Shown: positions 1 to 40,814 of the stretch, piece by piece
Layout: every line of letters starts with the position of its first letter
Numbering within the stretch: position 1 is the stretch's first letter
NCBI GenBank assembly: GCA_016209155.1
Contig: JACQWU010000022.1
Coordinates: 1-40,814 of the forward strand
Source: Candidatus Desantisbacteria bacterium
Lineage (GTDB): Bacteria; JACRDZ01
Length of the DNA stretch: 40,814 bases
Direction of reading: 5' to 3'
Program-made: the position numbers and the translations under genes
Notes under the pieces: generated by a model
The model's input: only the letters and a program-made list of their open reading frames with translations
Told to the model about the DNA's origin: nothing
Databases searched by the model: none

Positions 1-755
1 CCGGAGCTGTAGCAATATTGGTCAGTGATACTCCCCATGTTTTCCAAATTGATAAAGGTGCTAATGGATATTACGGATATGAAGTAATGGATACATGCCG
101 GCCTGTTCCTGATAGTGAGGCTGGTGATTCTGATTTATCTTTATTGTCCTATCTGGATTGTTGTGAACAGGCATTTTTGGAATATCAAAAACGTGTAACA
201 GGTGCGGATTATCGGCAAACATTCAATTATCTTGCTTTTCATACTCCTTTCGGTGGAATGATTAAAGGAGCGCATCGGACAATGATGCGGAAAATGGCTG
301 GAGCCAAACCCTCAGAGATTGAAATAGACTTTACGCAGCGTGTCATGCCAGGTCTGATTTACTGTCAACGAGTAGGGAATATGATGGGAGCCACTGTTTT
401 TATGTCGCTGGCAAGCACTATTGATAATGGTTGTTTTGATTCCCCCAAGCGAATCGGATGTTTTTCCTATGGATCAGGGTGCTGTTCTGAGTTTTATAGC
501 GGTGTTGTTACAACACGAAGCCAGGATATCCAGCGTCGTTTTGATATAGGCCGCTACTTGAGAGAACGCTATCAATTATCAATGGATGAATATGATGCTT
601 TATTAAAAAGCAATAGTGCAATTAAATTCGGCACACGAAATGTTTCATTGGATTTTCAATTATTTCCTAAAGCATTGACATTATGTCAGGGAAGAGAACG
701 TTTATACCTGGAAAAAATTAGAGAATTTCATCGTCAATACAAATGGATATCATAA
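1..755 (+). CDS. HMG-CoA synthase-like beta-branching enzyme (PksG/CurD-type HMGS), C-terminal part; the 5' end runs off the window
   Basis: The frame is open from nt 3 (GAVAILVSDTPHV...), so the TTG at 18 is not the true start. The translation has HMGS-family signatures (YLAFHTPFGGM, GNMMGATVFMSLAS, SYGSGCCSEFY). It sits directly upstream of a PksI-like crotonase and AT-less PKS genes. Stop TAA at 753-755. Confidence 0.85.
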   Translation, partial: GAVAILVSDTPHVFQIDKGANGYYGYEVMDTCRPVPDSEAGDSDLSLLSYLDCCEQAFLEYQKRVTGADYRQTFNYLAFHTPFGGMIKGAHRTMMRKMAGAKPSEIEIDFTQRVMPGLIYCQRVGNMMGATVFMSLASTIDNGCFDSPKRIGCFSYGSGCCSEFYSGVVTTRSQDIQRRFDIGRYLRERYQLSMDEYDALLKSNSAIKFGTRNVSLDFQLFPKALTLCQGRERLYLEKIREFHRQYKWIS

Positions 756-774
756 ATTGTTAGTGGAGAGAATA

Positions 775-1524
775 ATGTCAGAAGCAGTTGTTAAGGTACA
801 CGAAATAGAACAAGGTATTGTTCAATTGACTATGCAGGATCGGGTGAATAAAAATACGTTTTCCGAGGAAATGATCCTTGACCTGATCCAGTCATTTGAA
901 TTAATCAAATCCAATTTAAATTATAAGGTGGTAGTTTTAACCGGATATGATAATTATTTTGCTTCAGGAGGAACAAAGGAAGGTTTATTAGCTATACACC
1001 AGGGCAAGGCAAAATTTGCGGATAGGAACATTTATAGCCTTGCATTGGAATGTAAGATTCCTGTGATTGCTGCTATGCAGGGGCATGGAATTGGAGGCGG
1101 ATTTGTAATGGGATTATTTGCCGATTTTGTGATCTTAAGCAGAGAAAGTATTTATACAACTAATTTCATGAAATATGGATTTACTCCGGGAATGGGTGCA
1201 ACGTACATTGTACCTAAGAAACTAGGAATTAGTTTGGCAGAAGAATTATTGCTCAATGCCGGTAATTATCGAGGAGCAGAGCTTGAGAAGCGAGGCATTC
1301 CATTTCCTGTGTTGCCTCGAGAACAGGTCTTGGATCATGCATGTGAAGTGGCTAGACAATTAGCTGAAAAGCCGAGGATATCATTAATCACTTTAAAGGA
1401 TCATTTAACTACACCTCTTCGGGAAGAACTTCCTAAGGTTATTGAGCAAGAACTTGCAATGCATGAAAAGACGTTTCATCAAGAAGAAGTTAAAGATAGA
1501 ATTCTTGGATTATTTGGAAAATGA
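775..1524 (+). CDS. Enoyl-CoA hydratase/crotonase-fold beta-branching enzyme, PksI-like (ECH2 decarboxylase type)
   Basis: GGAG at 765-768 precedes ATG 775, so I prefer this to the TTG at 757. The translation closely resembles my recollection of B. subtilis PksI (LTGYDNYFASGGT, IPVIAAMQGHGIGGGFVMGLFADFVILSRES, NFMKYGFTPGMGAT, EQELAMHEKTFHQEEVK). The crotonase fold is secure; the ECH2-versus-ECH1 assignment needs phylogeny. Confidence 0.8.
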   Translation: MSEAVVKVHEIEQGIVQLTMQDRVNKNTFSEEMILDLIQSFELIKSNLNYKVVVLTGYDNYFASGGTKEGLLAIHQGKAKFADRNIYSLALECKIPVIAAMQGHGIGGGFVMGLFADFVILSRESIYTTNFMKYGFTPGMGATYIVPKKLGISLAEELLLNAGNYRGAELEKRGIPFPVLPREQVLDHACEVARQLAEKPRISLITLKDHLTTPLREELPKVIEQELAMHEKTFHQEEVKDRILGLFGK

Positions 1525-1581
1525 TCAAAAGATTCCTGATAGATTTCAAAATATTTGTTCCAGGAACAAAGGAGAAGAGCT

Positions 1582-2757
1582 GTGGACATACAAGAAATAT
1601 TACGTGCTTTAAAGGCAAGGGAAATAACTCCTGAAGAGGCGAAAAAGGAAATAACAAAAATAAAAACAATTAAAGAGCAATCCTCGAACTCTTTTGCAAA
1701 GTTATCTAAAAAACATGATGTTTCTATACAGTTACCAAATTTAAATTCTGCATGCATGGATTTGGAACAATCATGTACAAAAAATAAAGAAAATACACCG
1801 GAAATAGAATCTATAAGAGAAGAGAAAATTTCTTCACCAACGGATACTAAAGAGGCTATTGCAATCATTGGTATGTCAGGAAGATATCCCGATGCAGGTA
1901 ATTTGGAACAATATTGGGACAATCTGGTTCATGCAAAAAATTCGATCAGAGAAATACCTTTATCTCGTTGGGATGTAAATCAATATTATGACCCGCAACC
2001 TTTTAAAAAAGGGAAAATATACTGTAGACGCATAGGATTGCTGGAAAATATAGAATATTTTGATCCTTTATTTTTCAATATTTCACCTGTTGAAGCAGAA
2101 CTTATTGACCCGCAGCATCGTATTTTTATGCAAGAAGCTTATAAAGCATTTGAAGATGCAGGTTACAACAGTAGCTCATTAAACAACAAAAAATGCGGTG
2201 TCTATATGGGAATTATGAGTAATGAATACGGGATGATAGTGAATAAAAACTATCCTGAACTGACCAATACAACTGGTAACAGTTATGCAATTGCAGCAGC
2301 GCGGATATCTTATTTCCTTGATCTTAAAGGACCTGCCATTTCAATTGACACTGCATGTTCTTCATCATTGGTGGCAACACATTTAGCCTGTCAGGCATTA
2401 TTAAATAAAGAAATTGATATGGCATTAGTAGGCGGTGCAACTCTTTACTTAACACCGGAGTCATATATCGGTATGTGTGCATCTGGTATGTTATCACCAG
2501 AAGGTCAATGTAAAACTTTTGATAATAGTGCTGATGGTTTTGTTCCTGGCGAAGGCGTCGGGGCCATTGTATTAAAAAGATTAAAAGATGCTGAGGCTGA
2601 CAATGATAATATATATGGCGTTATCATCGGCTCGGGGATCAATCAGGATGGTAAGACAAATGGGATTACAGCTCCGAGCGTTAATGGTCAAATGGAATTG
2701 GAACGAGATATTTATGACAAATATAGTATCCATCCTGAAAGTATTAGTTACACTTAG
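1582..2757 (+). CDS. trans-AT polyketide synthase, N-terminal piece (docking-like helix plus the first ~3/4 of KS1), ended by an in-frame TAG
   Basis: AAGGAG at 1569-1574 sits 7 nt before GTG 1582, which is in frame with the track's TTG 1555. The N-terminus VDIQEILRALKAREITPEEAKKEI looks like a trans-AT docking helix. KS1 starts near nt 1852 (IAIIGMSGRYP) and carries DTACSSS, with the Cys codon at 2356-2358. The frame stops at TAG 2755-2757 inside the conserved Y-x-E-A-HGTGT motif. Confidence 0.85.
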   Translation: MDIQEILRALKAREITPEEAKKEITKIKTIKEQSSNSFAKLSKKHDVSIQLPNLNSACMDLEQSCTKNKENTPEIESIREEKISSPTDTKEAIAIIGMSGRYPDAGNLEQYWDNLVHAKNSIREIPLSRWDVNQYYDPQPFKKGKIYCRRIGLLENIEYFDPLFFNISPVEAELIDPQHRIFMQEAYKAFEDAGYNSSSLNNKKCGVYMGIMSNEYGMIVNKNYPELTNTTGNSYAIAAARISYFLDLKGPAISIDTACSSSLVATHLACQALLNKEIDMALVGGATLYLTPESYIGMCASGMLSPEGQCKTFDNSADGFVPGEGVGAIVLKRLKDAEADNDNIYGVIIGSGINQDGKTNGITAPSVNGQMELERDIYDKYSIHPESISYT

Positions 2758-5700
2758 ATGCATGGGACAGGAACAAAACTGGGAGATCCCATTGAATTAG
2801 AGGCATTATCTACAGTTTTCAAAGAAAGGACACATCAAAAAAAATTTTGTGCAGTAGGATCTGTAAAAAGTAATATCGGTCATACATCAGCAGCAGCCGG
2901 TGTGGCAAGTGTTCAAAAAGTAATATTATGTCTTAAGTATAAAAAACTGGTGCCGACATTACATTTTAAAAATCCTAATGAACATTTTAATTTTGATGAT
3001 TCTCCATTTTATGTCAATACCCAATTGCGGCCGTGGGAAGATAGAAAGGGAAAACTGCTGCGTGCTTGTGTAAGTTCCTTTGGGTTTAGCGGGACGAATG
3101 CCCATATTGTTATCGAAGAATATCGTCCCAGAAACGACATGGCTCAAACAGCGATGCTTATCAGTAAAGATAAGCCTGTTTTATTTGTATTCTCTGCAAA
3201 GAGGGAGCAGCAGTTGAAAATCTATGCGGAATGCATGAAGAATTGGATCGAATCCAATGAAGATTTTAATCTGTCAGATATGGCCTATACTCTGCAGATG
3301 GGCAGAGAGGAGATGGACTATCGCCTTGTTTTTATAGCAGATTCGAGAGAGGCATTACTTATAAAATTAAAGGGGTTTATCGAAAATAGTCACGTGGCAG
3401 GATTCCTTACTGCACAGGTAAAAAAGAGCAAAGATGGAGTGACAATTTTTGAAACTGATGAAGATGCTAAATCTTTGCTGAGAACTTGGATGAAAAAAGG
3501 TAAATTGAAAAACATAGCAGAATTATGGGTGAAAGGTTTAAATATGGATTGGGAAGAACTATATGACGATATCAAACCTCGCCGCATCAGCCTTCCAACC
3601 TATCCCTTTGCCTGTGAGCGATATTGGGTTCCTGCTATCAAAGCCGAATCTTCATGCGGTAAAGCAGCATACATTACTGCTGCTGATATTCATCCCTTGC
3701 TACACCGCAACACATTCGATCTTTCTGAACAACGATTTAGTTCCACTTTTACGGGTAAGGAATTTTTCCTGGCGGATCATATCGTGAATAGTCAGCGGAT
3801 ATTGCCTGGAGTAGCCTATCTTGAGATGGCCTATGCAGCGTTATGCAGGATCAAAGTTGGTACTGTGAAGGGTCTCTCGAACGTAGTCTGGCTGAGGCCA
3901 TTGGAGGTAGGAGAAAACAGCGTCGAGGTGCATATCATTATTAATGAGAGATATCAGTATGAGATTCAGAGTAGTGATCATGAGGGGCAGAGTCGCGTAC
4001 ACTGCCAAGGTGAGCTATGTCTGAACGATCACGAGGGAGGGAGAGAGCAGCGGCTGTTGATAGAAGAAATTAAGGTACGGTGTACGCATCGGATCGACAA
4101 CCAAACGCTTTATGAACGTATTCGCAAGTTCGGCATTGAGCATGGGCCATCAATGCAGGGAGTGTGTGAGGTGTGGGTTGGAAAAGATGAGGCATTGGCT
4201 GTACTGGAGGTGCCGCATGGTCGTGAAGACGTGGGCTACTACACATTGCATCCTGCGTTGATGGATGGAGCACTTCAAAGCATCGCAGGACTTATGGACG
4301 GATCCACTACTAACAATAGAAGTCCCAGACTGCCATTCAGTGTTGAGAGCATGGAAGTGCTGCATCCTATCAAAGCACAGGGTTATGCGTATGTAAAGGT
4401 GTCAGATAAGGAAAGATTTAATATAGAAATAACGGATAAGAGCGGACTGGTTTGCCTCAGGGTTTATAATCTTGCGTTGCGGGAAATGAGAGATCCTTTT
4501 GATTCGTTCTTCTACGTACCAACATGGAAAGAGGCATTTCAGACAGTTCAGACATCGAGGGAAACTAAACATGTAGGCAGGAGGATTATTATTATCTATC
4601 ATGAGGATAGCGGAGGACTTGAAAGGGAACTGGCAAAGGCGCATGCGGGAGATGAGGTAGTGATGTTGAAGCTCGGGAGTAAAACAGTAAGACATTCCGA
4701 GTATCACTGGGAAATAGAAGAGAAAGATCCTGAGTCACTGGGCAGGTGCGTTGAGCAGATCGAAGCACTGCATACGGTCTATCATCTTGGAGGCATTGGG
4801 GATAGTGAAGTCATTTTAAATGATCCGAAGTCATTGAAGCGGAGCCAAGAAAGAGGAGTAATATCTCTGTTTAGGCTGATCAAATCGCTTTCAAGGCAAG
4901 GATACTATCTGCGCCCTCTTAATCTCAAAGTGATCACCAATAATGTACATCAGGTGATACATGATGGAGATGCCATCAGACCTTATGGAGCGAGTCTTCA
5001 TGGATTGGTGAAGTCAGCGGCAAAGGAGTACCCGAAGTGGAGCTTAAGTTGTATTGACATCAGTTTGCAAGATATGCACGAGAAGCATCTCCTTGCAGAA
5101 GCGATCATTGCAGAACAGGGAAATCCGATGGGCAATGAGGTCGCAATCAGAAAGGGAAGGCGATATGTGCGGGTGATCGAGCCGATACTGCTGCCTGCGG
5201 TCAATCAGTCGCCATTTAAGCATGAGGGGGTATATCTCATTATAGGTGGAGCCGGGGGAATCGGGCTGGAGCTGAGCCGGCATTTAGCAGAGACAGTACA
5301 GGCGAAGCTCGTGCTTATAGGACGGAGCGAACTCAAGAAGAAACAGAAGGAGAAAATATCCCTCATAGAATCGAGAGGTGGGCAAGTGCTCTATCTACGA
5401 GCGGATATCACTGATCTTGAGAGCATGAGAAAGGCAGTCAAGGAAGCGAAGGTATGTTTTGGCAGAATCAACGGAGTGATACATTCGGCCATTGTGCTGA
5501 GAGATAAGACCATAGAAAATATGGATGAAGAGATGTTTATGGAGGCATTGAACCCGAAGGTGAAGGGCAGTTTGGTGCTTCGTGCGGCTATAGAGAGTGA
5601 TAAGTTGGATTTTATGATGTTTTTCTCCTCAGTTCAATCATTTATAGGAGCAGCAGGCCAGGGCAACTATGCTGCTGGATGTGCGTTCAAGGACGCCTTT

Positions 5701-8700
5701 GCGCAGTATCTCAATGCAACGGAGCCTTATCCAGTGAAGATTATCAACTGGGGATATTGGGGTAGTGTAGGAGTAGTGGACTCAGAGGAATACAACCGGC
5801 GGATGGCGGCCAAGAGGATAAGCTCGATCTTTCCTTCAGAGGGGATGGAAGCAGTGCGAAGGGTAATGGGTAATCGGACAAATCAGGTGATACCGCTTAA
5901 GGCAGACAGAGCAGTGCTGAAGCAACTGGGAGTGGATCTTGCATATCCTCTTCATCTCTATCCTCTCGAGATACCATCGGTACTGGATGGAGCTTTAAGT
6001 CAGGTCAGAGCACCTGAGATGGACAGTAGCATTCTGGAACAGCTTCCGAAGGCTATGGATGAGCTCGAGCGGTTTGGATCCCTATCACTGCTCGATGCCT
6101 TTCATCGGATGGGAGTATTTCATAGACACGATGAAAAATATGAGAAAGAGGAGCTTAAGAAGAAGCTAAAGATCATTTCTCGTTACTCCCGTCTATTTGA
6201 TGCACTGTTGCGCATACTGGAGCGGTCAGGATTCATTACACTCAAGGAAAAGGAAGTGTTTATTACAGAGGATTCAGCAATCATTAAAGTGCAGGATGCG
6301 GTAAAAGAATTTGAAAAGAAAAAAAATGAGTTAGCCCTCATTCATCTTGAACTCAGAGCTCATTTAAATTTACTATCAACCTGTGTGAAGGAATACCCTC
6401 GGATCCTTACGGGAGATATTCCAGCAACTGACATCATGTTTCCTCATACCTCAATGGAATTGGTGAAGGGGATATACAAAGGGAATTTGTTGGTGGACTT
6501 TTTTAACAGCTTAGTAGTCTGGAGCCTAAGAGCATACATTCAGGCACTGATCCCCAATTTAGGTAAGGATGATAAGATCAAGATTCTTGAGGTGGGTGCA
6601 GGGACAGGGGGTACCAGTGCAGCGATATTTGATGGGATCAGGGAATATAGAGAGCGATTGCAGTATTTATATACGGATATTTCTGTTGCATTTACTCAGT
6701 ATGGAGAGAAGCATTATGGCGGGGAAAATCCCTATGTCGAATTTAGAGTTCTAAATATTGAAGATGATCCAATAAATCAGGGGTATGGGGCTGGGGAATT
6801 TGATGTGGTAATCGGAGCCAATGTGTTGCATGCTACAAAAGCAATACGAACTACCCTTCGTAATATCAAAATACTCTTGAAGACAAACGGGTGCTTGATC
6901 ATCAATGAGCTTACAAAGAATAATAATTTTGCTACGCTTACCTTTGGGCTGCTGGAAGGGTGGTGGTTGTTTGAGGACGAGGAGAATCGTTTAAAGGGAT
7001 CTCCTCTGCTCAGCCCGGATTTGTGGGAGAGGGTTCTCAAAGAAGAGGGATTTGAGCGTGTGCATATAGTGCGGCAGTCTAATTCGAGTGTTCAAGAATC
7101 AGGCCAGAGCATTGTCATTGCTGAAAGCAACGGCATAGTAAAACAACTTCGATCACAAGCAATACCTGCTGAGAGGTCCATATCTGAGCCGCAGAGATCG
7201 AGGCATTCTCTTTCTGCTCCGCATGTTATAGTCAAGGGTTCTTGCAAACCAAATCAAGATGCAACAAGGTCACAGGACGAGGAGGCTCAACAGAAAACAG
7301 ATGAAGAGGATATCAGGCATTATGCAGAGGAGAAAATTATAGAATGTCTGATTTATGCCCTTAAGATTGATAGACGGCACTTTGATCCGATTACACCGTT
7401 CACCGAGTTTGGCGTTGATTCGATTCTTGCTGTTGAGATCATCAACCAGGTCAATGAGAAGCTAGGCGTTACTTTGAGGACGACTGACCTGTTCAACTAC
7501 TCAACTATCGGCATGCTCAGTGAATACATTGCCAAAGAGTTTGGCGAGATATTAATCTGCAAGACCACGACTCATAATAAAATGCCTGCTGAAATCAGGA
7601 CAGAGGAATTATTTAAGACCAATTCTGAGAGCAGCAGTATACAGAGAGAGACACAAGAAGGGGACAACTATGCAGCAGCATCAAACATCAAAGGAGAAGG
7701 TTTTAGGGATTGCGCACAAGAAACTACAAGGCATTCGTCTCAGACTACCCATGCAGAGGACTCAGATATAGCCATAATAGGCATATCGGGACGGTTTCCC
7801 GGAGCTAATGATATTAATGAATATTGGATGAATTTGAAAAGTGGAAAAAATTCAATAGATGAGTTAAAAAGATGGAAGTTAAACACATTTTATGATCCTG
7901 ATCCGCAAGCACCAGACAAGAGCTACTGCAAGTGGGGTGGGATGCTGGAGGACATTGATAAGTTTGATCCTCTGTTTTTCAATATCTCACCAAAAGAGGC
8001 TGAACTGATGGACCCTCAGCAACGGCTATTTTTAGAAGAGGCGTGGAAGGCTTTGGAGGATGCAGGTTATTCTGACAGGGAGCTTGAGGGAAAAAGGTGC
8101 GGAGTGTTTGTGGGCAGTGGAGCAGGAGATTATACAACCATCTTAAAAGAGAGGGATATATCTCCAGATGCGTATGCCTTCGTGGGAAACAGCCAGTCCA
8201 TTTTGGCAGCACGCATATCATATTTTCTGAATCTGAAGGGACCGGGGATTGCCATTGATACTGCCTGCTCATCGTCACTGGTAGCAATTCATTTGGCATG
8301 TGAGAGTATTCTGAGCGGGACATGCGAGTTAGCAATAACCGGAGGTGTGACTATCCTTACTACATCATCCTTTCATATCATGGCGAGTCGGGCAGGCATG
8401 CTATCTCCTGACGGGCAATGCAAGGTCTTTGACCATAATGCAAACGGTTTTGTCCCGGCTGAGGGTGTGGGGGCAGTAGTTTTAAAACCTTTGGAGCAAG
8501 CCCTCAGAGATGGGGATCATATATATGGAGTTATTGTTGGATCAGGGATCAATCAAGACGGGAGGACTAATGGAATCACAGCTCCCAGCGGACCATCTCA
8601 GACTGCATTGGAATGTGAAGTGTATAACCGATATAGGATTCATCCCGAGAGAATTACCTATATAGACGCACACGGCACCGGGACCAAGCTTGGGGATCCG

Positions 8701-10581
8701 ATTGAGATTAATGCACTGACGAATGCTTTTAGAAAATACACAGATAAGAGGCACTTCTGTGCAATCGGATCAGTGAAAACCAATATCGGACATACAAATA
8801 TGGCTGCTGGGGTTGCCAGCTTGATCAAGGTACTCCTTTGTTTGAAACACAAGGAAATTCCATCCTTACTCAATTTTGAACGTGTAAACAAACATATTAA
8901 TTTTGAAGATAGCCCATTTTATGTGAATACTGAGCTTAAGGGTTGGGAAACAGAGAATGGAGTTCCAAGGTATGCTGCTGTCAGCTCATTTGGCTTTAGC
9001 GGAACGAATGCTCATTTAGTGGTCAGAGAGGCATGTGAACAAAAAATGAGGCAAAGAGTAAGCTCCTCAAGGTCTTGGCATCTTATTGTGCTTTCAGCGA
9101 AAACTGAAGAGTCTCTTAGACGCAAGTGGAAAGATCTTATAGAATGGCTTGAAAATGAGGAAGACGGTCACCTCATAGAAGATATTGCTGGAACATTACA
9201 GATTGGAAGAAGTCATTTCCAAATTCGTTTTGCAACAGTAGTAAGCAATGCAGGTGAGCTTAGGAAAAACCTTAGGGCTATTATAGAGGGCAGAGAGGCG
9301 AGCGATTATCTCACTGGGACACTCGACGAAGGACAAACTAAACTTGAGCCTTCGCTGAAACTGCTTGGAAAGAAACTGATTGATGATCTTGAAAATATTG
9401 GGATTCCTGAAATTGAATACAAAGATAAGCTTATGACCTTAGCAAATCTGTATATAAAGGGTTATGACATAGATTGGAATAGGATATATACTAATGGAAC
9501 ATGGCATCGTATTGCCCTACCAACCTATCCTTTTGCTGAAGAGCGATATTGGATACCGGAACAAAAGACTCCTAAAGCTGTAAATGATGGAAGACATCAT
9601 TTCACAAAACTGCATCCATTGATTGATGCAAATACATCTACCTTGGAAAAGCATGAATTTACCGTGCAGCTGAGAGGTAATGAATTTTATCTCGCAGACC
9701 ATATCATAGTAGGGAATAAAGTGCTGCCGGCAGTTGCCTATATAGAAATGGCACGCGCAGCAGGAGAGATAGCAGGTAAAAAGAGGGTGCGGTCCATTAG
9801 GAATCTTGTCTGGATGAAGCCCTTGATCATAGAAGATCAGCCTCAAGACGTGTGCGTGAGCTTGAATCTGAATGGTAAGGCGGTTGATTATAAGATAAGC
9901 AAGATTGAAGAAAATGGACGGAGTACATTGCATTCTCAGGGAACAATTGAATATGATGATAATGAAAACAACCTGTCTAATCCTAATGTAATTAATATTG
10001 AGACAATTAGAAAGAGATGTTGTGGATTAAAGAGTAGAGAGGATTTCTATAAAGAATTTCATAGTAAGGGGTTAAAGCTTGGACCTAGTTTTCAATCAAT
10101 TCAGGAACTATTGATCGGTGACACCGAAGTAGTATCCCGCATAAAGTTACCGGATAGTCTTGCAGAAGGAGCGCATGAGTTTATCTTGCATCCTGCATTA
10201 ATGGATGGAGCATTGCAGACAGTTTCAGGTCTGATAGGAAATGATGTGAGAGAGTGCTCTGAAACTGTTTATGTTCCATTTTCGATAGGAGAAGTTCATA
10301 TACATGGACATTTGGCAAAAGAGTGCTTTGCTTATGTAACCATGACGCCTGTGCAGTCTGTTACTGATTACAGCGTGTCTAAATTTGATATTTGGATAGT
10401 AAATGAAGAAGGATACGTATTGATACACTTAAAAGATCTCTCGGTTAGAGCGCTAGATAATACATCAAGGGCTTCAAAGGAAGCACGTGATGAGGAGATA
10501 ATAAGTTTATTGGAAATGCTTAGTAGTAGTAAATTGTGTGCTGATGATGTTGAGCAGCGTATTATGAAAGGGGATAAGTGA
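2758..10581 (+). CDS. trans-AT polyketide synthase, continuation of the same frame: (KS1 C-term)-DH-KR-cMT-ACP-KS2-DH
   Basis: Same reading frame as 1582-2757. Domains read from motifs, with approximate nt positions:
- KS1 C-terminal part, to ~3125 (HGTGTKLGDPIE, SNIGHTSAAAG, GTNAHIVIEEY)
- KS flanking subdomain, ~3170-3650 (LPTYPFACERYWVP)
- DH1, ~3688-4490 (HPLL, LADHIVNSQRILPGVAYLEM, HPALMDGALQ)
- KR1, ~4510-5800 (GGAGGIG near 5245, VLRD)
- C-MT1, ~6060-7135 (ILEVGAGTGGT, GANVLHAT)
- ACP1, ~7315-7545 (GVDSI, Ser codon 7420-7422)
- KS2, ~7765-9030 (Cys 8266-8268, AHGTGT, NIGH)
- flanking subdomain, ~9060-9560
- DH2, ~9610-10455
- helical C-terminal tail
There is no AT domain. Confidence 0.9.
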   Translation: MHGTGTKLGDPIELEALSTVFKERTHQKKFCAVGSVKSNIGHTSAAAGVASVQKVILCLKYKKLVPTLHFKNPNEHFNFDDSPFYVNTQLRPWEDRKGKLLRACVSSFGFSGTNAHIVIEEYRPRNDMAQTAMLISKDKPVLFVFSAKREQQLKIYAECMKNWIESNEDFNLSDMAYTLQMGREEMDYRLVFIADSREALLIKLKGFIENSHVAGFLTAQVKKSKDGVTIFETDEDAKSLLRTWMKKGKLKNIAELWVKGLNMDWEELYDDIKPRRISLPTYPFACERYWVPAIKAESSCGKAAYITAADIHPLLHRNTFDLSEQRFSSTFTGKEFFLADHIVNSQRILPGVAYLEMAYAALCRIKVGTVKGLSNVVWLRPLEVGENSVEVHIIINERYQYEIQSSDHEGQSRVHCQGELCLNDHEGGREQRLLIEEIKVRCTHRIDNQTLYERIRKFGIEHGPSMQGVCEVWVGKDEALAVLEVPHGREDVGYYTLHPALMDGALQSIAGLMDGSTTNNRSPRLPFSVESMEVLHPIKAQGYAYVKVSDKERFNIEITDKSGLVCLRVYNLALREMRDPFDSFFYVPTWKEAFQTVQTSRETKHVGRRIIIIYHEDSGGLERELAKAHAGDEVVMLKLGSKTVRHSEYHWEIEEKDPESLGRCVEQIEALHTVYHLGGIGDSEVILNDPKSLKRSQERGVISLFRLIKSLSRQGYYLRPLNLKVITNNVHQVIHDGDAIRPYGASLHGLVKSAAKEYPKWSLSCIDISLQDMHEKHLLAEAIIAEQGNPMGNEVAIRKGRRYVRVIEPILLPAVNQSPFKHEGVYLIIGGAGGIGLELSRHLAETVQAKLVLIGRSELKKKQKEKISLIESRGGQVLYLRADITDLESMRKAVKEAKVCFGRINGVIHSAIVLRDKTIENMDEEMFMEALNPKVKGSLVLRAAIESDKLDFMMFFSSVQSFIGAAGQGNYAAGCAFKDAFAQYLNATEPYPVKIINWGYWGSVGVVDSEEYNRRMAAKRISSIFPSEGMEAVRRVMGNRTNQVIPLKADRAVLKQLGVDLAYPLHLYPLEIPSVLDGALSQVRAPEMDSSILEQLPKAMDELERFGSLSLLDAFHRMGVFHRHDEKYEKEELKKKLKIISRYSRLFDALLRILERSGFITLKEKEVFITEDSAIIKVQDAVKEFEKKKNELALIHLELRAHLNLLSTCVKEYPRILTGDIPATDIMFPHTSMELVKGIYKGNLLVDFFNSLVVWSLRAYIQALIPNLGKDDKIKILEVGAGTGGTSAAIFDGIREYRERLQYLYTDISVAFTQYGEKHYGGENPYVEFRVLNIEDDPINQGYGAGEFDVVIGANVLHATKAIRTTLRNIKILLKTNGCLIINELTKNNNFATLTFGLLEGWWLFEDEENRLKGSPLLSPDLWERVLKEEGFERVHIVRQSNSSVQESGQSIVIAESNGIVKQLRSQAIPAERSISEPQRSRHSLSAPHVIVKGSCKPNQDATRSQDEEAQQKTDEEDIRHYAEEKIIECLIYALKIDRRHFDPITPFTEFGVDSILAVEIINQVNEKLGVTLRTTDLFNYSTIGMLSEYIAKEFGEILICKTTTHNKMPAEIRTEELFKTNSESSSIQRETQEGDNYAAASNIKGEGFRDCAQETTRHSSQTTHAEDSDIAIIGISGRFPGANDINEYWMNLKSGKNSIDELKRWKLNTFYDPDPQAPDKSYCKWGGMLEDIDKFDPLFFNISPKEAELMDPQQRLFLEEAWKALEDAGYSDRELEGKRCGVFVGSGAGDYTTILKERDISPDAYAFVGNSQSILAARISYFLNLKGPGIAIDTACSSSLVAIHLACESILSGTCELAITGGVTILTTSSFHIMASRAGMLSPDGQCKVFDHNANGFVPAEGVGAVVLKPLEQALRDGDHIYGVIVGSGINQDGRTNGITAPSGPSQTALECEVYNRYRIHPERITYIDAHGTGTKLGDPIEINALTNAFRKYTDKRHFCAIGSVKTNIGHTNMAAGVASLIKVLLCLKHKEIPSLLNFERVNKHINFEDSPFYVNTELKGWETENGVPRYAAVSSFGFSGTNAHLVVREACEQKMRQRVSSSRSWHLIVLSAKTEESLRRKWKDLIEWLENEEDGHLIEDIAGTLQIGRSHFQIRFATVVSNAGELRKNLRAIIEGREASDYLTGTLDEGQTKLEPSLKLLGKKLIDDLENIGIPEIEYKDKLMTLANLYIKGYDIDWNRIYTNGTWHRIALPTYPFAEERYWIPEQKTPKAVNDGRHHFTKLHPLIDANTSTLEKHEFTVQLRGNEFYLADHIIVGNKVLPAVAYIEMARAAGEIAGKKRVRSIRNLVWMKPLIIEDQPQDVCVSLNLNGKAVDYKISKIEENGRSTLHSQGTIEYDDNENNLSNPNVINIETIRKRCCGLKSREDFYKEFHSKGLKLGPSFQSIQELLIGDTEVVSRIKLPDSLAEGAHEFILHPALMDGALQTVSGLIGNDVRECSETVYVPFSIGEVHIHGHLAKECFAYVTMTPVQSVTDYSVSKFDIWIVNEEGYVLIHLKDLSVRALDNTSRASKEARDEEIISLLEMLSSSKLCADDVEQRIMKGDK

Positions 10582-13500
10582 GTAAACAAAGTTTAGACCT
10601 GAAAAAAATTCTTGAAATGGTGAAAAACAAACAAATAGCACCAAAAGAGGGATTTAAGTTAATCAAGCAGGTTCAACAGGGGATATCACAGGCAATAGAA
10701 GTTGCTGGTGATTTGGAGAACTCTGCTTCTCTCTATTATCAAATGCAATGGGAAAAGTCTGAAGCACCTGCAGAAAGTGAAAAAAAGAATCCATTGGCGA
10801 GTGTTTTGCTTTTTGCCACTGATGAGGGGGTATTTAAAACAATACAAAATCTAAAAGATTATGAAGGGAATGAATCATCAGTGATAATGGTTAAATATGG
10901 TGAATCTTATAGGGCTTTTGGTAAGCTGATATATGAAATTAATCCAGAAAGCCGTGAGGATTACTATCACCTCATCAAGGAACTGAGGAAAGAGGAATTG
11001 CTGCCGAGTAAAGTTATTTACCTCCGATCAGGAAAATCTTTATCCAATAATGAAGAAATCCTAATATCTCAGTTCAGGCAAGATGTATATCCAGTACTGT
11101 TTCTGAGCCAAGCAATTCTCGATGAGGGGATAAGAGATAAAATCAAATTTCTTTACATCTATTTATGTCAGAGCGATGAGCTGTACCCTCAGTATGCAGC
11201 AATGGGTGGATTTGCAAGGTCTGTTCACCTTGAGAACCAGAGGTTCTTTTTCAAGGTGATTGGTGTACGGAGTATGTCAAACTCCAATCAAATTGCCAAT
11301 ATAATAGCGTATGAATTTGAAACTGAAGATGCTGAGGCTGAGGTCTTATATGACGGAGATAACCGGTTAATAAGGCGTTGGAAGGAGATTGAAACAGAAA
11401 ATGACAAGGGAAAATCAGTACAATTGAGAGACAGGGGAGTGTATGTGATCACAGGCGGAACAGGCGGACTTGGACTGATCTTTGCTGAATATTTAGCCAA
11501 AAATGTGAGGCCGAGATTGGTGCTGGTAGGACGTTCCGAACTAACTGCGGACAAACAGAAAAGGATAAAAGATATAGAGGCATTGGGGGCTGACATAGAG
11601 TACATCAGGGCTGATGTATCCAAAAGAGAAGAGGTTGAAGAACTTATAGCCAAGATAAAGTCTCGCTTTATGGAAGTTCATGGCGTAATTCACGCTGCAG
11701 GAGTGATCAATGATTCTTTTGTAGTGAAGAAAACAAAGGAAGAGATGGATGAAGTCCTGTCTCCGAAGGTGTACGGAACAATCTGGTTAGATGAGTTGAC
11801 AAAAGAAGAGCCATTGGACTTTTTTATAACGTTTTCCTCAATAGCGGGGATAATAGGTAATATAGGGCAATGTGATTATGCATATGCAAACAGCTTTATG
11901 AACTATTATGCTGAAAAGAGGGCGGCATTAGGACGGCACGGCAAAACTCTTTCCATTATATGGCCATTGTGGAAAAAGGGGGGAATGAGAATTGATGAAC
12001 AGACAGAGAAATTATTGAGCGACACAATGGGAATAAGATTGATGGATCGAGAAACTGGACTGATGGCGATTGAAAAGGGGTTAAGATTGGGAGGAAGCCA
12101 TCTTATTCCCTTGGTAGGCGATACAGATAAAATAAGGCTTAGATTTGATAATATAGAAAGTCTGTCTTTATTAAAGACAGATGCCATGCAAACTTTGACG
12201 CAAACAGATGAGGTGAGTTTAACGAAAAATCTTCAAAAGGATATGTTGAGTCTCGTGTCGGATATTTTGAAGATCGATGAGAAAAGAATCAATCTTGATA
12301 GTAGCCTGACTAAGTTTGGATTTGACTCCATAACTTTTACAGAACTGGCAAATAAGATCAACGATAAGTATCACATTACCATTATGCCCACGGTGTTCTT
12401 TGAGCATTCATCTTTGAGATCAATAGTTTCATATTTGATCAAAGAACAAAGAGACAGTATGATTTATTACTACAAGAGCAAAATGAGCGTACCGATCAAT
12501 GCGTTAGCTGACAGTTTGATACAGAAAAAAGCTGATGAGAAGATAGCGGAGACGGAAACGATAGTCCGATCTCGGTATAATAAAAGTCACGAGGAGTTCA
12601 GAGAGCAAGGAAGGACGGCTATAAAAGATAATATAGCAATCGTTGGGATGAGTGGAGTAATGCCACAATCAGAGGATCTTGAGGAATTTTGGAGACATTT
12701 AGAGGAAGGTAGAGATATGATCACTCAAATTCCTATAGACCGGTGGGACTGGAAGGAATACTATGGCGACCCGATAACAGAGGCTAACAAGACCAACATA
12801 AAGTGGGGCGGATTCATGAAAGAGGTGGATAAATTTGATCCCCTGTTTTTTAATATCTCACCTTATGAAGCAGAACTGATGGATCCTCAAGAAAGAATTA
12901 TCATTGAATTGATATGGAAGACCATAGAGGATTCCGGATACAGGGCATTGGATTTCTCAGGTACAAAGACCGGACTTTTCATTGGGATATCTAGTGCAGA
13001 CTACCGAGAGTTAATGATAGAGCAACACATGTCAATGGGAGTAAGTCAATCAATAATAGCCAATCGAGTATCTTACTGCTTTAATTTTCGAGGTCCGAGT
13101 GAACCTGTGGATACAGCCTGCTCAAGCTCACTAGTCGCAATTCATCGTGCTGTAGAAGCGATCCAAAATGGCCATTGTGATACTGCGTTTGCAGGAGGGA
13201 TCAATGTTATTGCGAGTCCGAATTTGTATGTTGTGTTCAGCAGAATGGGTGCTCTCTCTGACAATGGCAAGTGTAAGACCTTTGACAAAAATGCGAACGG
13301 GTATGTCAGAGGAGAGGGAGCAGGGATTCTCATGCTCAAGTCTTTGAGCAGGGCTGAGGCAGATGGAGATTATATTTACGGCGTAATTAAGGGGACAGCG
13401 GTAAACCATGGAGGCCGTGCCAGCTTTTTTACCGCACCTAATCCCAATGCCCAGGCAGAGGTGCTGATAGAAGCTTATGAGAGAGCAGGAGTAGACCCTT

Positions 13501-16500
13501 CGACATTGAGTTACATAGAGACGCATGGAACAGGGACAAGTCTTGGGGATCCTATTGAAATTGAGGGTTTAAAGAAGGCATTCAAGGAGCTCTATAAGAG
13601 ATGTAATAAACCTATATCGAAAAAGGCGCACTGTGGATTAGGATCAGTAAAGACTAACATAGGTCATTTGGAAGCAGCATCAGGTGTGGCAGGTGTGATC
13701 AAGGTATTATTAGCTATGAAGCACCAGCGGCTCCCAGGATTGCTTAATTTTAAGGAGATGAATCCATATATTCAGTTAGAAGGCAGTCCTTTTTATATCA
13801 TAACCGAGTCAATGGCATGGGGTCGCTTAAGGGATGAAGAGAAAATGCCTATACCGCTTAGGGCAGGAGTGAGCTCTTTTGGCATGGGAGGGGTTAATGC
13901 TCACGTAGTGCTTGAGGAGTATAGGGACAATAATAAACAAATCATAGCAGAAAATAAGGAGACCCAGGTGTTTGTGCTATCGGCAAAGAATGAAAAGCAG
14001 TTGAAGGAGTATGCCGAGAAGATGGTAAAATTTTTTGACAGGGCATTTGATAAAAAAGAGGTTACCATTGCTAATATCGCCTATACGCTCCAGGTGGGCA
14101 GGGAGGCAATGGAAGAACGGCTTGCACTCATAGTGTCAAGCATACAGGATTTGAAAGAAAAGTTATCTCAATATGCTCAGGGAGCAGAGCATATTGAAAA
14201 TGTATATAGAGGAAATGTAAAAGCGAATAAGGGTATATCAGAACTTTTGGATGGAGGAGAGGAAGAGCATGCATTCATCAGGAGATTAATAGCTGTCAAA
14301 AGGATTAGCAAACTTGCGCAGATGTGGGTGTCAGGAGTAAATATCGAATGGAAGTTACTTCATGAATTGCAAACTACACGCCGTATCGCTCTACCGACTT
14401 ATCCATTTGCAAGAGAGAAGTGCTGGATACCAAAAATAGAACAAGCAGCTGTTATCGCAAGCAACAAACAAGTGCAAGTAACTGAAAGTAGTAACCTGAT
14501 ACATAATAACTATGTCAAAAATTTTGAGCAGGAACAGAGTATAATACCTCATCAAATAGTTAAAAATACGAATTTGGAGAATACAGAAGTACTATTTACT
14601 GCTACCTCAGAGTATTTTAAGAATGTATTTTCATCTGCATTAAAAATAGATTCGAAGATGATTGATATTGAAACAGATTTTCAGGAATATGGACTTGACT
14701 CAATTATGGTTAACCAGCTCAATAAAATCTTAGAAGGAAAGTTTGGCAAATTATCTCCAACATTGCTTTTCACACACAAGAATATAAAAACCTTAACCGG
14801 ATATTTTGTGAAGAACTACATTGAAAAATTGAGATATATCATTGGAGTGTCCCAGAATAATAATAAAGTTAATCTTACAACATCAAAACAGGAGAGACAA
14901 ATAGGAGAGGTCATCAAGGAGACAAGCAATAAGGATTCGTATAATGAAGAAATCGCAATCATCGGTCTAAGCGGGCAATTTCCCTTAGCCAGTAATGTAG
15001 ATGAGCTCTGGGAGAATTTAAAAGCAGGAAGAGATTGCATTACTGAGGTTCCCAAAGAGAGATGGGATTATAAAGAGTTTTATGATCCGGAAAAAAGGAA
15101 AATAGGGAAAACATGCTGCAAGTGGGGCGGATTCCTTAAAGAAGTGGACAAGTTCGATCCCGCTTTTTTCAATATAAATCCCGAAGAAGCTGTGATAATG
15201 GATCCGCAGGAGAGGTTGTTTTTACAAACCGTATGGGCATGCCTTGAGGACGCAGGATATACGCGTACAATGTTAAAAGATAATAATACAAAAGACATAG
15301 GTGCGGCTGTAGGGGTATTCGTAGGAGCGAGTTTTCATTCCTATCCGCTGCACGTTGCGGAACAATGGAAAAAAGGTGTATTAGTCCCATTACATACGCA
15401 AACATTTTCCATAGCAAATCGCATATCGTATTTCTTTAATCTCAGCGGTCCGAGCGTCTCAATGGACACTGCGTGTTCTTCATCGCTTTATGCCCTCCAT
15501 CTTGCCTGTGAAAGCATTAGAAGAGGAGAATGCAGGTTTGCAATAACCGGAGGAGTGAATCTTCCATTGCATCCCAGTCAATACATAACTCTATCTGCGG
15601 TAGGCATGCTTTCCGCTCAGGGTCATTGCCGATCATTTGGTGAAGGCGCGGATGGGATGGTTCCCGGAGAAGGTGTAGATGCAGTACTTCTGAAACCTCT
15701 TAAAGATGCAATAAGAGATCGAGATCATATCTATGCTGTAATTAAGGGAACTGCTGCAAATAATGACGGCAAAACCTATGGTTATACTACCCCGAATCCG
15801 ATTGCCCAGTCTGAAGTCATCAGGAAGGCCTTAACGAAATCGAATGTGGATACTAAAACAATAAGTTATATTGAGGCGCATGGAACCGGCATTGTCTTGA
15901 GCGATACGATAGAGATAGAAGCATTGAGCAACGCATACGAATCTTATTCAAAAGAGAGGAACTATCGCGCGATCGGATCCATAAAATCCAATATTGGCCA
16001 CATAGAAGCACCGGGTGGAATAGCTGGCTTAATTAAAGTGCTGCTACAGATGAAATATAAACTATTAGTACCTTCGATTCATTCTGAAAAATTGAACTCA
16101 CATATAAATTTTGAGAACACACCTTTTTATGTTCAACAGAAACTGGAAGAATGGAAACAACCGGTTATAGAGGAAAATGGAAAAGTTAAAATATATCCGA
16201 GACGCGCAGGCCTGAGTTCGTTCGGCGCAGGTGGAGTAAACGTACATATTATAGTAGAAGAGTATCCTTCTTTTGGCGCAGACCATAGTTGCACGGGCAA
16301 GGATAATCTAATTCCTTCAGCTTCATCACTAATTAATGCTGTAATGAATGAGGTAAGGCCATTATTGATTCAGTCGTTTAATAAAATCGACATAAACCTC
16401 TATGAAAAAGGATATAAGGATTTGAATAAGTGGACCCGTCTTTTGCTGTTAAACGCTTTCCAAAATATGGGCCTATTTAATAAATCCGAAGAAAGATATC

Positions 16501-18014
16501 AAAGACGTGAATTGGTGGAGAGGCTGAATATTCTAGTAAAGTACCGGCAACTGTTCGATGGTCTCCTTACTATATTAACGCAAGGCAGATTTCTTAAAAA
16601 AGACGGTGATGTTATAGCGTGCACCTCAAGAGTAGAAAGTGAGGAAACAAAGAAGCATCTTATGAATTTGGAACATACCAAGGAAGATCTAATACAAAAA
16701 TATCCATTATTAAAATCATACTTGTCTCTGCTCTGGATATGCATAAGCAATTATCCGGATATCCTGACCGGGAAAAAATTGGCAACAACTGTTATGTTTC
16801 CTAACTCTTCTATGGAATTGGTGGAAGGTATATATAAAGCTTTCAGCAAAGAATTTTCAATGGTCGCAAAATGCATAGGTTCATATGTTAAAAGGCGATG
16901 TGCGGAGTTGGGCGAGGGGGAAAAGATAAACATTCTCGAAATAGGAGCAGGAACAGGGGGAACCACGGTTTCAGTATTGGAAGCAATAGAAGAATATAGT
17001 GATAAAATACGGTATGTCTATACGGATGTATCAATAGGCTTTTTGTTTCATGGAGAGAATTTGTACGGTAAAAAATATGATTTTATGGAATTTAAATTAT
17101 TAGACATTGAAAAGAGTGCATTTGAACAGGGCATTAAGCAAGCCGAATATGACATTATTATCGGTGCTAATGTTTTCCATGCAACCAAAAAAATGGATAA
17201 CACATTACTGAATGTAAAAGAGTTGCTGAAGACAAATGGGCTATTGATTATGGAGGAAACAACTTCCAAAGTAGACTTTTTATTATTGACATTCGGCTTA
17301 TTAGATGGATGGTGGCTATATGAAGATAAAGAAAACCGTATTGAGGAATCTCCACTACTCAATATAGATAGTTGGAAGAGGTTGTTAGAAAAAATTAATT
17401 TTCAGAATGTTGGCTTTTTAGGTTATCAAGGCTCGATGCAACATATGATAGTGGCAGAAAATAGCTGTGTTCAGAGAATAGAATATCCTCTTTGTGAGTT
17501 TAAGGCACTAAACCATATAATCCTGCCCATATCAGCAATGAATAAGCAAAGCCTCTACTCTAATGCCAAACAGCTGAAGGATTTTTTGCGAAAGAACAAA
17601 GAACAAAGAAACTTTATATTGCTACTTGAGGATATTGCTTATACTTTGCAAGTTGGGAGAGAGCCTATGCGGCACAGGCTGGCCTTTACTGGCAAGACTC
17701 ATGATGAAATAATCGAGAAAATAGATATGTATCTTAATACTCCCCTCAAGAAAGTTGATATGTTTGAATTAAATAATGTTTCTCTGGACGAAATTGATTT
17801 AAAAGAAAAGACCTTTATTGGTAAAAAGGTTGATGCAGAGCAAATGAATAACCTTATTCAGCAAGGGGCAATGGACAAGTTGGCTGATCTATGGGTACAA
17901 GGAATGGAGGTTGATTGGAACTCACTTTACATGGGATACAAACCATCACGTGTCTCATTGCCTACTTATTCCTTTCTCAAGGAACGATATTGGGTATCTG
18001 ATAAAAATGGTTAA
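10578..18014 (+). CDS. trans-AT polyketide synthase: KR-ACP-KS3-ACP-KS4-cMT-(KS flanking subdomain); no AT, no terminal ACP, no TE
   Basis: GTG 10578 overlaps the upstream TGA (GTGA). The N-terminus is a docking-like helix (LDLKKILEMVKNKQIAPKEG). Domains, with approximate nt positions:
- KR2, ~10730-11990 (GGTGGLG near 11454)
- ACP2, ~12230-12440 (GFDSI, Ser 12327-12329)
- KS3, ~12630-13925 (Cys 13119-13121, THGTGT, NIGH)
- flanking subdomain, ~13960-14430 (LPTYPFAREKCWIP)
- ACP3, ~14600-14820 (GLDSI, Ser 14700-14702)
- KS4, ~14947-16265 (Cys 15474-15476, AHGTGIVLSD, NIGH)
- C-MT2, ~16330-17465 (ILEIGAGTGGT, GANVFHAT)
- flanking-type subdomain, ~17500-18000 (EDIAYTLQVGREPMRHRLAF ... LPTYSFLKERYWVS). 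Confidence 0.9.
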   Translation: MSKQSLDLKKILEMVKNKQIAPKEGFKLIKQVQQGISQAIEVAGDLENSASLYYQMQWEKSEAPAESEKKNPLASVLLFATDEGVFKTIQNLKDYEGNESSVIMVKYGESYRAFGKLIYEINPESREDYYHLIKELRKEELLPSKVIYLRSGKSLSNNEEILISQFRQDVYPVLFLSQAILDEGIRDKIKFLYIYLCQSDELYPQYAAMGGFARSVHLENQRFFFKVIGVRSMSNSNQIANIIAYEFETEDAEAEVLYDGDNRLIRRWKEIETENDKGKSVQLRDRGVYVITGGTGGLGLIFAEYLAKNVRPRLVLVGRSELTADKQKRIKDIEALGADIEYIRADVSKREEVEELIAKIKSRFMEVHGVIHAAGVINDSFVVKKTKEEMDEVLSPKVYGTIWLDELTKEEPLDFFITFSSIAGIIGNIGQCDYAYANSFMNYYAEKRAALGRHGKTLSIIWPLWKKGGMRIDEQTEKLLSDTMGIRLMDRETGLMAIEKGLRLGGSHLIPLVGDTDKIRLRFDNIESLSLLKTDAMQTLTQTDEVSLTKNLQKDMLSLVSDILKIDEKRINLDSSLTKFGFDSITFTELANKINDKYHITIMPTVFFEHSSLRSIVSYLIKEQRDSMIYYYKSKMSVPINALADSLIQKKADEKIAETETIVRSRYNKSHEEFREQGRTAIKDNIAIVGMSGVMPQSEDLEEFWRHLEEGRDMITQIPIDRWDWKEYYGDPITEANKTNIKWGGFMKEVDKFDPLFFNISPYEAELMDPQERIIIELIWKTIEDSGYRALDFSGTKTGLFIGISSADYRELMIEQHMSMGVSQSIIANRVSYCFNFRGPSEPVDTACSSSLVAIHRAVEAIQNGHCDTAFAGGINVIASPNLYVVFSRMGALSDNGKCKTFDKNANGYVRGEGAGILMLKSLSRAEADGDYIYGVIKGTAVNHGGRASFFTAPNPNAQAEVLIEAYERAGVDPSTLSYIETHGTGTSLGDPIEIEGLKKAFKELYKRCNKPISKKAHCGLGSVKTNIGHLEAASGVAGVIKVLLAMKHQRLPGLLNFKEMNPYIQLEGSPFYIITESMAWGRLRDEEKMPIPLRAGVSSFGMGGVNAHVVLEEYRDNNKQIIAENKETQVFVLSAKNEKQLKEYAEKMVKFFDRAFDKKEVTIANIAYTLQVGREAMEERLALIVSSIQDLKEKLSQYAQGAEHIENVYRGNVKANKGISELLDGGEEEHAFIRRLIAVKRISKLAQMWVSGVNIEWKLLHELQTTRRIALPTYPFAREKCWIPKIEQAAVIASNKQVQVTESSNLIHNNYVKNFEQEQSIIPHQIVKNTNLENTEVLFTATSEYFKNVFSSALKIDSKMIDIETDFQEYGLDSIMVNQLNKILEGKFGKLSPTLLFTHKNIKTLTGYFVKNYIEKLRYIIGVSQNNNKVNLTTSKQERQIGEVIKETSNKDSYNEEIAIIGLSGQFPLASNVDELWENLKAGRDCITEVPKERWDYKEFYDPEKRKIGKTCCKWGGFLKEVDKFDPAFFNINPEEAVIMDPQERLFLQTVWACLEDAGYTRTMLKDNNTKDIGAAVGVFVGASFHSYPLHVAEQWKKGVLVPLHTQTFSIANRISYFFNLSGPSVSMDTACSSSLYALHLACESIRRGECRFAITGGVNLPLHPSQYITLSAVGMLSAQGHCRSFGEGADGMVPGEGVDAVLLKPLKDAIRDRDHIYAVIKGTAANNDGKTYGYTTPNPIAQSEVIRKALTKSNVDTKTISYIEAHGTGIVLSDTIEIEALSNAYESYSKERNYRAIGSIKSNIGHIEAPGGIAGLIKVLLQMKYKLLVPSIHSEKLNSHINFENTPFYVQQKLEEWKQPVIEENGKVKIYPRRAGLSSFGAGGVNVHIIVEEYPSFGADHSCTGKDNLIPSASSLINAVMNEVRPLLIQSFNKIDINLYEKGYKDLNKWTRLLLLNAFQNMGLFNKSEERYQRRELVERLNILVKYRQLFDGLLTILTQGRFLKKDGDVIACTSRVESEETKKHLMNLEHTKEDLIQKYPLLKSYLSLLWICISNYPDILTGKKLATTVMFPNSSMELVEGIYKAFSKEFSMVAKCIGSYVKRRCAELGEGEKINILEIGAGTGGTTVSVLEAIEEYSDKIRYVYTDVSIGFLFHGENLYGKKYDFMEFKLLDIEKSAFEQGIKQAEYDIIIGANVFHATKKMDNTLLNVKELLKTNGLLIMEETTSKVDFLLLTFGLLDGWWLYEDKENRIEESPLLNIDSWKRLLEKINFQNVGFLGYQGSMQHMIVAENSCVQRIEYPLCEFKALNHIILPISAMNKQSLYSNAKQLKDFLRKNKEQRNFILLLEDIAYTLQVGREPMRHRLAFTGKTHDEIIEKIDMYLNTPLKKVDMFELNNVSLDEIDLKEKTFIGKKVDAEQMNNLIQQGAMDKLADLWVQGMEVDWNSLYMGYKPSRVSLPTYSFLKERYWVSDKNG

Positions 18015-18047
18015 ATAATTATTTTAACTGTATATAAAGGAGGGCTT

Positions 18048-19589
18048 ATGACTCAATGGTGCGGAAATTTTACAGAGTATGTTTGGCGTCTTTTAAATGA
18101 AAAAAAAATGTTAACCAACAAAGCATTCCAATTTTCTGAAAGAATAATAACGTATGAAGAACTTTTTGAGAATGTAAATAAAGCTGGTAACCTCTTAAAG
18201 GGAAAAGGGATAAAACCTGGAGATCGTGTTATGCTGATAATGCAGGACTCTGTCTCTCTTGTAAATGCTTTCCTTGGGGCAATCCGAATAGGTGCAATTC
18301 CTATTGTGCTTAATACTATGCTTTTCTCTAAAGATTATCCTTATTACTTTTCAGATAGTCAGGCTCGTTTATGCATTATTGATGAAGATTTTTTAGAAAA
18401 AATTGATGAATGCAAAAACCAGTGCCCTGTTATAAATACAGGTGAATTCGACAGGCTGACAGCAAAACAACCTGCATACACTGAGTTTTATAATTGCGAT
18501 CTTAAAACTCCTGCATTCTGGCAATATTCATCAGGAACCACTGGAAAGCCAAAGGCCGTTATTCATACACATTTCGGACCTGTTGAAATTTATAATACAT
18601 ATGCAACAGAGATTCTAAGCATTTCATCCACTGACAAGGTGCTTAGCACAGCACGAATGTTTTTCGGATATGGTCTTGGAGGCAGCCTCTTTTTCCCTAT
18701 TATGGCAGGCGCTATGACAATATTGTTCTCCGGTCGCATAAATCCCGAAAATTTTATTAAGGTTATTAATAGTTATAAGCCAACAATTTTTTTCTCAGTC
18801 CCATCGTTTTACAAGCAATTGTTGGATTATGAAGGGGGTGCTTATTCTCTGAATACATCGTCTCTTAGACTGGCAATATCAGCCGGAGAATCATTGCCAT
18901 CAGTAATATATTATAGATGGTTTGAGCGTACCGGTGTTGAACTGCTCGACGGCATTGGTACAACGGAAGCGCTTCATATTTTTATGTCAAATCGAGCGGG
19001 TGAAGTCAAACCCGGGAGTTGTGGTAAGCCGCTTAAGGGTGTTCAAGTTAAGCTTGTAGATGAGTCAGAAAATATCATACCAGGGTGCAAGCTGGGAAGG
19101 CTTCTTATCCATCACCCCGGAATCGCTGTTGGTTATTATAACCAGCAGGAGCTGAACTCAAAAGTATTTAGAGATGGGTGGCTAGATACCGGCGACATTT
19201 TCCGTGTAGATCAAGAAGGCCATTTTTGGCATATGGGCCGGTTTAATGATATGTTCAAAGTAAAGGCTATGTGGGTATCACCGATAGAAGTTGAAGAGGT
19301 ACTGTTACGTCATAAAATGATCTCTGATTGTGCAGTTGTCGGTGTTCCAAATAAACAAGGATTAACGGAAATTGTAGCATATATCGTGTTAAAAGATGGT
19401 ATAAAGCCAGAAGATTTTGTTGCAAATTCACAAATTCATAATCATTGTGAAGATATATTGGCGAGATATAAGATCCCCACAAGCTACAATTTTATAGAAA
19501 CAATCCCAAAAACTGCAACTGGCAAGAAAAAACGCTATGAGCTTCGGGAGAAATTTATTGAAACTTCATTGGGGAGGAATGAAATATGA
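18048..19589 (+). CDS. AMP-dependent aryl-acid:CoA ligase, benzoate-CoA ligase (BadA/BclA)-like
   Basis: AAGGAGGG at 18037-18044 precedes ATG 18048. Adenylate-forming motifs are present (WQYSSGTTGKPKAVIHTH, FFGYGLGGSLFFP, DGIGTTEALHIFMSNRAGEVKPGSCGKP, GDIFRVDQEGHFWHMGRFNDMFKV, PKTATGKKKR). The pattern matches my recollection of the benzoate/4-hydroxybenzoate-CoA ligase subfamily. Confidence 0.8.
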   Translation: MTQWCGNFTEYVWRLLNEKKMLTNKAFQFSERIITYEELFENVNKAGNLLKGKGIKPGDRVMLIMQDSVSLVNAFLGAIRIGAIPIVLNTMLFSKDYPYYFSDSQARLCIIDEDFLEKIDECKNQCPVINTGEFDRLTAKQPAYTEFYNCDLKTPAFWQYSSGTTGKPKAVIHTHFGPVEIYNTYATEILSISSTDKVLSTARMFFGYGLGGSLFFPIMAGAMTILFSGRINPENFIKVINSYKPTIFFSVPSFYKQLLDYEGGAYSLNTSSLRLAISAGESLPSVIYYRWFERTGVELLDGIGTTEALHIFMSNRAGEVKPGSCGKPLKGVQVKLVDESENIIPGCKLGRLLIHHPGIAVGYYNQQELNSKVFRDGWLDTGDIFRVDQEGHFWHMGRFNDMFKVKAMWVSPIEVEEVLLRHKMISDCAVVGVPNKQGLTEIVAYIVLKDGIKPEDFVANSQIHNHCEDILARYKIPTSYNFIETIPKTATGKKKRYELREKFIETSLGRNEI

Positions 19590-20623
19590 AAGTCACGCAC
19601 ATATTTACATATAACGAAGGTCCCTGGTACTCGGCTTTGGAAGCGATGCATCTTTTGGGACAAAATAATATAATTACTGAAAAGGCTCTCAAAGCAACCG
19701 AATATGAAAAGCGCAGATTATTTGCCATAAATGACATTAAAAAAACACCACTTGATGACGCTACATTTTTTCATATTCTTACTAAAAGCTTTTTAACTAT
19801 GGCAAAATCTTTGGTTGATCAATATCTAAAATGGAAAGGCAATAATAAAAATATTAAATCCATTACTATTATAAACAGCCAGGGAATACCAAAACCTGGC
19901 TATGATGAAATGCTGAAAGAATTAATGAATATAAATAACATCCCAATTTATCATATCACGGGAATGAATTGCGCAAGTACTATTCTTGCCTTACAGCATT
20001 TGCATCATTTACGTAAAAAAGACCCTTTACGAAAAGAAGAAATCGATTTAATTTTTTCAATTGAGGTACCATCTATCATGATGCGCCTCAAAAGATCTAT
20101 ACTACAAATGCCTTATGTTCACTATGATGGAGTTGTATCCGATGGTGCCGGATTGGTTGTAATTGAATCTTCAGAAAGTAGCTTAGGTCTGGAAATTGTC
20201 GGACATCGTAATTTTCTCTATCCCAAAGCTCAAGAGAACTTAATGTCAAGAGCAATAGGGAATCAAGTAGAACATGGGCTAACCACAGAATCTATTGAAG
20301 ATATAAGACATGTCATCAAGGATGCTATCAATTATACCTTGTCAGATCTTAATCTGAATATGGAAAAGATCAATCACTGGATTTTACATCCTGGAGGAGT
20401 AAAAGTCATTAATACAGTATCTAAGGAACTCGGTTTAAAAGATGAGACTATGAAATATGCTCTTGATACTATACGCAGCCAAGGGAATTCCATGAGCAAT
20501 TTGATTCTCTATGTGTTGCAAAAATATTTCGAATCGAATACCTTTAGCAATAAAGATATTGCAATGCTAATCGGGATCGCTCCTGGTTTTGAAATTCAAA
20601 CGGTGACAGTACGCTATTGTTAA
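19586..20623 (+). CDS. Type III polyketide synthase-like (chalcone/stilbene synthase fold) condensing enzyme, divergent
   Basis: ATG 19586 overlaps the ligase stop (ATGA), and GGGGAGG at 19571-19577 serves as RBS. A Cys-His-Asn triad sits in CHS-like contexts: GMNCAST (Cys codon 19970-19972), WILHPGGVKVI (His 20387-20389) and QGNSMSNLILYVL (Asn 20486-20488). The HPGG context points to type III PKS rather than FabH, which has HQAN. Confidence 0.7.
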   Translation: MKVTHIFTYNEGPWYSALEAMHLLGQNNIITEKALKATEYEKRRLFAINDIKKTPLDDATFFHILTKSFLTMAKSLVDQYLKWKGNNKNIKSITIINSQGIPKPGYDEMLKELMNINNIPIYHITGMNCASTILALQHLHHLRKKDPLRKEEIDLIFSIEVPSIMMRLKRSILQMPYVHYDGVVSDGAGLVVIESSESSLGLEIVGHRNFLYPKAQENLMSRAIGNQVEHGLTTESIEDIRHVIKDAINYTLSDLNLNMEKINHWILHPGGVKVINTVSKELGLKDETMKYALDTIRSQGNSMSNLILYVLQKYFESNTFSNKDIAMLIGIAPGFEIQTVTVRYC

Positions 20624-20639
20624 GGAAAGGGGGTGAATT

Positions 20640-21056
20640 ATGAATAATTTAAGTATTATTTGGTCCGCAGATTTTGATATCCGGAAAGGTTATCAAAAAA
20701 ATAAAGAACACGAACATATTGTATCGTTTATTCATGATCAATTGGTAAAACATGCTATTGAACTGAAAAAAATTGGTTTTCTGGGCATATTGTATGGCAT
20801 GAATCATGTGAGTGTTCGTGTTCCGTCCTTAACAGAACTAGCGTTTGGGCGTCTTTATAAAAAACACAAAGACAGGTATTTGTGTATATCTCTTCAACGA
20901 TTGTATTTAGTTGATGATTATCAGACTGGAATTGATAAATTAGCTGATGCTTTTCGTGCATTCGAAGCTAATTTGGGAATTATTTGTTGGTATGGAGAGG
21001 ATAAATTCGAAATTATGCTCGTCTCTTCTTCTGCCAATGATCTGTCTAAATCATAA
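20640..21056 (+). CDS. Hypothetical 138-aa protein, no recognisable motif, in the same operon as the type III PKS-like gene
   Basis: AAGGGGG lies 6-12 nt before ATG 20640, which is 16 nt after the previous stop on the same strand. I recognise no family. Confidence 0.5.
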   Translation: MNNLSIIWSADFDIRKGYQKNKEHEHIVSFIHDQLVKHAIELKKIGFLGILYGMNHVSVRVPSLTELAFGRLYKKHKDRYLCISLQRLYLVDDYQTGIDKLADAFRAFEANLGIICWYGEDKFEIMLVSSSANDLSKS

Positions 21057-21109
21057 AAGAGAAAGAATTTCAAATAATAATCCATTATTTTTTAAGAAAG
21101 GAATAACAA

Positions 21110-21799
21110 ATGATAGAATTAAAAGAAGTGAGTAAGACGTATACACAAGGTATAAAAAATATACCTGTTCTTCACAATATTTCGATTAGCATCAAGTTGG
21201 GTGAATTTGTCTCTATTATGGGTCCCAGCGGATCCGGCAAAAGCACACTTCTGAATCTCATCGGTGGAATCGACCAGCCTACATCTGGAGAGATATTTAT
21301 TAATAGCAAACCGCTTCATGGGATTAAGGATGATGAACTCACTTTAATCAGACGCAAACATGTGGGATATATTTTTCAGTTTTTTAACCTTCTTCCCATT
21401 CTTTCAGCTATGGAAAATGTTGGTCTTCCGCTTCTCCTCGAAGGTATACCTTTATCAAAAATAAAATCAAAGGTAGAAACGCTATTGCAAAAAGTTGGAT
21501 TGGAAGGCCGTATGGAACATCGGCCCGAGCAGCTTTCAGGAGGAGAAATGCAGCGTGTAGCGATAGCGCGCTCTCTAATTACAGATCCCGAAGTACTCCT
21601 TGCGGACGAACCAACAGGTAATTTGGATTCGCGTTCAAGTGAAGAGATATTCAATATGCTTAAAAAACTAAATGCCGAAGGCCAAACTATTATAATGGTA
21701 ACACATGATTCTAAAGCTGCTGATTGCGGTACACGGCTTATCACGATCAAAGACGGATTTCTGGCTTCCGATAAAAAGCTAAAGGAGGTTAGGGCATGA
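21110..21799 (+). CDS. ABC transporter ATP-binding protein, LolD/MacB-type
   Basis: Walker A is GPSGSGKST, the signature is LSGGEMQRVAIAR, and Walker B is LLADEPTGNLD, followed by the H-loop VTHD. The FNLLP...ENV motif is typical of the LolD/MacB clade. Confidence 0.9.
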   Translation: MIELKEVSKTYTQGIKNIPVLHNISISIKLGEFVSIMGPSGSGKSTLLNLIGGIDQPTSGEIFINSKPLHGIKDDELTLIRRKHVGYIFQFFNLLPILSAMENVGLPLLLEGIPLSKIKSKVETLLQKVGLEGRMEHRPEQLSGGEMQRVAIARSLITDPEVLLADEPTGNLDSRSSEEIFNMLKKLNAEGQTIIMVTHDSKAADCGTRLITIKDGFLASDKKLKEVRA

Positions 21800-24384
21800 G
21801 TATTTTAAATTTTTTTCGTTACATTAGCCTTAGACATATACGATTTCAAAAAACACAATCGATTGTTGTTTTGCTCAGTATCTGTCTAGGTATTGCAACA
21901 ATAGTCTCAATAACCATTGTAAATAGAAGCGTTCTATATTCATATGAAGATACATTTAATAAAATGTTGGGCCGCTCCAGTTTACAGATCTCAGGTCCCG
22001 AAACAGGATTTCCCGAGAATCTTGTAGATAAGGTTTTGAAAGTTCCCGGAGTGGAATATGCTGCACCAGTAATCGAAACTCAGGGGATACTTATCGGAGC
22101 AAAAGAACATTCTATTATGATCCTGGGTGTGGATGTGCTTCAGGATAATCAAATTCGAGATTACAGCATTTCAGGTGAAAGCGCGGATATACCAGATCCT
22201 CTTTTATTCCTCGCAAAACCTGGTTCTATTCTAATACCGCGCAGTTTGGCAGAATCTGAAAAAATAGAAATAGATCAGGATGTGCAGATACAAACAGTCT
22301 ACGGTATACAGAAATTTCGTGTTCGCGGACTTCTTAACCCGGAGGGACCTGCAAAGGCAGTGGGTGGTAACATAGCAGTAATGGACATCTTTGCGGCACA
22401 AATGGCTTTTGGAAAAGAAGCCCGTATCGATCGAATTGATATCGGTCTGTATCGTGGGACTGATATAGAAGAAGTGCAACACCATTTAGAGAAAACTATT
22501 CCTCAGGGATATAAAATTACGACTCCGGCAGGCAGGACTAAGCAGGTACAAAAAATTCTTTCCAGCATGCAGAGCAATATAGATCTTATCGGTTATATTT
22601 CGATCATTGTTGGCATGTATCTTATTTACAATGCAGTTTCAATCACTGTTGTACGCCGTAAAAAAGAAATAGGTATACTCCGTGCTCTTGGGGCTACGCG
22701 AAGTCAAATCATAAAAACATTTCTCGGAGAGCACATTATAATTGCTACTGTAGCCTCAGCATTAGGTGTAGCATTGGGGATTCTTTTTGCAAAAGCCGCG
22801 GTCGGCGCTGTTGGAGAGATTATATCCAGTATGTACATGAGGACATCAGTCTCTGAAATCAAAATCTATTGGGCTGATATTTTCTCAGGTTTTGCAGCTG
22901 GAATTCTTGCAACCCTGATTGCATCATTGATTCCTGCATTTTCAACCGCCAATATAACACCAATTTTAGCTATACGATCAGTTCCATATTCGGAAGAGAA
23001 AATGCTTACTGCCAGAACTGTCAGGATGGTGTCTATATTACTCGTATTTCTCTCTATAGTTCTTCTAATCTTCTATAAAGCTACAAAATTTTTTCCTGTA
23101 TTTCACAATAAAAGTATAATATTTTTATCCGTTACTGCGATACTGGTTGGAATTTCACTCTCAACGACCGATTTTCTCAGATGGGTACTTACTTTTTTTC
23201 AGCGTTTCATTTTACCCTTGTTTAGCGGTTCTCCCAGACTTGCCGGCCTAAATTTGCAGAAAAATATCTCCCGGAATGCTGTAGCCGTAGCTGCTGTGTT
23301 TTACAGTATTGCAATATTTGTGAGCTCAGCAGGCTTTATGTATAGCATTAAAGAATCTATACTCTCGTATACTGATTCCGTTGTGCGAGGTGATATCCTT
23401 GTAACTTCAGGACATCCACTTTCTGTAGGTTCTCAGAATATTCCTATGCCAGTTGAGTTAGGAAAAGAAATAGAGAAAATTCCCGGAGTGCTATCAGCAG
23501 ATCCCTTTCGCAAAACATATATTGACTATAGCGGTAAACGGGTTGTTCTTTTGACCGTGGATGTAGCACGAAGACTTGAATACAGTCCGTTTATGTTTGC
23601 CCAGGGAACACATGACGAGATGGTAAAACTTCTGCCACACAACGATGCTGCAGTAGTAAGCGAAGGTTTTGCTTCACATTTTAATGTCGTACCAGGAGAT
23701 ACAATTACTTTGTCAACACCGCAAGGTCCGGTACCCTTCCATGTAGTTGCAATAATTGTTGATTATATGTCAGATGTGGGGTCTGTGCTGGTAGATATCG
23801 ATACATATCAGCGCCATTGGGGTGATATGCTTGCAGAGACCTTTTCAGTGCGTGTGAAACCAGGGGAGAGCATAAATACTGTACAAGAAGCTATTATGAA
23901 GAAATTCGGAGCTAATCGAAAATTATTTGTTCTCTCAGGTCGTGAATTTAAGGAAGAGAGCCGTAAGTTAATCGATCAGACCTTTATCATGCACTATGCA
24001 GTAAACATCATAAGCATGATTATTGCTTGCTTTGGTATTATTGTTGCTCTGCTTGCATCAGTGCTCGAACGAACACGTGAGATAGGAATCCTGCGTTCTA
24101 TAGGTATGCTGCGCTCCCAAGTATCTCGAGTGGTAATGCTTGAATCAGTGATCCTGGGCATTAGTGGAGGGGTGCTTGGCTCTCTCACAGGAGTTCTTCT
24201 GGGATGGATAAGCCTGGATGGTTTTTATCGGGTAGATTACGGTGCAAGCATTGCTTATTACATACCTTATATGTATGTCATCTGGGCTATAATAATCTCG
24301 GCAGGGCTTGCAACACTTGCAGGACTCTATCCAGCACACCGAGCTGCGAAAACAAATATTGTGGAGGCATTGAACTATGAATAA
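21796..24384 (+). CDS. ABC transporter permease with two FtsX/MacB-type domains (862 aa)
   Basis: ATG 21796 overlaps the ATPase stop (ATGA). Two copies of the FtsX-type block (RRKKEIGILRALGATRSQI and ERTREIGILRSIGMLRSQV) are each followed by hydrophobic helices, with large soluble loops between them. Confidence 0.85.
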   Translation: MSILNFFRYISLRHIRFQKTQSIVVLLSICLGIATIVSITIVNRSVLYSYEDTFNKMLGRSSLQISGPETGFPENLVDKVLKVPGVEYAAPVIETQGILIGAKEHSIMILGVDVLQDNQIRDYSISGESADIPDPLLFLAKPGSILIPRSLAESEKIEIDQDVQIQTVYGIQKFRVRGLLNPEGPAKAVGGNIAVMDIFAAQMAFGKEARIDRIDIGLYRGTDIEEVQHHLEKTIPQGYKITTPAGRTKQVQKILSSMQSNIDLIGYISIIVGMYLIYNAVSITVVRRKKEIGILRALGATRSQIIKTFLGEHIIIATVASALGVALGILFAKAAVGAVGEIISSMYMRTSVSEIKIYWADIFSGFAAGILATLIASLIPAFSTANITPILAIRSVPYSEEKMLTARTVRMVSILLVFLSIVLLIFYKATKFFPVFHNKSIIFLSVTAILVGISLSTTDFLRWVLTFFQRFILPLFSGSPRLAGLNLQKNISRNAVAVAAVFYSIAIFVSSAGFMYSIKESILSYTDSVVRGDILVTSGHPLSVGSQNIPMPVELGKEIEKIPGVLSADPFRKTYIDYSGKRVVLLTVDVARRLEYSPFMFAQGTHDEMVKLLPHNDAAVVSEGFASHFNVVPGDTITLSTPQGPVPFHVVAIIVDYMSDVGSVLVDIDTYQRHWGDMLAETFSVRVKPGESINTVQEAIMKKFGANRKLFVLSGREFKEESRKLIDQTFIMHYAVNIISMIIACFGIIVALLASVLERTREIGILRSIGMLRSQVSRVVMLESVILGISGGVLGSLTGVLLGWISLDGFYRVDYGASIAYYIPYMYVIWAIIISAGLATLAGLYPAHRAAKTNIVEALNYE

Positions 24385-25231
24385 ATTAACTGTCGAAAAA
24401 GTGTTGTCAGGAGTTACTAATAATCAATCATGTTTTCTATCAGTGAGCTGGGGGGGCGTTATAGCTGTTACTATAGCTATGATGATACTTACTCTTGTAT
24501 CCGTCGCATATTCCATGAGCGGCCGGGAGATATATGAAAATGTGCATGCTGTAAGATCAAAGGCACTTGACCGAAAAACAGAGATCACTATGGTTCTATT
24601 TGATAAAGGCGGTGGCAAACGTACACGCACCCTAACAGAATTCAGCAAAAAAGTAGATACACAGGCTTACAAGATTCTTGTGGTATTTAATTCCCCAGCA
24701 GACCTTAAAGATGTCGGGTTTTTGATCCATGCTCGTACCTTTGCTGACCGGGACATCTGGGCATATTTTCCTGAATATAAACGCATCCGGCGCATTCCTA
24801 CGAATTCCCAGGATGATTCATTCTTCGGATCGGATTTTTCATATGACGACTTCAGTGGCCCGCCGAATCTCGAAGATTATTCATTTAAAATCTTATCAGA
24901 AGAAGTGTTAGACGGTAAATCGTGTTATGTTGTCGAAGTAATACCCAAAGTCAAGAGAAAGTACACTCGGTATATTGCATGGATAGCGAAAGACCTCTGG
25001 ATACATATGAAGATCGAATATTATCAGGAGGATGAGCTTTATCGTGAAGGAATATTTAAGGATATCAAAATCATAGACGGCATACCTACGCCCTTTAAGG
25101 CGAATATGGTGAACAAAAAGAGCAATCATGCAACAGAACTCACAATCGAAAATATTAAGTACAATACAAACCATCCGGATGGTCTCTTTACCCAGAGATC
25201 TTTGGAAGGCGGAGAAGTTAGCGAAAAATGA
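24377..25231 (+). CDS. LolA-like outer-membrane lipoprotein-sorting family protein
   Basis: It overlaps the permease stop by 8 nt. It has a hydrophobic N-terminal segment and the motif SQDDSFFGSDFSYDDF, which I recognise as the hallmark of the LolA_like family often found beside FtsX-type ABC permeases. Confidence 0.7.
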   Translation: MNKLTVEKVLSGVTNNQSCFLSVSWGGVIAVTIAMMILTLVSVAYSMSGREIYENVHAVRSKALDRKTEITMVLFDKGGGKRTRTLTEFSKKVDTQAYKILVVFNSPADLKDVGFLIHARTFADRDIWAYFPEYKRIRRIPTNSQDDSFFGSDFSYDDFSGPPNLEDYSFKILSEEVLDGKSCYVVEVIPKVKRKYTRYIAWIAKDLWIHMKIEYYQEDELYREGIFKDIKIIDGIPTPFKANMVNKKSNHATELTIENIKYNTNHPDGLFTQRSLEGGEVSEK

Positions 25232-26598
25232 AGAAATTTTCTTTTGTAATTATCTTTGTCTTTCTCATATTTTTCTCTGTATCAGTTGTATATTCCGATG
25301 ATATGGTTTTGGTTACAGGCAGAATGCTCAGTTCTGCACCGGTAAGGCTCAATGATCAGAGCACAGAAGAGTATCCGAGTGTTCTTGGAAGAATAAAATT
25401 AAAAGTATCAAAATCATCATTACATTTCCTTTCATTGATGGAAGGTGGAGTGGATGGGACTATTCGGTCGCCGAGGAGAGACCATTACTTATTTAAAAAC
25501 TATCACGATGTGTATCAAGATAATACACCCTACCTGGAATTTAAGGAGCTTTACCTTACGAAATCTTATAAAAGTTTCGATCTTAAAGTAGGCATTCAGC
25601 GATTTTCATGGGGAAGACTCGACGATTATCCGGTTAATGATCTCTTGAATCCTTGGGATTATACACGTTTCATTTTGAAATCGCTCGAAGACCGCAAGAT
25701 CGGTGTGCCTTCTATTTCAGCAAATGTGAGCAAAGAGGATTGGGCATATCAGGCGGTATGGGTTCCAATTTTTGTGCCCTACCGTCTTGCCAAGCCGAAT
25801 GAGCGGTGGTCGGGTATTCCCGTTGGAACAGTCTTTTCAAAAATTAATGATGCAGAAGTGCTCTCAGGGGAGCCTGATTTGGCGTCTAATAAGCTCGAAA
25901 ACAGTTCTTTTGGATTTCGCATGCAGCGGATGGGAGAAATAGAATGGGCGATTAATCTCTTCTACGGCTTTGATCCGCGTCCTGTATTCAAAACCACGGA
26001 ACTGAGCATCTCGGAATTTCAGGGGAAACTTCTCATCGATCCTGGAATCGTTCCATCGTTCCATAAGATCGCATCTGTGGGAACGGATGCTGCCATGGTA
26101 AAAGGTGATTGGAGTCTAAGAGCAGAATCAGCATATACATTTAATCGTTTTTTCAATATTAGGTCCGATCTTTGGGGATACCCTCAATCGCTTATAGCAG
26201 GAGTAACCCCTTTAAACCCAATTGAGATAAAGCGAGATACCCTTGATTATGGAATAGCGGCGGATTACAACCTTTTTGAGGATGGACTGCTGACCATGCA
26301 GCTGCAGCAGACCTTAATTTTTAAGAAACCCGATACATTGTACAATAAAACAATCGAAACCATACTATGGGCCAATCTTAAAGTCGGCTGGATGAACCAG
26401 AAGCTTGAAACAAATTTCAATTTAGCATCCAATCCCGAACACGGTGCAAATATGGTCAAGGCGAATGCATATTATGTATTTGATGATTCGTGGAAAACCG
26501 GTATTACCGCTATATTATTGGATGGGCCACCACAATCTCTGTGGGGTATGTATTCAAAGAATGATCAGATAGGGATGGAAGTTGTATATTCATGGTAG
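25228..26598 (+). CDS. Outer-membrane beta-barrel protein (DUF1302-like)
   Basis: ATG overlaps the upstream stop (ATGA). It has a classical signal peptide ([25 protein letters not shown]), alternating beta-strand-like sequence, and a C-terminal aromatic residue (..VVYSW) typical of OMPs. The family name is from memory only. Confidence 0.55.
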   Translation: MKKFSFVIIFVFLIFFSVSVVYSDDMVLVTGRMLSSAPVRLNDQSTEEYPSVLGRIKLKVSKSSLHFLSLMEGGVDGTIRSPRRDHYLFKNYHDVYQDNTPYLEFKELYLTKSYKSFDLKVGIQRFSWGRLDDYPVNDLLNPWDYTRFILKSLEDRKIGVPSISANVSKEDWAYQAVWVPIFVPYRLAKPNERWSGIPVGTVFSKINDAEVLSGEPDLASNKLENSSFGFRMQRMGEIEWAINLFYGFDPRPVFKTTELSISEFQGKLLIDPGIVPSFHKIASVGTDAAMVKGDWSLRAESAYTFNRFFNIRSDLWGYPQSLIAGVTPLNPIEIKRDTLDYGIAADYNLFEDGLLTMQLQQTLIFKKPDTLYNKTIETILWANLKVGWMNQKLETNFNLASNPEHGANMVKANAYYVFDDSWKTGITAILLDGPPQSLWGMYSKNDQIGMEVVYSW

Positions 26599-26649
26599 AT
26601 ATATATCTTTAGTTTCTAGATCCACGTTCATAAATAAATTAGGGAAAAT

Positions 26650-27630
26650 ATGTCTAAAAATATTGTTTTTATGTTCTCTGGGCAAGGAGCCCAATATTTT
26701 CATATGGGTAAAGAATTATTTATTAATAATGAAACTTTCAGAAAATGGATGTTGTTATTAGATAAACAGATAGAGGATATTATTGATATTTCAATTATTG
26801 AAATAATGTATAGTAATGTCAAAAAGAAGAGTGATAAATTTTCTCGTTTATTATATTCGCATCCTGCTATTTTTATGATTGAATATTCATTGGCTCAGTG
26901 TTTATTGGATGAAGGGATTATCCCTGATTATGTTTTTGGATCAAGCATGGGGGAATTCGCTGCTTGTGCTATTGCAGATGCATTGGATTTGGAAAATATA
27001 ATTTTGGCTATAATAGAGCAAGCTTTTACTTTGGAACAAAAATGCCCTGAAGGGTCTCTGATTACTATTCTTGGGGATCAATCAATGTATGAAAATATTT
27101 TGATGATTAAAGAAAATAGTGAGCTTGCCGGTATCAATTTTAAATCACATTTTGTAATTTCAACCGATTTGGAAAGAAAAAGCATTATAGAAAAATTTTT
27201 AAAAGATAATAATATTGAATACTATATTTCACCTGTATCCCGGGCATTTCATTCTTCGTTAATTGAACCTGCAAAAGACACATATATATCATTTCTTAAA
27301 AAACAATTTTATAAGTCTCCTAAGATTCCCATTATCTCATCGACCTATGCTGATTTTATTTATAATATTCATGAAACTTATTTATGGGATATTATTCGAA
27401 AGCCTGTTTTAATAAATGAAACTATAAAGAAAATAGAATCAGTTCATGAATGTATATATTTGGATTTGGGACCAACAGGTACAATGGCAAATTTTATAAA
27501 ATATAATTTGGAAGCGAAATCCAATTCGATTTTTTTCCCAATTATAACACCTTTTTCTAATGATCTTGCGAATTTTTATAAATTAAAAGATTGGTTTGTA
27601 AAAAACAATAAAATAAAACATCTTATGTAA
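26650..27630 (+). CDS. Discrete acyltransferase-fold protein (trans-AT or acylhydrolase type), atypical active site GSSMG
   Basis: Motifs are FMFSGQGAQY, GSSMGEF (nucleophile elbow) and SRAFHSS. The residue 25 positions after the Ser, which aligns with FabD Arg117, is Gln (..IIEQAF..). Confidence 0.8.
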   Translation: MSKNIVFMFSGQGAQYFHMGKELFINNETFRKWMLLLDKQIEDIIDISIIEIMYSNVKKKSDKFSRLLYSHPAIFMIEYSLAQCLLDEGIIPDYVFGSSMGEFAACAIADALDLENIILAIIEQAFTLEQKCPEGSLITILGDQSMYENILMIKENSELAGINFKSHFVISTDLERKSIIEKFLKDNNIEYYISPVSRAFHSSLIEPAKDTYISFLKKQFYKSPKIPIISSTYADFIYNIHETYLWDIIRKPVLINETIKKIESVHECIYLDLGPTGTMANFIKYNLEAKSNSIFFPIITPFSNDLANFYKLKDWFVKNNKIKHLM

Positions 27631-27656
27631 ACAATTATAAAATATAAAGAGCAAAT

Positions 27657-28514
27657 ATGAAAACATATGTTTTTCCTGGACAAGGGACTCAAAGAGTAGG
27701 TATGGGTAAGGATCTATTTGAAGAATATAAAAATCTGATTTCGATAATAAATGAAATATTGGGTTATTCTATTGAGGAACTTTGTTTAAAAGATCCGGAG
27801 AACAATCTAAATAAAACACAATATGCTCAACCTGCAATATTCGTTGTTAATTCGTTGGCATATTTAAAAAAAATAAAGGAAACCGTAATTAAACCTGATT
27901 TTGTTATAGGACATAGTCTTGGAGAATATAATGCGTTATTTGCTGCCGATGCTTTTAATTTCGAAACAGGATTAAAATTAGTCAAAAAACGCGGAGAGTT
28001 AATGAGTCGTATGTTGGATGGTGGAATGGCTGCTATTATTGGTTTGTGTGATAATGATATTAAGAGAATAATAAATGATAATGAACTTAATACATTAAAC
28101 ATTGCAAATTACAATACTCCATTACAAATAGTAATCGCAGGACCAAAATCCGACATAATTAAATCTCAAACAGTTTTTGAAAAAAATGGATGTGCATTAT
28201 TTGTTTTATTAAATGTTAATGGAGCATTTCATACACATTATATGGAAGCAGCCAAAAGAGAATTTGATGTTTTTTTAAAAGATATTTCTTTCTCAGAATT
28301 ACAAATTACTGTTATAGCAAATATAACAGGAAAGCCCCATAAAAATAATGAAATTAAAAAAAATCTGGTTGAACATTTTACAAATCCTGTTAGATTTACA
28401 GACAGTATCCTGTTTTTGCTTTCTCAAGGCGTATCTCAATTTGAAGAAATCGGAGAATCAAAAGTTTTAACAGGATTAATTCAAAAAATGAAAAAAGAAA
28501 TAAAACCACAATAG
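27657..28514 (+). CDS. Discrete malonyl-CoA:ACP transacylase-type trans-AT (FabD-like)
   Basis: Motifs are VFPGQGTQ, GHSLGEYNAL, Arg at Ser+25 (VKKRGELM) and NGAFHTHYM, with a C-terminal GESKVLTGL. This is the full canonical malonyl-specific set. Confidence 0.85.
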   Translation: MKTYVFPGQGTQRVGMGKDLFEEYKNLISIINEILGYSIEELCLKDPENNLNKTQYAQPAIFVVNSLAYLKKIKETVIKPDFVIGHSLGEYNALFAADAFNFETGLKLVKKRGELMSRMLDGGMAAIIGLCDNDIKRIINDNELNTLNIANYNTPLQIVIAGPKSDIIKSQTVFEKNGCALFVLLNVNGAFHTHYMEAAKREFDVFLKDISFSELQITVIANITGKPHKNNEIKKNLVEHFTNPVRFTDSILFLLSQGVSQFEEIGESKVLTGLIQKMKKEIKPQ

Positions 28515-28767
28515 CATTTTAAATATCATTGATCTTATAGCTGTCGGATTGGATTATACCAAATAAGATATAAAATAATTCTTAATAAACTAAAAAATAT
28601 TTCCCTGCTATTAAACTCTGATCCGAAGATTTTGGAAAAAGCTGGATAATAATAGAAGTGCAAAGTTCAACTACTTGTCAAAGTTATAATTTAGTACTAC
28701 TATATGCAATAGTAGTATATTGGATTGTATTAAATTTAAAGCATAGGAAATTGAAACGCTCGATAAA

Positions 28768-28813
28768 TCGAGCAACTACATTAAAATTTTGTAGTTGCCT
28801 GATTCATCAGGCT
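28768..28813 (+). repeat. Copy A of a two-hairpin ~47-nt repeat (copy B at 33415-33461)
   Basis: Sequence: tcgagcaactacattaaaattttgtagttgcctgattcatcaggct. Hairpin 1 is gcaactaca/tgtagttgc (9 bp) and hairpin 2 is gcctga-ttca-tcaggc. It ends 30 nt before the ATG at 28843. Confidence 0.6.
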
Positions 28814-28842
28814 AACTGTCAAAAGTAAAAAGAAGGGAAAAT

Positions 28843-29274
28843 ATGAGTATTCAGATTGAGTCAGTTACAAAAGAGTATAAGCTCGGGAAAACCACAGTAA
28901 ATGCTCTGCGCGGTGTTTCTCTAAAGATTGATCAAGGTGAGTTTGTCGCGTTGGTTGGGCCGTCAGGTAGCGGAAAATCCACAACACTTCATATTATTGG
29001 GGCGCTGAATCGACCGACATCAGGGGATGTGAGAATTAATGAAATGCAGGTCAAACAAATGAGTGATAAAGACTTGGCTCGCTTGCGCCGCGAACATATC
29101 GGATTTATTTTTCAATCATTTAATTTGATTCCTGTGTTAAGTGTTTATGGAAATGTGGAATTTCCTCTTCTTTTAATGAAGATTCCAAAACAAGAACGCA
29201 GGGAATGGGTTATGGCAACCTTAAAATGTGTTGAATTAGAAGACAGAGCAGAGCACAATACTGAGGAATTGAGC
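28843..29274 (+). pseudogene. 5' fragment of a second LolD/MacB-type ABC ATPase gene, truncated just before the LSGGQ signature
   Basis: It has Walker A (GPSGSGKST) and FNLIPVLSVYGNVEFPLLL, and ends at ...RAEHNTEELS. Here the frame runs straight into IS transposase sequence instead of GGQ. Confidence 0.75.
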
Positions 29275-30158
29275 GAGTTGTCAGCATTTGGATATAATAG
29301 AGATGGAAAGAAAGGCAAAAAACAAATAGTAATTGGTCTTTTATGTGATGAAAATGGTATCCCTTTATCAATATAGAAGTGTTTATTGGTAATACACAAG
29401 ACCCTGTGACATTTACTCCTCAAATTAAAAAAGTTGCAGAACGTTTTGGAAATGTTGATGTAACATTCGTCGGGGATCGCGGAATGATTAAAAGTAAACA
29501 GATAGAAGAATTGGGATCAGCAGGATTTCATTATATCACGGCAATTACAAAACCGCAGATAGAAAAATTGCTTAAGGAAGAAATAATCCAGATGGAACTT
29601 TTCCAGCAGGAACTTGCAGAAATAAAAACCACGGAAGGAGTCAGATATGTGCTCAGGCGGAATCCGATGCGAGCTGAAGAAATAAAAAAATCAAGGCAGG
29701 AGAAATTAGAAATATTAAAAAAAGAAATTGATAAACAAAATCAATATGGATGTTATATACTGAAGACTGATTTATCGGATATATCGGTAACAAAAGAAAT
29801 AATTCACAACCGGTATAAAGATATTGCATTGGTAGAAACCGCATTCCGAAGCAGTAAAACAGTAGAACTGGAGCTTCGTCCAATTCATGTCCGTCTTGCA
29901 ACACGGACACGAGGACATGCATTTGTTGTAATGGCAGCATATCGGATTATTAATGAATTATCAAAACGCTGGAAGCAATTTAATTTAACAGTACAAGAAG
30001 GGATAGATGAACTTGCTTCTTTTTGCGCTATTGAATTATCGCTTGATGGTGTAGCACAATTTAATAATATTCCAGAACCTCGTGAGTCAGTTAAAAAATT
30101 ATTAGATGCTGCAAATGTTCGTCTGCCAAAATGTTTGCCGTGTAGTGTAGCGGAATAA
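29275..30158 (+). mobile_element. IS1634-family (IS4-like) DDE transposase remnant: N-terminally truncated and frameshifted
   Basis: FGYNRDGKKGKKQIVIGLLCDENGIPLSI is followed by TAG. Translation continues 2 nt out of frame as EVFIGNTQDP...VGDRGMIKS...NRYKDIALVETAFRSSK...LRPIHV...TRGH. About 290 aa of homology remain, where I recall ~500-550 aa for intact members. No left end is visible and the right end is not defined. Confidence 0.7.
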
Positions 30159-30356
30159 ATGTAACCACTAAAAAAAAGCTGCAATTACATCGTAAAAATG
30201 CTTAATTTTCAAAGACTTATGCGTGTTTTGTTGCGTAAATTTAAGGGGACCACCTCTTGAAATATAGCGCGTTAAAAACAAAATGTCGCATTTTTGAAAA
30301 TTGGGAATTCAGCAAAAACATTGTTAATTAAGGTTTTTCAGCTTTTTTGAAATATA

Positions 30357-31031
30357 AAAAAGCTGCACCTTTGGTATGCCTCTACAGCTGCTGCCGAGAT
30401 AAATTTAACGTATCTCCGAGATATAATCTCTGAAGAGGAGCTCCAGCGAGCTGAGCGGTTTTACTTTGAGCGTGATCGCATAAGGTTTGTGGTGGCACGT
30501 GGCGTGCTCAGGCTTATTCTCAGTCGTTATATGAATACTTCACCTACCGAGTTAACTTTTACTCATAACGAGTATGGCAAACCATCACTCAACGCATGCC
30601 GTGGAAATAGGCTTTGCTTTAATGTATCCCATTCAGCAGAAAGAGTCCTTTATGCAGTAGCTTATGGCCGCGAGGTTGGTGTTGATATAGAATATATCCG
30701 TCCATTTGAAAACGCTGAGGAAATTGTGGAACGCTTTTTTTCAGAACAGGAGAAAGTGGAGTTCCGTAATCTTCCATCGCAGCTTAAAAACAATACGTTC
30801 TTTATATGGTGGACAAGGAAGGAGGCTTATGCGAAAGCGATTGGTCTAGGAATGTCAGTTCCATTTGATAATTTTTCGGTCTCATCAATCTCAGATGAAC
30901 CCTTTACCCCAATTCGATGTGAAGATGCTACAAGGTGGATTATCAAAGATGTTAAGGTAGATTCCAAATATGTTGCAGCAGTTGCTGCAGAAGGGTCAAA
31001 AATGAATCTTTATTTCTGGAGATGGGTATAG
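30357..31031 (+). CDS. Sfp-type 4'-phosphopantetheinyl transferase; homology begins with no canonical start codon, so it is possibly inactivated
   Basis: The open frame from 30357 reads KKLHLWYAST...SEEELQRAERFYFERDRIRFVVARGVLRLIL...YGKPSL...FNVSHS...GVDIEYI...WTRKEAYAKAIG. This is the W/KEA and GxD-E pattern of Sfp-type PPTases. The first ATG/GTG/TTG in frame is GTG 30489, which would delete ~44 conserved N-terminal residues. Confidence 0.75.
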   Translation, partial: KKLHLWYASTAAAEINLTYLRDIISEEELQRAERFYFERDRIRFVVARGVLRLILSRYMNTSPTELTFTHNEYGKPSLNACRGNRLCFNVSHSAERVLYAVAYGREVGVDIEYIRPFENAEEIVERFFSEQEKVEFRNLPSQLKNNTFFIWWTRKEAYAKAIGLGMSVPFDNFSVSSISDEPFTPIRCEDATRWIIKDVKVDSKYVAAVAAEGSKMNLYFWRWV

Positions 31032-31181
31032 GGCAATGTAACGATTTGTAGCTGTAATTGCTAACATTATTTTTTCACCAATTTATAAGAATAAAATAGT
31101 CTAAAAAATGAGTTAAAATAAATGCAAGTGAGGAATAAAATTTCACTTTTCGCATAAAAATACAATATTTGATTTAGAAAT

Positions 31182-31210
31182 AAAAAAAGCCTTCTTAATC
31201 AAAGAAGGCT
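31182..31210 (-). terminator. Possible rho-independent terminator oriented for the minus strand (orphan)
   Basis: The stem is agccttctt (31188-31196) paired with aagaaggct (31202-31210), with loop aatca. The A-run at 31182-31188 becomes a U-tract only on the minus strand. No intact minus-strand gene lies upstream of it. Confidence 0.35.
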
Positions 31211-31318
31211 TGTAAGTAGTTATTACTCAAGTTGACTGACTTTTTTTACTTGATCTACGCAAATCTATTGCGCAGTAAGCCTTTCAAAAATCCTCAAACT
31301 TACCTTAAGTATTTTTGA

Positions 31319-31552
31319 TGGAGGAGAGATGCAGTAATCCCGGTTATACCAATTAATTTAAGCACTGAAAGCAATAAAGCAAAGCTTGCTTCTACAGCAG
31401 GAATTCCAGAAGATGATGCTAAAAAAATAATTGATTTGAGAAAATCTCGAAATGCTGAGTTCCATTCATGGAATCAATTGGAGGTGATTAAGGAATTAAA
31501 TATTACTAAACTTAAAGAATTATCAGAAAAAGGAAAAATCAAATTAAAATGA
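31319..31552 (+). pseudogene. Start-less helix-hairpin-helix (ComEA-like) ORF fragment
   Basis: The open frame reads ..PINLSTESNKAKLASTAGIPEDDAKKIIDLRKSRNAEFHSWNQLEVIKELNITKLKELSEKG. This fits the N-x-A-x-x-x-L...GI...A..I...R...F.....L pattern of HhH DNA-binding repeats. An RBS-preceded ATG at 31329 is out of frame and stops after 2 codons. Confidence 0.35.
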
Positions 31553-31576
31553 ACCATAATATAAGGAGAAAATATA

Positions 31577-32713
31577 ATGAAAAATTTAACACTCTATTAC
31601 GCAACCAATCGCAAGCACAAAGGATCAGATCGTTTTAAACCAGATTCGTATGAAACTGCTTTTAGCGATGATGGGATGGAAAATCTGCGTTTTGGTAAAG
31701 TTACTTTGTCAGCAGATGAAAATGAGATTGCAAAATACGTTAGTATTACTAAAAAGTTTGGAACAGGGGATGGCGTTGGATTATCCGAATATCTTACTGA
31801 ATGCGCGAAATCAGCTACAATTGAGGCATTTAAGGAAGAGCTTAACCCAAAAATATCTGACATACATCAAAAAGATGCCAAATTCGGTTCAACGGCTATG
31901 TTTGATGAGTTAAAGAAAATAATGGAGAATAAAAGTGATGTCTTAATTTATATTCATGGTTTTAATGTTTCCTGGCATGAGGCTGTTGGGTCTGCATTAT
32001 CTTTGCAAGAGATGCTCAACAATTCTAAAGTTAAAGACCCCAAACAAAATTTACTTGTTATTCTATTTACCTGGCCATCAAATGGACAGGCGCTTCCTTT
32101 TGTATCATATAAGTCAGACAGAACAGATGCAAAAACTTCCGGGTATGCTTTTGCCAGAGGAATGTTAAAAGTCAGGGATTTTCTTATGAAAATTAAAAAA
32201 GATGGGGGGATCCTTTGCGGACAGGATATTCATCTGCTTTGTCATTCTATGGGGAATTATGTCTTGCAGAATAGTCTTGAACGTATAGATCAATTTACTC
32301 CGGGTTCAGTTCTTCCAAGAATATTTGAACATATATTTCTCTGTGCTCCTGATGTTGATGATAACGTTCTTGAACCAGGTGAACCAATGGGTAATCTGCA
32401 TGAACTTGCCAGAAGTGTAAGCATTTATCATAACAAGGAAGATAAGGCAATGTATGTCTCAGACTATACTAAAGGTAATCCAGAACGTCTGGGAACAGGA
32501 GGAGTAGCACGCCCTTCAATATTGCATAATAAAATTCAACAGATAAATTGTACTCCCATTGTACAGGGGGAGGGGTTTGTTGAGCATAGTTATTATTTTT
32601 CCGGTTATGTAAACGAAGATATCAGGTATAGCATTGATAGTGTATCACATGAAGACAGCAAACGTCGACGTACCCGTGATATTAGTTTGCCAAATGTCTG
32701 GAGAATGAAATAA
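31577..32713 (+). CDS. Alpha/beta-hydrolase fold protein, DUF900-like
   Basis: AAGGAG RBS. Motifs are YYATNR, VLIYIHGFNVS, FTWPS, SYKSDRTDAKTSG and the nucleophile elbow CHSMGNY, then CAPDVD. The pattern matches my recollection of the DUF900 family. Confidence 0.65.
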   Translation: MKNLTLYYATNRKHKGSDRFKPDSYETAFSDDGMENLRFGKVTLSADENEIAKYVSITKKFGTGDGVGLSEYLTECAKSATIEAFKEELNPKISDIHQKDAKFGSTAMFDELKKIMENKSDVLIYIHGFNVSWHEAVGSALSLQEMLNNSKVKDPKQNLLVILFTWPSNGQALPFVSYKSDRTDAKTSGYAFARGMLKVRDFLMKIKKDGGILCGQDIHLLCHSMGNYVLQNSLERIDQFTPGSVLPRIFEHIFLCAPDVDDNVLEPGEPMGNLHELARSVSIYHNKEDKAMYVSDYTKGNPERLGTGGVARPSILHNKIQQINCTPIVQGEGFVEHSYYFSGYVNEDIRYSIDSVSHEDSKRRRTRDISLPNVWRMK

Positions 32714-33414
32714 ATAAAAAACCTGTATATTATATGGTAAAATTAATTTTTTTGATACATCCTTATTTGAGGTTGTTAAATCATATTATGCAAACAAGTC
32801 TTTTGATTCATCATTAAATCATATAAAGAACGATTTATTCTGGATAAGATCAAATCTTGGGGGTACACTAAATAACTATGAAAGCAGTTTGACAAAAAAA
32901 TGGAAAAAGACTAAAGATTATCTGAAGAAGGATTCTCCAGTCATTCAATATTATGCAGATGAAGATTTAGATGATTATGAATGGGAAATAGGGAGTTTTT
33001 AATGTATTTTTTAATTATAAAAAACTTTTTGGTTTTAATATTAAAGTAGCAGGTTCACAAATTACAGAAGATTATACAGCATATTATCTTAATACTTTCC
33101 TTAAGCTCCCAGAATTTATTGTTTTTAATCCTAATGCAGAGCATAATTTTGATTTAGAAACATATGTAAATGAAAGTTATAAAAGATTATTTAGTAAAAA
33201 ACAATTTTCATCAAAAAATTTTTATTTTAGTGTGGAGTAGAACCTTTTTTTAGTATAGCTGTTTCTGCAGGTTTATTAGATCCATTTTGGCACATAAACC
33301 AAAGACAAGGGGTAAGGTTGTATCATGATAAAATTGGAATAAAAAAATTATTGGTATAAATCCCAGAACTATGACAGAATATCATATAAATCTTTATGCA
33401 GGTGGAATTGAGTA

Positions 33415-33461
33415 TCGAGCAACTACATTGAGATTTTTGCAGTTGCCTGATTTATCAGGCT
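33415..33461 (+). repeat. Copy B of the two-hairpin repeat
   Basis: Sequence: tcgagcaactacattgagatttttgcagttgcctgatttatcaggct. About 40 of 47 positions match copy A. The first stem carries one mismatch, the second stem is intact, and the differences fall mostly in the loops. It ends 43 nt before ATG 33504. Confidence 0.6.
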
Positions 33462-33503
33462 TAATTTAAAAATCAGTCAACTATCGATGGAGGTGAAAAA
33501 ATA

Positions 33504-34100
33504 ATGAAAATAATAACAAAAGTTTTATTAATATTAGTTTCAATCATAATATTGAATAGACCTGTATGCACTCAAAATGAAATACCTGAAATTTATGTAA
33601 CACCAAAGAAGCTCTCTTTTAATAAAGTCCTAAAAGACACTGAATCAGCACCTTTACCAATTTTTATAATAAATACAGGTGAAGCTAATTTAATTATTAG
33701 AACAGCATTAAACGATACAACAAATTATAGGTATGATCTTAAATCATTGGCGGATTCTACTGTATTAAAACCAAAAGAAGAATCCCAAATTCCTATAGTA
33801 TTTCATCCATCAGCAATTGGTTCATTAAATTCATATATTACAATAAATTCAAATGACCCTGTAAAAAATATTGTGATTGTTGACCTTGAAGGCATCGGTA
33901 TTAGAGCAGACAGCACTGTTAGCGATAAAAAAAGCGGGTGTTTAATTACTTCAATAAATAAAAAAATATTATTTAAAAATATAAATACTTTTACTAGATT
34001 TCGAGATTTAGAAATCATGTCCTCGAAATATAGTACCTTCTTTGCTAAAATTTATTACAAAATAAGTCCTGCTGTAATTTTTAAGGAGATAAAACATTAA
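33504..34100 (+). CDS. Secreted hypothetical protein with an Ig-like/ASH-type (choice-of-anchor-D-like) beta-sandwich pattern
   Basis: GGAGG RBS and a signal-like N-terminus. The pattern FIINTGEANLII...LKPKEESQIPIVFHPSAIGSLNSYITINSNDP...VDLEGIG resembles that repeat family. The family call is weak. Confidence 0.4.
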   Translation: MKIITKVLLILVSIIILNRPVCTQNEIPEIYVTPKKLSFNKVLKDTESAPLPIFIINTGEANLIIRTALNDTTNYRYDLKSLADSTVLKPKEESQIPIVFHPSAIGSLNSYITINSNDPVKNIVIVDLEGIGIRADSTVSDKKSGCLITSINKKILFKNINTFTRFRDLEIMSSKYSTFFAKIYYKISPAVIFKEIKH

Positions 34101-34609
34101 CAACATTTCAAATACTCCCAAAAACGAAAAAAATCCAATAGATATCCAAACATTTCTCAAATTATTTGCAAGTTTAATAGGAGGTTTGGGTGGTGTTACT
34201 GCAATTTTTGCTATTCTGGGATATATTATTATTTTATTAACATTAAAACTTGAAATTATTGTTGGTTTTGAGAGATGGAGAATATCAGATGATATTGCAA
34301 AATATATAAAAAATTTTATCTTATTTTCTATCTCTATTCCAACGGGGAATTTAATGCCCTTTATTTATTAGGACATACAAGCAGCAATAGAGATATTTTT
34401 TTTGATGCCTCGACCGAACCATCAAGTTCAATAATCATAGATAAAAATGCAATAAAAGCAATTAAAATAGATGATATAGACCGTGATAGGGATGATGAAC
34501 CAATGACTCTAAGAAGTTTTCGCGAGAAAACTAATAAAATAAAGCAACTTCCACAAAAAATGGGTAAAAATATTAAAATAGTAACTTTTGATACTGCGGA
34601 GGAGAAAGA

Positions 34610-35113
34610 ATGGGCAGAATTTATAAAATAGAAAAATATCTTTTTTTATTTATTATCACTTTGTTTATAAGCAATATTAATGCGGCGGATTTCAAAGACT
34701 CTTTAATTCAACCGGGTGTTGGTGTCGGAGTTCTGAAATTAGGAGATACACCTGTAGATATATCCAGAAAACTTGAAGGGAAAAAGGCAGACATTGCAAA
34801 AAAGATAGTCTATGATTCAACAGTAGAAATGTGGCTTTCATATGTAGATATGGGAGTTACTTTAATTTATGATACAAATAAATCCATAAAAAGTATTATT
34901 GTTACCAATAAAGAATTATTACTTGAAGAATCCGGAATACATGTTGGCAGTGCAAAATCCAATGTTTTGAAAAATTATAAAGGAGAAAAAAGACCAATAA
35001 GACAAATAAATAATAATATTGAACTATGGGAATATCCTGATCTGGGGATTATTTTTTTTGTAAATATAACCAAAGAATTGGTAGACTCAATAAAAGTAAT
35101 ACCTAAAAGATAG
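34610..35113 (+). CDS. Secreted hypothetical protein
   Basis: GGAGGAG RBS and a signal peptide ending ..ISNINA/AD. No family recognised. Confidence 0.45.
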   Translation: MGRIYKIEKYLFLFIITLFISNINAADFKDSLIQPGVGVGVLKLGDTPVDISRKLEGKKADIAKKIVYDSTVEMWLSYVDMGVTLIYDTNKSIKSIIVTNKELLLEESGIHVGSAKSNVLKNYKGEKRPIRQINNNIELWEYPDLGIIFFVNITKELVDSIKVIPKR

Positions 35114-35255
35114 CTTTCTATTTTATTTGATTTCAAAATTAAATATATGTATAATAAAATATATTACTAAGCGTTCAGCTATCAGCAGTCAGCTAAATCA
35201 ATGTAAAAAAGTATTCTTGGCATTTCCAGATAAAGAAGTGGGAGGAAAAGTCAAT

Positions 35256-35480
35256 ATGAAGACAAAAGATCTTATAGAAGAAGCAATTTCATTACCTGTT
35301 GAAGAAAGGGCAATGTTTGTTGATTCGTTATTAAAAAGTCTTAATCCACCAGAATCAGAAATAGATAAAAAATGGGTATTAGTGGCTAAACGACGTCTAG
35401 AAGAACTTCGTTCCAGTAGAGTGGAAACAGTACCAGGGGAAGAAGTATTTAAAAAGATAATGAAAAGATATATATTGTAG
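35256..35480 (+). CDS. Putative addiction-module antitoxin component (TIGR02574-like)
   Basis: GGAGG at 35241-35245 precedes ATG 35256. MKTKDLIEEAISLPVEERAMFVDSLLKSLNPP...DKKWVLVAKRRLEEL matches my recollection of that small-protein family. The track's longer ORF from 35127 lacks an RBS and covers the left inverted repeat. Confidence 0.55.
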   Translation: MKTKDLIEEAISLPVEERAMFVDSLLKSLNPPESEIDKKWVLVAKRRLEELRSSRVETVPGEEVFKKIMKRYIL

Positions 35481-35530
35481 CCGTAATGCATCTGCATAGA
35501 GAACCAGAATATTGGAAATATAGAATTTGA
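35453..35530 (+). pseudogene. C-terminal stub (25 codons) of a RelE/ParE-type toxin
   Basis: An alternative frame reads KDNEKIYIVAVMHLHREPEYWKYRI-stop. This is the typical last beta-strand and tail (I.I.AV.H..R.P.YW) of the RelE/ParE toxins that pair with such antitoxins. A stop lies immediately upstream, so the rest of the gene is gone. Confidence 0.45.
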
Positions 35531-35605
35531 GTTTTAATATCTTTAAAAACTGATAGCTGAAAGCTGATGGCTGAACGCTTACATATATAATCAGGAGCAA
35601 ATAAA

Positions 35606-36457
35606 ATGCCTGCTACAATTCAATTATTAGGAATCTTTGGGTTCCCGATTTCTCATACTTTATCACCATATATGCATAATGCTGTTTGCAAGAAATTAAA
35701 TCTGCCCTATTTTTATGCTCCATTTGAAATCTCGTCTGAAAAACTCGATAAAGCAATTGATAGCGTGCGTACGTTAAAAATTTCTGGAATTAATATTACC
35801 ATTCCTCATAAAGAAAAAGTTATTCAGTATCTGGATGAAATTTCTTCTGAAGCGAAATTAATTGGAGCAGTTAATACAATCAAAAATGATAATGGGAAAT
35901 TAATTGGATACAATACTGATGGGAAAGGTTTTATCGCTGCGCTAAAAGAGGATACCGGAATATTACCAGGAAAAAGATCGTTTTTAATTTTTGGCGCTGG
36001 CGGCGCCTGTCGTTCTATAGCTATACAGCTGGCTCTGGATGGAGCAAAAAAAATTATTATTGCTAATCGCACTCTGGATAAAGCGGAAAATATTGCTGAT
36101 AATATTAGAAAAAATATTCCTGCCTGTGATGTTCAAGCAATTTTGCTAAATAAAATTGCTGATATTATTTCTGATGAATATATTCTGATTAATACCACTC
36201 CATTGGGAATGAAGGAAAGTGATTCTCCAATTTTTGATTATTCCTTATTATCCAAAATTAAAATTGTGGTTGACATTATTTATAACCCGCCTCAGACACC
36301 TTTATTAAAAGAAGCTCAAAAATTTGACGCTCGTACAGCCAATGGTCTAAATATGCTGGTTTTTCAAGGAGCGCTTGCATTTGAAATATGGACTGGCATA
36401 AAACCGCCAATTTTAGTTATGCGTGAAGCATTAATTGAAAAAATGTTTAAATTATAA
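35606..36457 (+). CDS. aroE: Shikimate 5-dehydrogenase
   Basis: Motifs are FGFPISHTLSPYMHN, GINITIPHKE, IGAVNTI, GYNTDGKGF, the Rossmann motif FGAGGACRSIA and NRT. Confidence 0.9.
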   Translation: MPATIQLLGIFGFPISHTLSPYMHNAVCKKLNLPYFYAPFEISSEKLDKAIDSVRTLKISGINITIPHKEKVIQYLDEISSEAKLIGAVNTIKNDNGKLIGYNTDGKGFIAALKEDTGILPGKRSFLIFGAGGACRSIAIQLALDGAKKIIIANRTLDKAENIADNIRKNIPACDVQAILLNKIADIISDEYILINTTPLGMKESDSPIFDYSLLSKIKIVVDIIYNPPQTPLLKEAQKFDARTANGLNMLVFQGALAFEIWTGIKPPILVMREALIEKMFKL

Positions 36458-36533
36458 AATACTGTATGGGATAGGAATTTTATTTAAATTTTAATGATTT
36501 GTAGTATAATATAAGATTACTAAGGAGAAACTC

Positions 36534-37571
36534 ATGACAACTGAAAAAGAAAAAGCTGTTGAGCTGGCATTAACTCAGATTGAAAAGCAATTTGGTAAAG
36601 GTTCAATAATGCGATTGGGCGCAAATGCTATTAAAATGGATATCCCGACTATTTCCACTGGCATAATTTCGATTGATGCGGCACTTGGTATTGGCGGTGT
36701 TCCGCGCGGAAGAATAGTAGAGATTTTTGGCCCTGAATCATCAGGAAAAACAACAATTGCTTTACATATAATCGCTGAAGCGCAAAAAGTAGGCGGGATA
36801 GCGGCGTTTATAGATGCCGAACATGCTCTTGATCCGCGATATGCAAATCAATTAGGAGTTGATACTGAAAATCTGCTTGTCTCACAGCCGGATACAGGCG
36901 AGCAGGCTCTGGAAATAGCTGAAGTATTAATTCGCAGCAATGCTGTTGATATTGTGGTAATAGATTCTGTGGCAGCATTAGTTCCAAAAGCTGAAATTGA
37001 AGGTGAAATGGGTGACCAGCATATGGGATTGCAGGCGCGTCTTATGTCGCAGGCATTAAGAAAAGTCACTGCATGTATCAGCAAATCAAAAACATGCGCG
37101 ATTTTTATTAATCAGGTTAGAGAAAAAATAGGTGTAATGTTCGGCAATCCGGAAGTTACAACAGGCGGCAGAGCTTTAAAATTCTATTCAACTATCAGAA
37201 TGGAAGTACGTAAAGTTACTTCAATTAAAGAAGGAAATGATGTCATTGGAAATAGAGTTAAAGTTAATATTGTTAAAAATAAAGTCGCTCCTCCATTCAA
37301 GCAGGTTGAAGTTGATATACTTTTTGGAGAAGGGATGTCCAAGCTTAATGATATATTAGATAAAGGTGTTGAATTAAATATAATTGAAAAAAGCGGCGCA
37401 TGGTTTTCTTATGGAAGTGAACGCATTGGACAGGGACGCGAGAATGTTAGAATTTATTTAAAAGCCCATCCTGATATAACCGATGAAATAGAAAAAAAGG
37501 TCAGAGAAAAATTGGGACTGATAAAATCTTCTACCCCAGCGCCAGAAACGGAAAAAAATATTAAGAAATAA
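36534..37571 (+). CDS. recA: Recombinase A
   Basis: Motifs are [14 protein letters not shown], Walker [42 protein letters not shown] and [24 protein letters not shown]. Confidence 0.97.
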
Positions 37572-37612
37572 AATGAAAGTATTTTTTAAATTCTTTAGGA
37601 GGTGAAATACAT

Positions 37613-37897
37613 ATGGGACTTGCAGTTAAAAAAATGAACGCGCATCCGTATGTTTTTTCTAAGAAGGGTATATGTGGAGGACGAAGCATAATAGAAGGGA
37701 CAAGAATTCCAGTCTGGGCAATTATCAAATGGTATAAATTTGGTTTATCATTGGAAGAAATCATGCGGGAATTTCCTCAATTGTCTCCTGCACAGATTCA
37801 TGATGTATTTTCGTATTATTATGATAATCAGAAAGAAATAGAAAAAGATATTGCAGACAATGAAAATGAAAATTATATTAGAGGAAAGTGTATCTAA
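37613..37897 (+). CDS. DUF433-family protein (putative antitoxin-like)
   Basis: GGAGG RBS. ICGGRSIIEGTRIPVWAIIKWYKFGLSLEEIMREFPQLSPAQIHDVFSYY is the DUF433 pattern as I recall it. Confidence 0.65.
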   Translation: MGLAVKKMNAHPYVFSKKGICGGRSIIEGTRIPVWAIIKWYKFGLSLEEIMREFPQLSPAQIHDVFSYYYDNQKEIEKDIADNENENYIRGKCI

Positions 37898-38247
37898 TGA
37901 TAAAGCTTTATCTTGATGAAAATGTTCCAGAATCCGTAGCAATAGCATTAAGATTAAGAGGATACGATATTATAACTGTAAAAGAAGCGACGTTAAAAGG
38001 GTTGTCGGATATTGATCAACTTAAATATGCAACATCGGAAAACATGACTATTTTTACATTTAACATTGCTGATTTCTATAAAATTCATATTGAATTTATA
38101 AAAAATAAGATAAATCATAATGGCATTATTCTCTCAAAGCAACTTCCTATAGGAACAATCGTTAAAGCACTATCAAGATTACTTTCAAATGCAGATCGTA
38201 ATAACTTACAGAATAATATAATCTGGTTAAGCGATTGGATTAAATAA
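37897..38247 (+). CDS. DUF5615 (PIN-like/Mut7-C-like) protein, putative toxin partner of DUF433
   Basis: ATG 37897 overlaps the upstream TAA by 1 nt (TAATG), and GAGGA lies at 37881-37885. MIKLYLDENVP...LRLRGYDIITV is the typical N-terminus of this family. Confidence 0.6.
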   Translation: MIKLYLDENVPESVAIALRLRGYDIITVKEATLKGLSDIDQLKYATSENMTIFTFNIADFYKIHIEFIKNKINHNGIILSKQLPIGTIVKALSRLLSNADRNNLQNNIIWLSDWIK

Positions 38248-38324
38248 TATGCTAAGAGCTTACGAAAAAATAATAAAATTAACTCTATTACTGCGCCAGG
38301 GTTCTATTCTACATTTATATGCAT

Positions 38325-39020
38325 TTATATAATCCTCTCAATAATTCTTCTAATGTCATCAGGGCCTAAAACAGCCATTAAACTATCGCGTATTTCCGGA
38401 TGACAATAAATTCGTCCTTTTGCAGTAATATTCATTAATCTATTATATATTTGTTTCCAAACATCGGAAACTTTATTCCCCGCCTCTTTTCTAGAGGGAT
38501 AATTCTTTTGTAATCTTTGCGGCTCCGGTATAAATCGTAAAATATTTTTTGTAGTACCATAACTTGGTTCCGGAGCATCGCATAAAATTTGATTTGGTAA
38601 AAATAGTCTTTCTAGAGTTTTATCTATAATTTCGGGTGCAAGTAATGAAACATTATTACATTGTGTATGAAAAATAAAATTAGAATACTCTTTTTTTATT
38701 TCTTCTTGTAATTTAGAATTAAATCCTTCTTTTTTAACAGCTATACGAAACTTATTAAGAAGAGAATTTGATAACCCATTATCTGTAGGGTCATAATGTA
38801 TTGTAAAAATTCGTTTATAATAAGAACGATTTTGTATTAAGTAAATTAGTTCCTTGCTGTTATCATCAGAATATTTGAGAATCAATTTAAGATAGTCTTC
38901 TAAATGTATTGCTCTTATTTCTTCGTCTAATCCAATTAACTTATTAAAATCAGGAATAAAAGAAGATTTCGTTTTTTTCTTATGAGTCTGATTAGCATTG
39001 TAAATAGCTTGAAGTAGCAT
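38325..39020 (-). CDS. C-terminal region of an HD-domain (SAMHD1/dGTPase-like) protein, out of frame with its HD core
   Basis: It begins MLLQAIYNA..., which is what normally follows the ..LYWHHTVRS.. helix of these proteins. That helix is encoded in the overlapping ORF 38936-39721 in another frame. Confidence 0.55.
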   Translation of the reverse strand: MLLQAIYNANQTHKKKTKSSFIPDFNKLIGLDEEIRAIHLEDYLKLILKYSDDNSKELIYLIQNRSYYKRIFTIHYDPTDNGLSNSLLNKFRIAVKKEGFNSKLQEEIKKEYSNFIFHTQCNNVSLLAPEIIDKTLERLFLPNQILCDAPEPSYGTTKNILRFIPEPQRLQKNYPSRKEAGNKVSDVWKQIYNRLMNITAKGRIYCHPEIRDSLMAVLGPDDIRRIIERII

Positions 39021-39811
39021 ACTCGAATACTTCTTACAGTATGATGCCAGTACAGAGATTGATAAAGGAGATAACGTGCGAAAGTTAAAGATTCAGCTGC
39101 TGTCTGTCCTTTCTCATAGCAACCAACAGAAAAGTTTATTTCATTATTATCATCGGTATAAATTATTATTGTTAAATTGCTGAGTAATCTTTCAAAATCA
39201 ATTATTTCGCCATATTTTAAATGACAATTTTTACTATCTCTTATTAAAAAATCTACTTTATCAACATCAATAGGTCCATCGATTATTGATGATAGCATTT
39301 TTTTCTTAAGGTTTTTTTTTGGAAAAAGTGTGTTTTCATCTTTTTGTCCTAATAGAATATTTTTAATGTCTTCAGTTTTTATTCCCCAACCCCAATCATC
39401 ATTCTCAATAATATTTTTAATAGTATTTCCATCTTTATCTTTTGTTGTATTTTCTAAAAGTTTGTTTCCTATTACTTCATGTTTTAATTCTGGTAATACT
39501 TCTTCAGTTTCATGTGCAAGTGGATAATGACCAATATCATGTAAAAGGCTGGCAAGTAATAATGATTTAATATCATTTACATTTACAAGTTGTCTAAAAA
39601 GTGGATTGTATGGATCATTATATAAGGCATTTATATAAAGACAACAATTTCTAAAGACACCAATTGAATGTTCTAATCGATTATGAGTAGAAGTGGGATA
39701 AATCGTATTTACTAAACCCAATTGTAATACTTTAGATAATCTCGAAAATACAGGATGTTCAATAATCCTTTTGACTCTTTTACTAAAAGATAAGGATAAT
39801 ACTTTATTACA
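38936..39811 (-). CDS. HD-domain phosphohydrolase core (SAMHD1/dGTP-triphosphohydrolase-like)
   Basis: Motifs are IIEHPVFSRLSKVLQLG, THNRLEHSIGV, LLHDIGHYPLAH, DVDKVDFLIRDS and LYQSLYWHHTVRS. The homology extends upstream of the track's TTG (39721) to the stop at 39812-39814, with no start codon in between. Confidence 0.7.
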   Translation of the reverse strand, partial: CNKVLSLSFSKRVKRIIEHPVFSRLSKVLQLGLVNTIYPTSTHNRLEHSIGVFRNCCLYINALYNDPYNPLFRQLVNVNDIKSLLLASLLHDIGHYPLAHETEEVLPELKHEVIGNKLLENTTKDKDGNTIKNIIENDDWGWGIKTEDIKNILLGQKDENTLFPKKNLKKKMLSSIIDGPIDVDKVDFLIRDSKNCHLKYGEIIDFERLLSNLTIIIYTDDNNEINFSVGCYEKGQTAAESLTFARYLLYQSLYWHHTVRSIRVCYFKLFTMLIRLIRKKRNLLLFLILIS

Positions 39812-40161
39812 CTATTTTCAGTAATAGACACTTCACCAAGTGCATAAATATTAATTATATTATCGTGTTTAAGACTTTTAAGATTTTCAATCTCGGTTTT
39901 TATTGATTCTATTAATTCATTCGTCTTAGGACGAGGGAACTTAAGTGCTTTTGGAATTTTTAGTTGTTTATCAACTAATTTTACAATAATGCCTGTCCCT
40001 CCTCTTCCTATCGGAGAAATAAAATCATAAATTGTTGTTATTTCCTTCTCTACTGCATTGAGTATGGCTATAACTTTATCCTTTTCTTTATTAAAGCTGT
40101 CAGAATTATCATCCTCTTTTTTATAAATATTTTCTAATTGTTTTATAAAGTCATCAGTCAT
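39712..40161 (-). CDS. Protein-kinase N-lobe-like region (no C-lobe), running into the HD-domain frame
   Basis: GAGGG lies 4 nt before ATG 40161. It has a Gly-rich loop (IGRGGTGIIVKL), the beta3 Lys (KALKF), the alphaC Glu (IKTEIENLKSLKHDNIINIY) and a hinge-like YLLVKE. No HRD or DFG motifs follow. Confidence 0.5.
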   Translation of the reverse strand: MTDDFIKQLENIYKKEDDNSDSFNKEKDKVIAILNAVEKEITTIYDFISPIGRGGTGIIVKLVDKQLKIPKALKFPRPKTNELIESIKTEIENLKSLKHDNIINIYALGEVSITENSVIKYYPYLLVKESKGLLNILYFRDYLKYYNWV

Positions 40162-40516
40162 TTTTCCCTCAATAATTGAGTGATGTCGAATATGTATAAG
40201 TAAATCAAAAATCAATATAGCTTATTAAACTAAAAAATAGTGAAAAGGTAAAGTGATTTTTTAGTTTTTTATAACAAATAGAATATTCTAAGGTCAAAAG
40301 ATGCAAGAGAAATGCAAAACGATGAAGGTATATTATTTTATAAACTAAATTTTTATATTCTTCTAAATCTATAAATATAATTTGAGTATGTTGTCAATTT
40401 TTTGTTAAAACATGTATTTTTAATACCCACTATATACCCATTCTATCATAGTTGTAATTTTCCATATTATGTGGATACTATTATCTATAGATACTGACAG
40501 CAATCTTCTGACATTT

Positions 40517-40814
40517 TCACCGAGAATTGCTGTTAATACTTACATTAAAATTTGATGTCCCTGATAAAAAATATTTTTTAAATTCATTATAAGAATTATT
40601 TGCCAGATCTAAAGTCATATAATATTTCCCAATTTTACTAATTTCATGAGCGTCAGAAAAGGTAAGAGGTATAATATTATACTTTTTATAATTATTTACA
40701 AATTCCTCTTTCTTTTCTGGATTACGCAAATCAAAAAAAGTAATACCATAATCAATCAGATTCGGGATAAATGAACTTCGTGAAGGATTTTTATCCTGAT
40801 GAGAAGAAATTATT
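40517..40814 (-). CDS. PHP-domain-like phosphoesterase, C-terminal part (the N-terminus lies beyond the window)
   Basis: The frame is open to the window edge (IISSHQDKNPS...YGITFFDLRNPEK...NIIPLTFSDAHEISKIG). The ..SDAH....IG ending is typical of PHP domains. This call is weak. Confidence 0.35.
   Translation of the reverse strand, partial: IISSHQDKNPSRSSFIPNLIDYGITFFDLRNPEKKEEFVNNYKKYNIIPLTFSDAHEISKIGKYYMTLDLANNSYNEFKKYFLSGTSNFNVSINSNSR

Follow-up and report, generated by a model that had tools for sequence, protein, structure and literature searches.

Background

Is an in-frame stop codon within a ketosynthase a property of the organism that carries it, or of the sequence deposited for that organism? 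The question is raised by a TAG at 2755-2757 of the window, a term which we use for the whole stretch of DNA analysed here, namely an entire contig of 40,814 nt (NCBI record) carrying part of a trans-AT polyketide synthase (PKS) cluster. An earlier note on this DNA described the codon as taking the place of the conserved Glu in a motif of the first ketosynthase (KS1), one G-to-T change away from GAG, and so as splitting a PKS gene in two; recent inactivating mutation, sequencing or assembly error and site-specific readthrough were offered as explanations.

We report an analysis of this codon in its reading frame, in homologous ketosynthases and related loci, and in contigs assembled from the same groundwater population. 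The TAG differs by one base (T for G) from the population codon at 2755-2757, which is GAG (Glu). It belongs to the deposited contig and not to the organism's gene: PKS1, as the gene is called here, runs intact over about 3,000 codons. The stop itself most likely arose through an error of assembly and is otherwise no more than a rare variant.

Results

One stop codon in an otherwise open frame

PKS1 ends at the stop TGA at 10581 and measures 9,000 nt if begun at GTG 1582 or 9,027 nt if begun at TTG 1555. The GTG is the likely start; it is preceded by AAGGAG, and the gene on Logan contig L001 was independently called with the same start. The domains follow in the order N-terminal docking region, KS1, linker, DH, KR, C-MT, ACP, KS2, linker and DH. 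ORF 1555..2757 and ORF 2758..10581 have one frame, and the TAG, followed at once by an ATG at 2758, lies in it; no other internal stop occurs in 3,009 codons. The 2,607 codons downstream are all sense codons, in agreement with the earlier observation that the frame holds no further stop beyond 2757.

The Pfam alignment places the interruption precisely. The end of the upstream ORF matches positions 1-47 of PF02801 (Ketoacyl-synt_C) and the start of the downstream one matches positions 50-118, so that exactly one codon has been swapped and no insertion or deletion is involved. Both Pfam halves of KS1 are colinear across the TAG, the PF00109 match covering 2-252 of 252. At the site itself KS1 reads ESISYT, the stop, then MHGTGT; the corresponding stretches are ITYIDAHGTGT in KS2, LSYIETHGTGT in KS3 and ISYIEAHGTGI in KS4, just as the earlier note gave them. 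That note also held the catalytic residues to be intact, and each was located: the Cys codon at 2356-2358, within a DTACSS starting at 2347, the His of HGTGT at 2761-2763, and the His of NIGH at 2881-2883 (NIGH from 2872). Frame and Pfam alignment thus agree that the stop falls on the motif Glu and divides the PKS gene.

In its other features KS1 is an ordinary trans-AT PKS ketosynthase. It has PF00109 and PF02801, the Cys-His-His residues and a RhiE/CurL-type KS linker with no in-line acyltransferase (AT), and it is 66-73% identical to ketosynthases of Bacillus, Brevibacillus, Paenibacillus, Hazenella and Pelosinus, with which it shares the Y-x-E-M-HGTGT variant. The nearest named relatives are Bacillus ketosynthases of the PksL/BaeL and PksN types (bacillaene family), the names being those given by the sources of the best matches.

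Table 1. Principal features of the window, with the basis of each assignment (X1 and X2 are metagenome runs; L024 is a related metagenome contig).
Feature	Position	Strand	Basis and remarks
HMG-CoA-synthase-like (HMGS) gene, 3' part, beta-branching cassette	3..755	+	Cut by contig end; 75% identity to L024 gene
Enoyl-CoA hydratase (ECH), beta-branching cassette	775..1524	+	PF00378 and PF16113 on identical Logan gene
PKS1, trans-AT PKS, about 3,000 codons	1582..10581	+	Pfam; interrupted only by TAG
KS1 domain	1852..2967	+	PF00109 1852-2592; PF02801 2614-2751 plus 2758-2967
Stretch without any X1 contig	2704..2736		31-mers starting 2674-2736 seen at most once in X1
In-frame TAG in window, GAG (Glu) in X1 and X2 contigs	2755..2757	+	Logan contigs
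PKS2: KR, ACP, KS3, linker, ACP, KS4, MT, linker	10578..18014	+	Pfam; start overlaps PKS1 stop codon
Two discrete acyltransferases	26650-27630, 27657-28514	+	PF00698

The cluster, its surroundings and its host

The cluster resembles known trans-AT PKS systems with beta-branching in having HMGS and ECH genes directly upstream of PKS1, together with two discrete ATs (Table 1). The first of these genes is named HMGS-like from a reading of its translation and not from a Pfam match. No match to PF00698, the in-line AT, was obtained in PKS1 or PKS2, and the combination of AT-less modules with two discrete ATs identifies the system as trans-AT. Further downstream lie genes for an acyl-AMP ligase, a KSIII/CHS-like enzyme, a MacB/FtsX-type exporter with LolA-like and DUF1302-like partners, and a PPTase. 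The window cluster is unlike the known trans-AT PKS systems in that it has no close orthologue (best KS 73%) and in that its copy in the window carries the lone TAG.

The end of PKS2 (14800-18014) is formed by KS4, MT and a KS-type linker and lacks a terminal ACP or TE. KS4 carries HGTGI and an unusual NIGHIEAPGG, and the acyl-AMP ligase and KSIII/CHS-like genes follow PKS2. This layout suggests either an unusual termination or an assembly line that is continued elsewhere.

The presence of recA and aroE farther along shows the contig to be chromosomal. RecA (36534-37571) has a best identity of 74% among 5.8 billion proteins, and its top named matches are scattered over the Firmicutes and Desulfuromonadota. 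With the best KS at 73% and the best RecA at 74%, the host is predicted to belong to a deep-branching groundwater lineage. The LolA-like and DUF1302-like genes hint at a diderm envelope.

Several features outside the PKS genes may be recorded here. An intergenic palindrome of about 58 nt occurs twice, at 28767-28824 and 33414-33472, and consists of two adjacent hairpins, GCAACTACA...TGTAGTTGC and GCCTGAT...ATCAGGC. The depth over the first copy (28783-28786) is about 470x in X1, 130-150x in X2 and 74x in X3, against 7x, 4x and 3x in the surrounding genome; it is raised at the second copy too (about 234x in X1), and many contigs link one copy to other sequence. The element looks like a REP- or MITE-like high-copy repeat. 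At 35160-35589, inverted-repeat arms of 36 nt (core TAAGCGTTCAGCTATCAGC) surround an insert of 358 nt with a small antitoxin-like gene (PF09720, ATG at about 35257 to TAG 35480) and an apparent toxin remnant. With a depth of 12-73x the arms are multi-copy, and in contigs of X1-X3 they enclose differing inserts; the region looks like a mobile or cassette-like toxin-antitoxin module. Finally, 28843-30158 holds a truncated ABC ATPase ORF of 177 aa (PF00005 positions 1-110 of 137, followed by an unrelated C-terminal tail), which abuts a partial DDE transposase ORF (PF01609 positions 57-198 of 200) and is probably an IS-disrupted gene at the cluster edge.

Constraint on the interrupted codon

The position taken by the TAG is invariant among the relatives of KS1. 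Within the 120 nearest homologues the motif x-x-E-x-HG[TS]G[TI] was found 114 times, with Glu at the site in all 114 instances and with the E-M-HGTGT variant of KS1 in a third of them. The earlier note had proposed a comparison of orthologous loci. The motif was also found in 30 related loci from GTDB genomes and JGI metagenomes; 21 of these have GAA at the codon and nine have GAG, and in none is it a stop. Protein-guided scans of the same two collections for close orthologous loci returned relatives at 41-73% identity only, and no sister genome.

The nearest syntenic relatives of the window cluster are three of these related loci: L002 (Pelosinus baikalensis, NZ_JAJHJB010000021.1) and the metagenome contigs L024 (Ga0316600_10001501) and L032 (Ga0316613_10000718). 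Each has an ECH gene, 73-77% identical to that of the window, directly upstream of a docking-KS region that is 66-69% identical, and in each the PKS gene is an uninterrupted ORF, of 3,816 codons in L002, at least 2,006 in L024 and at least 2,232 in L032. L024 additionally carries an HMGS gene.

Contigs from the same population

The sequence of the window is present in five groundwater-metagenome runs of one study, X1 to X5. X1 (SRR12113406, for which we found no paper in the literature) contains 99% of the sampled 31-mers of window positions 1-10000, and no run ranks above it. The evidence here is at the level of per-run Logan contigs placed on the window, and such contigs omit minority variants.

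Two of the five runs cover base 2755, and in both it is G, at a depth of 4 of 4 in X1 and 6 of 6 in X2; X3, X4 and X5 have no coverage of the base. The reading frame of KS1, broken by the TAG in the window, is therefore open in the contigs of both covering runs. GAG at this codon had been named beforehand as the sign of an error, and the contigs of two independent samples show it. Among the contigs placed from X1-X5 none bears the T, and an exact 50-mer with N at 2755 had no match in the JGI metagenome contigs. The expected base is thus present in independent data from the same population, and T has no independent support there.

The remainder of the comparison shows how isolated this difference is. 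Over bases 1-40000, position 2755 is the sole difference between X1 and the window in single-copy sequence, and the long X1 contigs have no other letter that differs; the remaining listed differences are confined to multi-copy repeats near 28.78 kb and 35.28-35.50 kb. One further SNP was found in the PKS genes of X2: at 4369, within the DH region of PKS1, A>C turns ATC (Ile) into CTC (Leu). X3 shares this SNP, and X1 does not have it. The diversity observed in the population is 1-2 SNPs per 40 kb.

Thin coverage beside the stop

The mismatch lies beside one of the few weak places in X1. An X1 contig of 3,008 nt stops at 2703, and the next, which bears the G, begins at 2737 and is 289 nt long, with a depth of 4 against 7.2 and 8.1 in the flanks. 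Only two uncovered gaps exist in X1 over 1-20000, this one and 11128-11171; position 2755 is 19 nt from the first, and only about 1% of positions lie that near a gap. Logan discards k-mers that are seen once per accession (PMC12424806), so support across a gap in X1 is 1x at best. Paralogy between the ketosynthases is not the cause of the contig breaks, since the window contains no second copy of any 15-mer of 2600-3100. A chimeric assembly between KS paralogues was considered as a source of the T and rejected: the copies have no 15-mer in common, and at this codon the remaining ketosynthases have GAC or GAG, not TAG.

These observations allow the following account. The deposited contig would have been assembled mainly from X1, and its path over 2704-2736 would then hang on one or very few reads. 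A read of 150 nt that bridges this stretch would usually span 2755 too, and a miscall in it would give T as the consensus base. The G-bearing branch, beginning only at 2737, would have formed a short dead-end 'tip', and de Bruijn assemblers remove such tips while retaining the path that connects. Illumina sequencing and oxidative damage commonly produce G>T errors, and the error per base of a read is about 1e-3; set against 1-2 SNPs per 40 kb, the odd base of a lone bridging read is much likelier to be an error than a variant. About 4.8% of the possible substitutions in PKS1 create a stop, so that a random error would a priori seldom fall on one, although the site was chosen for review as a stop. 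We consider that the T at 2755 is probably a low-coverage assembly or consensus error, which favours the second of the options in the earlier note, GAG being the codon in X1 and X2.

Alternative explanations

The rival that survives best is a genuine minority nonsense allele, in which a recent G>T knockout of PKS1 in a subpopulation was followed by the assembler. At least one other SNP (4369 A>C) is present in the population, contigs are unable to show that reads with T are absent from X1, and populations commonly lose costly secondary-metabolite genes in some of their members. We nevertheless regard such an allele as less likely than an error. The assembled base is G in both covering runs, no contig or protein product bearing the T was found, and no second lesion accompanies the stop in 3,000 codons; moreover, an error would be expected to lie close to a coverage gap, as this site does, and a true SNP would not. 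Of the earlier suggestion of a recent inactivating mutation, what stands is a rare allele within the population, while a mutation characteristic of the lineage is contradicted by the GAG of X1 and X2.

Another rival is a pseudogene that has become fixed in a separate strain; the window would then have come from a sample whose strain had lost the function of PKS1. The protein records bear on this reading. Exact look-up among some 15 billion proteins returned no record of the three possible N-terminal products (starts 1555, 1582 and 1756, ending in ESISYT) or of the downstream product of 2,607 aa, and neighbouring proteins of the same NCBI contig are on record. Since the fragments of PKS1 are missing where their neighbours are present, the records suggest that the depositor's annotation pipeline flagged PKS1 as a pseudogene, which fits this reading. 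The partial GAG products expected from the X1 and X2 contigs are likewise not on record by exact look-up. A distinct strain is very improbable, however, as the window is identical to X1 over 1-40000 save for this base, and X1, at 99% of the sampled words, is outranked by no run. The gene shows none of the secondary decay, whether further stops or frameshifts, of a pseudogene, and the base is G wherever a run covers it.

It is more improbable still that the T allele is real and tolerated, either with the UAG decoded or read through, or with reinitiation at TAGATG and reassembly of a split ketosynthase in the thiolase fold. The adjacency of stop and ATG and the intactness of the rest of the gene would suit such a mechanism, but the otherwise identical sequence of the population carries GAG, and the related loci have GAA or GAG in 30 of 30. 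TAG was said by the earlier note to be a normal terminator at 26598, 28514, 29376 and 31031; all four are confirmed, and 35113 and 35480 may be added, each of the six being backed up by another in-frame stop 1-18 codons on. Within the window there are no tRNA genes and no Pfam match to pyl-like genes, and the 120 nt 3' of the stop fold no better than shuffled sequences (z = -0.67). As regards reinitiation, a direct reading bears out the claim that no Shine-Dalgarno sequence precedes ATG 2758, nothing resembling AGGAG being present, and the break would split the thiolase fold at an invariant residue within its Ketoacyl-synt_C half. Readthrough or recoding of the TAG at 2755-2757 is essentially excluded and the site-specific readthrough of the earlier note is not supported, in view of the GAG in otherwise identical sequence, the six genes ended by TAG and the lack of a downstream RNA structure and of any tRNA in the window. 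Genome-wide reassignment of TAG was rejected on the ground that TAG is the ordinary terminator of six other genes in the window.

Discussion

The stop in PKS1 has the marks of the consensus errors that give rise to 'internal stop' pseudogenes in low-coverage metagenomes: it is an isolated substitution, at about 7x depth, beside a spot of at most 1x. As with such errors in the annotation of metagenome-assembled genomes (MAGs), assemblies of the same population disagree with the deposited base and the products are absent from protein databases; in the present case the error is one that we infer. The likeness to UAG recoding (pyrrolysine) or programmed readthrough extends only to an in-frame UAG within an otherwise intact gene. 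Unlike a recoded codon, this UAG is not conserved even within its own population; neighbouring genes end in UAG, and the position demands Glu. The TAG at 2755-2757 is thus most likely no biological feature of note. Were the rare-allele reading true, PKS1 would simply be a secondary-metabolite gene with a loss-of-function polymorphism of an ordinary kind.

The case carries a caution for the study of such clusters. At about 7x coverage, one miscalled base can make an intact PKS gene of 9 kb appear as a pseudogene or as an instance of recoding, and as a consequence both fragments of the gene vanish from protein databases. For the purposes of cluster mining, PKS1 should be read with Glu at 2755-2757. 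The cluster is uncharacterised; it encodes a trans-AT PKS and a beta-branching cassette and comes from what appears to be a deep-branching groundwater bacterium.

Follow-up and report, generated by a model that had tools for sequence, protein, structure and literature searches.

The terminal module of a 2478-aa polyketide synthase (PKS) protein carries its C-methyltransferase (MT) between the KS core (KS4) and the flanking subdomain (FSD) of that KS. The MT, of about 380 aa, and two flexible linkers together occupy a loop of about 17 residues that runs from NVHIIVEEY at the end of the KS core to strand 1 of the FSD. This arrangement, put forward in the original prediction, is supported in agreement by the order of Pfam matches, sequence alignment, a structure model and two related PKSs (P0001 and L146), and the KS-MT-FSD order is thereby confirmed to be genuine, if very rare. 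What we are dealing with is probably a genuine, rare variant of a trans-AT elongation module, with the MT in the KS-FSD loop and the module split from a partner encoded off the contig.

Genomic setting and domains of the terminal module

The window, that is the whole 40.8-kb stretch of DNA analysed, is one entire contig. The cluster is truncated upstream, as the 5′ end of the contig falls within an HMG-CoA synthase (HMGS) gene, and a cluster look-up returned the window proteins as singletons. The PKS protein is encoded by an ORF at 10578-18014 (+) and shares one module with the other large PKS protein of the window, the split lying between DH and KR (10578-10581). Neither of these two proteins has an AT domain or a match to PF00698 (Pfam), and four RhiE-like_linker/CurL-like matches mark AT-less flanking subdomains after the KSs. 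Because two free-standing acyltransferase genes are present (26650-27630 and 27657-28514), the system classifies, on its domain content, as a trans-AT modular PKS. The second of the two acyltransferases matches the FabD model TIGR00128 with 335 bits, the other with 98 bits. A DDE transposase gene abuts a truncated ABC ATPase gene in the cluster, and the Trp six residues past Ser that forms the β-branching ACP signature was, by eye, absent from all three ACPs.

The features needed here are the following.

14598..14852 (+), ACP2, aa 1341-1425, delivering the chain to KS4 (ACP profile, Pfam PP-binding)
14946..16268 (+), KS4 core, aa 1457-1897 (Pfam ketoacyl-synt at aa 1457-1711, plus Ketoacyl-synt_C)
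16272..16325 (+), linker 1, insertion entry, aa 1899-1916, predicted disordered (AF2 pLDDT <50, L146 alignment)
16329..17462 (+), complete C-methyltransferase, aa 1918-2295 (Pfam, match to PDB 6cca, AF2)
17466..17507 (+), linker 2, insertion exit, aa 2297-2310, predicted disordered (AF2 pLDDT <50)
17514..18011 (+), complete FSD, aa 2313-2478 (Pfam, alignment, Foldseek)
18012..18014 (+), TAA stop of the PKS protein, six codons past the LPTYxFx5W motif
26650..28514 (+), two free-standing acyltransferase genes, 326 and 285 aa (Pfam Acyl_transf_1)

The reading frame of the PKS is open over about 5,000 codons, except for a single in-frame TAG in KS1 (2755-2757), which takes the place of a conserved Glu ahead of HGTGT and is followed by an ATG that lacks a ribosome-binding site. 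Recoding or read-through of TAG, considered for the KS1 split and for the end of the PKS, was rejected, TAG being the terminator of eight ordinary genes. The 2478-aa protein itself terminates at a real TAA, and additional in-frame stops ahead of the next ATG argue against read-through.

ACP2 gives a profile match over aa 1337-1414 (i-E 9e-24) and a Pfam PP-binding match in two stretches. KS4 has a complete Cys-His-His triad, consisting of Cys1633 within DTACSSS (nt 15465-15497), His1768, the first residue of HGTGIVLSD (aa 1768-1776, nt 15879-15905), and His1808 of the NIGH motif; its core ends in GVNVHIIVEEY (aa 1886-1896, nt 16233-16265). As had been pointed out from the sequence, an intact triad is combined with an unusual loop: HGTGIVLSDT departs from the canonical HGTGTxLGDP, a loop that contacts the Ppant/malonyl arm. 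Of the 454 His-bearing KS motifs compared, 450 have Thr directly behind HGTG and none has Ile, and the GDP for which KS4 has SDT is found in 439. Such a loop could mean altered or lost condensation. General decay of KS4 is unsupported, given a single deviation over 46 columns with conservation of 95% or more in a set of 519 KSs. KS2 has the same number, KS1 deviates solely at the position of its stop codon and KS3 nowhere.

In KS1-3, 12-20 residues separate the end of the KS from strand 1 of the flank, against about 415 in KS4 (MAFFT). Linker 1 (pLDDT <50 at model residues 459-476) includes aa 1913, where the alignment with L146 breaks off, and linker 2 corresponds to model residues 857-870 (pLDDT <50). 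The MT between them, modelled confidently by AF2 at residues 478-855 of the model, consists of an N-terminal helical lid (helices predicted at 478-668) followed by a class I Rossmann core. It is matched by the Pfam models HTH_51, Methyltransf_12 and Methyltransf_23 and by the DisA MT (PDB 6cca, E 5.8e-78). The SAM motif LEIGAGTGG (aa 2120-2128), the catalytic His of ANVFHAT (aa 2197-2203) and the Glu of LLIMEET are all intact and line up with those of 10 other PKS MTs. Identity to canonical MTs is 35-49%; with MT1 of the same cluster it is 42% over the domain, and the lead-ins of the two can be aligned, as originally proposed.

The region at 17500-18000 had been interpreted as the displaced flank of the KS, and its homology to the KS flanking subdomain is now established. 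All FSD elements are found in order, namely strand 1 (IILPISA, within HIILPISAM at aa 2313-2321, nt 17514-17540), helix 1, AYTLQVGR (within IAYTLQVGRE at aa 2353-2362) and, at the end, LPTYSFLKERYW (aa 2461-2472, nt 17958-17993). Residues 2310-2478 align end to end with the KS1-3 flanks (MAFFT), at 28-31% identity and E-values of 1e-18 to 1e-27, and the FSD is recognized by RhiE-like_linker (PF22336; 65 bits against a cut-off of 27) as well as by CurL-like_PKS_C. On aa 1860-2478, Pfam matches follow the order KAsynt_C_assoc, MT models and RhiE-like_linker, the first being truncated to profile positions 22-72 of 111.

An AF2 model of KS4-MT-FSD has a pLDDT of 84.4 and a pTM of 0.66, with low confidence in the linkers around the MT; the input alignment consisted of natural rows, and contiguous KS-FSD rows among them helped the packing of KS and FSD. 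In Foldseek, the KS and FSD of the model jointly superpose on the contiguous trans-AT KS-FSD crystal structures 4z37, 7zma, 4na1 and 5erb (TMt 0.89-0.93, about 1020 query columns, rmsd 3.8-4.9 Å), against a TMt of 0.71-0.75 for matches covering the KS core alone. The model accordingly predicts an MT that loops out of the KS-FSD unit, the point that a structural check suggested earlier was meant to reveal, and an FSD that packs against the side of the KS core in the manner of the crystal structures. Both the sequences of KS and FSD and their predicted packing thus resemble those of the contiguous units, which differ in having no domain of about 400 aa in the loop just past the NAHVILEE-equivalent motif.

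Relatives and rarity of the KS-MT-FSD order

The nearest relative of KS4-FSD, L146 (48% identity), represents the "empty site" without MT. It is colinear with aa 1183-1913 at 48% identity and at the very next base resumes with aa 2314-2473; an identical GGVNVHIIVEEY is followed in L146 by 17 residues and then by strand 1 of the FSD. A search for the same order in other PKSs yielded one further case, P0001 (L001), which has KS-MT-FSD followed by an ACP. At 41-46% identity, both of its junctions are homologous to those of the window protein, and it comes from a separate MAG, a separate cluster context and an independent assembly. Moreover, among hundreds of FSDs the best non-self match of the KS4 flank is the FSD of P0001 (40% identity), and the two MTs share a deletion of 3-4 residues in the YKGNxxxDYFN region. 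When 280 MT domains were ranked by identity, embedded MTs formed no exclusive clade.

The window protein and P0001 are the two cases found; the canonical order KS-FSD-MT occurs at all 66 genome loci and at nearly all metagenome loci examined. Six loci that seemed to match the query throughout (L023, L026, L028, L034, L036 and L038) proved to be normal KS-FSD-MT modules, their apparent coverage of query residues 15-619 being the product of separate HSPs that had been merged. Likewise, MT matches of the P0009 and L008 type, reaching to about query residue 543, were discarded as spurious low-identity extensions into linker and ACP. According to the original prediction, a KS-MT-flank order is not known to have been described, and a search of the openly searchable literature gave no account of an MT or ACP that lies within the FSD or precedes it.

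The canonical KS-FSD-MT-ACP module, exemplified by that of the gem-dimethylating DisA MT (disorazole), comprises the same four blocks with an MT of the same family, and its chemistry, α-methylation of the β-ketoacyl-ACP formed by the preceding KS, is presumably the same. The differences are that MT and FSD have swapped order here, so that the MT interrupts KS-FSD before LPTYPFx5W, and that no ACP follows the module within the window.

Five other PKSs (P0145, P0169, P0172, P0223 and L120) contain embedded MTs of a second type, type B, in which the KS is followed by strand 1 and helix 1 of the FSD, the MT and then the remaining FSD. These MTs belong to the same family as that of the window, have the same motifs and likewise lie ahead of LPTYPF. 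The insertion point, however, is past FSD helix 1, about 40 residues later than in the window protein, and in P0145, P0169 and P0172 the module has a second, canonical MT, as KS-(MT)-KR-MT-ACP. The canonical MT of P0172 also settles the nature of the "RIEYP" stretch after the window MT. It ends in the same C(I/V)(R/Q)(I/R)IE tail, for which reason the idea that this stretch is what remains of a second, deleted KS end was rejected. In other PKSs, an ACP-like domain lacking the Ser is likewise spliced into the KS-FSD unit. A more distant parallel is the KS-LD-AT unit of cis-AT PKSs and FAS, where a catalytic domain also sits in the linker fold and the LPTYPF post-linker returns to the KS; there the insertion is located later, between the AYTLQ region and LPTYPF (L077, L141 and L143), and the inserted AT is another domain with another function.

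Termination of the protein and competing explanations

The description of this module as terminal, without ACP or TE, is correct for the protein and the contig. Pfam shows no TE domain in the 2478-aa protein, and a search across all frames of the 40.8-kb contig for a stand-alone ACP or an ACP-first PKS gene found no ACP, after KS4 or elsewhere, beyond the three integrated ACPs upstream. As an anomaly the description is not supported, the cluster being truncated and the relatives continuing: after the FSD, L146 has an ACP and a KS-AT-DH-ACP module ending in a TE, and P0001 an ACP and a comparable KS-AT-DH-ACP module. Since both relatives continue in this way and the contig starts inside the HMGS gene, the ACP/TE partner is most likely encoded off this contig.

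The next gene is indeed not a PKS gene. It starts at an ATG at 18048, 33 nt from the PKS stop and preceded by an AAGGAGGG ribosome-binding site, and encodes a benzoate-CoA-ligase-type enzyme. Downstream of the stop lies a trio of AMP-ligase, type III PKS-like and small-protein genes. Because this trio also adjoins unrelated PKS systems, it looks like a precursor or starter-unit supply cassette with export genes rather than a termination module.

Trans-AT KS and FSD co-evolve, and LPTYPFx5W forms the boundary of an exchange unit (PMC11260071). The window protein stops six residues past its LPTYxFx5W, and the module is for this reason read as split. Trans-AT split modules likewise have a protein that ends directly after the FSD, the following protein carrying the DH, KR or ACP; in contrast to these, no partner protein is found on the contig and no C-terminal docking tail is recognizable, six residues following YW. 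In the reading that we favour, KS4 and its FSD would still fold into the usual KS-FSD unit, from which the MT projects. KS4 would receive a β-keto chain from ACP2 and condense it with malonyl-ACP, after which the embedded MT would α-methylate the new β-ketoacyl-ACP, by analogy with ordinary KS-FSD-MT-ACP modules. The acceptor ACP, which P0001 has in cis, would here come from a second polypeptide; this partner, like the chain-releasing module, is most likely encoded beyond the truncated contig. In this scheme, the activity and substrate of the MT and its placement with respect to the KS active site are putative.

Alternatively, the protein could be a decaying dead end that has lost its ACP and releasing module, with a KS4 that no longer condenses, a KS-MT-FSD order that is inherited and here non-functional, and a cluster that is turning into a pseudogene cluster. 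We think this unlikely. The KS4 loop (HGTG-I-VL-SDT, against Thr in 450/454 and GDP in 439/454), the TAG in KS1 with an ATG lacking a ribosome-binding site behind it, and the transposase next to the truncated ABC ATPase gene are all consistent with decay, as is the unrelated gene 33 nt past the stop, where P0001 and L146 have an ACP directly after the FSD. However, the PKS codons, about 5,000, are open save for that one TAG, for which, in a contig from a MAG, faulty sequencing may be responsible; KS4 deviates at no more conserved columns than KS2 (1/46), with KS1 differing at its stop position alone and KS3 not at all; the catalytic motifs of the MT are intact; and the stop, ribosome-binding site and ATG at 18012-18048 are arranged as at a normal operon junction.

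That KS4-MT-FSD is a true terminus without an ACP of its own appears improbable. The chain would be passed back to ACP2 or to a free ACP, methylated there and released without a TE, for instance as a 3,5-diketo thioester freed by spontaneous pyrone formation or by an acyl-hydrolase-like AT. Two consecutive non-reducing modules (KS3-FSD-ACP2 and KS4) would give a polyketo end prone to lactonise, and pyrone release after two keto extensions has a precedent in engineered trans-AT lines (PMC11260071). Additionally, no ACP, TE or docking tail follows the FSD, and the weak FabD match of one AT (98 bits, where the other has 335) is of the kind given by proofreading acyl hydrolases. On the other hand, the idea is purely inferential, the homologous modules have an ACP in cis and then a further module (TE-ended in L146), and the contig is truncated upstream. 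Equally doubtful is a broader proposal in which the KS-FSD loop and the post-helix-1 loop would be natural permissive splice sites, and KS-MT-FSD a self-sufficient terminus working by ACP pass-back and TE-less release of a methylated polyketo chain.

Misassembly, by which repetitive and often mis-assembled PKS modules would have been joined into a false KS-MT-FSD on this single 40.8-kb metagenome contig from a genome without close relatives, can be dismissed as highly improbable, as the independently assembled P0001 has the same order with both junctions homologous, the reading frame runs through without a break, the region shows no jump in base composition, and the two MTs of the cluster share just 42% identity and thus offer no repeat to recombine on.

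Meaning for PKS architecture and engineering

Domain-order parsers that list KS, MT, KR and ACP without the FSD would miss a KS-MT-FSD module. The arrangement also raises the structural question of where an MT with both ends tethered to the KS-FSD unit lies with respect to the KS. In trans-AT engineering, KS and FSD are treated as an inseparable, co-evolving block with LPTYPFx5W as the sole good cut site, and engineered fusions at the NAHVILEE motif have failed (PMC11260071). In the window protein, a natural catalytic domain of about 400 residues sits a few residues past this very motif. In view of this natural insertion, of the empty site in a relative with 48% identity and of a second, independent example, the KS-FSD loop is a candidate permissive site for placing domains next to a KS.

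Organization of the PKS cluster

The window is one entire contig of 40,814 bp from an uncultured bacterium without close relatives. On it lies the 3′ portion of a trans-AT polyketide synthase (PKS) cluster, with every gene on the + strand. An AT domain is absent from both large PKS proteins.

Genes of the PKS cluster (coordinates, strand, product)
18-755, +, HMG-CoA synthase (HMGS), truncated by the contig start
757-1524, +, enoyl-CoA hydratase
1555-2757, +, N-terminal part of KS1, ending at an in-frame TAG
2758-10581, +, first large PKS protein: KS1 C-part-FSD-DH-KR-MT1-ACP-KS2-FSD-DH
10578-18014, +, second large PKS protein (PKS-C): KR-ACP-KS3-FSD-ACP2-KS4-MT-FSD
18048-19589, +, benzoate-CoA-ligase-family enzyme
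19586-20623, +, type III PKS-like enzyme
20640-21056, +, 138-aa protein, no family match
21110-26598, +, MacB-type ABC exporter, LolA-like protein and weak DUF1302-like protein
26650-28514, +, two free-standing acyltransferases

The exporter genes (21110-26598), which lie inside the PKS cluster, encode a MacB-type ATPase and FtsX permease together with a LolA-like and a DUF1302-like protein, the latter matching at 22.8 bits, below the 23.2-bit cut-off. This set points to a lipid-like product that may be exported, or anchored in the envelope of a diderm cell. Further downstream, a truncated ABC ATPase ORF (177 aa) in 28843-30158 is directly followed by a DDE transposase ORF (29379-30158), a pattern resembling disruption of the cluster edge by an insertion sequence; a PPTase gene (30489-31031) comes next. 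No protein in a 5.8-billion-sequence collection exceeds 74% identity to RecA (36534-37571), whose best matches are scattered over Clostridia, Thermincola and Geobacteraceae, indicating that the source organism is phylogenetically isolated.

The KS1 core is split by a single in-frame TAG (2755-2757) with an ATG directly after it at 2758 (region 2740-2775). The TAG occupies the position of a conserved Glu before HGTGT (…ISYT-stop-MHGTGTKLGDP) and is a normal stop here, because eight other genes end in TAG. No ribosome-binding site precedes the ATG at 2758 and, the TAG position aside, none of 46 conserved columns deviates in the joined KS1. The split probably reflects a nonsense mutation that arose recently, or else a sequencing error; a genuinely split KS is less likely.

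A methyltransferase between KS4 and its flanking subdomain

According to the original prediction, PKS-C carries a C-methyltransferase (MT) between the core of KS4 and its flanking subdomain (FSD). Motif locations and MAFFT alignment recovered every element of this order at its predicted position. The KS4 core (aa 1457-1897) retains Cys1633, His1768 and His1808 as catalytic residues and ends in GVNVHIIVEEY (aa 1886-1896, nt 16233-16265). It is followed by the SAM motif LEIGAGTGG (aa 2120-2128), FSD strand 1, HIILPISAM, which begins at aa 2313 (nt 17514), and LPTYSFLKERYW (aa 2461-2472). When the four regions that follow the KS domains are aligned with MAFFT, EEY and strand 1 are ∼415 residues apart in KS4 versus 12-20 in KS1-3, and the C-terminal 169 residues of PKS-C align end to end with the flanks of KS1-3 (28-31% identity, E 1e-18 to 5e-27), establishing that ∼17500-18000 is homologous to a KS flank. 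Consistently, Pfam annotation of aa 1860-2478 yielded a KAsynt_C_assoc match that breaks off at position 72 of the 111-position profile, then MT models, and then RhiE-like_linker at 65 bits (cut-off 27 bits). As had also been predicted, the MT lead-in aligns with that of MT1, the MT of the first large PKS protein, and the two MTs are 42% identical.

An AlphaFold2 model of aa 1441-2478, built from 19 natural alignment rows, has a mean pLDDT of 84.4 and a pTM of 0.66. KS, MT and FSD are confident, and low-confidence linkers (model residues 459-476 and 857-870) lie exactly either side of the MT. Using Foldseek against the PDB, the model aligns over about 1020-1038 columns to the trans-AT KS-FSD crystal structures 4z37, 7zma, 4na1/2/3, 5erb and 5e5n. 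The aligned span begins at the N-terminus of the KS and extends to the C-terminus of the FSD, leaving a gap for the MT. TM-scores (target-length normalised) are 0.89-0.93 with an rmsd of 3.8-4.9 Å; matches confined to the KS core score 0.71-0.75. The two parts of the split KS-FSD unit are accordingly predicted to come together in the canonical way, the MT looping out between them.

A second occurrence is found in P0001, a 900-aa protein from MAG GCA_029935795.1 whose N-terminus is cut by a contig end. It has the same KS-MT-FSD order, with 41-46% identity to PKS-C over both junctions, followed by an ACP, and its cluster context differs from that of the window. Among hundreds of FSDs, that of P0001 is the best non-self match of the KS4 flank, and both MTs lack the same 3-4 residues in the YKGNxxxDYFN region. 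The nearest relative of KS4-FSD, P0110, lies in a locus (L146; ENA ERZ25039513 contig_17994) whose assembly line is ∼48% identical to and colinear with PKS-C. There, colinearity with aa 1183-1913 (48% identity) is resumed from the next nucleotide at aa 2314-2473, the site reading GGVNVHIIVEEY, 17 residues and VVIVLSAK. The MT and its two linkers (aa ∼1914-2313) thus behave as a clean insertion in the KS-to-FSD loop. The PKS of this locus is fragmented into numerous short ORFs, for which frameshift errors in a noisy assembly are the probable cause. Taken together, the two relatives and the searches for further cases described below show that the KS-MT-FSD order is due neither to chance nor to misassembly.

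Predicted function and the missing ACP and TE

The MT keeps its SAM-binding motif as well as the His of NVxHAT and the Glu that comes after it, and matches the structure of the gem-dimethylating DisA MT (6cca, E 5.8e-78). By analogy with ordinary KS-FSD-MT-ACP modules, we infer that it would α-methylate the β-ketoacyl-ACP made by KS4. Judged by its sequence, KS4 is not generally degenerate, departing at only one of 46 columns conserved at ≥95% in 519 KSs. Its loop, HGTG-I-VL-SDT, is exceptional, as originally noticed: among 454 KS motifs, the residue after HGTG is Thr in 450 and Ile in none, and GDP, replaced by SDT in KS4, is present in 439. In FabF/FabB, this loop contacts the phosphopantetheine/malonyl arm; by analogy, altered ACP handling by KS4 is therefore possible.

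PKS-C stops (TAA) 6 residues past LPTYxFx5W, an exchange-unit boundary (PMC11260071); the ATG of the next gene lies 33 nt on, behind a strong AAGGAGGG ribosome-binding site. As predicted, the next gene encodes no PKS module and neither ACP nor TE follows KS4; scanning all six frames of the window with an ACP profile gave no additional ACP. The accompanying claim that the module is terminal holds less well. The contig begins inside the HMGS gene, and another module of the cluster is split across proteins, at the DH|KR junction at 10578. Moreover, in L146 an ACP and a KS-AT-DH-ACP-TE module come after the equivalent FSD, so that a trans-AT line finishes in a cis-AT-type module. In the locus of P0001, KS-MT-FSD-ACP is followed by a nuclease-like gene and a KS-FSD-AT-DH-ACP protein; its final module is similar to that of L146. 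The most economical reading is that KS4 belongs to a split module with its partner off-contig, its terminal appearance probably being a consequence of this and of contig truncation.

The trio downstream of PKS-C (18048-21056; AMP-ligase of the benzoate-CoA-ligase family, type III PKS-like enzyme with Cys/His/Asn motifs present, small protein without a family match) recurs at 48-55% identity. It adjoins type II/aryl-polyene-like PKS genes, including ApeI-like genes, KS/CLF pairs and free ACPs, in three of five loci examined (L147-L151) and a B12-binding enzyme in one. The trio is a conserved cassette, attached in the window to a trans-AT PKS. As it recurs beside other PKS types, it looks like a cassette for precursor or starter-unit supply rather than a termination device.

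A decaying cluster, in line with the TAG in KS1, the unusual loop of KS4 and the transposase next to the shortened ABC gene, is possible but less well supported than a split module. The same applies to a terminus that lacks its own ACP and reuses ACP2, directly upstream of KS4.

Occurrence and a second insertion site

When 1.84 billion representative proteins were searched with a profile, PKS-C and P0001 were the only single full-length colinear matches among the best 150 (cut-off about 610 bits). The order was present in none of 66 loci from GTDB genomes, scanned at one per species, and none of 78 loci from JGI metagenomes. Because pattern matching and rank restrict what such scans can find, the two cases are a lower bound. 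No description of an MT-interrupted KS-FSD was found in the literature searched, whose coverage of trans-AT PKSs is partial, so that an earlier description is possible.

An MT embedded ∼40 residues later was found in four of 273 other proteins examined and in one metagenome locus (L120), in the order KS, FSD strand 1 and helix 1, MT, remaining FSD (AYTLQxGR to LPTYPF).

Domains embedded within the FSD
P0145, aa 2439-3032, MT
P0169, aa 2350-2932, MT
P0172, aa 1034-1620, MT
P0223, aa 2168-2738, MT
L120, 9719-11728, MT
P0145, aa ∼1110-1205, ACP-like insert
P0169, aa ∼1100-1190, ACP-like insert
L120, 4779-5284, insert of about 135-170 aa
L075, 5368-5774, insert of about 135-170 aa

P0145, P0169 and P0172 have a second, canonical MT in the same module, KS-(MT)-KR-MT-ACP(-ACP). 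P0145, P0169 and L120 additionally carry an insert at this second site in the FSD of an upstream KS. In P0145 and P0169 it is ACP-like (∼80 aa), without the usual GxDS serine (FGIGALEFE, GLGLHEIDS). The strand 1 start and helix 1 end of a β-α unit lie on the same sheet edge, so that the MT may emerge from one FSD face at either insertion point. A single origin of all embedded MTs is not shown by MT sequence similarity.

All parts of the KS4 module belong to known families (trans-AT KS, FSD, PKS C-MT), and its chemistry is presumably ordinary. Compared with known KS-FSDs, the topology is unusual in that the MT breaks the block a few residues past the NAHVILEE-equivalent motif. The KS-FSD block is described as co-evolving, and engineered fusions at this motif failed (PMC11260071). 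While the KS-MT-FSD order implies no new chemistry, it sets a precedent in nature for placing a domain inside a KS-FSD, for which an empty-site relative serves as comparator and other PKSs show another site of insertion.

Follow-up and report, generated by a model that had tools for sequence, protein, structure and literature searches.

Why are an aryl-CoA ligase gene, a CHS-like gene and a small ORF of no recognisable family embedded in a trans-AT PKS cluster of a Candidatus Desantisbacteria bacterium? The first-pass annotation of this DNA (40,814 nucleotides, analyzed over its full length; hereafter "the window") offered two readings: (a) that the ligase and the type III PKS-like enzyme form a plant-like pair that builds an aryl-primed oligoketide, serving as a starter or side unit, and (b) that the type III PKS-like enzyme takes the chain from the megasynthase and releases it as a pyrone or resorcinol. 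Comparative context now favors reading (a), and off-loading according to reading (b) is weakened by the lack of a terminal ACP; an aryl-primed building block, rather than main-chain release, is the most likely output of the three genes.

A three-gene cassette in a trans-AT PKS cluster

The cassette lies on the forward strand and comprises genes for a 513-aa aryl-CoA ligase of the benzoate-CoA-ligase family (18048..19589), a 345-aa deep-branching, type III PKS-like condensing enzyme (19586..20623), and a 138-aa protein (20640..21056) that co-occurrence with the CHS-like gene identifies as a putative obligate partner. The stop of the ligase gene overlaps the start of the CHS-like gene as ATGA, a 16-nt spacer precedes the 138-aa ORF, and codons 19970, 20387 and 20486 encode residues C129, H268 and N301 of the CHS-like protein; ORFs, coupling, gap and catalytic codons are all positioned as first annotated. 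A Shine-Dalgarno-like purine run is present upstream of each of the three ORFs, and a promoter and terminator scan between the cassette genes gave no signal above chance. The cassette is part of a single co-directional run, without a terminator, with the megasynthase on one side and the cluster's free-standing ATs on the other.

The surrounding genes are likewise on the forward strand. Pfam domains identify beta-branching genes at 18..1524, namely an HMG-CoA-synthase-like gene, whose 5' part lies beyond the window edge, and a gene for an enoyl-CoA hydratase. Pfam and motif maps give the organization KS1-KR-MT-ACP-KS2-DH for PKS protein A (1555..10581), and domain and motif maps give KR-ACP-KS3-ACP-KS4 for PKS protein B (10578..18014), with an MT inserted before the KS flanking subdomain and with neither ACP nor TE at the end. 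Downstream of the cassette are an export block (21110..26598; a LolD/MacB-like ABC ATPase, a duplicated FtsX permease, and proteins that are LolA_like and weakly DUF1302-like), where the first-pass annotation had placed lipid-type export genes, two free-standing acyltransferases (26650..28514), and a 4'-phosphopantetheinyl transferase (30489..31031; PF01648, 77 bits). The FabD model scores 97.8 and 335.2 bits with the two acyltransferases (cut-off 260.9): the first is probably an acyl hydrolase, and the second is identified by this model as a FabD-like malonyl transferase. No AT domains were found in the megasynthase (5,085 aa), and the window contains RhiE-like KS linkers, HMGS and ECH, and two discrete ATs. 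We conclude, judging from AT-less KS modules, free-standing ATs and beta-branching genes in the sequence, that the cluster is a trans-AT PKS cluster.

The cassette had been described as sitting exactly where the assembly line ends without an ACP or TE. PKS B does end in this way: no ACP was found after residue 1418, and the whole window yielded neither a stand-alone ACP nor a TE. However, the true end of the line cannot be fixed from a window that is cut inside the 5' HMGS gene; the PKS B terminus (KS-MT-flanking subdomain) is a typical split-module break, and the line probably continues on a protein encoded outside the window. KS1 contains an in-frame TAG (2755-2757) within its catalytic motif, ISYT*MHGTGT. 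Recoding was considered and rejected: 8 of 27 other genes end in TAG, which is therefore an ordinary stop here; the TAG may be an assembly error, a single G-to-T difference (GAG to TAG). A truncated ABC gene in the window abuts a transposase.

The ligase, the CHS-like protein and the 138-aa partner

The ligase matches TIGR02262 (benzoate-CoA ligase family) with 418.7 bits (cut-off 375.25) across residues 25-501 of 513, and the closest solved structures are an anthranilate-CoA ligase, 4wv3 (368 bits), which we take to be AuaEII, and the benzoate-CoA ligases 2v7b (324 bits) and 4eat. The protein thus falls in the benzoate-CoA-ligase family, as first annotated, and not with fatty-acyl or acetyl-CoA synthetases. 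Because specificities overlap within this family (PMC8388817), the exact acid is not predictable, and benzoate, anthranilate and hydroxybenzoate cannot be told apart as substrates from sequence.

For the CHS-like protein, the first-pass annotation looked to the chalcone/stilbene synthase N- and C-terminal models, and the C-terminal one carries the assignment: Chal_sti_synt_C (PF02797) scores 50.2 bits (cut-off 27), but the N-terminal half has no Pfam match, neither to PF00195 nor to PF08392, models that match 38 of 42 aligned sequences, the window protein being among those without. The annotated CHS fold and Cys/His/Asn triad survive alignment to benzalacetone synthase and CHS: C129, H268 and N301 are invariant across the CHS-like family and align with the Cys/His/Asn columns of both enzymes, which in benzalacetone synthase read Cys, HPGG and GN(M)SS, and the triad is kept in at least 90% of 42 aligned relatives. 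The Phe215 gatekeeper (F-G/A/S-D-G motif) is replaced, by V184-S185-D-G in the window protein and by V or I across the CHS-like family; Phe occupies this position in 105 of the 122 nearest full-length relatives. HMM alignment pairs Phe215 with Val184 and Gly216 with Ser185, and rules out Ser185 as the Phe215 equivalent (an "F215S-like" site).

The DpgA model scores 62.9 bits with the CHS-like protein vs. 27-33 bits for FabH models (TIGR00747, 27.1 bits, cut-off 292; PRK09352, 32.8 bits, cut-off 249), all being below their own cut-offs; a Pfam search found no N-terminal ACP_syn_III domain (PF08545); the best 60 PDB sequence matches are all type III PKSs, with CylI first; identity is 20% to type III PKSs vs. 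14% to FabH-like proteins; and a neighbor-joining tree computed from Poisson distances recovers the CHS-like clade as monophyletic (support 100/100). A structure model (pLDDT 65.6) has CylI as its best Foldseek match (E 2.8e-17); because this model is only moderate, the active-site cavity is not readable from it. We conclude from these comparisons that the CHS-like protein is a type III PKS relative and a deep outlier, and is not a FabH: models, PDB matches and tree all group it with type III PKSs, and not with FabH/KAS III, a placement that the first-pass annotation had left open.

The 138-aa ORF follows the CHS-like gene in all eight lineages with readable downstream DNA, and its product is 31-69% identical to counterparts in other loci. 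We take the ORF to be a real, conserved gene, not an incidental one, and its product to be an obligate partner of the CHS-like gene; the presence of this partner gene raises doubt that the CHS-like protein is a simple homodimer. A search of 5.8 billion proteins returned only five other clusters of the 138-aa protein; Pfam, NCBIfam and PDB profile searches returned no match, in keeping with its first description as belonging to no recognisable family; and hhalign detected no sequence similarity to the CHS-like family. Remote homology, suggested earlier as a route to its identity, is confined to structure: an AF2 model (pLDDT 82.7, pTM 0.79) predicts a beta-alpha-beta-alpha-beta-alpha-beta-beta fold, and Foldseek with this model yields weak matches (E ~1e-3, TM ~0.5), of which the best 50 are all to the thiolase superfamily, save three to Trm14. 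The model suggests that the partner resembles half of a thiolase fold.

Relatives of the cassette and their neighborhoods

Searches of 1.8-5.8 billion proteins place only ~8 lineages in the CHS-like family; scores in the exhaustive search are at least 391 bits for the family (156 bits for one distant sister) and then drop to ~109 bits. A scan of 185,579 species genomes yielded a single CHS-like relative, in a Desulfobacteraceae MAG, which is the only relative found in a named genome. An exact-match query of public assemblies with the CHS-like protein gave no record. One other high-scoring protein, P0013 (427 bits), was rejected as a family member: its 4,818 aa comprise 12 ordinary type III PKS units in tandem, the scores of which add up.

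Directly upstream of the CHS-like gene, six of eight lineages encode a co-directional adenylate-forming enzyme, and a seventh (L008/L009) has a divergent upstream FAAL. The upstream enzyme is of the benzoate-CoA-ligase type in the window and in L011, the closest relative, and of the stand-alone A-domain type in L001, L003, L007 and L012, where the enzymes are mutual orthologues (53-74% identical) with 22-26% identity to the window ligase. In L021, FabH-like genes are found upstream instead of a ligase. L011 shares the ATGA coupling of ligase and CHS-like genes, and its ligase fragment upstream of the CHS-like gene is 60% identical to the C-terminus of the window ligase; a DAHP synthase is encoded 3' of the cassette in the sample of this relative, consistent with aromatic acid supply. 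Since the activating enzyme changes in class but not in place, its product is arguably the substrate of the CHS-like enzyme.

The CHS-like/partner pair adjoins PKS genes of three types (trans-AT, type I and type II), and the GC content of the DNA around it ranges over 34-71%; the pair therefore behaves as a portable module. In L008 the next ORF after the cassette encodes a type I PKS with a KS at its start, and in L012 the cassette is directly followed by the same AT pair as in the window. The first-pass annotation had raised the prospect of the trio recurring in genomes without any PKS; all cassette contigs with enough flank have PKS parts adjacent (type II, type I KS, or AT pair), and the L007 and L011/L015 contigs have no PKS gene within the few kb of flank that can be read. 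In the distant sister locus L019/L020, which is without a ligase, the gene for P0016 overlaps, as ATGA, the stop of a TE-less PKS ending in DH-ACP. A 195-aa ORF after P0016 was considered as a partner homologue and rejected, homology being unsupported (hhalign E 0.28; single-sequence hmmsearch E 0.014, 1.2 bits). L018 is a true CylH/CylI-like locus.

Proposed role of the cassette and comparison with known systems

The reading that we favor, and to which we assign about even chances, is that the three genes are one functional cassette, and that an aryl-primed building block is made and then used by the trans-AT PKS. According to this proposal, the ligase would convert a benzoate-type aromatic acid to its CoA thioester; the CHS-like protein, acting with the 138-aa partner, would accept the aryl group on Cys129 and, through decarboxylative condensation, lengthen it with one or a few malonyl units; the resulting aryl-oligoketide would pass to the surrounding trans-AT PKS, which would use it either as an advanced primer or for an aromatic side or head unit; and the product would be handled by the LolA-like/ABC export genes. 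Here we infer the substrate hand-over, the number of extensions, physical binding of the partner, and the cassette's link to the PKS. The proposal is favored by the ATGA coupling of ligase and CHS-like genes in the window and L011, because the acyl-activating enzyme keeps its upstream position though its class is swapped, and by the portability of the module, the KS-start neighbor in L008, the DAHP synthase, the kept triad, and the missing terminal ACP of PKS B. Against it stand the FabH-like genes, in place of a ligase, upstream in L021, the off-loading type of layout at P0016, the best PDB match being an assembly-line terminator (CylI), and the absence of the 5' part of the cluster from the window. 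Most type III PKS products are released and cyclised, and primer hand-over needs a retained thioester. The pathway is possibly broken, because KS1 has an in-frame stop.

Reading (b), in which the CHS-like enzyme would accept the chain from an ACP, extend it with malonyl units and set it free as a resorcinol or pyrone, in the way that CylI acts for CylH, with the ligase used elsewhere (e.g., for priming), draws on CylI as the best match by sequence (E 3.5e-22) as well as by structure, and on the ATGA overlap of P0016 with a TE-less PKS and the absence of a TE from the window. CylI is moreover a precedent for ending a type I PKS: it terminates the line by accepting a CylH-tethered substrate (PMC5707447); the same paper cites the Azotobacter ArsA-D system. 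However, the match to CylI spans only the C-terminal half (18-21% identity), PKS B ends at what is usually a split-module break with no ACP after it or stand-alone, and the acyl-activating gene upstream in most lineages is left unexplained. The CylI-type layout, with substrate supplied from the terminal ACP of a TE-less PKS, is absent from the window and is found only in distant sister L019/L020. We consider reading (b) unlikely. The two readings would both hold if the pair condensed an aryl-CoA-derived unit head-to-head with the PKS beta-keto chain and so released it, in a manner resembling curcumin synthase, plant alkylquinolone synthase or PqsBC. The closest solved relative of the ligase is an anthranilate-CoA ligase that primes a PKS, the two-protein make-up recalls the PqsB/PqsC heterodimer, the PKS is without a TE, and Val replaces gatekeeper Phe215 much as Leu does in benzalacetone synthase; but the argument is purely one of analogy, no visible PKS protein ends in an ACP, and sequence comparison links the partner to no condensing enzyme, making such joining very doubtful.

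The three genes could also be a nested, independent mini-pathway to a small aryl compound (a pyrone, resorcinol or quinolone) chemically unconnected to the trans-AT product, given that in plants a ligase and a type III PKS are self-sufficient and that the L007 and L011/L015 flanks are free of PKS genes. The PKS parts adjoining the cassette on each contig with enough flank, and the co-directional, terminator-free run between the megasynthase and the cluster's ATs, render this improbable. That the cassette is an inactive relic of a decaying cluster in this genome, as the ordinary stop codon in the KS1 catalytic motif and the truncated ABC gene next to a transposase might imply, we regard as highly improbable: none of the three cassette ORFs is interrupted, their ribosome-binding sites are good and the catalytic residues are invariant, and the lone G-to-T difference may be an assembly error.

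In its boldest form, which we hold to be decidedly unlikely, the hypothesis is that the CHS-like and 138-aa proteins are an obligate two-component condensing enzyme of an undescribed kind, joining an aryl-CoA unit to the trans-AT chain and thereby releasing it. If true, the cluster would be the first hybrid of trans-AT and type III PKSs, and the CHS-like enzyme the first type III PKS to need a dedicated structural partner; to our knowledge, type III PKSs are regarded as self-sufficient homodimers. A literature search for a trans-AT/type III hybrid, or for a ligase/CHS-like/partner cassette, found nothing relevant, in line with the first-pass remark that no hybrid of type (b) is known to have been described. 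A clade always encoded with a dedicated small partner would represent a new class of condensing-enzyme architecture. With its remodelled N-terminal half, its lack of the Phe gatekeeper, and its place behind interchangeable acid-activating enzymes in clusters of three PKS types, the clade would give pathway engineering a portable "starter-extension" or "joining" module, and it would point to a set of uncharacterised aromatic-polyketide lipids in uncultured Gram-negative bacteria.

Among known systems, CylH/CylI (cylindrocyclophane) offers the best PDB match by sequence and fold, ~12 bits ahead of plant enzymes, has a type III PKS encoded beside a modular PKS, and shares with sister P0016 the layout of PKS-ACP followed by type III PKS; CylI differs in needing no partner protein and in having a normal Phe gatekeeper (FADG), and in the window a ligase, not an ACP, is upstream and the PKS is of the trans-AT type. 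Plant pairs (4CL/CHS; benzoate-CoA ligase with benzophenone/biphenyl synthase) resemble the cassette, as proposed, in that an aryl-CoA ligase feeds a Cys/His/Asn condensing enzyme, and benzalacetone synthase is the best full-length PDB sequence match and has Leu instead of Phe215 (PDB 3a5s is the L208F back-mutant); identity to these enzymes is, however, ~20%, the window N-terminal domain has no CHS Pfam match, and the cassette is bacterial, lies inside a PKS cluster and has a predicted obligate extra subunit. In CHS-CHIL and tetraketide synthase-olivetolic acid cyclase (OAC), a type III PKS has a small modulating partner that is either non-catalytic or a cyclase, and CHS-CHIL structure 9jl6 is among the Foldseek matches of the 138-aa partner; the folds of CHIL and OAC are of the chalcone-isomerase and DABB types, respectively, whereas the window partner has a predicted thiolase-half-like alpha/beta fold and no sequence relatives outside the cassette. 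The anthranilate-primed condensing systems PqsA/PqsD/PqsBC, in which the condensing enzyme PqsBC consists of two proteins, one of them an inactive subunit, and AuaEII/AuaE/AuaCD likewise couple an anthranilate/benzoate-type CoA ligase to thiolase-fold condensing enzymes, but the condensing enzymes there are FabH-like (PqsD, PqsBC) or a type II KS/CLF pair (AuaCD), whereas the window partner has only 138 aa, about half a thiolase fold. Finally, in the FAAL/ACP/type III PKS alkylresorcinol systems of Myxococcus (FtpA/C/D) and Azotobacter (ArsA-D), an adenylate-forming enzyme or carrier protein passes an acyl starter to a type III PKS, as the FAAL in L008/L009 recalls; the type III PKSs of these systems are canonical and work without a partner, and their starters are fatty, not aromatic.

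Organization of the trio and affiliation of its enzymes

The trio at 18048-21056 has the layout described in the first-pass annotation: an aryl-CoA ligase ORF of 513 aa (18048-19589, forward strand), a CHS-like ORF of 345 aa (19586-20623, forward strand), whose start overlaps the ligase stop as ATGA, and, 16 nt further on, an ORF of 138 aa (20640-21056, forward strand). A Shine-Dalgarno-like purine run stands ahead of each ORF. Within 17500-21500, matches resembling terminators or promoters occur no more often than in shuffled sequence, and no such match falls between the trio genes; we therefore treat the trio as part of one co-directional gene run, extending at least from 757 to 28514.

The ligase passes the cut-off of TIGR02262, the benzoate-CoA ligase family (418.7 bits against 375), and stays far under those of fatty-acyl and acetate ligase models, in agreement with its earlier description as benzoate-CoA-ligase-like. 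The closest solved structures are anthranilate-CoA ligase 4wv3 (368 bits), then the benzoate-CoA ligases 2v7b and 4eat. Because enzymes of this family accept overlapping sets of acids (benzoate, 2-aminobenzoate, and fluoro- and hydroxybenzoates; PMC8388817), we call the enzyme an aryl-CoA ligase and assign it no specific acid.

The results for the CHS-like protein indicate a type III PKS relative that is nonetheless an outlier. The triad codons noted earlier encode Cys129, His268, and Asn301, which are invariant across its relatives. In Pfam, the C-terminal domain is matched (Chal_sti_synt_C, one of the chalcone/stilbene synthase models that the first-pass annotation had suggested, 50 bits; ACP_syn_III_C, 36 bits) and the N-terminal domain is not; N-terminal CHS models match 38 of 42 aligned sequences, the window protein being among those unmatched. 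The top NCBIfam model is the type III PKS DpgA (63 bits, vs. 27-33 bits for FabH models). A family profile matched 131 PDB sequences, of which the best 60 are all type III PKSs; the best match, CylI (E 3.5e-22), covers the C-terminal half only, and the match to benzalacetone synthase (E 2e-18) is nearly full length. On a moderate AlphaFold model (pLDDT 65.6), Foldseek is led by CylI, PKS11, PKS18, and ArsC, with FabH from rank 18. A neighbour-joining tree gives clade support of 100/100, and the protein shares 50% identity with its own family, compared with 20% for type III PKSs and 14% for FabH-like proteins, which places it apart from FabH. Gatekeeper Phe215, kept in 105 of the 122 nearest relatives, is Val or Ile in the family (V184-S-D-G in the window), and the CHS Ser338 column is an invariant Met303, which may narrow the active-site cavity.

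The family is rare and well separated. When 1.84 billion representatives were searched exhaustively with HMMER, its members scored 619 to 391 bits, followed by a distant sister, P0016 (156 bits), and then by ordinary type III PKSs (~109 bits). A word-indexed search of 5.8 billion proteins yielded five relatives, and a single genome among 185,579 species genomes, an uncultured Desulfobacteraceae MAG, contains one. One further candidate, P0013, was rejected as a score artefact: this protein of 4,818 aa consists of type III PKS units repeated 12 times in tandem, two variants of the unit alternating, and has a low-complexity linker of eukaryote-like character.

A probable partner protein and a variable upstream gene

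The 138-aa ORF, earlier said to belong to no recognisable family, indeed has no family match and no PDB sequence match, yet it is conserved after the CHS-like gene across loci. Homologues 31-69% identical lie directly 3' of the CHS-like gene wherever downstream DNA is available (contigs L001-L004 and L006; L007; L008-L010 and L017; L012/L013; L014/L015; L021), and among 5.8 billion proteins the family has five further clusters. The AlphaFold model is good (pLDDT 82.7, pTM 0.79), with the topology beta-alpha-beta-alpha-beta-alpha-beta-beta, which corresponds to half of a thiolase fold. Foldseek matched the model only weakly (best E 3.8e-4, TM about 0.5), with the methyltransferase Trm14 as top hit; except for three Trm14 rows, the best 50 belong to the thiolase superfamily (FabH, type III PKSs, thiolases, OleA, KS). 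Alignment of the partner with the CHS-like family by hhalign gave no sequence link. We infer that the 138-aa protein is a dedicated partner subunit of the CHS-like protein, possibly a scaffold, gate, or cyclase.

The pair occurs in eight lineages (GC 34% to 71%). It adjoins a trans-AT PKS in the window lineage, a type II KS/CLF/ACP system with ApeI-like dehydratases in L001 and L003, a type I KS-first PKS ORF in L008, a B12-radical-SAM gene in L007, DAHP synthase in L014/L015, and FabH-like genes in L021; in L012, counterparts of the window's AT1 and AT2 (39% and 69% identity) directly follow it. The eighth, L011, is a 1.4-kb contig with a ligase C-terminus and a CHS-like gene only; the sample that yielded it also gave L014/L015, and all of these may represent one lineage.

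Directly upstream of the pair there is usually an adenylate-forming enzyme, of one of three classes: a benzoate-CoA-ligase type in the window and L011, whose ligases share 60% identity over the C-terminus; a stand-alone A-domain/DltA-like type in L001, L003, L007, and L012 (53-74% identical to one another, as orthologues, and 22-26% identical to the window ligase); and a divergently transcribed FAAL in L008/L009. In L021, the 2.7 kb of contig upstream of the CHS-like gene contains no ligase. The common denominator is an upstream gene that supplies an activated acyl thioester (CoA ligase; carrier-loading A-domain or FAAL; PKS ACP), which leads us to propose that the pair would take its starter from the enzyme encoded directly upstream.

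Where the cassette accompanies a type II PKS, the gene directly 5' of the A-domain-type ligase belongs to the agmatinase/arginase family (L001 7267-8247, with equivalents in L003-L005), a hint that the starter there may be guanidino- or amino-acyl. Upstream of the pair in L021 (636-2559) lie two FabH-like genes, the first with its triad intact and the second, of 295 aa, lacking the Cys; they may form a second two-protein condensing enzyme.

The trans-AT assembly line in the window

The window begins within an HMG-CoA-synthase-like gene, followed by an enoyl-CoA hydratase and by two AT-less megasynthases, protein A (KS1-KR-MT-ACP-KS2-DH) and protein B (10578-18014; KR-ACP-KS3-ACP-KS4). KS4, which has the atypical motif HGTGIVLSD, carries an insert of ~400 aa (protein B residues about 1895-2300) that separates the KS core from the flanking-subdomain motifs (AYTLQVGRE ... 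LPTYSF) and includes a SAM methyltransferase domain of intact appearance; protein B ends right at those motifs. When trans-AT modules are divided between two proteins, the break usually falls here. A six-frame search with an HMM derived from the ACPs of the cluster itself matched the three internal ACPs only, so the earlier statement that no ACP or TE follows the last KS is correct within the window, whose 5' end is cut. KS1 contains an in-frame TAG (2755-2757) in place of the Glu of Y-x-E-x-HGTGT (ISYT*MHGTGT), which leaves two same-frame ORFs, 1555-2757 and 2758-10581. TAG serves as a normal stop in the window, where 8 of 27 genes end with it; in KS1 it is either a nonsense mutation or an artefact of assembly.

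The trio is followed by export-type genes (a LolD/MacB-type ABC ATPase, a duplicated FtsX permease, a LolA_like protein, and a weak DUF1302-like protein) and these by two free-standing ATs (26650-28514). Their FabD model scores, 98 bits for the first and 335 bits for the second (cut-off 261), fit a probable acyl hydrolase paired with a malonyl transferase, a combination that trans-AT clusters often contain. A PPTase lies beyond them. At 28843-30158, a DDE transposase adjoins a truncated ABC ATPase of 177 aa, which suggests an IS insertion at the cluster edge. Beyond the cluster, toxin-antitoxin-type genes (Unstab_antitox, DUF5615; 35127-35480 and 37888-38247) flank housekeeping aroE and recA (35606-37571).

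Proposed role and relation to known systems

We give about an even chance to an account in which the pair is fed by aryl-CoA, the aryl starter is extended by malonyl units on Cys129, and the product serves the trans-AT line as a primer or aromatic unit. Termination of the trans-AT line by the CHS-like enzyme, releasing a pyrone or resorcinol in the manner of CylI (PMC5707447), had been the headline possibility, and we now regard it as rather unlikely: the protein resembles CylI and the P0016 lineage fits such a role, but the window, which has no terminal ACP, suits it poorly. A joining reaction, under which both of these accounts would hold, is improbable, an unconnected nested mini-pathway still more so, and a decayed cluster the least probable of all. 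The cassette merits experimental follow-up although off-loading is the less likely reading.

The P0016 gene (22% identity; L019 709-2349 / L020 1-2603, GC 68%) is joined by an ATGA stop-start overlap to a type I PKS that lacks a TE and has DH-ACP as its last domains, an off-loading-type layout; of the 195-aa ORF that follows, only a short stretch around a 'VP' motif is shared with the partner family, which makes it a tentative homologue at most. In L018 (1-5496), an ordinary type III PKS (24% identity) directly follows a type I PKS ending in ACP plus a type II-TE-like domain (GHSMGA); this locus is CylH/CylI-like and, unlike the cassette, has no partner ORF.

A literature search found no description of the cassette or, in line with the first-pass annotation, of a trans-AT/type III hybrid. 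The parts of the cassette belong to known superfamilies, and its novelty lies in their combination: a type III PKS clade that branches deeply and has a remodelled N-terminal half; an obligate partner, predicted to be thiolase-half-like; a swappable activating enzyme; and occurrence with three PKS types.
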